Source: Octopus sinensis (Eukaryota). Taken from it: a stretch of 64,000 bases of DNA. The stretch's first letter is position 1. Every line of letters begins with the position of its first letter. The stretch covers positions 37,262,001-37,326,000 of the forward strand of contig NC_043010.1 in the NCBI RefSeq assembly GCF_006345805.1, written 5' to 3'. Under the pieces are notes generated by a model that was given only the letters and a program-made list of their open reading frames with translations, did not search any database and was not told where the DNA came from. Made by a program: the position numbers and the translations under genes. This document shows positions 1 to 64,000 of this stretch, piece by piece.

Positions 1-104
1 GGAAAATACGGAAAAAAAAATGTATTATTATGGTTTGAATGTTTTTTGATCATAGGACATCAGAGCTGATCTGGAAGGCTAAGCAAGAACCACAACAACA
101 AAAA

Positions 105-108
105 CACC

Positions 109-159
<51 letters not shown>

Positions 160-166
160 GCAACCT

Positions 167-211
<45 letters not shown>

Positions 212-226
212 TACTACTACTACTAC

Positions 227-256
<30 letters not shown>
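105..256. repeat. compound trinucleotide microsatellite (CAC)n-(TAC)n-(TAA)n
   Basis: Directly visible tandem triplets; they explain the poly-H/Y/N and poly-V/I ORFs. Confidence 0.95.
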
Positions 257-257
<1 letters not shown>

Positions 258-400
258 GCTACTGCTAGTACCAATCACTGCTTATAAAAAAAAAAATAAA
301 CAAGCATTCTTGGAAAAAAAAGATGATAAAAAAAGATAAATTGTTAATCTTTATAGCTTGAATAATTTCTGAAATCTAATTTATTATACTAAACAATGCA

Positions 401-432
<32 letters not shown>

Positions 433-598
433 TGGGGAGAGAGGTTGTATGTTTATGTGGTGTGCATATGTATTATGTATATGAGTGTGTGTGTTTGTGT
501 GTTTCTGTATGTGTGTGGTCTTTGTGATGTGTTTTTATTTAATATTTGTGAGATATGGTTTATTAAATTGACTTGTATTGAAGTAAAATAGAATGTGT

Positions 599-635
<37 letters not shown>

Positions 636-908
636 ATGCGTGCGTGCATGCACGTGTGTGTGTGTGTGTGTGGTGAGGTATGCGTATATTTGTATGTAAA
701 TGTGTGTGTGTGTGTGTGTGTGTAAATGTTTTAGTATGTGTTTGTGTAGATGTGTGTAGAAGTGTATTCACATGTTTGTATATGCATGTTTTGTTTGTGT
801 AAATCTGAATGATTATTCACACATGTTCGTGTGTGTGTGTATGTGTGTCTATACACATATACATGTGTATGTGTATATATGTATATACATATGCATGCAT
901 ATATATAC

Positions 909-939
<31 letters not shown>

Positions 940-1319
940 AATATGTATGTTTGTGTGTGCATGTATATATGTGTCTGTCTGTCTGAATATATGCAAGTCT
1001 GGCTGTTTGTGTGTGTCTTTGTTGTGCTGAAAGTTTTTTTTTCTTTTCTTTTCTTTTGCTTTTATTATTTTTCATTTACCATTCCTACTAAGGTTAAAGA
1101 ACACTTATCAAAATACCAAAAACACAAACAAAAACCTGAATAAATACTAAACAGAGTTTAAAAGATAAATCTATCTCTTCACACACACACACATTCGTAC
1201 TCACATGTGTGTATGTATATGTGTATATGACGATGTCTGTCTCTATATGCCTATATATATGTATGTAATATTTATATGCATATATGTATGTGTGTGTATA
1301 TATATACATATACAAGTAT

Positions 1320-1369
1320 GTATACGTCTCTGCTTCTCTGTACACACACACATGCATATATACACACAC

Positions 1370-1415
<46 letters not shown>

Positions 1416-1558
1416 GTCTCTGCTTCTCTATACACATACATACACAAATATATGTATATATATGAGTCTCTGCATCTGTGTGTGTATATATATATATCTG
1501 CTTCTCTGTACACATACACACAAACACATATATATATGAGTCTCTACATCCATGTGTG

Positions 1559-1593
<35 letters not shown>

Positions 1594-1645
1594 GTATGTA
1601 AGTATGTGTATGTGTGTGTATATATATCTCCGGTTCTGTGTATAT
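1320..1645. repeat. degenerate minisatellite of GTCTCTGCTTCTCTRTACACA units embedded in (CA)/(TA) tracts
   Basis: Motif (g)tctctgcttctct(g/a)tacaca and variants recur at ~1326, 1416, 1466, 1497 and 1540. Confidence 0.7.
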
Positions 1646-3082
1646 GTATCCATTATATCTCCATATCTATCTGTGTGTGTGTGTGTGTGTGCAAATGTAA
1701 ACAAAAGAAAGGCTTTTATAAATGAATCAACCCAAAACCAAACATAATTTAGAAATACAATTTGTAAATATATATGAGTTATCTGTGTAACTGAGCGAGC
1801 TTTATTCCTCTTATTGTTTATGTAGGTAATTGTTTTGTGAGAATGTTTCCTGATTGTTGTGTATACAGGCGCTTCTAAAGGATTTTGATATTTTACTACA
1901 TGTAATGTGTTACACATGTTGATGTATGTATGTATGTCTGTATGTGTGTGTGTGTGTGTCATCATTATCATCATATAATATATGTACATGACTTGTAAAA
2001 ATATTTCTGTTTGAAATTTAAAATTGGCAAAATAGATTTTGTCTTTTTTTCTTTTCTTTTTTTGTCTTTCCTGCCCTCCCATCTTTTAACTGGAACAGGG
2101 AAAATGTAGATAGATTTTGTTTTTAAATATCCATTTCTGTTTTGTTTTTTTTTTGTTTTGTTTATATTTAAAATTTACACACACACACACATACACACAT
2201 GTATATAGTGAAATTTAAATCTATAAAAATAGCTAATCTTTTTTCTTTGGTTTTGATTGTATTTCAATTTGCATTTGATTTGAGGTTTTTTTGTGCTTTG
2301 CTTTCTATTTACTCTCACATACTCTTACTCATTCTTTGCCTCTCTGTCTCTCTATTTGTCACCCCATCTCTCTCCCCATCTCTCTCCCCATCTCTCTCTC
2401 TTTCTCTCTCTATCTTTCTGCATCTCTCTCTCTCTCATTTTGGATTCATAGAAACAAGTTTAATCACTTTCAACCTGCACAGTTTTTTTTTCCCACCCAG
2501 GATATGATACAAACTATTGTGTGTGTTTGTGCATGTGTGTGTGTGTGGACGGGGTGGGGCAGTGATTGGCTCACCACAGCAACACCCACCCCCACTCAGT
2601 CACACCAACACCCACACACACTCACACACCCACACAGCCAAACATCTATCCATCTCTGCCATGATGTCATGTCACACCATTAAGTCACTTTTGTGATTCC
2701 ATATGTAAAACTCAAAAATTCAATACAGATCAATATAGATTATTGTCATTCTATTTACAACTAACTTATTATTATTATTATTATTATTATCATTATTATT
2801 ATTATTGCTTTGTTTTTGCTTTTGTTTTTTTTTGTTTTTTGTTTTTTGTTGTCTATATTGCCTCCACTTCTCCAATTTAAAATCACATGATTACACACAT
2901 TAAGCACAGGTAACTCAGCCATCAACATACTAAACAGCTGTGTCTGTGCACAGATTTCTCATCAATATGCAATGTCTGGCTTTTACTCTTTTGTTGTTGT
3001 TCTCTTCTTCTTTTTACTGGTTTCAGTCTTTGGGATTTTGGCCATGCTGGGGCACCACCGACCAACTACTAAGGTTGTATAT

Positions 3083-3400
3083 CATCATCATCATCATCGT
3101 TTAACGTCTGCTTTCCATGCTAGCATGGGTTGGCCGATTTGACTGAGGACAGGCGAACCAGATGGCTGCACCAGGCTTCAATCTTGATCTGGCAGAGTTT
3201 CTACAGCTGGATGCCCTTCCTAATGCCAACCAGTTCAAGAGTGTAGTGGGTGCTTTTACATGCCACCCCCTACTGGCAACGACATCGCTCGAATCTTTTT
3301 ACGCATGCCACTAGCACAGGTGCCAGTAAGGCGATACTGGTAATGATCACGCTCGAATAGTGCCTTTTACATGCTGCCAGCACAGAAGCCAGTTAGCTGC
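3083..3400 (-). mobile_element. family C repeat, (GAT)n-tailed, RTE-related non-autonomous element
   Basis: Reverse complement of ...ggttggcattaggaagggcatccagctgtagaaac...ccaacccatgctagcatgg...gacgttaaacgatgatgat; same family as 27270-27755 and 63230-63508. RTE affinity is recalled, not searched. Confidence 0.7.
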
Positions 3401-3650
3401 TATATATCTATATATATATATATACACATATAGATATCATTACATTGACTCCCTCATACTTATTTTATCAGCTTCTCAACAATGAAAGTGAAAACATAGA
3501 CTGGAGGAGTTTTGAGCTCAGAATATAAATATTTACCACTAGATTATTTTGTCCAATGATTGACCACCTCTAGAATTCATACACGTTAATGGGGTCAGCA
3601 ATAGCTGGACCAAGGCTCACTTTGGGCCATTCTAGGTGTTCTCTATAATC

Positions 3651-3955
3651 TCTTTTACTCTTTTATTTGTTTTGGTCATCTGATCATGGCCATGCTGGAG
3701 CACTACCTTTAGTTGAGCAAATCAACCCCAGGACTTATTCTTTGTAAGCCTAGCCTAGTAGTTATTCTATCAGTCTATTTTACCGAACCGTTAAGTTACA
3801 GCGAGCTTGTTTCCATCTACCAAATCCACTCACAAGGCATTGGTCAGCCCAAGGCTATAGTAGAAGACACTTGCCCAAGGTATTATGCAGTGAGACTAAA
3901 CCCAGAACATGGGTTTATGAAGCAAACTTCTTACTGCACAGTCACACCTGTGCCT
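3651..3955 (-). mobile_element. family A tRNA-derived SINE, internally deleted
   Basis: Matches the family A tail (tcttttactcttttatttgtt...) and head segments seen in many copies in this window. Confidence 0.8.
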
Positions 3956-3974
3956 ATATATATATATATATATG

Positions 3975-4176
3975 TATATAGTTGAAATTTATAGACAAAC
4001 AAAGAACGAAGACAGGCGTATGAACAACAAGCAAGTGTAATAGTTTGATGCTCAGGGAAATGAAAATGAAAATGTCTTTTATGTTTCGAGCCTATGCTCT
4101 TCAATAGAAAGGAATAAAAGAAAATAAGCAAAGAGTGAATGAAAAAAGCTTGTAGATTTCAGCAGTCCAGCATGGC

Positions 4177-4180
<4 letters not shown>
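3975..4180 (-). mobile_element. Penelope-like terminal-repeat fragment with decayed minimal hammerhead
   Basis: Minus strand reads CTTT-CTATTGA-A-GAGC atag GCTC-GAAAC-ATA-AAAG (4077-4111); flanked by (TA)n on both sides. Confidence 0.5.
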
Positions 4181-4229
<49 letters not shown>

Positions 4230-4420
4230 TATATACACATACATACAATACACACTTATATATCTCTGATGTGTTTGTGCTCATATTCCTTGTTGACATG
4301 TAAGCATTTTTGCACTAAACACAAAGGAGTGAGACTTTGTATCTTGGGTCAAAGGAAGATAATTCATTCAGGCAAAGTTATATTGAGGAGCTAAATAAGA
4401 AAATTCTAAACACAAGAACA

Positions 4421-4459
<39 letters not shown>

Positions 4460-5334
4460 TAGATAAACAAATAATAAAAAAAATATACATTCTACTCAAA
4501 CTGTGTCCTTTTGGATATTTGCCACTATGAAGGAAGAACAGAAAATATGGCCAGAGAGAAAAATATCAGTGCAAAAATTAGGAAAGAAAAAGTTGAATAT
4601 AACAAACTGCAACCAATTCGAATTTATATAAATCATTTTATTTTGTTTTGTTTTATTTTCATTATTTGTTCCCCTCCCATTCTAAATCCCTTCCAAAATG
4701 TAAATTTGGCAAAAAGAAAAAAACAAAAAAAAGAAAGAAAAATACAAATTTGTCACTTTTTATAATGGAAGTGGCGACTGTGTTTGTATTAGGTTTTTTT
4801 TTCTTTTTTTCTGCAATAGTAGTTAGTGTGGGGTAGATTTCTTTGGGTTTGGGGTTTAAAATATTTTGCTGTCTGGCCCCTGAACATAATGTTTTGTTCA
4901 GGGAAGGGTTATTCCTTGAAGATGGCCCGCTGGCAGCAGAGTCCCTGCTTCTGCTATTATTAATTTTAGTGGATTTTTTTTTTTTTGTTTGTTTTGTTAT
5001 ATTTTTTTTTGTTTTGCCAGTACTCTATAATGATGATGCTGATGTTGATGACAATGGTGGTTTACTTCACTCTGCACAACCCCTTGCCGACCACTAAAAT
5101 TAATTTGTCATTCCAATCTAGAAGAGGGAAGACAGAACAAGGTATGAGGTGTGGTGGGTGGGGTGGGGGGCATACTCCCTGCTAGAACATTAGATATTTA
5201 CCTATTCCCTTTTTTTTTTATCTCTTCCTTTCCCCCCTTTTATTTACATTTTCAACTTTGATTTCAATGTCATTTTCATATACACACACACATATTTGTA
5301 AATGCTTCCCTATTTCTCTTTCGCCTTATTTATA

Positions 5335-5445
<111 letters not shown>

Positions 5446-7129
5446 ATTTATTCACACACACACACATAAATGCACATATATCCCTTTTGTTCTCATTTGC
5501 TTTTTATTTTGTTTTTTTAGCCATTAAGAGATTTTTAGGCTCTCCATTCTGTTCTGCTCTCCTTCCCCTCCCCCTTGCTCTCTCTTTTTTTCTTTTATTT
5601 TATTATTTTATTACCTGTCTGCCAACCCCCCTCTCTCTCTCTCTCTCTCTCACACACCAACTTAGTTCCCTCCCTTCCGCCCATATCTCAGTTGTCTCCC
5701 TATCTTCATGTCCCCAAATTAAAACAAATCTAAACTGGGAAGAAGAAAAATAAAAATAAAAAAAGGGTAAACAACAAAAATTGACAAAACAAGAAATACT
5801 TTTAAAATATATTTATTTAAAAAAAAAAACGTAAAAAGTATTTAAAATGAAAAGAGTCCCACACACACACATACATATACACACTCTCACACATGCATGC
5901 ATGCACACTTTCTCATAGTCACTCACCCATATGCGCTCCTACCTAAACACAAGCATAACAGATCTCTTGAGAAATAGAGGACATTGCCAATAGTGAAGTC
6001 TGAGAAGAAGCCTAGTAATGGGGTTTGAGCTGGGTGGAATTGGAAGTAGTGGTAGCGGAGAGGGGGCAGGCGTCGGCTTGGTGATGGCGGTGGTGGTGGT
6101 GTCGATGATGTGGTGTCTGTAGTGTTAGAGAAAAGGAAAGGGTGTTTGTGATTGTGATGGTGCGAGGTTGGTACTTTTTGTGGAGCCCAAGCCCAGGGCC
6201 AGCTCTGATTGAGCAAACCTCCGATGAAGAGTATTCTAACCATGACCATCCATCTGGACTTTTATTCAAAGGCTCGGGTAGGGCTGTATAGTAAGATGTT
6301 TGCTTCCCAACCACATGGCTCCAGGTTCAGTCCTGCTGCATGGCATCTTGGCCAAATGTTGGGGCCGACCGAAGCCTTGTGAGTTGATTCGGTATATGGA
6401 AACTGAAAGAAGCCCGTCATATATTTGTGTATATATGGGTGTGTGTGTCTTTGTGTCTATGTTTGTCTCCTACTATCGCTTGACAACCAGTAATAGAATA
6501 GACCAATAGAATAAGTACCTGTGTGGATTCAGGCCTTAACACTCCACAATTAAGTTTGTTTCCCAACCACATTGTTCAGGGTTCTGCCCCACTACATGGC
6601 AGCTTGGGCAAGTGTTCTCTATTATAGCCACAGGCTGACCAAAACCTTGTGGGTGGATTTGGTAGACAGAAACTGAAAGATGCTCATATATGTATATCTT
6701 TATGTGTATTTATGTGTCTGTGTTGTCTCCCACCACCACTTAACAACCAGTGTTGGTGTGTTTATGTCCCTGTAACTTAGTGGTTTGGCAAAAGAGACTG
6801 ATTAGAATAAGTACCAGGCTTTAAGAAAACAAAGTACTTAGGTCAATCCGTTTGATTAAAAAGATTCTTCAAGGCAGTGCCTCAGCATGGCCACAGTCTA
6901 ATGATTAAAACAAGCAAAAGACGAAAGATGAATGTATGATTTGATTCCATAGCAGCAAACTTCCCTCAAATCAGATCTACTTCTTGAGAAAAAATTTGAA
7001 AGAATGAAAGAAAGACTTGGAAGTCACCATATGAAAGATTTTGATTGTACTTCTGAGAGTATCACAGCATCCATGTATCACTGTATGTGGCACACCCCAT
7101 CAATTCAGCTCCATGATATATCAAATTGT

Positions 7130-7444
7130 TGATATACCTAGATACTTAGATAGGTTTCAGCCACATTGGCCCAGGCCATGGCTAACTTAATAGCACCACC
7201 TGAAAAAGATATTTAGTAATATATTTTTGTATAATTATTTTTTAGGTACCATTGCCTATTCGATTAAAGAGTTGTTTGTTGTTTGCAGCAGTATATCCGG
7301 TTTATCTGGAATTTTTTGGAGATATTCATCCAAGAACTTTCTCTAGGTTATGAAATCTTTTTCCCCCTTTATATGTTTTGGAATGATATTAAAAAAAGCA
7401 GGTCCAGTTGAGGAGAAGTAGTTCTGTCTTAGTGTTATGATCTG
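7130..7444 (-). mobile_element. CR1/L2-group LINE 3' end remnant
   Basis: Minus translation QIITLRQNYFSSTGPAFFNIIPKHIKGEKDFIT*RKFLDEYLQKIPDKP...NNSLIE resembles the CR1-group ORF2 C-terminal GP.LFN.LP...FK..LD.YL..IPD.P...NSL pattern. Confidence 0.65.
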
Positions 7445-8240
7445 TTATTTTTTACTTGTTTCATTTAACTGCAGCAATGCTGAGGCAGCACCTTGAAGAA
7501 TTTTTAGTCAAATGCATCGACACCCCCACTAATTGTTTCCTTTAAGCCCAGTTCTTATTATATCAGTTGCTTTTGCTGCACCACTAAGTTGCATGGACAT
7601 GAACACACCAACACCAGTTGTCAAGTGGACATACACGCATATATATATATATGGCAGACTTTTTTCAGCTTCTTATTTCTTTATTGCCCACAAGGGGCTA
7701 AACATAGAAGGGACAAACAAGGACAGACAAAGGGATTAAGTTGATTACATAGACCCAGTGCATAACTGGTACTTAATTTATCGACCCTGAAGGATGAAAG
7801 GCAAAGTCGACCTCGGCAGAATTTGAACTCGGAATGTAACGGCAGACGAAATACCTATTACTTTACTACCCACAAGGGGCTAAACACAGAGGGGACAAAC
7901 AAGGACAGACAAACGGATTAAGTCAATTACATAGACCCCAGTGAGTAACTGGTACTTAATTTATCGACCCTGAAGGATGAAAGGCAAAGTCGACCTCGGT
8001 GGAATTTGAACTCAGAACGTAATGGCAGACGAAATATGGCCACGCATTTCGCTCGGCATACTAACGTTTCTGCCAGCTTGCCTCCTTAATTCAGTTTCTG
8101 TCTACCAAATCCACTCACAAGGCTTTGATCAGCTTAAGGCTATAGTAGAAGACACTTGCCCAAGGTGCCACGCAGTGGGACTGAACCCAAAACCATGTGG
8201 TTGGTAAATCAAACTCCTTACCACGCAGCCACGCCTGCAC
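7445..8240 (-). mobile_element. family A SINE interrupted by two tandem family B SINEs (7670-8085)
   Basis: Family A tail half at 7445-7668 and head half at 8090-8240; between them are two head-to-tail copies of cccacaaggggctaaac...gaaaggcaaagtcgacctcgg...gaatttgaactc. Confidence 0.85.
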
Positions 8241-8664
8241 GAATGTACGCAGCAATTACACTGCTTTTGTTAAGTGCCTTTACACTCTTTATACAGTTAA
8301 AGTGTACACTTTTGTTACATTGCGTTTGATTAGCTCTAACGATTGAGCTAATTTTAATCCTTTCATTATCATATTTCTCTTGAAATACACTGCTTTTGTT
8401 TAAATTAATTTTGACAATAATGAAGAATTTAGTAAAAATAACATCATCGTTTATTAACCCTTTCCATACCAACCTGCCCAAGACCTCCACTGGTTCTGTG
8501 ACGTAAAACTTCCCGTTTTAAAGTAATTGAAATTAAAACCTTCCTTTAGAATTTCATGTTAATTTTCCAAATGCCGGCTTAATAATGACGGAATTATTTT
8601 ACAAATTTCTTTGTAATTTTTCCCAAATTAAATGCAACAAAGGCAGCATATTTTAAAAGAAGTA

Positions 8665-9035
8665 TTCTTTTATTCTTTTATTTGTTTCAGTCATTTGACT
8701 GCGGCCATGCTGGAGCACCGCCTTTAGTCGCACAAATCGACCCCATCCCCCCCGGACTTATTCTTTGTAAGCCCAGTACTTATTCTGTCAGTCTCTTTTG
8801 CCGAACTGCTAAGTTACGGGGACACGAACACACCAACATCGGTTGTGAAGTGATGGCGAGTGGGGTGGATAAACACAGACACACACACACACACACATAT
8901 AACGGGCTTCTTTCAGTTTCCGTCTACCAAATCCACTTACAAGGCTTTAGTTGGCCCAAGGCTATAGTAGAAGACACTTGCCCAAGGTGCCATACAGTGG
9001 GACTGAACCTGGCACCATGTGGTTAGTAAGTAAGT
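8665..9035 (-). mobile_element. family A tRNA-derived SINE
   Basis: Near full-length match to the other family A copies. Confidence 0.85.
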
Positions 9036-9467
9036 TACGTAACAAAAGTTGAAATTTTTTCTTTGCTTTTCCTGTTTTTCTTTACTTGTTTCAATCGATA
9101 AACTGTGCCCATGCTGGGGCACCACCTGGAAAAACTTTAGTCAAACAAGTCAACACCTTGTATTTATTCTGTTTTCTTTAAAGCCTGATATTTATTCTAT
9201 CAGTCTGTTTTGCCGAACTGCTAAGTTACAGGGACATAAACACAATACCAGTAGTCAAGTATTGGTGGGGGGAGGGGTACAAACACGGGCACAAAGGCAC
9301 ACACACTATCTAATGTTGGTTTGTTTACATCCTCATCACGTTGTTTAGCAAAGAGATACATACAGAATAAGTATTGGAAGTGGGGGTTGATTTATTCCAG
9401 TAAATACTCCAAGGTGCTCCAGCATGGTCACAGTATGATGGCTGAAGTAAAATTACATAGAGAAATA

Positions 9468-9870
9468 GGCGCAGGAGTGGCTGTGTGGTAAGTAGCTTGC
9501 TTACCAACCACATGGTTCTGGGTTCAGTCCCACTGCTTTGTATCGCTTGCAAGTGTCTTCTACTGAAGCCTCGGGCCGACCAAAGCCTTGTGAGTGGATT
9601 TGGTAGACGGAAACTGAAAGAAGCCCGTCATATATATGTATATATATATATGTGTGTGTGCGTGTGTTTGTGTGTCTGTGTCTGTCCCCTTAGCATTGCT
9701 TGACAACCGATGCTGGTGTGTTTACGTCCCTGTACCTTAGCAGTTCGGCAAAACAGACCGATAGAATAAGTACTGGGCTTACAAAGAATAAGTTCCCGGG
9801 GACAAGTTGCTCGATTAAAGGTGGTGCTCCAGCATGGCCGCAGTCAAATGACTGAAACAAGTAAAAGAGA
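9468..9870 (+). mobile_element. family A tRNA-derived SINE, full length
   Basis: Head ggcgcaggagTGGCTGTGTGGtaag (A box) ... GGTTCAGTCCC (B box), central (TA)/(TG) tract, tail gactgaaacaagtaaaagag. Confidence 0.9.
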
Positions 9871-10717
9871 GAGAGATAGTTGAATAAGCTGCTTTTTTTG
9901 TTTACATTTAATTCTGCTAGGCTGGGACTGACATTGTGGTGATGATGGTGGGTGGATTCTTTTTTAACAACAATGTTCCTTGTGTTCCCAGCTCCTGATC
10001 CTCTATGGGACATCTTTCTCTCTCTCTTTCTCCTCCACCCTCTTGAAGTAGTGGTTCTTTTCCTATCCTTGAACACTATTACTGTTGTGGAGTCTGTCTT
10101 TAGATAAGTTGTTGTTGTCCTTCCATTGTGTTAGCCTTCTTTTGTAGTGTATTCAGTCCTTTCTTTTTTTTTTCTTTTTTCATTCTACAACATCTCCCCC
10201 ACCCCCCACCCCGACCTCAGGCTTTGCTCTTTGCTTGCTTGTGTGTCTGTGTATATATAGGTGGCCTGAGGCAAGTTGGTCTAACATAGAGAGAAAGAGA
10301 GAGACAGGCAGACAGAAAGAGAAAGTGAGAGAGAAATTAGGGGAGGTGCAAGATGACAGATAAGGAGAAAGAGAGAGAAAAGGCTTGATGTATGGGATAG
10401 AGAATAGAGAGAAAAGAATGTAGCTCTCCTTCTTCCCACCACCTTAGTAGCTATGAGGAAACTGCAAGTTCTGAATTGTTAAGAAAAAAAGCTGTACACC
10501 TGTTTTTCTGTCAACACACACACACACACACATATTTATATATGTGTGTATATGTGATTGTAACAATGGTGATTGACTTTGTTATGCTCAGAGTAGGTTC
10601 TTGCTCAATGCAATCCCCATAGGCAGTATGTGCTGAGTACACTTTTCCACCTCTATTAAATCAATACATAATACCATCATCAACATCATTCAACATCCTG
10701 CTGGCATGGGTTGGATA

Positions 10718-10755
<38 letters not shown>

Positions 10756-10757
<2 letters not shown>

Positions 10758-11017
10758 AGGCACATGGCCTAGTGGTTAGAGCAGCGGACTTGCAGTTGAG
10801 GGATTGCAGGTTCGAATCTCAGATCGGGCAATGTGTGTGTTTATGAGTGAAACACCTAAGCTCCACGCGGCTGACTCTTTCGCCACAACTTTCTCTGACT
10901 CTTTCCTCTTGCATCTTACCTGCGACGGACCGGCGTCCTGTCCAGGTGGGGAACCTATACGCCAAGGAAACCAGGAAACCGGCCCTTATGAGCCAGGCAT
11001 GGTTCGAGAAGGAACAA

Positions 11018-11019
<2 letters not shown>
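10756..11019 (+). mobile_element. family D tRNA-derived SINE
   Basis: A box TGGCCTAGTGG and B box GGTTCGAATC; shares its head and tttcgccacaactttctct with 55785-56093 but has a different 3' half. Confidence 0.8.
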
Positions 11020-11056
<37 letters not shown>

Positions 11057-11290
11057 TAGAAAGATAGATAGATAGATAAATGTATATGTATGTATTTTAT
11101 TGTTTTATTTGTTTCAGTCATTTGACTGTGGTCATGCTGGAGCACTGCCTTTAGTCAAACAAATCGACCCCAGGACTTATTCTTTGTAAGCCTAGTACTT
11201 ATCCTCTCGGGCTCTTTTGCCGAACCACTAAGTTATGGGGATGTAATCACACCAACATCGGTTGTCAAGCAATGGTGGGAGGGACATTTC

Positions 11291-11325
<35 letters not shown>

Positions 11326-11945
11326 GTAATGGTGTCAGTAAGACCCAAAGGTGTCAGGTAATGCTGAGTACGTGCCATGGACCTTCTAGTTATAAATGTT
11401 CTAAAATCTTCACAGCCTTGGTTTTTTTATCTCATTCTAAACAAAAAATTTTATATATGTGTGTGCGTGTGTGTGTGCGCGTGTGTGTGAGTGCACGCAT
11501 GCCTTTGTTTTCGGCAACCAGTGTTGGTTTGTTTCTGTTCTTATAACTTAAATGGTTCAGCAAAAGAGACCAGTAGAATAAAGTACCAGGCTTTAAAAAG
11601 TAACTATGTACTGGGGTCAATTCATTGGGAGTAAAAAACTCTTTAAGGCTATACTCTTTTTCTTTTACATGGCTGCAATCCAGTGACTAAAACAAGTAAA
11701 AGATGCACGCGTGCACACACACATGTGTGGTAAACAAGAATTAACTGGTTCCCTTGGACAGTCAACTGTGAATGTTGTGGGGGAGGATATTAATCTGAAT
11801 AAGTATACCTTTCCACCTTCACTCTCTACTTCTTCTTAACCCCCCGCCCCCCGGCCACACTCCTCCCTCTTATGTTGTAGGAAGTGATTTGCTTGCAAAT
11901 AATTCATTCAGTCTTGACCACTAACAGCAAAACACACACACACAC

Positions 11946-11986
<41 letters not shown>

Positions 11987-12569
11987 GTTCATTCATTCTT
12001 TCATTCAATTATTTATTCTCTCTCTCTCTCTTTGAGTCTTTTACCTCACCTTTCTCTGCTTCATAATGTTAAACACACGCACACACACACATACATGCAT
12101 GCACACATGTACCTACTCACTTACATATAGCTTCCATATGTGACTTAGCTGCCTGTTCTCTTTACATTGACATCATTAACACAATAGCTCCATCTTCAGC
12201 AACAGCAGCAAAATCTTTATTCTCCATCTCCTACCCAACCCCAGTCATCCTCAGCCTTGTTTTTGTTTCTGTTCTTGTCAACCCCCCTCCCGCCATCACC
12301 ACCACCACCACCAACATCATCATCCTCACCCTCATCACTAAACCACCACCATCATTAACATCATCGTTACCCTCATCATCAATTAATGATAACATCTCTT
12401 AGTTGTCTTCATAGTCATTGCAATAATAACATTCTGTGTCTTTCATTGCCACAAGGGCATCAGAAGGGAGAGAATATTATTAAGGGCTGGCTGCAAAAAG
12501 TCATCATCTTTTAACATCTGCCTTCCATGTTGGCATGGGTTGGATGGCTCAACAGAAGCTGGCAAGAAG

Positions 12570-12803
12570 GGCGGCGAACTAGCAGAAACGTTAGCATGCC
12601 GGGCGAAATGCTTAGCAATATTTCATCTGCCGTTACGTTCTGAGTTCAAATTCCACCAAGATCGACTTTGCCTTTCATCCTTTCGGGGCTCGATAAATTA
12701 AGTACCAGTTACACACTGGGGTCGACGTAATCGACTTAATCCCTTTGTCTGTCCTTGTTTGTCCCCTCTATGTTTAGCCCCTTGTGGCCAATAAAGAAAT
12801 AAG
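12570..12803 (+). mobile_element. family B tRNA-derived SINE inserted into a family C repeat, 13-bp TSD
   Basis: ggcggcgaactagcagaaacgttagc...gagttcaaattcc...gcctttcatcctttcgggg...taagtaccag...aataaagaaataag, flanked by direct repeat agaagctggcaag. The central block resembles the MetaSINE domain as I recall it. Confidence 0.9.
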
Positions 12804-13409
12804 AAGCTGGCAAGCTTGAGGGCTGCACCAGGCCCCAGTTGTCTGTTTTGCCATGGTTTCTCCAGCCGGATGCCCTTCTTAATGCCAACCAATTTATAGA
12901 GTGTACTGGGTTATTTTTGTTATGTGGTGTCGGCATGAGTGCTGCCTATGTGGCGCTGACACATGCTTTTCACATGCTGTGGACACAGATGCTTTTTATT
13001 TGACACCAGCACAATCCTGCTATGATCTTGTTCCTACATATGAAACATCTGCCTATTATGATCATTATTCTTTTGACACATTTTTCAACAATTTTAACAA
13101 CACAGTATAAAGGCGAAGAGAAGTAGACCTATGTTTTCTAATCGATGATTGTATGAAGCTCTTTTTAGAGTTTATTCACTTCTTGGTGCAAAGATAAAAA
13201 TAAAATAGCTAACAACTCTCAGGGTAGAAGATTTGGCAAGTGTATAACAAAAGTGTCCTCTCCTATGACTGTGACATCAGTCCTGTGTATGTAGACTGTA
13301 TACTATCTCAAGGAAGCCATATTTTAGGACCAGCCAAAGCTTTGTGGATCAATTTGCCTGACAGAAAAAACTGAAAAGAAGCTCATTGTATGTATATGTA
13401 TCTATGTAT

Positions 13410-13797
<388 letters not shown>

Positions 13798-14739
13798 GTG
13801 TTTGTGTTGTGTTTGTCCCCCACCAATGCTTGACAACTGGTGCTGGTTTCTTTACACCCCTGTAAGTTAGTGGTTCAGCAAAAGAGATTGATAAAATGAG
13901 TACCAGACATATAAACAAGCCTTGAGGCTGATTTGTTTGACTAAAAACCCTTCAAATTGACACCCCAGCATGGCTGCAATCCAATGACTGAAACATGCAA
14001 AAGAGAAAACTAGGGGTGGGAGGAGGGGGTTGTTTTTCGATTTTTCATACAAAGTGCAGCGGTAATTTTTCCGTTTGATCTCCACTGCATCACAGAATCA
14101 AAAAGACCAAAAGCCACAGGTGCTCTAATGACGTTTGAATGGCAGAAGGGAATAAGGAGCAGTAGTGGGGTCATAGTGGGGTGATAGTTACAGAGTTGTG
14201 ATATGGCCTTGATATGGTTGTTATAGTTGCATCAGTGGTAGTGCCAGTTGTGGTTGTGGTACTTGTGTTAGTGGCTATGGTGATGGTGGTGGCGGTGGTG
14301 GTGTTTATTATGTCATAGTATGATTGTGATAGATGGTGATGGTGATGGAAATAACGATAATACTAGCCATGCAGTTGTGTTGTTGCTGTTTAGCACCAGG
14401 CTAGGCCTGATCAGTCAAACCTCTCTCTCTGCCAAACAAATTCCAGCCATGACCATCCTATCTTTTTTTTACTTTCCAGATATAATTGTATACCCATGAT
14501 AACATTATCCAATATGTCATTCATATTTCTGTTTAACACAATGGGTATGACTTAAACGATAAAAGAGATTTAGCTGCTGTTTGTAGCAAGTCAGGCAACT
14601 ATATAATGACACTCATTGGCAGCTGGATACACTTAATATTGGTGCTGTTTGTGGTGGTGAATCCTCAGATCAATGGTTCCCAAACTTTTCATTACCAAGG
14701 ACCCCTTTTAATATGCTTATCCTTATGTATGTGTGTATG

Positions 14740-14773
<34 letters not shown>

Positions 14774-14775
<2 letters not shown>

Positions 14776-15143
14776 CGCAGGAGTGACTGTGTGGTAAGTA
14801 GCTTGCTTACCAATCACATGGTTTCAGGTTCATTCCCACTGCGGGGCACTTTGGACAAGTGTCTTCTACTATAGCCTCGGGCCGACCAAAGTCTTGTGAG
14901 TGGATTTGGTAGACGGAAACTGAAAGAAGCCTATCGTATATATGTGTGTGTCTGTGTTTGTTCCCTAAACTTCACTTGACAACCGATGCTGGTGTGTTTA
15001 TGTCCCCGTAACTTAGCAGTTCGGCGAAAGAGACCGATAGAATAAGTACTAGGCTTCCAAAGAATAAGTACTGGGGTCAATTTGCTTGACTAAAAGGCAG
15101 TGCTCCAGAATGACTGAAACAAGTAAAAGAGAAAGAGTAAAGA
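14774..15143 (+). mobile_element. family A tRNA-derived SINE, full length
   Basis: Same head, body and (aaagagt)n-like tail as 9468-9870. Confidence 0.9.
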
Positions 15144-16042
15144 GTACATATATATAAATGCTTAGTTCACTAATATTGTTGAGGACAGTGATGGAAAGAA
15201 AGTTCTTATTTCTTCTTACAGACTCAACTCCAAATCCTGGTTTTGTTTTGTTTCCATCTCTACCACCTCTGCAGCTTTTAGTGTCTTGTTTTAATTGTAA
15301 CACTGCACCGCCCTTGCCCTCCCACACACACACACTCTAACTCATAATTACGTGTCCCACAAGTAGGTTACATTTGAACACCATTATAATGTGATCTCCA
15401 CCCTGCTTATGTAAAACTGGTTTACACACACATACACACATATATCATTTATCTTTTACTTTTTTCAGTCATTAGATTGTGGCCATGCTGGGGCATCACC
15501 TTGAAGAATTATTAATCAGAAGAATCAACCCCAGCCCTTATTTTTTCTTTAAACCTGGTACTTCTTCTGTCGGACTATATTGCCAAACCACTAAGTTTTG
15601 GGGATAGAAACACACACACACACATGGAAAACATGTTAAAGGATGATGATGACGATGTGTGTGTATGTGTTTACACTCGCAAGGCTATAGTAGAAGGCAC
15701 TTGCCCAAGGTGCCATGCAGTGGGACTGAACACAAACCTGCATGGTTGCAAAACAGGCTTCTTAACCACATAGCTATGCTTGTTCCTAGGTAGAAAAAAA
15801 GTTAAGCTGGTCATAGCTGGAATGTCTCTGATGTAGGTGTGATTGATCAACGGCTGACTGAACGTAGGCCATGGTAGTGCTCCAGCATGGACCAGAAGCC
15901 AGTAAAAGAATATTCGTGTGCGTAGGCATTGGGAAGTACAACGATGCTTTGCTGTGATTAGTAGTGTTATCTGCATGGCACCTTGGGTAAGTGACTTCTG
16001 CTGTAGCTCCAATAGCCTCAGGCTGACCAATGTCTTGTGTGT

Positions 16043-16252
16043 GGAGAGCTAGCAGAAACATTAGCATGTTGGCTGAAATGCTTCGCGATATTTCATCGGT
16101 CTTTACATTCTGAGTTCAAATTCTGCTGAAGTCGACTTTGCCTTTCATCTTTTCGGGGTCAGTAAATGAAGTACCAGTTGCATACTGAGGTCGATCTTAT
16201 CGACTGGCCCTCTTCCCCAAAATTTCGGACCTTGTGCCTAGAGTAGAAAAGA
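16043..16252 (+). mobile_element. family B SINE (variant tail) inserted into a family A SINE, ~17-bp TSD
   Basis: Flanked by direct repeat aatgtcttgtgtgtgga. Confidence 0.85.
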
Positions 16253-17062
16253 ATGTCTTGTGTGTGGATTTGATAGATGGAAACTCTGTAGAAGCCCAAT
16301 GTGTGTGTGTGTACTTTTCTAGTTGTGTTTGTTCCCTGCCACTCCTTGACAGCCAGTATAGGTTTGTTTATGTCTCTATAACTTAGCAGTTCAGCAAGAG
16401 ATCCTGATAGAATAAGCTTGCATGCTTTAAGAAAAAATTTTTTAAATCACTACTGGGGTCCATTTGTTAGATGAACTCCTTCAAGACAGAGCCTTAGCAT
16501 GACCACAGTCCAATGATTGAAACAAGTTAGAGAGAAAAGCATTCAGTGTACACTGTAAAGTGGTTGGTGTTTCGAAGGACATCCAGCTGTAAAAGCCATG
16601 CCAAAACTGACCTCACCGGTGCTGGTGCCAAAGCCATGCCTAAAACAGAAACAGAAGTCTGGTGCAATCTTCTGCCTGGCCAGGTCCTGTCAAACCGTCC
16701 AACCCATGCCAGCATGGAATGCAGATATTAAACTATGATCATCATCATCATCATTCATTTAGCGTCCGTTTTCCATGCTAGCATGGGTTGGACGGTTCAA
16801 CTGGGGTCTGGGGAGCCCGAAGGCTGATTATATATAAATATATATATACAAAATTTAGAGGACTGATCAATAAAAGTGGACAGCCTATATGCTAAACATA
16901 GCCGTCAAATTGCCATTACCACGAAGAATGTGTTCTCAAGAAAAATCTCAGCAAAAGATCAAAATGTAAAAATAAGCAAGACAAATGAAAATATACGAAA
17001 TAAAAAACGATTGACTGCTGTAGTTTATATATATATATATATACACACACATACACACACAC

Positions 17063-17335
17063 TTTATTTGTGTATTAAGGTTACCATTAGTTTCATGTTA
17101 AGAAAATATCTGAACAATTTTTCAAGCCAGTCACATGGAGGAATGGTGTTCATCTCCATTTTGAATTAAACACCAAAATGGAGATAAACACCATTCCCCC
17201 ATGTAATCAGCTTGAAAAACTATTAAGATATGGAGACGAAAACCACTCCTCTATGTGATCAGCTTGAAAAATTGTTGAGATATTAAGATGTTTTTCTTGG
17301 CATGAAACCATTGGTAGCCTTAATACACAAATAAA
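17063..17335. repeat. imperfect fold-back (inverted repeat) with partial duplication of the right arm
   Basis: tttatttgtgtattaaggttaccattagtttcatgttaagaaaat pairs with tttttcttggcatgaaaccattggtagccttaatacacaaataaa; inner arms ggaatggtgttcatctccatttt / aaaatggagataaacaccattcc. Confidence 0.85.
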
Positions 17336-17391
17336 AAAAATTTTATCCACCAATGTGGTGTTGAGCACTCTTTCTCATTCTTTGACATTTA

Positions 17392-17422
<31 letters not shown>

Positions 17423-17772
17423 CATGCATACACTCACACATCCACATAAGAATACAAGCACATATACACACAATGTCCCTGGTATTAAATTATTGTCTCC
17501 CTCACCCTCACCCACCCCATCCAAGGAGATTTGTGCTTTGGCAGCTTGTGTTAGTTTGGATGTCTGTAACACAACCCTTTGGCTTCCTCCTCCTCCTCCT
17601 TTTTCCTTCTCTTCTCTTCTTTGTTCTCTCTCTTTTTCTCTCTCTCCTTCTCTCATACTTCCAGTTTTCACTCTTGTATAGCTTTTCCTTGCTTTGTCTT
17701 CCCTCTTCTTTTTTTTTTTCTTGTTAACATGATCCCTCTTTCTCCTTCCCTTCATCTCTCTCTTTCTCCCCC

Positions 17773-17806
<34 letters not shown>

Positions 17807-17994
17807 TAAAGCAAGAGAGAGAGGGAGAGAGAAAAATGAATCCCTTTTAGTCTTTCTCTCTCACTATCTCTGGTTTCTATATTGTGTGTGTGTGTGTGTG
17901 TGTGTGTCCATCCATCCCCATATGTGTATGTATCTCTCTCCCTCACTATTGTCGTCTATACATCTCTCTCTCTCTCATTTATCATACTTCTCAC

Positions 17995-18152
17995 CTATCT
18001 ATCTATGCATCTATCTATCTATCTCTATTTATTTATCTATCTATCTATCTATCTATCTATCTCTATCTATCTATCTATCTATCTATCTCTATCTATCTAT
18101 CTCTATCTATCTATCTCTCTCTATCTATCTCTCTCTCTCTCTCTCTATCTAT

Positions 18153-18186
<34 letters not shown>

Positions 18187-18190
18187 CACT
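17995..18190. repeat. (TATC)n/(TC)n microsatellite
   Basis: Directly visible. Confidence 0.95.
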
Positions 18191-18339
18191 TAGTATTATG
18201 ACCCTTCCACTGAAATCTTTCTACTCTCACTCTTTCTCTGCTTCCACCCCCCCATACCTCCATCTTGGTATCCTCATTTCAACTTACCTCAACACTACCT
18301 CCAGCAGCACAACTATTATTATTATTATTATTAATATTA

Positions 18340-18378
<39 letters not shown>

Positions 18379-19636
18379 GACTGCAACTACTCCCACTGGC
18401 TAGTGTTTCTAATCTCTCTCTCTGTTTCCTCTCCATCTTTTATTTCCCTCTCTGTAATTCTCCTTTCTTGCATCCCCACCCCCAACTATCTGCCTTTCCT
18501 TTCTATCCCCACCCTATGGCTAGCTCTCTGCCCCCCCCCCGCCACCACCACCACACTTGATTCTCCTCTGGCCCTCTCCTCCAACCTACCCCTACCAGCC
18601 TCCTATGTTAGTACCCCTACCTCCTCTAACTACCACCATACCTATCCCCCATGAACTCCACTACCATCTCCCTCCCTTATGTATACACACACATACACAC
18701 ACATATATATATATATATATATGATCCCTCCCACCACAATGCTAGTGGTACTACCACCATGACCACCACCTCCACTATAACTACTAATAAAACAACCATC
18801 ACTACCACAGCTGTTACCTCTACCACACACACCTTTACCATCCCTCTTCCACCCACACACACTCTCCTATCCTGTGCTACTATCACTACAGTGCCACTGC
18901 TTCCTTCTTCATCACTACCACTCCAACATCCAACACCACTCCAATGTTCTCTCTGCCGCCGCCGCCACCACCACAACTATAACCATTCCCATCTCCCTTT
19001 CTACTATTTCCCCCCATCACTCCTACTATCGCCACTACTGCCATCTCCACCACCACTACTAATACTACTTCCACTTCTACAGTTACCATCATCATCACTA
19101 CCACCACCACTACCTCTTCTACTACTATTACTATAATATCTACTTCTGGTCCTCCATCAATCCACCACCAGGAACCAAGGTAGGGGACTTGACCTGCTAG
19201 AAATAATAGCAGTCATATTTTTACCCTCATCACTCAGATAGATGAAATGTAAAAGGAAAGAAGAACAATCTAATCCTTGATATTCGAAACAGAAGGGCTG
19301 GCCATGGCTGGAAAGCTTTTCGTTATATATATATATAGATAAATAGATAGAAAGATAGATAGGTTTCTTAAATAACAACAATCAGCACCAACACCACCAC
19401 CACTGCCATCAGTACTATCACCACTGCCGCCAATACCACCTCCACTACCAGCAGTACTATTATCACCACCACCACCACCACCACTGCTGCTACCGCCGCC
19501 ACCGCCTGCACCCTTACAACAGTCACTTTATTCCAATTCTGTCTTTTCACTTCCAGAGAATAATCTCCATATTAAAACTATTGATTTCTATTAAACCCAT
19601 TTTTCTTTTACTAATGCTTGACTGTTTCCATTGTTG

Positions 19637-19670
<34 letters not shown>

Positions 19671-19820
19671 TCTTCTTCTCTTTCTTGACCTCCTTCCTAT
19701 ACCAAGCTTCCATCACCCATTCACCACCATCACCACTGCCACCGCTGCCGCCATGGGCACTGCTGTCTCTGCCTCTCCCCCCCCCTCGCCACAACCATGC
19801 CTCCCTACTTCCTATTCACC

Positions 19821-19851
<31 letters not shown>

Positions 19852-20444
19852 TCATTTACCTCCCACCGCTACTAAAATCACTACTACTACTTCTTACTAA
19901 CATCCCTACCAACCTCCCAACCTTCCTCCCCTTACTGCTTATTGCAACCACCACCACCACCACCACCACCACTATCTCCCTCTTTTACCACTGATCTTTA
20001 GTAATATATCTATTATCTGTTTCTTTCTCAGACTACCTACTATAAAAACACTATCTCTCACTACCACCACCACCACTTCTTCTTACAAAGCCACTACTTC
20101 CACTCTCAGCTATACAAACAGCAACTAAGCCAAAGAGGGGAATCTCTGAAGTCATGGTTTGACCTGCTGCTATGCAAAATAGCAGTAAAAAAAAAAAAAA
20201 TCACCCCTCATCACATCCCTTGCAGTCTTTTACAAAAGTGCTACAAAAGAACACTTTGGATATTATCATTATACATTATTATTATGTATCCAAGCAGCAT
20301 AAACCAAAGAAGGCTGAATGCTCATGGATCAGAATATGCCTATAATCAATCCGGAGAGGTCCTGTTGGATCAGAGATGACCTGAGGTGCTGCCCCCCCCA
20401 CCACCACCACACTACCACCATTACTAATAACAACATTTATTTAA

Positions 20445-21468
20445 CCCTTTCAGCTTTTAGATTATTCTGTCCAATTCACAGCTTATTTATTCACGTGGTT
20501 TCAAATTAATCATGCATCATTTATTATCTTATATATTTAGCCTTGAGGTGTTTAATGATGTGGATTCTTTTTACTTGTTTCGGTCATTTGAGTGCGGTCA
20601 TGCTGGGGCACCCCGCCTTGAAGAATTTTTAGTCGAAAGAGTCGACCCCCCCCCCCCCCGCCTGATACTTATTCTGTTGGTGTCTTTGGCTGAACCGCTA
20701 AGTTACAGGGATGCAAACACACCAACACCAGTTGTCAAGTGATGGTGGAGAACAAACACAGACACAAAGACACATGCACGTAGATACACACACACACACA
20801 CAAGAATTTTTTGCGTAATGAGCTAAAAAAACCAAGGCTGTGTAGATATTAGAACACATATAGATAGAAGGTCTTACAGCTGTTTCCAGGATATTTATTA
20901 ATTATATCCCTTCATCAGAGACGGTGTGAGAGGATGGTTAAGAAGCCTGTTGTATATATATATATATATATATAGGTTAAGAAGCCTGTTGTATGTATAT
21001 ATATATATATATATATACACACGCACAACAAGCTTCTTTCAGTTTCTGTCTACCAAATCCACTCACAAAGCCTTGGTCAGCCCAAGATTATATAATAGAA
21101 GACACTTGCCCAAGGTGCCAATGCCATGCAGTGGGACTGAACTCAGAATTATGTGTCTAGAAAGCAAGCATCTTACCACCAACATTGTAAGGTGGGTGTG
21201 AGAGGCCAAATCTGACTGGTTTGAAGTTAAAACTGGTTGAATATTTTGGGCAAAATATGGCCATCAAACAGATTATTCTGTCAGATGTAACACTTAATTT
21301 TTTCACATTGTCTTGAATTAATCCTGCATTATCTGATAGCTTTGGGATTTCAATGGTGTGATTGATTATGTTTTGAATGACATTGTCAGGTAGGTGTGAG
21401 AGGCCAGGTCTGGTCAGTTTGAACATAAAACAGGTCGAAAATTCGGGGCTGGTTTAAATGCTAAAGGG
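20445..21468 (+). mobile_element. piggyBac-type MITE (two internal units) interrupted by a family A SINE (~20565-21180)
   Basis: Begins TTAA|CCCTTT and ends AAAGGG|TTAA; body shared with ~23349-23680, ~39815-40019 and ~62899-63115. Confidence 0.7.
20871..20922 (-). ncRNA. type I hammerhead ribozyme motif, intact core (Penelope-like terminal repeat)
   Basis: Minus strand: GTCT-CTGATGA-agggatat aattaataa atatcctg-GAAAC-AGCT-GTA-AGAC. Stem I is GTCT/AGAC, stem II is ggatat/atatcc, stem III is the palindrome ACAGCTGT, and the cleavage triplet is GUA. Confidence 0.85.
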
Positions 21469-21506
21469 TTAATTTATTCATTCCAATCTGGATGGAACTG
21501 TGTTAA

Positions 21507-21714
21507 CCCTTTTGATACCAACACGCCTGAAACCGCCTCTGGTTCTGTAATACAAATTTCTTGTTTTGAAAAGTTCTGAATTAAAACTTTCTGCCAAACA
21601 TTAGTCCCAATTTATGTTCCTAACACTAGCTTAATGATAACTAAGTTATTTTACTAAATTCTTTGTTATATTTAAAATTAATTGAAAAAAACAGAGAGCA
21701 TCTCAACAAAAGGG
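21507..21714. mobile_element. piggyBac-type MITE, 208 bp, TTAA TSD
   Basis: TTAA|CCCTTTTG ... CAAAAGGG|TTAA; related copies at ~8454-8660 and ~47760-48443. Confidence 0.85.
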
Positions 21715-21869
21715 TTAACAGGTAGGAGCATCATCACTTTGCTTGGTGTTGGGGCTCTTCTGTCAATGTACATTTCAGTCTGGCACTAACCCTACATTTC
21801 AGTCTGACACTAACAAGGAAACTCTGAGCACTGCCTGCTAATTAAAATAATTGACTCTTCTGTGAGTTT

Positions 21870-22390
21870 CAATGATGAGTATTTTAAATGTCCTCGACCC
21901 TCCCAGACAGCAAAAGGAATACTTTTCATTAATGTTTTAGCAAAGTAGAATCAGTCATTTTGTGTGTGTGTGGAGCCTGGAGGAAGGGCCGTAGCCCGTG
22001 ACCCTTGAAGGTCCTCCCAAAACAGCTGAGATTGATACTGCTAATGTTCTGTTTGAATTGTTGTAGGCCAATATCTACTGAAAAAGACATGAAGAGAGAG
22101 GAGATACAAGGGAGCCTCATATTCTGAGGATGATGGATTGGACGTAATGATCAATATGGGGAAAGTAGGATTAGATGCACCAAGGGTGCCAAAAGGTGGA
22201 GAGACGAGCTGGATGGAGGAGCAGAGGCAATTATAGTAATGATGGAAAAGAGAGAGGAGATAGTATGCCTATGGGCTAGAGAGGCTGGAGCGTATCTGTT
22301 ACTGATGGAGCGCCAATCAGTCAGGTGGGCCTCAGGCCATAGATAGCAATAGAAACGACAGATAGAGGAGGTAGCACACATGTGGACTAG
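21870..22390 (-). mobile_element. decayed LINE ORF2 C-terminus and 3' UTR (CR1/Jockey group)
   Basis: Minus-strand fragments ASLAHRHTISSLF and DIGLQQFKQNISSINL resemble the L..RR....L.LFY and ...LQ.FK..IN LINE C-terminal motifs; frameshifted. Confidence 0.55.
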
Positions 22391-22462
22391 AGGCTGAATT
22401 ATGTCCGTTATTGGTGGAGTGTCAATTAGCCAAGTATTTGTGTTAAGGTAATACTAAAGCAG

Positions 22463-22817
22463 AACAAGAGCACTCACCTCTGCCAAGGCAACACCACTAT
22501 CCTCTCAATGATTAGCCAGAGATGATTATTAAAATGAGAATATCTGAAATAAACTCAACTGCTCTCACATGTGAGAATACTAAAAGTGAACCTGACCACT
22601 CTCAAAAATTAAGTAAAAAACCAGGAAAGATTATCCAGAATCCTTGTCCAGCACTGGATTGATCCCAAAATCTAATCAGTTCATGCTAATCACAAGGCCA
22701 AACATCTCTGGAAGTTTCATCTGAATTCATCCAGCGGTTCTTGAGATATCTTGTCCACAGACAAACCAACAAAAACAACTGAAAGCTATACCTCTGCCTT
22801 CCCTAAGGTGGAGGTAA
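22463..22817. mobile_element. non-autonomous Helentron/HINE-like element
   Basis: Starts aacaagagcactc..acctctgccaagg and ends in hairpin acctctgcctt-ccct-aaggtggaggt-aa; second copy at 37904-38247. Confidence 0.6.
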
Positions 22818-23762
22818 TAAGTACGACACATGGTTGACTCTTTGAATTGCAATTACACAAATCCATTTAGTGATGATGATGAAGAAGAAGAAGAAGAAGA
22901 AGAAGAATGCAAGGAGGAGACAGAAATGAAAGGATGTGCAATGATATATTTGTAAGATATTGTGTAATATACACAGATCCCAGGGACAGAGGGAAAAAAA
23001 ATCAAAAGTGAATCATTACCAAAAGTTGCTGACTCTTAATCTGTGCACTTGTTGAACCCCCTACTAGAAATAGCAACCATATATTTCTCAAATCACATCT
23101 TACAACCATAGATATATATCCTATTAAACTGTGTCAGAAAACAAAATAATGAGTTGGTCATGACTGGAATGCTTTTCCTCATAGATATATGTTCAATTAT
23201 CACTGACCTCGATTCAACACAATCTATCAATAGCATAACTATTAGACCCACTGTGTCACAAGCACCACTGTGCCACAAGCATCACTGTGTCACAACCACC
23301 ACCAAGAAAAGAAACTTCAGTAGGGCAACCTCTGTGTAGAGACTGCAACCTTTAGCATCTAAATTGTCTGTGTCCAGCCCAAATATTCAACATGTTTTAT
23401 GTTGAGACTAGCCAGATCTGGCCTCTCACACCTACCCTACAATGTCATTCTAAAACTAAACAATCACATCATCGAAATTTTTGAAGCTACAAGATAATGC
23501 ATGATTAATTCAAAACAATCTTGTAACTTTCATCCCTTATTTGTTTCAGCCATTAGACCACAGTCCTGCTGGGGCATCGCTTTTAAGGGTTTTTAGTTAA
23601 ACGAAATGACCCCAGTACTTATTTTTTCAACCCTTGTAAGTATTCTATTTGACAGAGTAATCTGAATGCTAATAAGCAAGTCGTTATGAAACGGCAGCCA
23701 AATTAAGATGCTGTGTGTGAATCACCTTAAAAACAAAGGACATGTTGGATGTTGCCCTAAAG

Positions 23763-23941
23763 CAGTGCTTTTCAAACTTTTTGCTGGGGCGGAACCCCAA
23801 GGAAGCATTCCACTGGCTCGGGGAACCCCTGTGCAATAATTTAATAGTCTTATGCACACATATCTGCACAGGAAAATTTAAAATTACTGCCGATTTTAGC
23901 AGTTTTGTAACTTCTTGCGGAACCCTAGTTGAAAACCACTG
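23763..23941. mobile_element. hAT (Charlie-type) MITE with 8-bp TSD
   Basis: TIRs CAGTGCTTTTCAAAC / GTTGAAAACCACTG; TSD ccctaaag (23755-62) / ccctagag (23942-49). Confidence 0.85.
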
Positions 23942-24893
23942 CCCTAGAGAAATATATACAAAAAAAAAACCTATGGAGTGGTCACTGCTGGAGAGAGACA
24001 CTGTTATCATAGGTCTATTAGGACGAAGCTGACCTAGGGTTAAACAACAACAGCAAGCACCAAGATGTTTGCAGTGGCAGGAAGATAATTCAAGTCTTTA
24101 AATTTAGAAGGAATATCAGAAGAGACAGGGTAAAAAGTATGATCAACAAGAAAAACAAGAAAGATGATGATGATGATGATGATGATGACGGTGGTGATGA
24201 TGATGATGGTGATGATGATGACTACACCAACAGATACTCCTTGACAATGACACAGATGACAAGAACAGATTGTGACAGTTAAGACTGTGACGAGAGGTGT
24301 GTGCAGGGTGGAGGGGGGACTTGCAGTGCTACCCCCTCCCCCAGTAGATTTTTGTGTGGATGTGACTGTTCATGTGGCAATATGTTTGCACATGTATGTT
24401 TGTTTATGTGTGTGTATATGTGCCTGTTCACATGTCCCTGTCCATGTGGGAATACACTCATGTATATGTGTGTGCACCTGGTAATAAGACTGTGTGTAAA
24501 ATAAATAGCAGCTTGTATGTGTGTGTGTGTGTGTATATGCATTTATATGTCTGTATTCATGTAGTAATGTGTGTGTTGATTTATATGGTAATGTGTATGC
24601 GTGTTTGTATGTCTGTATTCATGTCGTCATGTATGTGTGCGTCCACCTGTGTAGTTGTATATGTGGTAGTTGGTGTGAAGATGTATGTGTAAGAGAAAAA
24701 AAACAGACGCATGATGTGATGTGTGTGTGGTTCTGTGTGTGTTCATGTGAATAATAGACAGTATGCATATGTGTTTGACTGTTAAGACCATGTGCATATA
24801 TTGCATGAATATGACAGTGTACTTGTTTGACAGCAAAAGCATTCACATGTGCATATAATGATTTAGACATGTGTTTGGCAGAACACACACGTG

Positions 24894-24942
<49 letters not shown>

Positions 24943-24945
<3 letters not shown>

Positions 24946-25340
24946 CTCTTTTACTCTTTTACTTGTTTCAGTCATTTGACTGCGGCCATGCTGGAGCACC
25001 GCCTTTAGTCGAGCAAATCGACCCCGGGACTTATTCTTTGTAAGCCCAGTACTTATTCTATCGGCCTCTTTTGCCGAACCGCTAAGTGACGGGGACATAA
25101 CCACACCAGCATCGGTTGTCAAGCAATGCTAGGGGGACAAACACTCACACACACTTATATATATATATATACATATATACAACAGGCTTCTTTCAGTTTC
25201 CGTCTACCAAATCCACTCAAGGCATTATTCGGCCCGAGGCTATAGCAGAAGACACTTGCCCAAGATGCCACGCAATGGGACTGAACCCGGAACCATATGG
25301 TTGGTTAGCAAGCTACTTACCACACAGCCACTCCTGCGCC
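24943..25340 (-). mobile_element. family A tRNA-derived SINE, full length, CpG-rich (young)
   Basis: (tactctt)n tail through cacacagccactcctgcgcc head. Confidence 0.9.
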
Positions 25341-25572
25341 TATATATAAATATACAAATATATAAATATAAATATACATATACATATATATATATACATA
25401 TATATAGATTAATCAGCCGAAATTGCTAAGATGATCTGGTTCTTGACTGATGACTGAGGGCTTCGAATGTCCCGTCCTGTGGTTCTTGTGTCGTCTCTGT
25501 GGTGTTTCATGTTCTTGTCCATGTCTGTATTTAATTTTACTGTTTACCTATATATATATATATATATATATT

Positions 25573-25617
<45 letters not shown>

Positions 25618-25634
25618 ATATATTATATATTATA

Positions 25635-25671
<37 letters not shown>

Positions 25672-26860
25672 GGATGCGCCTGTGTATGCAAGTGTGCATA
25701 TGTGCATGCATTACTGTCAGGAGTGTACTATTGAAACTCTCAAGCTGAACTTGTCCTACTCGTCTTTTCGCAGAAAAACCAAACCCAGCCGAATAAAAAT
25801 GATAAATAAAATAAAAGTAAAATGTGCGGGTGTTGTTGAATGGGTATGTGGCCTGGTGCAGTGGGGTAGGTGGGCTGAGGGTGCCTTAAAGGGTGATGGG
25901 TGAAGGGGAGACCATACAGAAAATCCAAGCAAATTGGGCCAGTGTGCTGTTTGTTGCTAATCTCTCTTGACAAGGGGCTGCCAGACAACAAATCCCCTTC
26001 ATAACACCACCACTACCACCACCACCACTACTATAACCATCATCATTACTACTATTACCACTACCATTACTCCCACCACCACCACCACTACATCCATCAC
26101 CAGGACTACCACCACTGCTGTTACTACTACTACTACTACTACTACTACCCTTACCATTAACACCACTATTTCTACAACTATTACTTCCACCACTACTACT
26201 ATCCTACTACCACCACTACTCCTGCCACCACTATCACCTGTGCCATCACCACCACTGCTGCTGCTGCTACTACTACTACTATAGAAACAAGATAATTTAT
26301 TAATTTAAAACCTGAATTTTGTGTAAGATGTTGGTCAGTGGGAGTGGTTGTTTCCATGGATGGGGGGAGTAGTGGCTATCAGGGGGACAGGGTGCAAGAT
26401 TCTTATTGTCTTTGATTTCTTTTTTTAGATTATTGTGTGTGTGTGGAGGGGCAAGGGGTAAAAATCAAAACAGAGGAAAGTAAAAAGGAAAAGAGAGGAA
26501 AAAAACAAACCTACATAGGTTCAAGTCTTCAGTGCCTTAACTAAATACTAATGGGGGTCATGAGGAAGAAAACTGTTTGTTCTTCCTCTTTGTTGTATTA
26601 TTGTCTATGAATCTATGCTTTTGGCCTTTTCATACACACTATCACATACATACATACATGCATACATGCACATATACACATGCACACATACACACACACA
26701 TACACACACACACACACACACTAATAGGTTCTATGGCCTATCCCAACAATCATTATTAATTATATTATTACCAATAATTAGTATTATCAATTATGTTGTT
26801 ATCAATCATAAGTTAATTAATGCGAGCATGCACAAGTGTGTTTTTGTTGTTGTTGTCGTC

Positions 26861-26891
<31 letters not shown>

Positions 26892-27269
26892 AGCTCTGAG
26901 TCGGCCCTGATCAAACAAACCTTTGATAAATTACATATATCTGACCCGCAGATATTCTTCTACTTGTTTCAGTCATTTAACTGTGGCCATGTTGGAGCAC
27001 TGCATATAGTCAAACAAATCAACCCAAGGACTTATTCTTTATAAGCTTAGTACTTATTGTATCGGTCTCTTTTACTGAACTGCTAAGTTACGGAGACAAA
27101 CCCAAGTATATATATACATACATACATACACATATATATCCTTCTTTCCTTTCCTTTCCTGAGTGTCTAATAACACAATACTTGTTCCATGTCCTCGCGT
27201 TGTTGTGTTTTCTCTTTGTGTTTTTATGTTTGGATTAACTATATATATATAATCAATCAAAACAAATCA

Positions 27270-27752
27270 AAATAGATGAACATCAATGGAATTTGTATCT
27301 TTGTGGTACCAGTGCCGGTGGCACACAAGAAAACCATCCGAACGTGGCCGTAGCCAGTACCGCATCGACTGGCCTCCGTGCTGCGGGCACGTAACAAACA
27401 CCATCCGATCGTGGCCGTTCGCCAGCCTCATCTGGCACCTGTGTCGGTGGCACATAAAAACACCATCCGAGCGTGGCCGTCTGCCAGCCTCGTCTGGCAC
27501 CTGTGTCGGTGGCACATAAAAAACACCATCCGAGCGTGGCCGTTCGCCAGCCTCGTCTGACACCTGTGTCGGTGGCACATAAAATCACCCACTACACTCT
27601 CGGAGTGGTTGGCGTTAGGAAGGGCATCCAGCTGTAGAAACACTGCCAGATCTGACTGGCCTGGTGCAGCCTTCGGGCTCCCCAGACCCCAGTTGAACCG
27701 TCCAACCCATGCTAGCATGGAAAACGGAGGCTAAATGAATGATGATGAATGA

Positions 27753-27755
<3 letters not shown>
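27270..27755 (+). mobile_element. family C element with internal 62-63 bp tandem units
   Basis: cggtggcacat recurs at 27445, 27507 and 27570, followed by ggttggcgttaggaagggcatccagctgtagaaac and a (GAT)n tail. Confidence 0.85.
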
Positions 27756-27789
<34 letters not shown>

Positions 27790-27792
<3 letters not shown>

Positions 27793-27953
27793 CCATAGGA
27801 GTGGCTTTGTGGTAAGAAGCTTGCTTCCTAACCACATGGTTCCGGGTTCAGTTCCACTGCGTGGCACCTTGGGCAAATGTCTTCTGCTATAGCCTTGGGC
27901 CAACCAAGACCTTGTGAGTGGATTTGGTAGACAAAAACTGAAAGAAGCCCATC

Positions 27954-27986
<33 letters not shown>

Positions 27987-28195
27987 CACGTATATATATT
28001 TGTGTGTGTGTCTGTGTTTGTTCCCCCACCATTGCTAGACAACAGATGTTGGTATGTTTACATCCCGATAATTTAGCAGTTCAACAGAATAAAGACTAGA
28101 CTTACAAAGAATAAGTTAATTTACTTGACTAAAGGCAGTGCTCTATCATGGCCGCAGTCAAATGACTGAAACAAGTAAGAGAATAAAAGAAAATA
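27790..28195 (+). mobile_element. family A SINE
   Basis: Full head-to-tail match to family A. Confidence 0.85.
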
Positions 28196-28214
28196 AGATA
28201 TATATATATATATA

Positions 28215-28830
28215 CTGATACTTATTGTATGGACCCCGAAAGAATGAAAGCAAAGTTGGTCTCAGCAGAATTTGAACTCAGAATGTAAAGCCAGGAGAAA
28301 TGCCCCTAAACGCTTCGTCCAGTGTGCCAACAACGGTTCAACCTTAAACTGCCTTTATAATAATAATAATGATAATTCTTTCTGCTAAAGGCACAAGGCC
28401 TGAAATTTGGGGTTTGGGGTCCAGTCGATTAGATTGACCTCAGTGTGCAATTGGTACTTAATTTATCGATCCCCGAAAAGATGAAAAGCAAAGTTGACTT
28501 CAGTGGAATTTGAACTCAGAATGTAACGGCAGATAATAATAATGATGATGATGAGGAGGATGACGACGACGTCGTCAGTGGTTTCTGATTTTGGCACAAT
28601 ACCAAGAATTTTGAGTTGAGAAGATTAGTTGGGACCTCTGATTCCGGTGCTTGGCTGGTACATTGTTATCCGTCTTGGAGAGGTGAAAGGCAGAATTGAT
28701 GTTTGACTTTGGCAAGATTTGAACTCAGAATGTAAACAACCAAAAGAGTACTTGACCGATACTTTATTTTATTGACTCTACCAGGTTGGAAAAAAAGAAG
28801 GTTGACTTTTTCAGGATTTGATCTCTGAAT
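28215..28830 (-). mobile_element. cluster of degenerate family B SINE fragments
   Basis: Repeated gaaaag(c)aaagttgac...gaatttgaactcagaatgtaa blocks. Confidence 0.7.
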
Positions 28831-29725
28831 GCGTTAATATATACAGTTTGTACCATAATTCCTGCCAACTTCCACCTCCTCCACTTACAACTGCTACTAC
28901 TACTATTTTCATAACTGTAATAGTTTTCATCTTTGTATGTATGTGCATGTTTAAAAGCAAATGTGTTTGTATATATGTATGTATGGGAGTGTATAATTAT
29001 GCTCGCTTGTATTTATGTCTATGTGTGAGTGTATGTGCATGTGTATATATCTGAGTATGAATGTGTACATATATGTATATATTTGTGTATGCATATTTAT
29101 GTGTGTGTGTGTGTGTATGAATATTTATATGTTTGTATTTGTGTATGTGTGTATATATAAGTATTTGTGTGCGTATGTTTCATTAAAAGAAATTTTGTAT
29201 TAACAAAAAATAACTGGACAAATGAAAACAAGCAAGGAAATGTGAAAAAAAAAACCCAATAAATATATAACTATTTGTTGTTATATCAAAGAAAATATTA
29301 ATATACAACACCACACCTCTACTGAAATTGTAACAGAACAGCCTGGTGGTGCACAAGCTCTATTGAGTTGTAATATGTACCCAACTGTAGGTTATGCTAA
29401 CGGTAGAAGAAACCCAGTGTTGAGGGTACCATAACAAGCTAGCAAGTACATTGAACTCTACTAGATATGTGTGCACAAGAAGCAATGGATGGGAGGCCTT
29501 TCTCAACATCATTTTGATTTATTATCACTGTCACTGTAATGTGGAAGGTAGGTGGTCACTGCTGTTGCTGTGTGGCAGAAATGGTATACAGTCAGGCAAG
29601 ATTGGTAAGCAAGGGTGGAGCGTATTGTTCTGAGTTTGGTTCTTTCTCAAGTTTTCAGATTTTTAAATCCCACCCATTACTGTTTCCTTCATCCATCCTA
29701 TTGCATCATGGAGGTTGATTTCTTT

Positions 29726-29819
<94 letters not shown>

Positions 29820-29881
29820 TTCGTTTTGGGATTTGGTTTGCAAGATTCTTTATGTGAGTTCGTGTGTTGAAGCATATTCTG

Positions 29882-30067
29882 TTGTGTCTGGGGAGAGTCA
29901 TTTTCTTTTTGTGCCTTATTATTTAACACACTCACCGGAACTATTGAAAAGGTTGCAAGACGCAACAAAAATTTTAGTACAATAAAAGTAAGAAAAAAGT
30001 GGAAATTTTACCGGTGAGTGTGTTACATTATAAGGCACAAAAAGAAAATAACTCTCCCCAGACACAA
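29882..30067. repeat. 57-bp inverted repeat with 72-bp spacer
   Basis: ttgtgtctggggagagtcattttctttttgtgccttattatttaacacactcaccgg (29882-29938) is the near reverse complement of 30011-30067. Confidence 0.9.
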
Positions 30068-30683
30068 AAGTATATATATGTATATTATAAATTTGGGATT
30101 TTACAAATAGGACCACAACTTCAATTTCAGAACAACCTTATTTTCTGGAGTACACATAGAAAGTTATATCCTAAATACTAATATAATAATATTAGCATTT
30201 TAAAGCCTACTATAACATACAATAAAAATAAAGTACATTAGAATTAATTATAAATTATTTACTCTTTTACTTGTTTCAGTCATTTGACTGCGGCCATGCT
30301 GGAGCACCGCCTTTAGTTGAGCAAATCAACCCCGGGACTTATTCTTTGTAAGCCCAGTACTTATTCTATCGGTCTCTTTTTTGCCGGACCGCTAAGTGAC
30401 GGGGACGTAAACACACCAGCATCGGTTGTCAAGCAATGCTAGGGGGACAAACTAAAAAATATATATAGCTTACTTGTTATTAGTCTGTGGGGAAAGAAGA
30501 TAATATTAATCAACACTACACGTGTTTCAGCCCTGGTGGTTTGTTTTACCAGGCTATACCTAATACATAAATGCACCTGTGCATCCTCAGGCTATTTTTC
30601 TCTTTTTATTATTATTATTATTATTAACAGATCCAATTTAATCCTACAAATTCTACAATATCTTCATTAAAAATAAAAATAAG

Positions 30684-30715
<32 letters not shown>

Positions 30716-30837
30716 ACTTCCTAATATTTTTTTTACAAAATTTAAAAGATTTTAAAAATTAGAAAATTTTTAAGAATTCATAAAAATTTTATAAAATAAA
30801 ATTAAACGCCTAGAAATATAATAGCGATATGATGATG

Positions 30838-30890
<53 letters not shown>

Positions 30891-31812
30891 AGTGCTAAAC
30901 AAAGAAACCTCATCAGCTGTTTTATAAACACATTGAATTAAACCCCCTATCTATATAAAAATTACGGGAAATTTATTGTGAAATTTACCCCTATCAATAC
31001 TGGTATATATTACCATTGTTATGTGAAATGTAAGTTAATAATATTTAAACAGTAAAAACCTCCATATATGTTATAAATTTATTGAATAAAACTAGTAAAT
31101 GAAACTATTTTCCAAAATTAACAATATATATATATATACACACACATATATGTATGTTTGTTCCTTCTCGAGCTCATTAGGGGCAGTTTCCTTGGCTTTG
31201 GTCAGCCTGAGGCTATAGTAGAAGACATTCACCCAAGGTTCCATGCAGTGGGACTGAACCCGGAACCAAGTGGTTGGGAAGCAAGCTTCTTACCACACAG
31301 CCACTCCTGCGCCTGTATATATATTTCTTTCAGTCTTTCTGTGATTGATGAAATATCTACCCCAGGGAGTATTGGGCTCATTGTACAACATCAGTTGCAC
31401 GCCTCTCTTGTTGTGATATATTTTCATGTTAACAGTCTGCACTGAAGACTAATAAGACACAGGTTGAAATTTCAACCTTTCAGTTTTCAGGCAAAAATAT
31501 CTTCCCTCTGGAGATTATAAGAATCAAATTAATTTTGAGCAAGTTTACTCTTTTACTCTTTTACTTGATTCAGTCATCTGACTATGGCCATGCTGTAGCA
31601 CCGTCTTTTTAGTCAAGCAAATCGACCCCAGGACTTATTAAACCTAGTACTTTTTCACATGCCTACGCCTACAAATAATAAATATATAATAAACATTGTT
31701 TTGGTTCATATGCTTGCTCTATGCCAACATTTCTCGACCATTTTTCTCCCCTATGAACACCTTTGCTTCCTACTTTGCTCAAGTGAACCCTTATAGCCAT
31801 CAAGTGTTTAAA

Positions 31813-32255
31813 ATCATCATCATCATCAATTAACGTCTGCTTTCCATGCTAGCATGGGTTGGACGATTTGACTGAGGTCTGGCGAACCAGACTCCAATCT
31901 GATCTGGCAGAGTTTCTACAGCTGGATGCCCTTCCTAACACCAACCACTCCAAGAGTGTAGTGGGTGCTTTTATGTGCCACCGGCACAAGGGCCAGTTTG
32001 GTGGTACTGGCAACGGCCATGCCCAAATGGTGCTTTTTACGTGCCACCTGCACAGGAGCCAGTCCAGTAACATTGGCGATGACCTCGCTCGGACATTTCA
32101 CATGCCACCAGCACAAATGCCAGTAAGGCAACATGGTAACAATCACGCTTGAATGGTGTGCCTAACGTACCATCAGCACGAAGGACAGCTTGTTGCTCTG
32201 GCAACAATCTCACTCGTATGGTACTCTTAGCGCTCCACTAGCAACGGATGCCAGA
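31813..32255 (-). mobile_element. family C element with diverged internal subrepeats
   Basis: (cat)n tail, ccatgctagcatgggttgg, ggatgcccttcctaac, then repeated tgccacc...gccagt units. Confidence 0.8.
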
Positions 32256-33430
32256 TTTTTATAATTGAATATCATTAGGAATCATATCAAAAAATTGTTA
32301 AACTATTTTGTGAATGGAAGAGGTATAACCAATTTATTGCTCATAAACATTTAATAACAAAATCTTATATGGATTCTCGAGGCTCATAGGGACTCTTGTT
32401 GAGAACCACTGCTCTATGTTATGTTATATAATTCTTCTCATATACTAATTGCTGAATGAGCTCCACTAGATTATCTCTTTTGGATAGTGATTGATTGCAT
32501 ATTGTTTGGTACATCATCATCCTTGTCATTTGGCTTTGTCATTTTTATGTTTGCTTGTACTTTGCTGGCATGAGTTGGTTGAGAATTGTTGAGATAGTAT
32601 TCCATAAATGGCTGCTCTAACTGTCACCAATCTTATTCACACCTTGTCATCTTAAAACAGGAGATGAGCACATGAAATAATGCAGTTGGAGATACACTTT
32701 GTCTCAAAACACAAATTAAACAGAAGGTCATGGGTGGAACATTTTTGATCATTAGTTGCATGACTTATGGCTTTCCAGTTACTATCGAAATTTATCTCAC
32801 CCACAAGAACAATTGCTGGTGTTAAAATTGTGATTGCAAAACACCTGTCACCAACGAAAAATTAATTGATTCTCTTTGGAAAATCCCAAAGATTTGTGGG
32901 TGATTGTTATCAACACTGCTATGAATTGCTATATGTAACCCTCTAGGGGTCAATATTAACCACTTTTGAAATATAAATAAACAATGATATGTTGTGTAAT
33001 TTAACTCTTTATATTAAATCAGCAGATCTCTAGAGTAACAGATCGCATATTCTGAATATTTGTTTTAGGACATACTCATAAGGAGACAACCAACTCTCAA
33101 GAGGGGTGTTTGACGAGCCACTGAGAGTGGTGGGAGGAAAGAAATAATCAGAGACCTGGCCTGATACAGATTGGATTCTGCTGAAGGCATTTAAGTGGTG
33201 GTGGTGGTGGTAATCATGTAAGCAATGAATTAAGTTTACCACCAACAACCACAGGCAATCCATAGTCCATCTAATTCCTGCTCTCTATCCAATTTCCACT
33301 CTCAAGATTTGGGCCGGTCTCAAGGTATGGTAGGGGACACATATTGTGGGTGTGACTGAAGGGCATTGAAAACCGAAGTACATGATTGTGTAGCAAACTT
33401 CTGCAGCATACACCCATGTCCACACTATTG

Positions 33431-33483
<53 letters not shown>

Positions 33484-33695
33484 TCCATATATTGTTTGTT
33501 TCAGTCATTGGACTGTGGCCATGTTTAGGTGTCACCTTGCAGGGTTTCTGTTAACCATGTTGACCCTACTAGTTATTTTATAGTCTGGAGTACATTTCAT
33601 TGGTTCTTGTTTGTTGACCCTTCAGGTAACAGGATATAAACAAAGAAACCATTTTTTTCCAAATAGGGCTAGTTTAAAGACAGACATAGAGACAG

Positions 33696-33726
<31 letters not shown>

Positions 33727-36717
33727 CACACACTCACATACAAACCCATGCATACACACACACACACACACATACAAACCCATGCACACACATACTTACT
33801 CACACACACCAATGTAGAGTTGTGTGGTTAAGAAGTTTACTTCAGAGACATGTGGCTTGGTGGTCAGTGCTACATTGAGGCACCTGGAGCAGGTGTCTTC
33901 TATGTCACCTGACCAACCATAGTCTTGGGGGTAGGTTTGGTGAACAAAAACTGAAAGAAGCCCATCTTATGTGTGTATGGGTGGGTGTTGTGTGTATATG
34001 GGTGGGTGGGTGTTTCCTTGTCCTTGATATTATGCACAAACTTTAAACAAACCTCACCACCATCATGCAACCATCAGCAGTCATCTGCAGTCTTTTGTGG
34101 GAACATCTCTGAACTTTGTAGTGTTTATGCTCAAAAGAGTAAGAAAAATATTTCCTTACTTTGAAACAGGTGGTAAGAAGATCATCTAGCTGTAGAAAAA
34201 CTACCTCAACAAATCTCATCTGACTTATACGGGTACAGAAAACCGGACATTAAAGCAATGGCAATAACAATGATGTGTGTGTGTGTGTGTGTGTTGTGTG
34301 TGTGTGTTTGCACAGCATCAGGTCAAAAGTAACTCAGCTTGGGGAAATTCACAATACATATGTAAGTTAAAAGTGAGTTTCATTTAGTTTGGAAAAGCCC
34401 AATTCCTTTCTCATGTTCTCTCTGGATTTTTCAACAACTGCCCCCCCCCTCTCCCCATACATACACCTAATGCTGTTTTAGAGCAAGCCTTAGGAAATAT
34501 ATCTGCAAATTAGTATTTATGTATTTACGTATGTATATGTGTGTGTTTGTTCACATGAGTGCTTGAATGTGTGTGTTTGTGTTGTTGCTACACACACACA
34601 CACACACGCACACTTTTATGCATCTATGTATATATTCAGGCAGCGTATAGCATGCGATATTTTGCATAAACTTGTATGTGCTTGTGTGTGTGTGTATTAT
34701 TGTGTTCATTTATTTGACATGCTTAAACCCCACCCCTCCACCATGCTGTCCCCACACTCCAAGATATACTGTCTCCCCTCAACCTGCCCCTATCACCACC
34801 ACCACCACCACCGGTATAAAATGTTTGAAATATTTATGAGTCATACATTTAATATTAGATCCCCCCCTCCTTTTTTGTAATAATAATATTCTACCATCAG
34901 CCATAGATTAAATTTTCTCAAGAGCTTCCACCTTCCACCCCCTCTCCCGGCCTCTGTCTCTGCCCTTGCATCACACACGCTCACACACATACACACACAC
35001 ACACACTCACCCCTTTCTTCACCTCTTTCCTATTTGTCCCTTCTCTCTGTTTCTCTGTCTGTCTCTCCCCCCCTCTCTCTCTCTCTGCATATACATCATC
35101 AAAGGTCATACAAGAAACTATAAGAACAACAAACAGCAAAATGTAGGGAAAAAAAAGTATGAACAACAACAACAAATAATGTTAATAACAACAGCAACAA
35201 CATTAATAAATAATAATGATGATGATGATGGTAATGATGATGATAATAAAATTTTTTTTAAAAATGCAAACAAATCCCCCAACCACCCTTACCCCCACCC
35301 CTCACCTTGTCCTATCCCCTCACCACCTTCCACAGACTCCAAGAAGAAAACTTTGAAATCAGAGAGACAGAGAGAGAGAACAAGGAAAGAGAAAGTGATT
35401 TTCAAATTTTCTGTGGGGAGTATGTATGTTGATGTAGGGAGGGGGGTGTAATGGTGGTTCTGTATTTTTATGTTTGAAATAAAATTAGTTGTTGTTGTTG
35501 CTGTTTAGCCCCAGGCCTATCTTGTTTGAGCAAACCTATGATGCAAGTCATTCTATCCATGACCATCTCATCTCATATTTCTATACATCAGGAACTATAT
35601 TGCCCCAGTTTGTCTTCCTTTTTGAAAAACAGTTGTGTTTTGAGGACAGTTTGGCTACTGTTTCTATAATAAAATTGGTTGTTGTTGCTGTTGTATAATT
35701 CCTGGCCAGCCCACATCAAGGACATCCCGACCATGCCCACCCTGTCTTTTCCTCCTTATGTGCAAGAAATCCGAGATCCTGTTATCCAACGTGTCCTCTT
35801 CTAAGATTTTAGGGAGGTGATTTGAGGGATATTTGGATACCATTTTGAGAATGTCTATCAATCACTTAGAGGCTCCCTTCCTGATTTGGGAAAAAGAATT
35901 TGGTATCAGCAAGGGTTGGGAAGAGAGAATTTAAAGACTCTGTGTATACATATGTGTATGTTGATGTGTCTGTGTAAATGTGTGTGTGTTTGATGTGAAA
36001 TTGATGGTAGCAGATGGTGTATGTATGCAAGAGAATAGGGAGGGGCATACAAAATGATGGGGGGGGAGGGTGAAGAGGGGCATAAAATTTATATACCTGT
36101 ATATGTTTTTTTTGACTATGTAGCTAGGTGCATCTGTTTTTGCACATGTGTGTGTGTGTATATATATAGCTAAATAAATATATATATATATATATAGTTA
36201 TTGATATACACATATATGCCTCCATGTGTGTCCATGTATATATAGTTATAAATACACACATATATGCCTCTGTGTGTGTGTGTGTATGTGTGTGTATGTG
36301 TGTGCACAAAGGCACCCACCCACACATATGCATATACGCACATAATATAAACCAGTGCTAAACTCTGCTATAAGACCAGATTACCTAGAGAAATGTCTTC
36401 CTCTACCATTAATTACCAAGCATCACTGTTATTTCATCTAATCTTTCTTTTTTCCTTTACTTTATTTCCTTTCCTTATCAGTTTTTCTTTTATTGAACTT
36501 TATTTACTTCACTAACTCTCTGCAGTCTTCGGTTCAAAAACTCGGCACACTCACTTTCTTCTTTTCTTTTTTTTTTTACTTACCCACCCCTACACTTTTT
36601 TCCCCAGTTTCTTCTTTGCAGTTTAGAGTTTTAGCCAGTCTTTTTTTTTTCCCCTCCTTTTTCAGATCTGTGTCCTACTGGCAAATTAATATATAAACAT
36701 ACATACATATACACACA

Positions 36718-36784
<67 letters not shown>

Positions 36785-36944
36785 ATCATTACTACTTCTA
36801 CTATTATTTTTAATAAAGCACTCCCTTGCAGTTTGTATTTTCCACATTTCTTCTCTATAACGTTGGTTTTTTGGGGCGCTCTTGTAATAAAAATAAAAAT
36901 TAGATAATAATAACAGTATGAACAACAATTAGAAGAAGAATGAT

Positions 36945-37795
36945 TTCAAATTTTGGCTCAGGGCTAGCAATTTTGGGGTGGTAAGTTGATTAGATGGAAC
37001 CCCCACCCACCCCAGTGTTCAAGGAGTACTTATTTTATCACCCCCCGCCCCCCAAAGGATGAAAATCGACTTAGGTGGAATCTGAACTCTGAATGTAAAG
37101 ACGGACGAAATACCATCAAGCATTTTGCCAGCTCACCATTTTAACATCAACAACAACAATAACAATCCTTTCTTACTATAGGCACAAGTCTATTTTGAAA
37201 TTTTGCAGGAGAGGACTAGTTGATTATACCGACCCCCAATGTTTCACTGTTACTTAATTTATTGACACCCTTCCTCAAAAGGATGAAAGGCAAAGTTGAC
37301 CTCGCCAAAGTTTGAACTCAGAACGTAGTGACGGGCAAAATACCTCTAAGCATTTCGTTCAGTGTACTAATGATTCTGCCAGCTCACTGCCTTAACAATA
37401 ATAATAATGGTTATAACTTTTGGCACAAGGCCAATAGTTTTTAGAAGGCAGGAAATTAGTCCCATACATTGACTGGTACTTTGTCTTATCAACTTTGAAA
37501 GGATGAAAGGCAAAAACCAGCCTCAGTTAAGTTGGAATTCAGTGTGTAGAGAACCAGAAATACCTATTTCTTTACTACCCACAAGGGGCTAAACACAGAG
37601 AGGACAAACAAGGACAGACAAATGGATCAAGTCAATTATATCGACCCCAGTGCGTAACTGGTACTTTATTTATCGACCCCGAAAGGATGAAAGGCAAAGT
37701 CGACCTTGGTGGAATTTGAACTCAGAACGTAACTGCAGATGAAATACGGCTACGCATTTCGCCCGGCATGCTAAAGGTTCTGCCGGCTCGCCACC
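36945..37795 (-). mobile_element. head-to-tail array of about four family B SINEs of differing divergence
   Basis: Four successive ggatgaaa(ggc)aa...gaa(tt)tgaactc blocks in the same orientation; 37565-37795 is near-intact. Confidence 0.8.
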
Positions 37796-37903
37796 TTAAA
37801 GAAGAAATACCACCAAACATTTGGTCTGACATGTTAACAATTCTGCTAGCTTGCTGCTCTAATAATAATAACAATAATGATAATAATAATAATAAAAATA
37901 ATC

Positions 37904-38247
37904 ACAAGAGCACTCAAAGAGCACAAACCTCTGCCAAGGCAACCTCAACATCCTCTTAACAATTCGCCAGAGATGATTTTTAAAATGAGAATATCTGAAA
38001 TAAACTTGACTGTTCTCACAAATGAGAATACTAAAAATTAAGTAAAAAAAAGTGGAAAAATAATCAAGAATCCTTGTCCGGTACCAGATTGATCCAAAAA
38101 TCTAATCAGTTTGTGCCAGTCATGAAGTCAAACATCCCTGAATGTTTCATCCAAATCCATCCAGCTGTTCTTGAGATATCTTGTCCATGGACAAACAACC
38201 AAACACAACTGAAAACAATACCCCCACCTTTGCTAAGGCAGAGGTAA
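37904..38247. mobile_element. non-autonomous Helentron/HINE-like element, second copy
   Basis: Colinear with 22463-22817, including the terminal hairpin. Confidence 0.6.
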
Positions 38248-39094
38248 TAATGGTTTCAAATTTTGCTGCAAGGGCAGCCATTTTGGCAGAGGAGACGTGT
38301 CGATTACATTGACTCCAGTGTTTCACTGGCACTTGATTTATCAACCCCAAATTGATGAAAGCAAAGTCGACCCCAGCAGAATTTGAACAAATCTGGTGAT
38401 AAAATGAAATTGACAATCTTTGCTTCAGCATTGTATTTTAGAAGTGAACACTTCAATGAAGATTTTCAGTTGCTCACTGTCACAAATAAAATTATTATAA
38501 AGATACATTTAAATATATATTAAGGTAGATAGTATGTTGGTCAGTTAGTCAGTCTGGTTCACCTTGGTAATTTGCCTTTCACTTGTATATTAACAGCTTT
38601 CCTCCCTATGTTTATCTCCATTATGTCATTAACTTTTCCACACAAGCCAATGTCATTTCTCTGTCTTGTTTTTTAACACACATACTTATCGTCATTATTA
38701 TCAATTTAGCATCCACTTTTTCATGCTTTCATGCACAAGATGAAACTCAAACTCAATTAAGCACATTTTTTGTGGCAGGATGCTGTTTCTTTCACCAACT
38801 CCCATCTGTCTCAAAGCTATGTAATATTTCCTTTAATCCTAGCCTTTCAAATACAAATGACTGAACAATATCTTCATAGAAGATTGCAGATGAATGACAC
38901 TATCTTTTTTTGTTTTTGTTTTGAAGATGAACAGTGACTTTGTTTACAACCTGTGCACAAATGTCAAGACAAGAACACACACACACACAAACACAGAGGC
39001 ACTGGTATGGCACTTTGGGCAAGTGTCTTCTACTAAAGCCCTGAATCCACCAAAACCTTGTGAGTGGATTTGGGAGACAGAAACTGAAAGAAGC

Positions 39095-39327
39095 CGGCGA
39101 GCTGGCAGAAATGTTAGCATGCCAGGCGAAATGCTTAGTCATATTTTGTCTGCCGTTACATTCTGAGTTCAAATTCCATCGAGGTTGACTTTGCCTTTCA
39201 TCCTTTCGGGGTCGATTAAATAAGTACCAGTTACGCACTGGGGTCGATGTAATCAACTTAATTCACTTGTCTGTCTTTGTTTGTCCCCTCTGTGTTTAGC
39301 CCCTTGTGGGCAGTAAAGAAATAAGAA
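39095..39327 (+). mobile_element. family B SINE inserted into an A-related SINE
   Basis: Flanked by gaaactgaaagaagcc / gaaaccaaaagaagcc (imperfect TSD). Confidence 0.85.
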
Positions 39328-40781
39328 ACCAAAAGAAGCCCATCATACATATGTATGTGTGTGTGTACATGTTTTGTATCTCCATCATTTGACATCATGA
39401 TAGTGGCAAATGAGTATCATGCAAGCTGTGTTATTTATTTTCAATATTCTGCAGAACACATCTGACAAATGCAGAAATATTAACCTTGCTTAAAACTATG
39501 TTTGGCAACAGGCAGGGCATCCAGTTGTAGATACATTCCATCTGATCCACAAAAGCATGGAAAAGTGGACATTAAAACGATGATTATGATGATACCCACA
39601 CAATAGGCTTCCTAGCAATTTCCATCTACCAAATTCACACTGAAAGCACTAGTATACTTGCAGCTATGATAGAAGACACCCAGGGCACTGTTCAGGGGAA
39701 ATATATCCAAAACCACATGGCTGCAAACCCACCTCACATAATTTACTGAAATAAACAATATTTGAAATTCTGTCAAAACAGGGTATTGGCTGAACACCTG
39801 TGAATTTTTATACCAGTCATATTCAGACCAAATATTCTACCTGTTTTATGTTTAAACTGACCACATCCAGTTCTCACATCTACCCTACAGTGTCATTCTA
39901 AAAGTTACTAATCACATCATTGAAATTTTGAAGCTGTGAGATAGTGCATGACTAACTCAAAACAATGTCAATAAATAAGCATTCCATTTGACTGAATAAT
40001 CTGAATGTTAAAGGGTTAAAGCAAATATCTCATTTGTTATACAATCTCTGAGGATTTGATAATATAATCTGAGTGTAATGTAAAACCTTGGATAACTAAT
40101 CTATTCATTAATGAAATACATGCACGCATGCATTGAATAAATGTATAAACTTATCTCCACTCTGTTTTTTTTCTCCATATGTCATACTCTTATGTGTGTG
40201 CGTATACACGCACACATGTATGCTTGTACATATGTAGTATATTTTTTGTGTGGTATATGTATTTCTAACTGAATCAGTCATACTACTTTTGCATCATGTT
40301 TACAAACCTTAACCATTTTTCAAAAAATTTATTCTAAAAGCCATTACAGTTCTAAATACGATACAGCATGTTGTTGTTGTTGTTATTAGTGATGGTGTTC
40401 TTGTTAAATGTTATTGGTTGCTGTTCTTTGTTGAAAAAATCAAGTAAATATAAAATTAAAATTCAAAAGAGAGGAGAATGCGAATGAGAATGCCGTGCAC
40501 AACCTGTCCCCCTCCCCCCTTTGAGAGGTATTAGATGTGGAAGTTGAAGATTGGAACTGGCAGCAGACAAGATTTATTATTATTATGGCCATGGAAGGCT
40601 TCTCTCTCTCTCCCTTTCTCTCACTCCTTCTCTCACTCTCTCTCTCTCATGGCAACCAAAACCTTGCTTTTCAAATTCCCTGTCTATTTGACAAAATATA
40701 AAATTTAAAAAAATAAACAATATAACAAAAATATCACTTAAAAAAACATATTTCAGCAAGGAAAATAAAACTTAAAATGAA

Positions 40782-40832
<51 letters not shown>

Positions 40833-42355
40833 CATTATCGTTTGTGAGAGCATCAACCAAAATTCTTTGCAGTATTTAGTCACATCATTTAAGGGGGGAA
40901 AAAAGAAGGAAAAAAAGTGTTGGATTTAGAGTTTGAAATTGTTAGGGTGATAAACAAAATGCCTTGTGAAAATTAGCAGCAATATCACTTAGTATTCTGA
41001 GTTCAAATCATGCCAGAATTGACTTCACATTCCAGCCTTCCAAACTTCATGAAATTATTGATTCATAAAATAGTGATTTTGTGCCTACGTTAGAAGCTAT
41101 AATAAGGGTTAATGCATGGGCAGGTTATCAGTATTTGTTCTGGGTTTTTACATTGAGTTCAAGATCAGCTTTACACTGAATCCTTGCTGGTTTGATAAAA
41201 TAGAATACCAGTCAAGCACTGTAGTAGCAGTAGTAGTATTAATGGTGGTGGTAATAGTATAGGGAAATGCACTCTAACAGTGTGTTGCTGTATCAATTTT
41301 TTTAAAATTCCCTACTCTTGGCAAGGGGCACCTTTGTACCACTCAGGTGGTAACCCCCCAGCTCATGGGTCTGTTTTGGGTAGTTATTTTTGATGAAGGT
41401 TTTACAAGGTCAGAGTGCAAGTCCTACCTCCACTTCTTTTATGACATGCAGAGGAAATACTAGGTCTGTTCTTTGACACACCTGTCCCCACTCAGTTTTG
41501 GGATCAGTATAATCCACCGTTATCCTCCTCCAAAACTCCAAACATTATGCTTGTTAAAAACAATTATACAGTGGTTGTGAACTGGCAGAATTGTTAGAAT
41601 GTAGGGTAGAATGCCTTGTGGTGTTTCTTCGAGATCAAGCATGGGTGAGCTTTATAAAGAAGCAGATCTCATGAGCCATGGCTTGTCTTCCATCAGGTGA
41701 GCCATAGTACTTAAACTTCAAGATAGTTTTACGCTAGGCACACTGTCCAGAAAGTCCTTCAGGTCATGGTTTGCCCATGATTGTTCTAGATCTTTATATT
41801 TTGAGTTCAAATCCTGCTGAGGTATATTTAGCCTTCGGCCCTCTAGGATCAGTAAAAGGATGTGGCAGTCTAGAAATAGGGGTGGGGGTAGTCATCAATG
41901 GCATCAACTTATACCTTTCCATCAAAAATGCTGGCCTTGTACCTATATTAGAAAGGAAACTTGTTGAAATGGCATTGTCACTCGGGTGTTGAAATAAACT
42001 ACTTGCAATATTTCTTTGGACTCTCTGTGGCATAAGTTCAAATCCTGCTCAGATCAACTTTGCCTTTCATCCCTCTGTACTTTACAAAATAAAATACAAA
42101 TAAAGTACTGGGTTGAAGGTATCTACTAGCCCCTCATTTCAGACAACTGACCATGTGTCATACATACATCCATACATACGTACGTATGTATGTATACATG
42201 CATATAGATGTATGTGTGTGTGTGTGTATATATATATATATTATATATGCTTGCATACATATTTATGTTTACATGTATATGTATGTATGCATATGTATGT
42301 ATAATTGTATATACGCATAAATAAATGTTTATATCTGTGTATAAATATATATTTC

Positions 42356-42400
<45 letters not shown>

Positions 42401-42407
42401 ATCTGTG

Positions 42408-42458
<51 letters not shown>

Positions 42459-43334
42459 ATATATCTATGTATAAATATATATGTATGTGCTTATGTGTAT
42501 ATGTATGCATATGTGTGTGTGTGTATATATATATATATATGAGTATATAAATGCACACCTGTAATTGTGTATGTGTATATAAATATACACATACGTGCGC
42601 ACACACAAACAATTACATACAAACACACTTATGCATACGTATATCATCAGCATACATAAACACACTCGCAGTCACTCTCACACACACACACAATACATTT
42701 CCCGCCTTTACTCTTTGTCTGTCCTCTGTATTGAAGAAAATCAATAATTGTCTTTATTATTAAATTTTTTCCTTTGTCATCTCCTTTTAACAATTTCTAT
42801 TATCATTATTATATTATTATTATATTATTATTATTATTATTATTATTATTATCATTATCATCATCATCATCATCATTGTTTTTATTATTAAATTCATTTC
42901 AACTTTTCAACTCATATGGTTGTCTTTGTTTTTGTTGGTTTTTATGTTGTTGTTTTTTTATATATGTCTTTGTTTTTCTTATCTTGCAATTTATTTTGTT
43001 ATTGTTGTTTTTAGTTTTATATTTTCCATTTCTGATTTTAAAGAGTTTCGGACAAAATCATAGCTTCTTGTTTGTTGAGTTTGTTGTCGTCAATGCCGCG
43101 TTGCGACTGCTTTTGTTGTATATTTTTGGTTTTTCTTTTTGCTTTGTTATATATATTCTCATTTCATCCTTCTATAATAATGATGATAATAATAATAATG
43201 ATAATAACTATAATAATAATATTTCATTTTTCCCCCCTCTCTTATTTCTTCGTTTTTCAATTTCAAAAATTATATTTCAACGTGTATGTGTGTACATGTA
43301 AGCATGTATATATCTATATATTTATGTGTTTGTG

Positions 43335-43377
<43 letters not shown>

Positions 43378-43599
43378 ATACACACACACACATATAGTAT
43401 CACACACGCACACAAATTTATATGGATGTACATATGCATTGTATTTTGGAGTAAAGTTCATTTTCCTTTTGTATTTTCAATGAATATTTATGAAATTGTT
43501 AATATCACAATAATAAGAGGAAAATATATCCACACCCCACATCACCACTAACACATTTCCACCACACCTAACTTCCATACCCCTATCCTCTTCAATTCT

Positions 43600-43638
<39 letters not shown>

Positions 43639-43916
43639 TTCTGGCTTATCTCCTTCTGTCTCTGGATTTCTTTAGTTATGTTTAGGCCTTAACTGAATTT
43701 GTATGTCTTTTTACATACTGTTGTTGTTTAACAAAAAAAAGCAGTAGTTTGTTGTTGTTGTTGTTAGTAGTAGTAGTAGTAGTAGTTGACATTGTTCTTG
43801 TTATTGTTGTATTTCAAAGCTGATAAGAGCAGCACTTATGATGTCTGTTGCTGTTGCAATAATAATATTAATGATAATAATGATAATAATAATAATAATA
43901 ATAACAACAACAACAA

Positions 43917-44287
43917 GGCAGCAGGAGTGGCTATGTGGTAAGTAGCTTGCTTACCAACTGCATGGTTCCTGGTTCAGTCCCACTGCATGGCACCTTGGGC
44001 AAGTGTCTTCTACTATAGCCTTGTGAGTGGATTTGGTAGACTGAAACTGAAAGAAGCCCGTCATATATAAATTTATATGTATATATATGTGTGCGTGTTT
44101 GTCTCCCCCAACATCGCTTGACAACCGATGCTGGTGTGTTCACGTCCCCTTAATTAGCAGTTCAGCAAAAGTGACCGATAGAATAAGTACTAGACTTACA
44201 AAGAATAAGTCCTGTGGTTGATTTCCTCGACTAAAGGCGGTGCTCCAGCATGGCTGCAGTCAAATGACTGAAACAAGTAAAAGAGTA
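43917..44287 (+). mobile_element. family A SINE
   Basis: Head, body and tail all match family A. Confidence 0.9.
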
Positions 44288-45045
44288 ACCCTTTCTACAA
44301 TAGGCACAAGGCCTGAAATTTGAGAGGGGGGGGGCTTGTCGATTAATAATAATGATGATGATGATGATTCTTTTATTAGCCACAGGGACACAGATGAGAG
44401 TGTCATAAGAATAACAACAGTAGTAGCAGTAGTAGTAGTTGTTGTTGTTGCTGTGTTATGTTGGTGGTGAAAGCGCTGATGGGGTGGAGTGGGGTCAGAA
44501 AAGGTGGGTATGCTCTCATGATTATGAGGACTTTTTGTTGCAGGATTTGTGGTGTTGGTGGTGGTAGTGGTGGTGGTGGTGGTTGATGCTATTGTTTTGA
44601 TAATGGTGCCAATTGTGACGGAAGTAGTAGTAGTAGTAGTAGTGGTAGTGGTGGTGGTAGTAGTAGTAAGAGGAGGAGGAGGAGGAGCAGTAGTGGTGAG
44701 TAGTTTCGTTGGTGTTCATGGAGGTAGTGCGTTTTTCAGGAGTTGCCTGTAAGGTGTGGAAGTCGGTCCGGGGGGGGGGATGAGTATGGGGCGGGGGTGG
44801 GGTATGGGGAGACAGGTGCGAATGTGTGGAATCATAATTTCTTTTCACTCTTCATCTTGAAAGATTTCCAGTAAATCCAATAGAATGATGTCTTCCAGTT
44901 AACATATATTTCTTTGTAATGTTTGCTGCTTCTGCAGCAGCCAACTAAGAGGAGGAGGCGTGGAATTTAATAGGGTGATAACCTGTTCTATCTGGCTTTC
45001 TGGCTTCTTTGCTAATATTTTATACACACACATACACATACATGC

Positions 45046-45084
<39 letters not shown>

Positions 45085-45157
45085 TACACTCATTTACACT
45101 CATAAAATATATATATGGATACACATATGCATATGTCTAGATACATATACATGCATG

Positions 45158-45210
<53 letters not shown>

Positions 45211-46029
45211 CATACATACATACACACACACACTCATTTACATATATACGTACACACAACACACATTCAAATATCTAGATACACATACATGCATGCATAT
45301 ATACATATATATGCATAAAGATGTATATATATATATACATACATACTTATATACACTCACATAAATATATATGCTTACAAACAACACACATATACATGTA
45401 TCTTGATACACATACATGCATACATATATATATATACGTGTGTCTACATTATATATATATATGTGTGTGTGTGTGTGTATACATGCACACACACAAGTGT
45501 GTGTCTTTAGATATTTAAATGTATGTGTTTATATTGTTTATATCCATAGATGTGAATATGTGTATTCATTTGTATTTGTGTGGTGGAGTTTGTGTGCACA
45601 TGTATATGTGTGTGTGTGGGGGTGTGTATACATATGTATGTGGATATAACTATATATAGTTATGTGTGTATATATAAATGTATGTGTGTGTGATATATAT
45701 TGTTTCTTTCATCTTTCATTATTTCTCCATTCCATTTTATGTTATTCAATAGTTATTTTATTTTATTATTTTTTTAACCATTTTCACTGCCTGTTTCAAA
45801 GAGAAATTTCGAAATTCTAGTGTTTTAATGTAAATCTCCATGTATTTGGTAAAAAGCCCTTACCTTTACTCTCCTTTCACCACCATCACCCCTACTCCAT
45901 GCCCTCTTGTCTCATCAAGTACAGGTTGTGTGTACACATATGCATGCGTGTGTGTAACTGTCCATTCCACACTTAGTTTATTGTGCACACGCATCTACCT
46001 CCAAATATATATATATGTGTTATAACAGT

Positions 46030-47000
46030 GTGAGGACAAAATGGCAAAGCGGATAAGGTATCGGTCTAGTAACTCATAAGCTGTGCCTGTGAGTTCATAT
46101 AATTCAGTAATTGCATCATAACATTACTAGAATTAAATGCAGTGTGTTATTGTGTTTCTGTGGAAAAATCAATAACTATTATTACCCAGCTGGAACACAG
46201 ATATAGCTCTGGCCTTAAAAGGTGAAACAAGGGAGGACAATTTTCGCATTATCTATTAAATCAATGGCTCAGTGGTTAGAGCGTGGGGCTCACAATCAGG
46301 AAGTAGTGAGTTTGATTCCTGCACCAGGCTGGGTGTTACATTCTTGAGGAAGACACATCATTTCACGTTGCTCCAGTTCACTCATCTGCAGAAATGAGTT
46401 GCGATGTCACCCTTGCCAAGCTGTTTCGGCCTTTGCCTTTCCCTTGTGGGAAGGCTGGTATGCATGGGTGACTGCTGGTCTTCTATAAACAAACAACCTT
46501 GCCTGTACTTGTACCTCAGAGGGTGACTTCCTAAGCATAATCGCAAGGTCATTCATGACCGAAGGGGTTCTTTATGAAATGAAGGGTCCTTTACCACCAG
46601 GCTGTGAATCATTTGGTACTGAGCTGCACAGAAACAATAGATTTAAAAATTCTATCTCTATTTTATCAACTATTGCAATCTGCACGATTTTTTTGCATTA
46701 TTTATGTGTGATATATGTGAAGGTGTGTGACTTAGTAGTTAGGGTAATTGGCACACAATCGTAAAGGTTGTGAGTTCAATTCGTAGTAGTGCATTTCGTT
46801 TTTGACCAAAACACCTTATTTCATGTTGCTCTAATCTACTTAGCTGGCAAAATTCAGCTGTAGCTGTAATTCAAAGGGCTGGTCTTGTTATATTCTGTGT
46901 CATGCTGAATCTCCTTGAGAACTACGTTAAGAGAATGCATGTCTGTGGAGTGTTCAGCCACTTGCACGTTAATTTCATGTGCAGACTGTTCTGTCAATGT
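46030..47000 (+). mobile_element. three successive older tRNA-derived SINEs
   Basis: tRNA-like heads at ~46035 (tggcaaagcgg...gagttcatat), ~46264 (tggctcagtggttagagcg...gagtttgattcc) and ~46722 (tgacttagtagttaggg...gagttcaattc). Confidence 0.6.
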
Positions 47001-47492
47001 GTAGAATGAAAGGCAGAAAAGCATGAATTTCACAGGTAGATCATAAGTTACTTACTTTCAACAGCTGTTTCATTAGGAATAATTCTATAATTATGTAATT
47101 AAGATACATAATTCATGAAAATTAATTATTTAAATCGAATTAATTCAAAGCAGTGCTTATCCCAAATCAGCAGGAACACTACAGAGATCATCTCTTTTTA
47201 TATGAAGATATATATATATATTATATATATATATATATAATGCATTGCTATGAGTTTTCTACAAAGTACATATCTCAATTGTAATTTGTGGAAATGCACA
47301 TTGTGATGCATTAAATTGATTATTAATTCCATCCAAGGATTATTATTATTATTATATTTATCCTACATTGTATTGGCACAATGCAACCCCAAAAGCTTGT
47401 TCACCAGTCAGCGTCATTAGACGGTGGACAGCATAATGGCATAGGAGCTTTATTTGCATATTCAAAACGTTTCCCATCAACAAATTTAAGAG

Positions 47493-47531
<39 letters not shown>

Positions 47532-47894
47532 AAACTGGTTTCCACACAGTTTTTGTCTAACAAATACTTTCACAATGCTTTAGTTGGCATTAGGACTGAA
47601 CTCAAAACCAAGTGGTTCTGGAGCAAACGCCTGACCCTCTCAGCAACCACTCATTCCCTAATCCAAGAAAGTCATTTGATGCAATATCCATGAAACTATA
47701 ATTAATATGAAAGGCATTCCTTCCACCTGCAGCAACCCTGATATTCTTTTATTCCATTAGTCCCTTTTATACAACCCACCTGAGACCCGCTGTGGTTCTA
47801 TCAGTCAAACTTCCTATTTTATAGTGAACTAAATTAAAATCTTCCATTACAATTCCATGTTAATTTATGTTCCAGCTTAATAATGACAGTTAGT

Positions 47895-48109
47895 TACTCT
47901 TTTACTTGTTTCAGTCATGTGACTGTGCCCATGCTGGAGCACCGCCTTTAGTCGAGCAAATCGACCTCAGGACTTATTCTTTGTAAGCCTATTCTATCGG
48001 TCTCTTTTGCCAAAATGCTAAGTTACGGGGGATGTAAACACACCAGCATCGGTTGTCAAGCGATGTTGGTGGGGGGGGGACAAACACAGATACACAAACA
48101 TATACACAC

Positions 48110-48177
<68 letters not shown>

Positions 48178-48353
48178 TTACACATATATACGACGGGCTT
48201 CTTTCAGTTTCCGTCTACCAAATCCACTCACAAGGCTTTGATCAGCCCGAGGCTATAGTTGAAAACACTTGCCCAAGGTGCCACGCAGTGGGACTGAACC
48301 TTGAACCATGTGGTTGGTAAGCAAGCTACTTACCATACAGCCACTCCTCCGCC
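47895..48353 (-). mobile_element. family A SINE nested in a piggyBac-type MITE (~47760-48443)
   Basis: The MITE body continues on both sides of the SINE and ends aacaaaagggTTAA. Confidence 0.85.
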
Positions 48354-48780
48354 TACAATTTAACATAATTCTTCGTTATTTTGGAAATGAATTAACACAC
48401 CAGCAGTGTATTTCAACAGAAATATGGTTAACAAAAGGGTTAAAATTATCCGTGTCATTCTCAAATTCCTTTGTCTTCCCCGACCCCTCGATCAATGCTG
48501 TGTTGAGACCATTTAAAATTTGAAACACAAAGCATTGCAATTGATTGACAGGATTATGGGATTACTACTCAAACTGTATTAGTTTAGTAACTATTTGTCT
48601 ACAGTTACAGCCTGACTCCAATATTTAATACAGTTTGCAGAACTAATCTACCCTCACCTACTGTGGACAAAGCACAAGGAAGCTCATATAATGAATTTAA
48701 ATCCTCTTAAAATGAAAAACAATTAAAATAGTTGGAGGTGAAAGCCACATTCTCTTGTCTTATGAGTTAATGAACTAAAC

Positions 48781-49076
48781 CAGGAGTTTCCAACTTTATT
48801 TTGTTTGTGGACACCCTAAGAGCTATCTTATCATCTGTGGACCCCATATATGCACATGTAAATTTTTGAAATAAAATTATTTATTTGTAGGATAGTAAAA
48901 ACTAACAATGAAATAATTTTGTTATATTCATAAGAAATTCTAAATATAAATCTTAAAAATTTCAATAAATACAGGTGCCTCTCCAAGTAAACAAAATTTA
49001 TATATGGACCCACAAATTACAATTTTTCATTTGTGGACCCCCTTATAGCTTCTGTGGACCCCTGATGGAAACCTTG
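48781..49076. mobile_element. degenerate hAT-type MITE
   Basis: caggagtttccaac ... gatggaaaccttg termini with internal tggacccc repeats, as in 55050-55286. Confidence 0.55.
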
Positions 49077-49381
49077 TACCAGACAGTCAATGAGAATTAA
49101 ATTATGCTTCTCAGCTGTTACTATGTCAAACTAAGGGAATGAGCTATAAAAAGTAGGACCAACTGACAACCAAGGACTAGTTGGACTGTTGGCATAGAAA
49201 CGGGGGGGGGGGATTCCTTGTTAACTAAAACATCATCTTGCAAAATGCTTGAAGCCGCCTGTTTTTACTATGATATCACAATGGCAGGCCATCAACAGTC
49301 AATTGGGGTGAAATGAATATGTATAGGTTAATTCACTGATTAGCACTGATAACAATATCCTTACACACATGCACACACACA

Positions 49382-49420
<39 letters not shown>

Positions 49421-49437
49421 GACACATATATATGTAT

Positions 49438-49473
<36 letters not shown>

Positions 49474-50914
49474 CATACATACATACATATATATATATAT
49501 TCTTTTTCTTTTATTATTTTACTTGTTTCAGTCATTTGACTGTGGCCATGCTGAAGCACTGCCTTTAGTCAAACAATTGGACCCCAGGACTTATTCCTTG
49601 TAAGCCTAGTGCTTATTCTACCGGTCTCTTTTTCTGAACCACTAAGTTACAGAGACATAAGCACACCAACATCGGTTGTCAAGCAATACATACCCTCTAA
49701 GCATTTCTAGAGAAGTGTAAATTAGCATAACGGTTTCTTAAAATTGTCACGCCTGAGCACACATGTGAGAATAACAAATGTCCACATTTGCATATATATA
49801 TATATCATCATCATCATCATCGTCGTTTAACGTCCGTTCTCCATGCTAGCATGGGTTGGACGGTTCGACCGGGGTTCTGGGAAGCCAGAAGGCTGCACCA
49901 GGCTCCAGTCTAATCTGGCAATGTTTCTACAGCTGGATGCCCTTCCTAACGCCAATATATATATATATATGTTTCCAATGGGCTTCTTTCAGTTTCCATA
50001 TATTGGATCCACCCACTCACAGGGTTTTGATTGGCCCAGTGTTATAGTAGAAGGCACTTGATCTATGTGCCATGCAATGAGACTGTACTCGGAGCCATGT
50101 TGTGGGAAGTACACTTCTTACCACACACCCATTCCTGCACATATATGTATATGTGTGTGTGTATGTGTGTGTGTGTGTGTGTACAGACATACACACAAGT
50201 AATGACATAATTTCATAATAAAATGTAATTTAATCAACACAATTTAAACGAATAAAAAATAAACACTTACACACATGACTACATAATATTATTAATTCAT
50301 TAACGCATAAAGTTTAATTTTTCATTTGGCCATTAATTACAATTAACTAACAAGAAAAATAAACAGTGTGGATGAAAAAGCTATTAAAGGGTATTTATAT
50401 AGAATAAATAGGTGGAAGTACGGAAACATTAATATGTGAAAATTTCGAGTATTATTTAAAATTGAAATAAATAGTTTGTGTTGTTAAAATCTTGGACTGT
50501 CCACCCCCTTTTTTTTTTTTTGTGTGGGGTGAGGCTGTAATCCATTAATGGAGTGAGGTATATTTTGAGGTGTGTGAAACCATTTTTACACTGCTACATT
50601 GTTCACGGGTTTTCTCTGGCCCTGAGTTATAGCAACTGGCAGGGTTCCAGCCATGGGTTCAAATATTAAATAGCATATTAGGGCATACCTACCTATGCAT
50701 GTAACAGCTGGATCTAGTGGACTCTGTGGAAGAAATCTTATGGAAGCGAAGGTAGCTGCAACAAAGCATTGCGGAATGAGGGAAAACAAAATGAAGCAAG
50801 TAAGACATGTTGGTCATCCGCTGCACCCGTCTCCATCCCCAGTCATGTTGACTTGGTCTTGCTACTGGATTGAAGACAGAGATGGACAAGAGAGTCGAGT
50901 GACCTCTTGTTCAC

Positions 50915-51113
50915 TTACTCTCTTACTTGTTTCATTTGACTGCAGCCATACTGGAGCACCGCCTTTAGTCGAGCAAATTGACCCCAGGACTTATTCTTTG
51001 TAAGCCTAGTACTTATTTTATCAGTCTCTTTTTGCCGAACTGCTAATTTACAGGGACGTAAACACACCAGCATCAATTGTCAAGCGATGTTGGGGGGGAC
51101 AAACACAGACACA

Positions 51114-51163
<50 letters not shown>

Positions 51164-51331
51164 CACACATATATACGATGGGCTTCTTTCAGTTTCCGTC
51201 TACCAAATCCACTCACAAGGCTTTGGTTGGCCCGAGGCTATAGTAGAAGACCCTTGCCCAAGATGCCACGCAGTGGGACTGAACCCAGAACCATGTGGTT
51301 GGTAAGCAAGCTACTTACCACACAGCCACTC
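50915..51331 (-). mobile_element. family A SINE
   Basis: Full match to family A. Confidence 0.9.
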
Positions 51332-51334
51332 GCA

Positions 51335-52320
51335 GAGTCATCCTTAAAGACAAGTAGGTGTTCCTCGTTGCTCTGGTGCATGAACATATATCAAGGGGCA
51401 TAGCAAGATTGGCAGAACAAGAGGTAAACTAGTGGTGTTACATCAAAGAGCTGTTCTTGCTTATAGACTCAGTTATTGACTGAGTCCATTCTGAGTATTT
51501 GCCATGCAAACTCACTATGGATTGGAGAGAGCAAGAGCTTTTCTTCTCTTTTGTGTGGTGAGCAAGACTGAAAGTTCTGAAAAGAAACATTTCCTTCTTC
51601 AAGCAAACCCTCATCAACTTCTTCGTGTTCCACTTGGAGAAGGAGTTGAGGGTAGAGATTTTGTTGAGAGTGGTTGGATAAGAGTAGCAAAATTGGCCAG
51701 TATGGATAGACTTACTTTCAGCATACATCTTTTAGCAAAAGAGTAGAGCTGGGACAGGTTATACATACCTTTGGCATTCAGAGTAATACTGGATCTGTGG
51801 GGCTCCATTTATATATTTTTGTTTACTCTTTACTCTTTTACTCTTTTACTTGTTTCAGTCATTTGACTGTGGCCATGCTGGAGCACCACCCTTAGTACTT
51901 ATTCTATCGGTCTCTTTTTGCCGAACTGCTAAGTTACGGGGACGTAAACACACCAGCATCGGTTGTCAAGCAATGCTAGGGGGACAAACACAGACACAAA
52001 CACACACACATATACATATATATACATATATACGACAGGCTTCTTTCAGTTTCCGTCTACCAATCCACTCACAAGGCATTGGTCGCCCGGGGCTATAGCA
52101 GAAGACCACTTGCCCAAGATGCCACGCAGTGGACTGAACCCGCAACCGTGTGTTGGTTAGCAAGCTACTACCACACAGCCACTCCTGCGCCTTACTTTTT
52201 TACTTCTTTTTTTTTTGTTTCCTTTTCATTATCAATTCTGTGTAAATTCCCATCATTTTTGTAATTTATCTTTTGTAATATGCTCTTCGTCCATCACCCG
52301 TTGGGCAAATAAAAGAAATA
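51335..52320 (+). mobile_element. decayed L1/Tx1-like LINE 3' end split by a family A SINE (51824-52190, -)
   Basis: Frameshifted peptide LINFFVFHLEKELRVE...W.RVAKLASMD resembles a Tx1-type C-terminus; a T-rich 3' UTR with aataaa follows the SINE. Clade assignment is tentative. Confidence 0.45.
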
Positions 52321-52593
52321 CTTAATTTTTATATTTCTAGAAACTACACAGAAGCCCATTCTTTATATACAGTTATATATGTGTGTGTATGTGTATTTCT
52401 GAGTCTCGATTTACACTGGCCTAAAAACAGTTGTTTGTGTTACATACTTTAATTTTCACAACATAGTGGTTTGAGACTTGGGGACTGATAAAATAAATGC
52501 CGGACTGAATTATAAAGCATTGAGTATTTATGATCAAAACATTTGAAGATTGTACACTAGCATGGCTGCAGTCCAATAACTAAAACAAATAAA

Positions 52594-52825
52594 TGTTTCT
52601 TTATTACCCACAAGGGGCTAAACATAGAGGGGACAAACAAGGACAGACAAATGAATTAAGTCGATTACATCGCCCCCAAGAGCATAACTGGTACTTAATT
52701 TATCGACCCCTAAAGCATGAAAGGCAAAGTTGACTTTGGCAGAACTTGAACTCAGAACGTAACGGCAGACGAAATACGGCTACGCATTTCACCCAGTGTG
52801 CTAACGGTTCTGCCAGCTCGCTGCC
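52594..52825 (-). mobile_element. family B SINE with 15-bp TSD
   Basis: Flanked by aactaaaacaaataa direct repeats, inside the tail of a decayed family A copy. Confidence 0.9.
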
Positions 52826-52886
52826 TTAAAACTAAAACAAATAATAGAGTATGTATGTGTACCTCTCTCTCTCTGTCCTCTCTCTC

Positions 52887-52927
<41 letters not shown>

Positions 52928-53046
52928 ACAATTTAGGAATGGCCTAAACAGGCCATTCGTCCACCAGAAGAGCAGCCAGAACTCCAACCGCCAAGTAGTG
53001 TAATTCGGAAATAAGGTGAAAATTTAAAAACATTTACCCTAATTCA

Positions 53047-53146
53047 TCTTTTATACGATGCATCGTTTCAGTGTCTTTAATGATAGACCAGCTTAATTAA
53101 ATAAATTAAGCTAGTCTACCATAGGTCACACTTCATCAGTAAAAGA
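53047..53146 (-). ncRNA. type I hammerhead ribozyme motif (mirror copy)
   Basis: Reverse complement of 53624-53720 apart from small indels; core tcatcag at 53133-53139 and tacgatgcatcgtttc upstream of it. Confidence 0.85.
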
Positions 53147-53623
53147 AACCTGGGAGAGACGGATATACACGAGGCGACTGTATCAATGCCCCGGGAATAT
53201 CTGTCTAAAATTTTCAAGACCAACGCATTCGCGCCAAACTTATCGGCAGCAAATATAAACTGCCGATTCAATCTCAGAATAGTCAGAAAATTATCAATTA
53301 ATCAATTTAGGGTAGCAAAAAATTCAGTAAAAATTATCGCTACCAGCGGCCTAGTGGAAAAGAGAAAAAGTCAAAGACTAAATATTTAGTCTTTGACTAT
53401 TTTCTCTTTTCACTAGCCGTGCTGGTAGCGATAAATTTTTACTGAATTTTTTGCTACCCTAAATTGATTAATTGATAATTTTCTGACTAATTCTGAGATT
53501 GAATCGGCAGTTTATATTTGCTGCGATAAGTTTGGCGCGAATGTGTTGGTCTTGAAAATTTTAAGACAGATATTCCCGAGGCATTGATACAGTCGCCTCG
53601 TGTATATCCGTCTCTCCCAGGTT

Positions 53624-53720
53624 TCTTTTACTGATGAAGTGTGACTATGGTAGACTAGCTTAATTTATTTAATTAGCTGGTCTATCATTAAGACACTGAA
53701 ACGATGCATCGTATAAAAGA
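53624..53720 (+). ncRNA. type I hammerhead ribozyme motif, intact core
   Basis: TCTTTTA-CTGATGA-AGTGT[long hairpin]ACACT-GAAAC-GATGCATC-GTA^TAAAAGA. Stem I is 7 bp, stem II is extended with G-U pairs, stem III is the palindrome ACGATGCATCGT; predicted cleavage after 53713. Confidence 0.9.
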
Positions 53721-54065
53721 TGAATTAGGGTAAATGTTTTTAAATTTTCACCTTATTTCCGAATACACTACTTGGCGGTTGGAGTTCTGGCTGCTCTTTC
53801 TGGTGACGAATGGCCTGTTTAGGCCATTCCTAAATTGTTATATTTATACATATTTAGTCTTTGACTATTTTCTCTTTTCCACTAGGCCGCTGGTAGCGAT
53901 AAATTTTTACTGAATTTTTTGCTACCCTAAATTGATTAATATATATATATATATATATTTATGTGTGTGTACCTCTCTCTTTCTCATATATTTATGTATT
54001 TATTTATGTGTGTGTATATATTCATGTATATATATTTATAAAATTTTTTTCTTGTTCCCTTTCAG

Positions 54066-54269
54066 GCTGATGAAAGTATAAACGACGAACTGGAAGCTGC
54101 TCAGATGACCAAACGCCGAGTGGACCACTTGAAAGAATATGATAGCAACCAATCCAGTGCTGTGTCATTGTGGAAGAAAACGCGCCTCGACCGAATGTTA
54201 GTAGAGTATTTTCTCAGAGCCGGCTATTATAACGCAGCACTCCGGTTGGCAAAACACTCTCATATTGAG
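54066..54269 (+). CDS. MAEA: MAEA / E3 ubiquitin-protein transferase (GID9/Fyv10 ortholog), internal exon, LisH region
   Basis: Acceptor ttttcttgttccctttcag and donor GAG|gtatgt; 204 nt, phase 0. ADESINDELEAAQMTKRRVDHLKEYDSNQSSAVSLWKKTRLDRMLVEYFLRAGYYNAALRLAKHSHIE matches recalled human MAEA KRRIEHLKEH...[33 protein letters not shown]. Confidence 0.95.
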
Positions 54270-54324
54270 GTATGTCAACAGCTCTATCTTTACCATTTTT
54301 TTCAGTTCTTTCTTTCCTCATTGT

Positions 54325-54544
54325 CTCTTTACTCTTTTACTCTTTTACTTGTTTCAGTCATTTGACTGCGGCCATGCTGGGGCACCGCCTTTAATCAAGC
54401 AACTCGACCCCGGGTCTTATTCTTTTTTTGTAAGCCCAGTACTTATTCTATCGGTCTCTTTTGCTGAACTGCTAAGTAACGGGGACATAAACGCACCAGC
54501 ATCGGTTGTCAAGCAATGCTAGGGGGACAAATACAGACACACAA

Positions 54545-54575
<31 letters not shown>

Positions 54576-54747
54576 CATATATACGATGGGCTTCTTTTCA
54601 GTTTCTGTCTACCAAATCCACTCACAAGGCTTTGGTTGGCCCGAGGCTATAGTAGAAGACACTTGCCCAAGGTGCCATGCAGTGGGACTGAACCCAGAAC
54701 CATGTGGCTGGTAAACAAGCTACTTACCACACAGTCACTCCTGCGCC
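54325..54747 (-). mobile_element. family A SINE, full length, in MAEA intron
   Basis: Full match to family A, starting 55 bp after the exon donor. Confidence 0.9.
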
Positions 54748-54894
54748 TCTTTGTTTACAAAGTTCCAGTTGATAGCAATATGATGTCTATGGGGGACTGT
54801 TCAGATGTCACATTTTGTCTGAGGAAAAGAGACAGTTCTACTTTTTCTTGCTGATTTGCTTAGAAAGACAGGGTATCTCAGCTTCTATCTAGAC

Positions 54895-55286
54895 CAGTCA
54901 CAATCAAACTGTGGCCCATGAAAATTTCTGAATGTCACACCTAATGAAAAATTACCTTGAATTTTTCTTAGTAGTGTGGCACACCTGAATATGAGCTACG
55001 TGTCATGAGGCCAGCATCTCAATACAGGTTCCCCATGCTTAGTCTAGACCAGTGGCTCTCAATCATTTTTTACCTATGGACCCCTTTGATTCCTATTTTA
55101 TTCAGGTGAACCCTAATAGTGATTCAATGTTTTTACAAATCCCATTATTATCAGGAATTGTATAAAAAATTATTTAAAATATTGTAAGTATTGTAGAAGT
55201 ATAAACAGTTTATTGGACATAAATTTTAACAACAAAATATTATATGGACCCTTAAGGGTCATATGGACCTTGGCTGAGAACCGCTA
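54895..55286. mobile_element. two adjacent hAT-type MITEs (54895-55041 and 55050-55286)
   Basis: CAG termini separated and flanked by atctagac / gtctagac / gtctaaac 8-mers. Confidence 0.7.
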
Positions 55287-55784
55287 GTCTAAACTATCAC
55301 TCTCTTTTCCATCATTCCTTCCTTCCACTCTGATTCCTTCCCCCACCACTCCCATTATAGCCCTGCTCGTCTTTCACCCTCTTGATTATCCCTACCTTCT
55401 CTTCACCCTCGTTGTCATATTTGCAGTGAATAAACAAAGTCAACAAAGATTAGAGAAGACTCTTCAGTGTTGCACAGAACAAGGCAATCTCTCCAGTGCA
55501 GACACCATGAGAAAATGCACCCAGTACATTAATTAAGTGGTTTGCATATGAATGAAGACAGTGTGGAGTCAAGAGGACTCTTTAGTGTGACTGGAGATAT
55601 GACAACTTACGTATGGTTTGTGGTACATAATTTGGTTGCCAAAATGAAATCCAGGTGTGATAGGTGGTTCTTTGATCCGTCTATAAGGGAAGTAACTCAA
55701 ATACAAAACTGGTTCAGATTGTGACTACCTGTGTAATGTATGTTAACATGGGAAACAGATGTACAATAGTGATTCATTATATAT

Positions 55785-56093
55785 CACCGTGATCACCATG
55801 ACCAACCAGGCTATCAGATGTTGCTACACATCGCTGATCACAATGCGCTTCGCATTGTTTTAGCCTTCAAACGACGCCACCCCACTAGCTAAGTGAGCAA
55901 GCCAACAGAAGAATGAGTGAGAGAAAGTTGTGGCGAAAGTGTACAGCAGGGATCGCCACCACCCCCTGCCAGAGCCTCGTAGAGCTTTAAGTGTTTTCGC
56001 TCAATAAACACTCACAACACCCGGTCTGGGAATCGAAACCATGATCCTATGACCGCGAGTCTGCTGCCCTAACCACTGGGCCATTGTGCCTCC
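55785..56093 (-). mobile_element. family D tRNA(Arg)-like SINE with TSD
   Basis: Head ggaggcacaatggcccagtggttagggcagcagacTCGcggtc...ggtttcgattccc; flanked by gattcattatata direct repeats. Confidence 0.85.
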
Positions 56094-56141
56094 ACGATTC
56101 ATTATATATATACATATATATATATACGTATATATACATAC

Positions 56142-56175
<34 letters not shown>

Positions 56176-56380
56176 GTTCACAACATAATTTCTTATTCTT
56201 TGTCATTTTAATTTGCATACACACAAACACACCTATACACACTTTATATAGACATGTATACACACACCCACACATATTTGCACAAACAAATACATATATG
56301 TATGTTTAATTATTTGTAGTTTGATACAATGATAAAAAAAAATAAATCTAATTTTTGTTTCATCTGGTAATTGAACTGGT

Positions 56381-56419
<39 letters not shown>

Positions 56420-56541
56420 ACGCTCATACATATGTATATGCTTACACACATACATATGTGTATGTATGTGTGTCTTTATGAACTACTCACTGATAAACTG
56501 TTTTTTTGTTCTCATTTTGTTTTTTTTTTTTTACCTGGCAG

Positions 56542-56664
56542 GATTTAACAAATATTGATCTATTTTTAACTTCAAAAGAAGTGGAAGAATCTCTTCTACG
56601 GCGGGAGACGTGTCTTTGTTTATCTTGGTGCCATGACAACAAATCAAAACTGCGGAAATTAAAG
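56542..56664 (+). CDS. MAEA: MAEA internal exon, start of CTLH domain
   Basis: Poly-T tract then acctggcag acceptor and AAG|gtgagc donor; 123 nt, phase 0. [41 protein letters not shown] matches recalled human [41 protein letters not shown] and continues in frame from the previous exon. Confidence 0.95.
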
Positions 56665-58139
56665 GTGAGCTCTGCTGGTTTCACTCTTCTGACTTTGATG
56701 TTCGGTTTTTAAAACTACAAGAGAAAGCATGGAGTCAGTGAGATAGATATATGTTTATTTGCAACAACAGTTTTATTTTTTGTGTTGATGATGATGATGA
56801 TGATTACAATGGTGGTGGTGGGGGGGGGAGGTGAATAGATTTTCAGGTGGGACAATTGATATTTGTTCAAACAAAGCAATTTATGATGGTGTTGTAGATT
56901 TAATCAGCAATGAGAAAGTGAGGTGGAGAAAGAAGAGAGCTTAGCCACTATATGACCATGCCTCAGGAAATTCTGTCGTACATTCTACAAGTCTCTATCT
57001 ATGAGTTAAACTTTACTCTATCAACCCAGTCTTTCGGTCAGTCTCATATGTACTAAATCATTACTTTTCAATGGTCAAACTCAAAGTAGGGAACGATATA
57101 AATAATGGTTTCAAATTTTGGCACAATGCCAGCAATTTTGAGAGCAGGTGTTAGTAGTTAACATCGAAACCCAGTGTTCAGCTGGTCCTTATTTTATTGA
57201 CTTCCCACCCCCCCACCTAAAGCAGATTTTTAACTTGACAGGCTTCTTTCAGTTTCCATCTACCAAATCCACTCACAAGGCTTTGGTCGACCTGAGGCTA
57301 TAGTAGAAGACACTTGCCCAAGGTGCCACTCAGTGGGACTGAACCTGGAACCATGTGGTTAGTAAACAAGCTACTTTCCACACAGCCACTCTTGCACCTG
57401 ATATGAAGTAAATTATTTTATGAGGGCTGGGATGCTCATGATGATTTTTGGTTTCTTGAATGGCAAATCAAATTCAACAGAAGCAGGTCTACCAGAAGAA
57501 ATAATCCAATTTGTGGTACACTGTATATTGATGCCCCAACTAAAGCTTCTGCCAATGAAAATCATATTACCGTATTTATGTATGTACATGCTCTATGGCA
57601 GATATCCTCCCCTGTCTCTCTATGCCTCTAATTCCTCATCAACTGGTACAAATATACCCACCCCCTCACTGCTACTTCCCTTTCCAGCTGAAGGGGTTTT
57701 TGTCTTGCAATTTACTCAGTGATCCTGTCGGTGCTGGTGCCACATAAAAAGCACTGGTGTTGATGCCATGTAAAAGGCACCCAGTACACTTTTTAAACTG
57801 GTTGGCATTAGAAAGAGCATCAAACCATTGAAACCATACCTCAACAGATAATAGAGCCTGGTGCGGCCCCTGGCCTTACCAGCTCCTGTTAAACGGTCCA
57901 GCCTATGCCAGCATGAAAAATAGATGTTAACTGATGATGATTTCTCTTGATGTAACCATTGCTAGAAGATAGGTAATAAACTAGCTAGATTATAAAACAC
58001 TCACTGCTTTGTTTTTGAAGCGTCTTCCTATTATTGTGACACTAACAACTGAACTGGAACTGCTTATAGCACTAATGAAATCCCTTCATAAATTTTGAGA
58101 AAAGTGAACTGGAAAATATTTCAAACAAAAACCAGAACT

Positions 58140-58480
58140 TTTTTTTTATCTGCTGCAATCAAATACCATGAAAATATACCAGCAATTAATATGTACGCAC
58201 TAGTAGTCAGGAATGTTTAATATGTAAAATTGGTCTATCCGGTTGTGTTACATTGTTAAACTTAGTGGCTGTTTAAGCAATATGTTTGTGGATAGCTAAT
58301 GTGTTGAATGTGGTACTGATGAAGGAGCAATAACTCCTGAGATATGTATATACACCATTTACTATTTTTCTATTTACAGTTATATTGTTTACATAGATGT
58401 ATTTGTGTATAAAATATAACCTCTACTGCTGGCTCTAAATTCTATAGAAAATCTATAGAGATGCACATATATCAATCTGA
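58140..58480 (+). mobile_element. Penelope-like terminal-repeat fragment with decayed hammerhead (58311-58357)
   Basis: GTA-CTGATGA-AGGAG caataa CTCCT-GAGAT-ATGT-ATA-TAC; stem II is perfect but GAAAC and GUH are mutated. Confidence 0.55.
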
Positions 58481-58779
58481 GAAATGTTTCTGGAAAATTA
58501 CTTTTCAATGGTTAAACTCAAAGTAGGGAAATATGTAAATAATGGTTTCAAATGCCAGCAATTTTGAGAGAGGGTGTAAATAGTTAACATCAAACCCCAA
58601 TGAAGGCCACAAACCAATGTATAACAGATGAAGTTAAGACTTTAATCAAAGAGTGCAATCAGTTGAAACATATGCATCTTAAATTCTTCAGAAATTAGAA
58701 GAATAAATAATAGAAGTAGTTCAGCTGATGGCTATAACATATCTGGTCTTTCAGTTTTTGTGCAGAAACAAAGGAACTG

Positions 58780-59352
58780 TGGAAAATGGCGAAAGCATTG
58801 AACAACCAAAGCAAGCAGTCTCCAAATATTTATTGCCATCATTCAACAAGTCCACTTCCAATCCAAAGAGTCAGTAAAGACATTTAATAAACCATTCAGT
58901 AATATTAGCAGACATACCAGACTGTAAACTTCATGCAACCACCAGAAAGATAAAGAGAAATGACAAAATTGACAGCATTAAATTCAAGAAAGATAAAGTA
59001 GAATTGATAATGATTTAAAAAAAAATTTTTTTTTTTAAATTTAAATAACTCAGTAGTAGAGGATTCAGACAGTGTGGCTATATTTCTTCGGAAAAATCTT
59101 GGCAAATTTGGTATCATGTGCTCGGTAAGTGTTTTCAATGTCACATGGGAACTGTCAAATCTTGGCAAGCTAGAAAACCTCCTCGGCAAAAGTCTCTTTT
59201 ATGAATCTTTGCAATGATGGAACTGATGCAACATCATACAAACCAGTGTCCTTTTTGAATCTAATTGCAAAAGTCTTTCAAAAATTTCTCCTACTCCCAA
59301 TCTTGCATCCTGCCAAGAATACCTGTGTGGATTCAAGACTCAACACTCCACA
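58780..59352 (+). mobile_element. decayed LINE reverse transcriptase N-terminal fragment (Jockey/I-like)
   Basis: ATSYKPVSFLNLIAKVFQKFL resembles the SYRPISLL...K..EK motif; tggattcaagactcaacactccaca resembles GFR..HST. Confidence 0.6.
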
Positions 59353-59577
59353 ATTAAGCTTTCTTCCCAGCCACATTGTTCAGGGTTCAGTTCCACTGCA
59401 TGGCACCTCAAAGGAAAACTTGTGCAATTTTAAAATATATGGAAAATAGAAAACCAAGAACTGACAATGAAAATAAGACTTCGCTGTGTGATGTGATTAA
59501 GGATGTGATTCAAGGATAACCAACCTTGAGTACCACTTGGTGGCTTTGTCGTCAACAGACCAATTCTTAATAAACAA

Positions 59578-59739
59578 GGCACAGGAGTGGCTGTGTGGTA
59601 AGGAGCTTGCTTCCCAGCCAAATGGTTCCGGGTTCAACCCCACTGCGTAACACCTTGGGCAAGTGTCTTCTACTATTAGGTCGGGCCAACCAAAGCCTTG
59701 TGAGTGGATTTGGTAGATGGAAACTGAAAGAAGCCCGTC

Positions 59740-59806
<67 letters not shown>

Positions 59807-60030
59807 TGTATGTGTGTTTATATGTTTATCCCCCCCAACTTCACTTGACAACCGATGCTGGTGTGTTTACATCCCTGTAACTTATCGATTCGGCAAAAGA
59901 GATCGATAGAATAAGTAGTAGGCTTACAAAGAAAAAGAATAAGTGTCCTGGGGTCGATTTGCTCAACTAATGGCAGTGCTCCAGCATGGCCACAGTCACA
60001 TGACTGAAACAAGTAAAAGAGTAAAGAGAG
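59578..60030 (+). mobile_element. family A SINE, full length
   Basis: Head-to-tail match to family A. Confidence 0.9.
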
Positions 60031-60999
60031 TGTGCACTAATGATTCCGACAGCTTGCCACTTTTGGGAAAAGAGGGAGAACGTGTATTAGGATGATAGTG
60101 GTAGTGATAGCTGCTAGACATACGTCTGTAAATATCTATAATGTTGTTACTGATTATATTGACAAATAATGACTATGATGATGCTCTGTGCTCTTGCTTT
60201 GAAGTCAATAAAGCTTGTAATGTTTACAATCTCTATTATGGACATACTCATACATGTGTCTAACATATGTGTGTATGTGTGTATGCGTGTGTGAAAGAAA
60301 GATCTATAGTTGCTGAATATTGAGTAGAACAGGTAATTTTATGTCATCATCATCATCATCATTGTCATTTTTATTATGTGTTGTTGTTTTGTTTTTGTTA
60401 CTTTTTCTAGATATGTTTACAGTTAAATTTTTGTCACACAATTTCACTCATGTCTGTTGCAACAAACACCACTTTTACACAAATATGTCACAATACAACA
60501 GAGACATACGCACACACACACCACACACATACGCATACTTGTCTTACATAACTTGTCTTACAACCACTCTACCGCAACACTTCCTCCCATCCTGCCAGGA
60601 TACAATACCTCCATGCATCCACCACATCTTTACCACTCTGTCACAACACAACACCACACCACACTAGTCCGTCACAACACAGTATTTCTACCACTCTCAC
60701 AACACAACACAACACAACACATGTTGACCAGTGTGTCATACAGCACTTCCTCCAGTCTCTTATATTAACAACTATTTATTGCAATTTGAGTGACCTTGTA
60801 GAGCAGTGCTTCCCAAAGTTGGCGGTACTGCTCCCCTGGGGACGATGGAAAGATCCAGGGGGTGGGGTCAATGAAGAAAAATTGGGCAATGGATGTAAAA
60901 AAACAAACAAAATAATAGGTTAATTAGGTTAAGTTTAATTTGTGAAATGTTGCTGTTTTGAATTTTCTGCAGAAAATGGTCTCTGTCTGTGATGGTGAG

Positions 61000-61380
61000 C
61001 AGGGTGGGGCACCTCTTTGAAGAATTTTAGTCAAAAAGATTTACCCCAGCACCTATTATTTTTTTATTTTTTTCAAGACTGGTATTTGTTTTATTGATCT
61101 CTTTTGCCACACTGCTAAGTTACAGGGATGTAAACACACCAACACTTGTTGTCAAGCAGTGGTGGTGGGTAAAACATGTGTGTGTGTGTATATATATATA
61201 TATGTGTGTGTATATATGTGTGTGTGTACACAACAAACTTCTTTCAGTTTCCCTCTATGAAATCCACAAGGCTTTGGTCAGCCTGAGGCTATGGTAGAAG
61301 ACACTTGCCAAAGATGCCACACAGTGGGATTGAACTCATAACAAAGGTGTTGGGAGGAAAGCTTCTTACCACACAGCCAC
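61000..61380 (-). mobile_element. older family A SINE
   Basis: Diverged match to family A. Confidence 0.75.
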
Positions 61381-62463
61381 GGTGATAATGCACTAGCGCT
61401 GAATTTCTCCTGTGAGTTGTACTCTGTGTAATGTCTTGGACACCATTGAGATCAAGTCATCAAAGTAGGAGCTCCATGCACCCCGACCACCACCAGCTTG
61501 ACTCCCTTCTTCTTCATTCTTCTCGGCTCTTCGGCTCAGTCCAGCAGTACCACCGATGTTGGTTCACTTCATAATGCAGATGACACTGAAGCTGCGCTAC
61601 CGAATCATGTAACATTTAATATCTGTATTGTCAATCACATTGTCATTGCTGTCGTTGTTGACATTGTTGTCGTCAATAGTCGTCGTTGTTGTTGGTGCTT
61701 CCTCTGTCTGTCTGTCTCTCTCTCTCTGTCTTTCTCACTACTTCTCTTGTTTCTTGTAAATAATCAAACTCGCCACCACCGCCACCATATTGACCAATCC
61801 CTCTAACCAGTTCCACTCGTAAACCATCCATACATGTGTTTCAAATTGCGATATTTCTCATGTTTCTTGCTGCACAATAACATGTAAAATGCAGGAAAAA
61901 AATAGCAATAAAACAAGGTCCGCAGCTCTGATAAATTTGAGACACGAAATAAATAAATAAATAAATGAATGAATACAGGAAAGTAAACAGACTCCTCCTG
62001 CTTCTCTTCTTCGTCTTCCTCTTCTGCCCTTCCTCTCACCACCACCACCGTTGCTGCTGTTGCTGCCACTCTTGACAAACCCTTGACTGTTCAAAATGAA
62101 ATGGAGAAAGTGATGAAGTGAGGGAGTGAGAAAGAGCGAGTGATAGAGAGATGGAGACAGAAAGGAGAGTAAGAGAGAGAGAGAGAGAAAGAAATGAATA
62201 AACCAAGAGAGAGAAATCATTAGAGAGAGACTGACTGACAGACAGAGAAAAGAAAGGTGAGAGAAAGGAATTAAGTGAGAACAGAAAGTTAAAGGAAAAG
62301 AAAGAAGTGCATCCTTCGTTTGTGTGCCATCAGCCAATGGTGGGGGGAGGGATATAAATGGTGTTTTAGACGAGGAGGAGGAGGAGGAGATGGTGGGATG
62401 GTGTAGTAGTAGAGTTCAATGATTGGAGAGGGAGACATATAGGGGTAGTGGGAAGAGATTGAA

Positions 62464-62499
<36 letters not shown>

Positions 62500-62609
62500 T
62501 GTGTGTTATAGGTTTGCTGTACATTTATTAAAAATGATTATGTTTTGAGTAAACATTGCATTTATATATATATATCATGTGATAGATATATATATATATA
62601 TATACACAT

Positions 62610-62643
<34 letters not shown>

Positions 62644-63229
62644 CACATTATCCATACAGATACAAAAATCACACATGCACACGCCCTCACCTACACGCAT
62701 GAATAAGAGCAATATTAAGCAAAAGAGAACTCAATGATAGAATGCAGAGCACAATGTGTATTTGTTCGAGGGATAGTCTTCTTTTGTTGCATTATCACTA
62801 TTAGTTTCACCATAACACTGCTCTTCCGTTAATGTTTCATCATTCATCTTCTTGTATTATTTTAAAAATAGAAATACAGATCTTTTCTCGTTTTCCACTT
62901 AACTCTTTTGCATTTAAACTGGCTACATCCAACCCACATATTCCATTTGCTTTCTGTTCAAACCAGTCAGATCCAGCTTTCCACACCTACCCTCCAATGC
63001 CAGTCTAAAAATAGACAAACACATTATCAGAATCTCGGAGCTATGAGATAATGGATAAACTAACTATTCAAGACAATGTGAATAAATAAACGTTACACTT
63101 TGAAAGGCTTAATTTGAATTGTGGAAACATGCCTTCTTCTTCTTAGCTATTATATTTGTTGCATTCGTTATTACTATATGTGTGCTTGTTTGTAAGTATC
63201 CAGTTGACTGTCTTTGTGTTTGTGATTAT

Positions 63230-63810
63230 ATGTCTCGACTGGCTTCCGTGCAGGTGGCATGTAAAATGCACCAATCCGACCGTGGCCGATGCCAGCCTCG
63301 CCTGGCACCAGTGCAGGTGGCACGTAAAAAGCACCCACTACACTCACGGAGTGGTTGGCGTTAGGAAGGGCATCCAGCTGTAGAAACATTGCCAGATAAG
63401 ACCGGAGCCTGGTGCAGCCTTCTGGCTTCCCAGATCCCCGGTCGAACCGTCCAACCCATGCTAGCATGGAGAACGGACGTTAAACGATGATGATGATGAT
63501 GATGATGATTTGCTTAAAATTGTTACAAATTGTTAAATTGGCAAATGACATGCTAGAGAAGAAGAGCCATCAACCCAAGTGAAATCATAATCACGGCAGA
63601 TATTGGTGTCATGCAAACTGACTGGCCCTCATACTGGTGACACGTAAAAGCACCCTTTACACTCTCAGAGTGGTTGGCATTAGGAAGGGCATCCAGCTAT
63701 AGAAACCATGCCAAATCAGATTAGTCTGGTGCAGCCCCATCAGCTTATCAGCCCTGGTCAAACCATCCAACCCTTGCCAGCATGGACAATGGATATGAAA
63801 TGATGATGAT
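63230..63810 (+). mobile_element. two family C elements in tandem (63230-63508 and ~63610-63810)
   Basis: ggttggc(g/a)ttaggaagggcatccagct...(gat)n occurs twice. Confidence 0.85.
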
Positions 63811-64000
63811 GTTAATGTATTCTTGCATAGCTCTGCGTCCTTCCCACTCTCCTTTCGCACTCTCCCAAATACACCAGATTTCTCACGCTGTTCAGTCCTC
63901 TGTACTATTATTTATATACACTTCCCCTGTCACTTGAGGGTGCACCCTAACTCATCTTCTCTCTTTCTCTCTTTTTCCAGTGGGGGTAGCCATGTATCTC

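What the first reader, a model, noticed from the sequence alone, without database searches (positions are those of the whole stretch)
20871..20922. Intact compact hammerhead ribozyme
Seen: all conserved core nucleotides (CUGAUGA, GAAAC, GUA) with stems I and II and a palindromic stem III (ACAGCUGU) on the minus strand. The adjacent ggttaagaagcctgttgta block is duplicated (~20936 and ~20974). Established: this architecture is typical of PLE terminal repeats and retrozymes. Outside the core it is unrelated to the 53-kb motif, so it is a separate family.
Basis: partly seen in the sequence, partly recalled or inferred. Interest (0 to 1): 0.7.

Follow-up and report, generated by a model that had tools for sequence, protein, structure and literature searches.

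The report
Penelope retrotransposon stub with reverted hammerhead
This is a 141-base broken tail of an abundant octopus jumping gene (Penelope-like, Hydra clade) lying backwards in a gene's intron; its textbook-looking self-cutting RNA core most likely arose by ordinary CpG decay of the non-standard core that most of its sister copies carry, and it is likely inert.

Summary
The hammerhead motif is real (minus strand 20922-20871) but neither special nor fully intact. It lies in a 141-bp, 5'-truncated 3' end of a Hydra-clade Penelope-like element with at least 2,000-2,800 copies. Longer copies carry a broken RT + GIY-YIG ORF about 1.3 kb upstream.

In this copy's own subfamily the core reads CCGAUGA in 80 of 100 listed copies, CUGAUGA in 9 and CCAAUGA in 10. 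The canonical U4 here is therefore most likely CpG decay. An older subfamily has true U4 (91 of 100), so the master lineage switched U4 to C4 and kept amplifying. An unpaired A·G at the base of stem II is family-wide and resembles published Hydra hammerheads.

The monomer fold is predicted negligible and a dimer is feasible, but no second family hammerhead was found in 214 kb. The copy is antisense in a 108-kb MAEA intron. The 'duplicated block' is not a terminal repeat: it is a fold-back of flanking SINE DNA plus seven bases of the element.

The scan had no look-alike sequence; an AI note on another genome reached a similar conclusion. Ordinary; the U4C lineage is a modest curiosity.

The parts
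20802..20942 (-). 5'-truncated 3' end (pLTR stub, 141 bp) of a Hydra-clade Penelope-like element, ending at the family's commoner fixed 3' end (end A)
   Evidence: 89% identity over 141 bp to the long RT+GIY-YIG copy L158; end A in 32 of 54 copies
20871..20922 (-). Type I minimal hammerhead motif of the dimer type
20919..20922 (-). Stem I 5' strand GUCU (pairs with AGAC 20874-20871); 4 bp, no distal extension seen
   Evidence: nearly invariant across subfamilies
20912..20918 (-). Core CUGAUGA; U4 at 20917 is likely a CpG-to-TpG reversion from the subfamily's C4
   Evidence: CG 80, TG 9, CA 10, CC 1 of 100 listed; U4 is 3-9% of contig depth on a C4 copy
20887..20911 (-). Unpaired A 20911, stem II 20910-20904 / 20894-20888 (G·U first pair, 9-nt loop), unpaired G 20887
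   Evidence: the base before GAAAC is G 49, A 47, T 2, C 2 of 100 listed
20875..20886 (-). GAA, palindromic ACAGCUGU (2-bp stem III as monomer, 8 bp between two molecules) and cleavage nucleotide A17 (20875)
20936..20954 (+). Duplicated block, copy 1: chimeric 5' junction (SINE fold-back piece joined to the element through 3 shared bases, CTT on the minus strand)
20975..20993 (+). Duplicated block, copy 2 (period 39, separated by (TA)n)
20979..21038 (.). 60-nt DNA hairpin of target DNA centred on (TA)n; arms 13 of 15 identical; -17.2 kcal/mol
21039..21180 (-). 5' half of the host SINE-like repeat into whose central microsatellite the element inserted (the label 'tRNA-derived octopus SINE' is recalled, not from a call)
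   Evidence: many 70-80% copies in the window
20564..20801 (-). 3' half of the same SINE-like repeat
1..54065 (+). Part of a ~108-kb intron of MAEA; the hammerhead is on the opposite strand
   Evidence: the exon for residues ~15-75 ends ~54.3 kb before the window and the next exon starts at ~54066; no N in 214 kb

Best explanation
This is a truncated 3'-end copy of a Hydra-clade Penelope-like retrotransposon of an octopus, sitting in a SINE microsatellite antisense in a MAEA intron, and its canonical-looking hammerhead core is likely a CpG-decay reversion in a likely inert relic. SHOWN: family identity, copy number, parent RT + GIY-YIG ORF, two fixed 3' ends, (TA)n flanks, C4 majority, orientation against the host gene. 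INFERRED: the element's endonuclease nicked AT-rich DNA; reverse transcription started at the inner of two fixed sites and stopped after about 141 nt; the target's (TA)n strand folded back, copied about 15 nt of SINE, switched to the cDNA at a 3-base overlap and slipped once (or was duplicated later), giving the duplicated block; later a methylated CpG in CCGA deaminated to CTGA. In the parent element the motif would cut only as a dimer or with help from the element's protein, and slowly. This copy has no promoter of its own seen, no partner nearby and is not in the host pre-mRNA strand, so it likely never cuts.
For: Copy number: 2,662 candidates and 42 scored matches; 1,993 and 2,799 exact matches to the two halves of the motif with 0 in the reversed controls. 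Parent: a GIY-YIG-type frame 1.4 kb upstream in L091; 10 of 30 GIY-YIG loci carry the hammerhead on the same strand and 0 on the opposite strand by a strict pattern, within 1.5-kb flanks; RT motifs in L158-L161; 31 full-length homologues of 712-937 aa, best E 1e-65. Hydra signatures of Craig et al. are present. Fixed ends: A in 32 and B in 13 of 54 copies; an inverted piece at the 5' junction in 12 of 54. The tail runs on into the ORF start in 7 of 30 N-terminal loci. CpG decay: CG 80, TG 9, CA 10, CC 1 of 100 listed out of 353; U4 is 3-9% and A5 3-4% of contig depth in four runs laid on a C4 copy; the older subfamily has TG 91, CG 2, CA 0 of 100 listed out of 215. Folding: monomer probability 8e-5; double hammerhead -24.5 against a best cofold of -24.8 kcal/mol. 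There is only one family hammerhead in 214 kb, antisense to MAEA.
Against: (contigs laid on the window copy) listed no alternative letter at 20917, where a C4 majority should show. It listed none anywhere in 20904-20944, including the neighbouring CpG that varies in about 35 of 100 genomic copies, so I treat it as uninformative, but it is unexplained; may be biased towards its C4 reference. A small U4 sub-lineage inside the young subfamily is not excluded, because the young copies form an unresolved polytomy. Pfam support for the protein is weak (GIY-YIG E 0.034, below cut-off; no RT family hit), and the PDB search gave nothing. Clade assignment rests on motifs and on by-eye comparison with the paper's alignment, not on a tree with reference PLEs. 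The fold-back junction is rare (no SINE-type fold-back among 54 copies), and 2 of 16 other SINE copies share the same decayed letters, so an inverted second SINE fragment is possible. Transcription and cleavage were not tested.
Confidence: 0.88

Rival explanations
1. The copy is a functional, host-used or self-active ribozyme: an antisense transcript through the MAEA intron cleaves here, as a trans-dimer with another family copy.
For: All catalytic core letters are canonical in this copy. The double-hammerhead dimer is within 0.3 kcal/mol of the best cofold. Thousands of copies could supply a partner.
Against: A·G opposition and G·U at the base of stem II; monomer probability 8e-5 with a competing CUG·CAG pairing; no partner in 214 kb; the strand is opposite to the host gene. 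Published metazoan PLE hammerheads show no monomer and low dimer activity or need the element's protein.
Confidence: 0.05
2. The stub belongs to a non-autonomous retrozyme or ribozyme-bearing SINE, and the duplicated block is its terminal repeat.
For: Most copies are short and non-coding (5' ends from +15 to -819 in 54 copies). The stub sits inside a SINE. A few direct pairs 295-430 bp apart exist in the older subfamily.
Against: 5' ends are scattered, not fixed. Long copies run continuously into an RT + GIY-YIG ORF. The duplicated block is SINE flank plus 7 nt of element, and the other 29 top copies have different 5' sequence. There is no tandem array here.
Confidence: 0.03
3. The U4 here was inherited from a minor U4 master within the young subfamily rather than made by decay after insertion.
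For: U4 is the ancestral state of the lineage. Among the 29 other closest copies about 12 have U4 (the set was picked by likeness to this copy, and one entry was read-type output after a cut).
Against: In a sample not biased at that site TG (9) equals CA (10), as symmetric CpG deamination predicts. U4 copies are scattered through the young polytomy.
Confidence: 0.08

Closest known systems
Hydra-clade C-terminal EN+ Penelope-like elements (Craig et al. 2021, PMC8557442; seen: passages, section 11, supplement parts 1-2 of 59 and search hits)
   Same: RWK motif, CxCX5C linker, no CCHH, CxxC and CxH around the conserved E and N, (TA)n flanks, and a type I hammerhead at the 3' end. Extra unpaired bases on both sides of stem II are common in the published Hydra rows (for example U...U in Penelope-1_HM). 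Stem III 'acag NN ctgt a' of Penelope-1_NV, Hydra-1_aMil and Penelope-1_SK nearly equals ACAG/CUGU A here.
   Different: It is not Hydra-1_Obim (different hammerhead and ORF by eye). All Hydra hammerheads in File S2 start CUGA, whereas this lineage's younger masters have CCGA. The opposition is purine-purine. The unit is about 3.9 kb (published: under 3 kb) with a 3' UTR of about 1.3 kb. DKT reads DKA in the one copy inspected. The tail is about 125 nt instead of 30-40.
Minimal hammerheads (min-HHR) of metazoan PLE pLTRs (Cervera & De la Peña 2014, PMC4209133; seen: text parts 1-2 of 4, supplement search with file 1 not searchable)
   Same: Type I; helix I 4 bp; helix II 7 bp; extra nucleotide after A9; palindromic helix III; mostly dispersed single motifs from truncated PLEs; opposite-strand pairs; predicted dimer.
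   Different: The paper's conserved G10.1-C11.1 pair is G·U here and is followed by an extra purine before G12. U4C is not among the core changes in the parts I read.
PAc (Poseidon of Anolis; Frangieh et al. 2024, PMC11167929; seen: passages)
   Same: Two fixed RT start sites give a tail, AT-rich targets are preferred, and uncleaved RNA is the dominant template. Here there are two fixed 3' ends and no pile-up of 5' ends at the cut site.
   Different: Poseidon clade; the ORF starts inside its hammerhead. Here the ORF starts beyond the tail, about 250 nt past the hammerhead.
Natural U4C hammerhead of a viroid (as described in Perreault et al. 2011, PMC3088659; seen: passages and section 8)
   Same: The same core change; it lowers activity in vitro yet suffices in vivo.
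   Different: A rare viroid variant with tertiary contacts, against the majority state of a retrotransposon lineage without evident tertiary contacts.
Metazoan non-LTR retrozymes (bioRxiv 10.64898/2026.07.22.740005, part 1 of 5 seen; PMC7229834 search listing only)
   Same: Type I hammerhead related to PLE pLTRs.
   Different: Retrozymes are non-coding tandem repeats with a hammerhead in each unit. This is a lone stub of a coding element.

Membership tests
EN+ Penelope-like element | Single ORF with RT and C-terminal GIY-YIG upstream of the 3' pLTR | tested here: met
   Broken ORF pieces in order RT, linker, GIY-YIG, then the hammerhead on the same strand. Pfam hit weak (E 0.034). No intact ORF seen (longest open frames 346 aa and 406 aa).
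EN+ Penelope-like element | Partial-tandem pLTR and tail; inverted 5'-truncated copies | tested here: met
   Tail directly upstream of the ORF start in 7 of 30 loci; two fixed 3' ends; inverted piece in 12 of 54
Hydra clade | N-terminal RWK motif | tested here: met
   RMRWK in L188, L193, L178
Hydra clade | DKG modified to DKT | tested here: inconclusive
   DKA in L160 (read); DKT in the four homologues aligned
Hydra clade | CxCX5C linker; CCHH absent; CxxC and CxH around the conserved E and N | tested here: met
   CNCRPGTTC; one Cys at most between VIY and YIG; CKLCLKE...NKHNEALSTCNH
Hydra clade | Insertion into (TA)n | tested here: met
   Most copies end in (TA)n. This copy has (TA)n at its 5' side and (TG)n at its 3' side.
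Hydra clade | Phylogenetic placement of the RT among Hydra elements | not tested
   No tree with reference PLE proteins was built; compared by eye with the paper's alignment
Neptune clade | CX2-5CxxC linker and CCHH finger | tested here: not met
   The linker is CxCX5C and there is no two-Cys motif inside GIY-YIG; my first label, dropped
Canonical hammerhead (Rfam / Perreault criteria) | Core C3 U4 G5 A6 N7 G8 A9, G12 A13 A14, A15-U16, H17 | tested here: met
   Met in this copy; not met by the subfamily majority, which has C4
Canonical hammerhead (Rfam / Perreault criteria) | Paired N10.1-N11.1 next to the core; covariance-model hit | tested here: not met
   A·G opposition; rejection rule; no Rfam hit
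PLE minimal hammerhead | Extra base after A9, helix II 7-8 bp, helix I 4-5 bp, palindromic helix III, location in a pLTR | tested here: met
PLE minimal hammerhead | Stem covariation | tested here: inconclusive
   0 of 13 pairs change on both sides and one G-C/G·U change in 10 rows; a single A-U version in L045. The motif is 35-38 of 41 identical to distant subfamilies whose flanks are 51-65% identical.
PLE minimal hammerhead | Self-cleavage as a dimer | not testable with these tools
   Only folding energies
Non-LTR retrozyme | Non-coding tandem units, each with a hammerhead | tested here: not met
   Single stub; ORF-linked parent

The most novel reading that the evidence does not exclude
This octopus Hydra lineage is a natural experiment in which the master element replaced a conserved catalytic-core base (U4C), then weakened the first stem II pair, and still produced on the order of a thousand insertions. 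Stem I and the dimer palindrome stayed invariant, and reverse transcriptase mostly read through the cut site. PLE hammerheads would then be kept mainly as a dimerising or protein-binding RNA structure, with cleavage tuned down or dispensable. The dated subfamily series (U4/G-C, C4/G-C, C4/G·U) makes that open question directly testable.
Probability: 0.25. Interest if true: 0.55.

Novelty: new member of a known kind. Interest (0 to 1): 0.2.

Why it matters
The locus itself is one of thousands of dead stubs and matters little. Two things carry over. First, a caution: a textbook CUGAUGA core in a repeat copy can be made by CpG decay of a CCGAUGA master, so 'intact core' is no sign of function without a family census. 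Second, the family is an octopus Hydra-clade element different from the one octopus Hydra family listed by Craig et al., and its subfamilies form a dated series of core changes. The role of hammerheads in Penelope-like elements is still unclear, and this series is a ready set of natural variants to test.

Tried and rejected
- Rfam: no hammerhead hit on the whole window (150 of 181 rows listed, all microsatellite-driven miRNA/snoRNA noise) or on 20840-20945.
- Neptune clade: my working label until; dropped because the linker and finger motifs fit Hydra.
- Pfam and PDB did not recognise the RT fragments.
- Expression: no RNA holder listed. The runs laid are contigs of guessed kind and cannot show strand, ends or level. 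One search listed no variant at 20904-20944 and is unexplained.
- Fold-back of target DNA as a family-wide mechanism: not supported. Arms of 10 nt or more were found in 2 of 54 copies, both of element sequence.
- Hammerhead cleavage as the source of 5' ends: no pile-up. Of 30 loci holding the ORF start, 20 had a tail hit (18 independent). Seven begin 29-193 nt upstream of the cut, 2 within 5 nt of it and 11 downstream. A re-ligated circular template would look the same.
- U4C as a cure for misfolding: only the C4 copies with A before GAAA lose the competing fold; C4 copies with G gain another. Inconclusive.
- First tree (83 of 104 rows, bootstrap not settled) rooted the C4 group at the young end. 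The second (38 rows: 6 long-branch rows dropped, 14 of 53 young rows kept, trait columns left in) gave the ladder used here.
- searched the wrong stretch; repeated.
- Twenty candidate frames in the window gave no credible Pfam exon.
- Lünse et al. 2017 is not held; seen only as cited in PMC6765202 (passages). It may already describe such variants.
- Not-in-print claim for a U4C PLE hammerhead rests only; file 1 of the PMC4209133 supplement and the bioRxiv supplements could not be seen.

Full report
OBSERVATION. On the minus strand, GUCU (20922-20919) pairs with AGAC (20874-20871), CUGAUGA runs 20918-20912, a 7-bp stem II follows, then GAAA, the palindrome ACAGCUGU and A17 at 20875. A loose descriptor finds three such motifs in the window against 0.05 per shuffled window. 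It is not fully canonical: an unpaired A and an unpaired G face each other between the core and stem II, whose first pair is G·U. Rfam gives no hit. As a monomer the hammerhead fold has a predicted probability of 8e-5, because CUG of the core pairs with CAG of the palindrome. Two molecules can form a double hammerhead at -24.5 kcal/mol, 0.3 above the best cofold. All 12 natural copies folded have monomer probabilities under 3%.

WHAT IT BELONGS TO. The window is G000:C14:37262001-37326000 in a 2.72-Gb genome. An exon at 54066 is identical to Octopus vulgaris MAEA, so the host is an octopus. The 136-nt query gave 2,662 candidates. The 3' and 5' halves of the motif have 1,993 and 2,799 exact matches, with none in the reversed controls. 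In 54 copies picked by pattern, 5' ends are scattered while 3' ends fall at two fixed places about 125 nt apart (32 and 13 of 54), mostly into (TA)n; 12 of 54 carry an inverted piece at the 5' junction. Walking upstream led to a GIY-YIG-type frame. Ten of 30 such loci show the hammerhead downstream on the same strand and none on the other. Longer loci hold RT motifs in the same orientation, and 31 proteins of 712-937 aa are homologous. In 7 of 30 loci with the ORF start, the tail lies directly upstream, the partial tandem typical of Penelope-like elements. Only about 42 candidates hold the 5' part of the ORF and every copy seen is broken.

CLADE. Craig et al. define Hydra by an RWK motif, DKT, a CxCX5C linker, loss of CCHH, CxxC and CxH motifs near the end of the nuclease, and (TA)n targets. 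These are present, except that DKT reads DKA in the one copy inspected. Their hammerhead table shows extra bases on both sides of stem II in many Hydra families and an almost identical stem III in three. The A·G opposition is therefore a version of a known pattern. Their one octopus Hydra family has a different hammerhead and protein. No tree with reference proteins was built.

THE 'INTACT' CORE IS LIKELY A REVERSION. In this copy's subfamily (353 exact matches, first 100 listed), positions 4-5 read CG 80, TG 9, CA 10 and CC 1. Equal TG and CA is what deamination of a methylated CpG on either strand gives (established knowledge). Contigs of four runs laid on a C4 copy show U4 at 3-9% of depth. 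The same test on the window copy listed no variant in that region and is unexplained. An older subfamily reads TG 91, TA 5, TC 2, CG 2, CA 0 of 100 listed. A tree of 38 rows gives a ladder: distant family, old U4, middle U4, then one branch (support 100/98) to all C4 groups, the youngest of which holds this copy's nearest relatives. An 83-row tree with unsettled support rooted the group differently. Mean within-group distance is 0.096 for the young group and 0.27 for the old. The base before GAAAC is a purine in 96 of 100. The motif is 35-38 of 41 identical to distant subfamilies whose flanks are 51-65% identical, so it was under selection along the lineage. Whether selection went on after U4C cannot be told from these numbers. 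No pair changes on both sides in 10 rows. U4C is known from one viroid, where it lowers activity in vitro but suffices in vivo.

THE INSERTION SITE. The stub spans 20942-20802 and splits a SINE-like repeat at its central microsatellite. The duplicated block is chimeric. On the minus strand it is the inverse of the SINE's own flank at 21038 (13 of 15 identical, closing a 60-nt hairpin over (TA)n, -17.2 kcal/mol), followed by the first seven bases of the element, with three bases shared. It occurs twice, 39 nt apart. I infer fold-back priming on (TA)n, a switch to the cDNA and one slip; a later tandem duplication or an inverted second SINE scrap are alternatives. This was not seen in 54 other copies. 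MAEA exons lie about 54.3 kb before the window and at 54066 on the plus strand, so the hammerhead is antisense in a 108-kb intron. No other hammerhead of the family lies in the 214 kb examined.

HOW IT WORKED IN THE PARENT. Published metazoan PLE hammerheads do not cut as monomers and cut slowly as dimers. In PAc, cutting needs the element's protein and uncleaved RNA is the main template. The genome agrees with the last point: among 20 copies with tail plus ORF start, 7 begin 29-193 nt upstream of the cut, 2 within 5 nt and 11 downstream. A re-ligated circle would give the same picture.

VERDICT. An ordinary relic of a known kind of element, in a family not listed in the papers I could read. 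The scan holds no look-alike sequence. An unchecked note on another genome (e1-9560310) reached the same kind of conclusion; I had reached the decay reading before seeing it, and its mention of Hydra came before my reassignment from Neptune. Interest 0.2. The U4C lineage is the only part worth a bench test.

Noticed in passing
window 53054-53139 (-) and 53631-53713 (+): The '53-kb motif': two diverging copies of another hammerhead (7-bp stem I, A-U first pair with a long irregular stem II, palindrome ACGAUGCAUCGU) in a ~900-bp inverted repeat flanked by (TA)n; likely the two-armed end of a different Penelope-like family.
   Followed up: no
window 11293-11457: Two-armed remnant of the same Hydra family (one arm from the tail, one ending at end A) that lacks the hammerhead.
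   Followed up: partly
window 1-54065 and ~54.3 kb upstream: MAEA has a ~108-kb intron between the exons for residues ~15-75 and ~76-143; further exons at 56539, 70046 and 81350 in window coordinates.
   Followed up: yes
L045, L166-L170: A more distant family with the same stems I and III but a C·A opposition at the base of a longer stem II; L045 has A-U as first pair. Only 5 exact pattern matches.
   Followed up: partly
L074/L075 (G000:C1:9312129, 9312424); G000:C5:92707600/92708027; G000:C6:73155540/73155896: Direct pairs of the old U4 hammerhead 295-430 bp apart; these could form cis dimers if transcribed.
   Followed up: no
L158 (2285-3404 against 5862-6978): Inverted arms of one insertion are 99.1% identical over 1,120 bp while the copy is 75-90% identical to sister copies; suggests a young event or gene conversion between arms.
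   Followed up: no
L159-L163, ORF linker region: The ORF carries a variable Asn/Asp/Gly-rich microsatellite-like insert before the CxCX5C linker that the homologues from other animals lack.
   Followed up: no
L178 and L233 (G000:C7:44886 kb): A partial-tandem copy whose upstream pLTR has lost the hammerhead by an internal deletion from the core to just past the cut site.
   Followed up: no
window 17121-17216: A long near-perfect hairpin (about 80-95 nt) that scored against several miRNA models below cut-off; probably a small inverted-repeat element.
   Followed up: no

What the first reader, a model, noticed from the sequence alone, without database searches (positions are those of the whole stretch)
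53624..53720. Sense-strand ribozyme ~350 nt upstream of a MAEA splice acceptor
Seen: an intact hammerhead on the MAEA sense strand. Its stem II extension (atggtagactagct/agctggtctatcat) contains G-U pairs that work only in this orientation, supporting an RNA-level structure. Stem III can close as a monomer (ACGA-UGCA-UCGU). Inference: if it folds before pairing with the upstream arm, it would cut MAEA pre-mRNA co-transcriptionally and could affect splicing or expression.
Basis: partly seen in the sequence, partly recalled or inferred. Interest (0 to 1): 0.7.

Follow-up and report, generated by a model that had tools for sequence, protein, structure and literature searches.

The report
Retrozyme hammerhead caged by its mirror
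This self-cutting RNA motif in an intron of the octopus MAEA gene belongs to a young, protein-free jumping repeat with thousands of relatives in the genome, and the mirror-image copy transcribed just before it is predicted to pair with it and keep it from cutting, so it is most likely a passenger rather than a regulator of MAEA.

Summary
In detail: a type I hammerhead lies at 53624-53720, predicted cut 53713/53714, 352 nt before a MAEA exon. It is not a MAEA feature. It is the cargo of a ~474-bp non-coding repeat: 281 exact copies of its 3' half and 3,393 hammerheads of the wider family occur genome-wide, and stems I and II covary between subfamilies. The insertion is head-to-head in (TA)n, with a second hammerhead on the minus strand and a ~95-nt tail on one arm, the Penelope-like signature. 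In 27 of 27 and 7 of 7 two-armed insertions of two families, one arm ends at each of two fixed sites. The mirror arm adjoins with no spacer and is transcribed first; it is predicted to pair all 97 ribozyme nucleotides at a 118-125 kcal/mol penalty. Cleavage of MAEA pre-mRNA is therefore unlikely. Verdict: new member of a known kind (non-LTR retrozyme, likely a non-autonomous Penelope-like element). The helper element was not found; expression and cleavage are untested. This scan noted the same class and two-site rule before on other DNA of this genome.

The parts
52887..52926 (.). (TA)n microsatellite, left flank and likely target of insertion
   Evidence: both flanks TA-rich in 35 of 38 family-A clusters
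52927..53383 (-). Left arm: inverted near-full copy of the ~474-bp unit, 3' end pointing outward and stopping at the first fixed end site
   Evidence: 3 substitutions and 15 gap columns against the right arm over 477 columns
53047..53146 (-). Second type I hammerhead on the minus strand (core C3 at 53139, predicted cut 53054/53053)
53378..53389 (.). Spacer-less palindromic junction of the two arms (centre 53383/53384)
53384..53840 (+). Right arm: sense copy of the ~474-bp non-coding unit (family A)
   Evidence: longest ATG frame in a real trimer 33 codons
53624..53720 (+). Type I hammerhead with long stem II extension and palindromic stem III; predicted cut 53713/53714
53647..53688 (+). Stem II extension hairpin, 14 bp plus AU-rich top, with two G-U pairs
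53808..53840 (+). GC-rich hairpin (53808-53829) followed by the first fixed end site, a candidate reverse-transcription start signal
   Evidence: hairpin pattern has 6,543 hits genome-wide, control 0
53841..53939 (+). Tail of about 95 nt (start of the next unit), with a hairpin at 53892-53926 before the second fixed end site
   Evidence: (D4, D6)
53940..53959 (.). (TA)n microsatellite, right flank
54066..54269 (+). MAEA coding exon (about residues 75-143 of a 390-aa octopod homologue), acceptor AG at 54064-54065

Best explanation
The hammerhead is part of a young, non-coding ~474-bp repeat that sits head-to-head in a (TA)n tract of a 108-kb MAEA intron; it was likely pasted there by the enzyme of a Penelope-like retrotransposon, and in MAEA pre-mRNA it is predicted to be held inactive by its mirror arm. 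Steps: (1) Shown: the unit is dispersed, mostly in tandem, non-coding, and keeps the hammerhead fold across subfamilies. (2) Inferred from known retrozymes: tandem copies elsewhere are transcribed, cut into unit-length RNAs and probably circularised; the palindromic stem III would also allow a dimeric ribozyme. (3) Inferred: a Penelope-type RT/GIY-YIG protein cuts (TA)n and primes both DNA ends on the multimeric or circular RNA, one end at each of two start sites about 95 nt apart, each just after a hairpin. This gives two outward-pointing arms of which only one has the tail. (4) Predicted: RNA polymerase II reading MAEA makes the antisense arm first, and the sense arm zips onto it from the spacer-less centre into a ~455-bp duplex before the ribozyme is complete. 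The intron is then not cut; the likely effect on MAEA is a long intronic double-stranded RNA, not cleavage.
For: Copy number: 213 matches from the 40 scored of 1,634 candidates, listed full-length copies 91-98% identical, tandem spacing about 474 bp; 281 exact copies of a 29-nt ribozyme half; 3,393 family-wide hammerheads; controls 0. Structure: 95.5% of 379 cells paired, 9 of 35 pairs with changes on both sides (4 in stem I, 4 in stem II, 1 in the extension), slid controls 29-44%. Real monomers between two cut sites fold as circles with z = -6.2 and -9.4 in family A, -4.7 and -3.2 in family B (40 shuffles each). Architecture: 27 of 27 family-A and 7 of 7 family-B two-armed clusters are minus-then-plus with one plain end and one tail end; both flanks TA-rich in 35 of 38 and 13 of 13. 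This matches the Penelope-like signature in PMC8557442 and PMC3846280 and the two RT start sites of PMC11167929. The genome holds Penelope-like ORFs of 775-781 aa with RT, a CX4CxxC linker and C-terminal GIY-YIG, whose 3' ends abut (TA)n. Caging: 97 of 97 ribozyme nucleotides pair with the upstream arm; the active fold costs 117.6-125.3 kcal/mol at 20 C with the arm and 1.7-6.9 without; the minus-strand copy is caged alike, 118.5 against 3.7.
Against: No helper element was found. Units A and B show no convincing nucleotide similarity to 30 GIY-YIG loci, 8 longer Penelope-like loci (only 13-36-nt hits) or 30 loci of another family, and no Penelope ORF is joined to 20 solo or odd copies. Cleavage, expression and circles are untested. 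Pair 10.1-11.1 is A-U where G-C is the highly conserved pair (PMC4209133), and 8 of 9 Xenopus retrozyme dimers did not cleave in vitro, so an intact fold does not guarantee activity. Even without the arm the active fold is not the minimum-energy fold (5-12 of 16 pairs). The caging result ignores kinetics and nascent-RNA-binding proteins. The 11 sequences are related and represent few independent events. Long perfect inverted repeats can be long-read artefacts.
Confidence: 0.82

Rival explanations
1. The ribozyme cuts some fraction of MAEA pre-mRNA as an unselected side effect, because protein coating, kinetic trapping or A-to-I editing keeps the duplex from closing. This would lower MAEA mRNA from that allele.
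For: The core and all three stems are intact. Without the arm the penalty is only 1.7-6.9 kcal/mol. Fast intronic ribozymes reduce splicing, as reported second-hand for Fong et al. 2009 in PMC10274809.
Against: The duplex nucleates at a spacer-less palindrome 240 nt before the ribozyme. A crude model that turns 25-50% of upstream-arm A into G still leaves a 111-121 kcal/mol penalty (I-U is weaker than G-U, so this overstates stability). Only 352 nt separate the cut from the exon, seconds of transcription (rate), against about 0.1 per minute for the mussel retrozyme.
Confidence: 0.08
2. The inverted arm is an assembly artefact (a long-read fold-back) and the true locus has a single uncaged copy.
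For: The junction is a perfect palindrome and the arms differ mostly by single-base gaps typical of read errors (15 gap columns, 3 substitutions).
Against: A fold-back would mirror the flanks and the tail. Here the flanks differ, and only the right arm has the tail, the same asymmetry as in 34 of 34 two-armed clusters, this one included. Palindromic junctions are described for Penelope elements (PMC3846280).
Confidence: 0.04
3. A domesticated intronic ribozyme that regulates MAEA, like the CPEB3 ribozyme or the conserved amniote intronic hammerheads.
For: Sense orientation, near a splice acceptor, intact core.
Against: It is about 97% identical to hundreds of dispersed copies, so the insertion is young. 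A mirror copy sits on the other strand. About 42-44% of Xenopus retrozyme copies are intronic, so an intronic place is ordinary. No paper linking MAEA and a ribozyme showed up.
Confidence: 0.02
4. The unit is a satellite or foldback DNA element spread by DNA-level processes, with the hammerhead a leftover.
For: Tandem arrays and long inverted arms.
Against: Arrays are short and dispersed, with fixed 3' ends and variable 5' ends, (TA)n targeting and strand-specific RNA covariation; these point to an RNA intermediate.
Confidence: 0.04

Closest known systems
Metazoan non-LTR retrozymes (Cervera and de la Pena 2020, PMC7229834; Li, Clavereau and Pollet 2026, bioRxiv 10.64898/2026.07.22.740005)
   Same: Non-coding, low-GC (36-37%) tandem unit with one type I hammerhead per unit; hundreds to thousands of copies; well-folded predicted monomer circle; co-occurs with Penelope-like elements; often intronic.
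   Different: Unit of 474-497 bp is longer than the 170-400 nt circles of the 2020 paper, though inside the 51-972 bp range of the 2026 preprint. Stem II carries a ~19-bp extension and stem III has 4 bp. Pair 10.1-11.1 is A-U. Most sampled insertions are head-to-head. At this locus there is one ribozyme per strand, so it could not release a monomer itself. Circles are not shown here.
EN+ Penelope-like elements, Neptune/Nematis type (Craig et al. 2021, PMC8557442; Arkhipova et al. 2013, PMC3846280; Frangieh et al. 2024, PMC11167929)
   Same: Partial tandems, inverted 5'-truncated copy, palindromic junction, tail at one end only, (TA)n preference, hammerhead near the 3' end.
   Different: No ORF. 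The tail is about 95 nt (family A) or 107 nt (family B) instead of 30-40 bp. No shared sequence with any autonomous element examined.
Intronic host ribozymes (CPEB3 HDV-like ribozyme, PMC10274809; conserved amniote intronic hammerheads, title seen in that paper's reference list)
   Same: Sense-strand self-cleaving motif inside an intron of a conserved gene.
   Different: Those are single-copy and conserved between species (recalled for the amniote hammerheads). This one is a young multi-copy insertion with an adjacent antisense arm.

Membership tests
Type I hammerhead ribozyme | Core CUGANGA, GAAA and UH around three helices, helix I open | tested here: met
   core intact in 61 of 64 and GAAA-stem III-GUA in 62 of 64 distinct family-A copies
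Type I hammerhead ribozyme | Helices kept by compensatory change | tested here: met
   9 of 35 pairs change on both sides, slid controls at most 2; few independent lineages
Type I hammerhead ribozyme | G10.1-C11.1 pair (highly conserved, not strictly required) | tested here: not met
   A-U in 9 of 11 aligned sequences, unpaired in 2; conservation stated in PMC4209133
Type I hammerhead ribozyme | Match to an Rfam hammerhead model | tested here: not met
   0 hits at gathering score; no hammerhead family among 32 hits at E up to 10. The long stem II insertion likely defeats the models (inference).
Type I hammerhead ribozyme | Self-cleavage leaving 2',3'-cyclic phosphate and 5'-OH | not testable with these tools
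   needs a bench assay
Non-LTR retrozyme | Short non-coding tandem unit with one type I hammerhead per unit | tested here: met
   family level; this locus holds one unit per strand plus a tail
Non-LTR retrozyme | Dispersed multi-copy family with GC under 50% and a well-paired monomer | tested here: met
Non-LTR retrozyme | Expressed as linear and circular unit-length RNA | not tested
   no read data were laid on the element
Non-autonomous Penelope-like element | Partial tandem plus inverted 5'-truncated copy, tail at one end | tested here: met
   27 of 27 and 7 of 7 two-armed clusters
Non-autonomous Penelope-like element | Insertion into (TA)n | tested here: met
   35 of 38 and 13 of 13 clusters; a target-site duplication cannot be read inside (TA)n
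Non-autonomous Penelope-like element | 3' end or pLTR shared with an autonomous family in the same genome | tested here: inconclusive
   no similarity in 68 Penelope-like loci, a small part of the 5,029 and 8,019 candidates
Autonomous Penelope-like element | ORF with RT and GIY-YIG | tested here: not met
   longest ATG frame 33 codons; no tblastn hit of three Penelope-like proteins in the window
Domesticated intronic ribozyme | Single-copy and conserved at the orthologous site | tested here: not met
   multi-copy and young; the orthologous site in other species was not available

The most novel reading that the evidence does not exclude
Self-caging retrozymes: head-to-head Penelope-type integration puts an antisense arm in front of the ribozyme whichever way a host gene is read, so insertions with equal ribozyme numbers on both arms are silent and survive in introns, while uncaged sense copies are purged. 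The cage is itself a long double-stranded RNA, so A-to-I editing of it could gate cleavage of host pre-mRNAs such as MAEA in an animal with thousands of these ribozymes. This locus is one of only 5 of 38 sampled clusters that are fully caged.
Probability: 0.2. Interest if true: 0.6.

Novelty: new member of a known kind. Interest (0 to 1): 0.22.

Why it matters
For MAEA it probably matters little: a young passenger insertion whose ribozyme is predicted to be masked. The family is of modest use to retrotransposon specialists. The strict one-plain-end, one-tail rule (34 of 34 two-armed clusters) and the hairpin before each end give a defined short template for testing how Penelope-type enzymes prime both DNA ends, an open question named in PMC8557442 and PMC11167929. 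The caging idea gives a simple genome-wide test of how animals tolerate thousands of self-cleaving RNAs in introns. I found no paper describing octopus retrozymes, and an Octopus vulgaris repeat annotation has no 'ribozyme' in its main text; supplements were not seen and subscription journals are not covered.

Tried and rejected
Rfam: no hit at gathering score, only chance hits at E up to 10. Pfam on the 67-aa exon: 0 families. Helper element: GIY-YIG loci, 8 long loci, a further family taken up after an earlier scan note suggested a Hydra-type partner (that family was not shown to be Hydra), 20 solo or odd copies with about 5 kb of 5' flank and 60 pattern loci gave no shared sequence and no attached ORF; the GIY-YIG fragments near L006, L023 and L140/L170/L171 are separate neighbours. 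Sequencing runs: no RNA holder listed (20 rows, none on record as RNA, none with half the words); no reads were laid, so expression and presence/absence of the insertion stay open. A short-motif search for the upstream MAEA exon in the window found nothing; one search placed it outside the window. One row of alignment A1 had wrong coordinates and was replaced by alignment A2. Rejected readings: G-U polarity as evidence of a MAEA role; fold-back artefact; satellite DNA; target-site duplication (the 25-nt repeat at 52850-52874 and 53960-53984 is 92% identical and lies outside the TA tracts, more likely older microsatellite structure). The A-to-G editing model is crude and used only as a bound.

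Full report
Observation. The region folds better than 200 of 200 shuffles, z = -3.33. Rfam does not find it, likely because of the long stem II. The downstream exon is MAEA, its acceptor is 352 nt past the cut, and the previous matched exon is about 108 kb upstream. The exon is identical to an Octopus vulgaris protein, so the genome is an octopus or close kin.

Surroundings. The ribozyme sits in a long inverted repeat. The locus reads (TA)n, an inverted unit (52927-53383), a spacer-less palindromic junction, a direct unit (53384-53840), a ~95-nt start of a further unit, and (TA)n. The left arm carries the same hammerhead on the minus strand, so the sense orientation singles out nothing about MAEA. 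The arms differ by 3 substitutions and 15 gap columns in 477; the sense ribozyme lacks four homopolymer bases against the commonest variant, which suggests assembly error.

Family. The unit has 213 matches among the 40 scored of 1,634 candidates, many in tandem at about 474 bp. A 29-nt half of the ribozyme occurs 281 times exactly, control 0. A sister family of about 495 bp and 73% identity exists, and a relaxed pattern counts 3,393 hammerheads of the group, control 0. On 11 sequences chosen to span subfamilies, 95.5% of 379 cells pair and 9 of 35 pairs change on both sides, against 29-44% and at most 2 in slid controls. Real monomers fold as circles with z from -3.2 to -9.4. The unit has no ORF over 33 codons.

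Insertion signature. I classified 38 family-A clusters in 37 loci: 17 of the 30 loci (repeat views of one insertion and arrays cut by the locus edge dropped) and 20 stretches picked as solo or odd hits. All 27 two-armed clusters are minus-then-plus, with one arm ending at the first site and the other carrying the tail; none has two plain ends or two tails. Two of the 27 look like one duplicated insertion. In family B, 13 of 20 loci were used and 7 of 7 two-armed clusters obey the rule. Both flanks are TA-rich in 35 of 38 and 13 of 13. Each end site follows a hairpin by about 11-13 nt (read). Partial tandems, an inverted 5'-truncated copy, a tail at one end and (TA)n bias are described for Penelope-like elements (PMC8557442, passages; PMC3846280, passages). 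The tail equals the stretch between two RT start sites in a purified system (PMC11167929, passages and half of the main section). I infer priming of the two DNA ends at the two sites. The genome has Penelope-like ORFs of 775-781 aa with a CX4CxxC linker and C-terminal GIY-YIG, Neptune/Nematis type by that motif and not placed on a tree. None of 68 such loci shares sequence with the unit, so the helper is unidentified.

Does it cut MAEA? Transcription meets the antisense arm first. At ten prefix lengths the minimum-energy fold pairs nearly all of the growing sense arm with it (204 of 211 by 53600, 317 of 324 by 53713). All 97 ribozyme nucleotides are taken up, and forcing the active fold costs 117.6-125.3 kcal/mol at 20 C, against 1.7-6.9 without the arm. 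The minus-strand copy is caged alike (118.5 against 3.7), and a crude editing model leaves more than 110. These are equilibrium estimates; kinetics and proteins are not modelled. The time window is also short: 352 nt at a few kb per minute (PMC10274809, passages, which also relays that fast but not slow intronic ribozymes impair splicing) against about 0.1 per minute for the mussel retrozyme (PMC7229834, passages and section 14). Equal ribozyme numbers on both arms occur in 5 of 38 clusters, this one included; 30 are unequal and 3 have none. The solo picks bias that count, and no gene annotation was available, so a filter for caged copies in introns is a hypothesis.

Comparison. It works like, and at family level fits, the metazoan non-LTR retrozymes (PMC7229834), which a 2026 preprint argues are non-autonomous Penelope derivatives; there 42-44% of Xenopus copies are intronic and 1 of 9 dimers cleaved in vitro (10.64898/2026.07.22.740005, parts 1-3 of 5 read). 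Palindromic stem III and dimer action are known, and G10.1-C11.1 is the usual pair, which this family lacks (PMC4209133, parts 1-2 of 4). Circular RNA and cleavage are untested here. It does not fit domesticated intronic ribozymes, being young and multi-copy. Searches for octopus retrozymes and for MAEA with ribozyme (listings and abstract starts only) showed no direct report; PMC13282606 has no 'ribozyme' in its main text. Supplements of these papers were not seen and may list cephalopod elements.

Earlier scan notes. After forming this reading I looked up the scan's notes: several describe the same class and the two-site rule on other DNA of this genome; none lies near this place or matches this unit by sequence. 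They are unchecked notes and are not counted as support. One gave a Hydra-partner lead, which I tried on one family without success.

Verdict. A real hammerhead motif and an ordinary kind of element: new member of a known kind, interest 0.22. Cutting of MAEA pre-mRNA in any form gets about 0.10, a selected regulatory role about 0.02.

Noticed in passing
family A and B loci, e.g. L005, L014, L063, L066: All 34 two-armed clusters have one arm ending at each of two fixed sites, each 11-13 nt after a hairpin and sharing a short AU-rich motif; tails are about 95 and 107 nt, longer than the 30-40 bp described for Penelope-like elements.
   Followed up: yes
L015:861-1341 and L139-L168: A larger sister family (about 495 bp, several subfamilies) with the same long-stem-II hammerhead; it makes up most of the listed hits among 3,393. 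At L015 a family-A insertion directly abuts a family-B insertion in the same TA tract.
   Followed up: partly
L084, about 5000-6230: Two further non-coding elements with hammerhead-like folds upstream of a Penelope-like ORF: an inverted pair with another extended stem II, and a short canonical one.
   Followed up: no
L081-L086: A young Penelope-like family with 780-781-aa RT/GIY-YIG frames, 92-99% identical between copies; L082 has a second upstream frame of 479 aa overlapping the RT frame.
   Followed up: partly
L087, 3' of the ORF end at 4634: A hammerhead-like motif with a minimal palindromic stem III about 170 nt before the (TA)n junction, read by eye.
   Followed up: no
L185:1485-2442: A family-B tandem whose units have lost most of the hammerhead by an internal deletion yet were still amplified and inserted, hinting that cleavage is not needed for copying.
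   Followed up: no
window 51826-52190 and 54325-54750: Two copies of a common SINE-like repeat flank the insertion and the exon in the same orientation (direct-repeat families D3, D5, D10-D12).
   Followed up: no
window 58749-58874: A stretch matching the last 42 residues of a 224-aa MAEA-like record (P0002) but not the 390-aa homologue: possibly an alternative or mis-annotated last exon.
   Followed up: no
L102:4207-5635: Two adjacent insertions with identical breakpoints, likely a local duplication or an assembly repeat.
   Followed up: no
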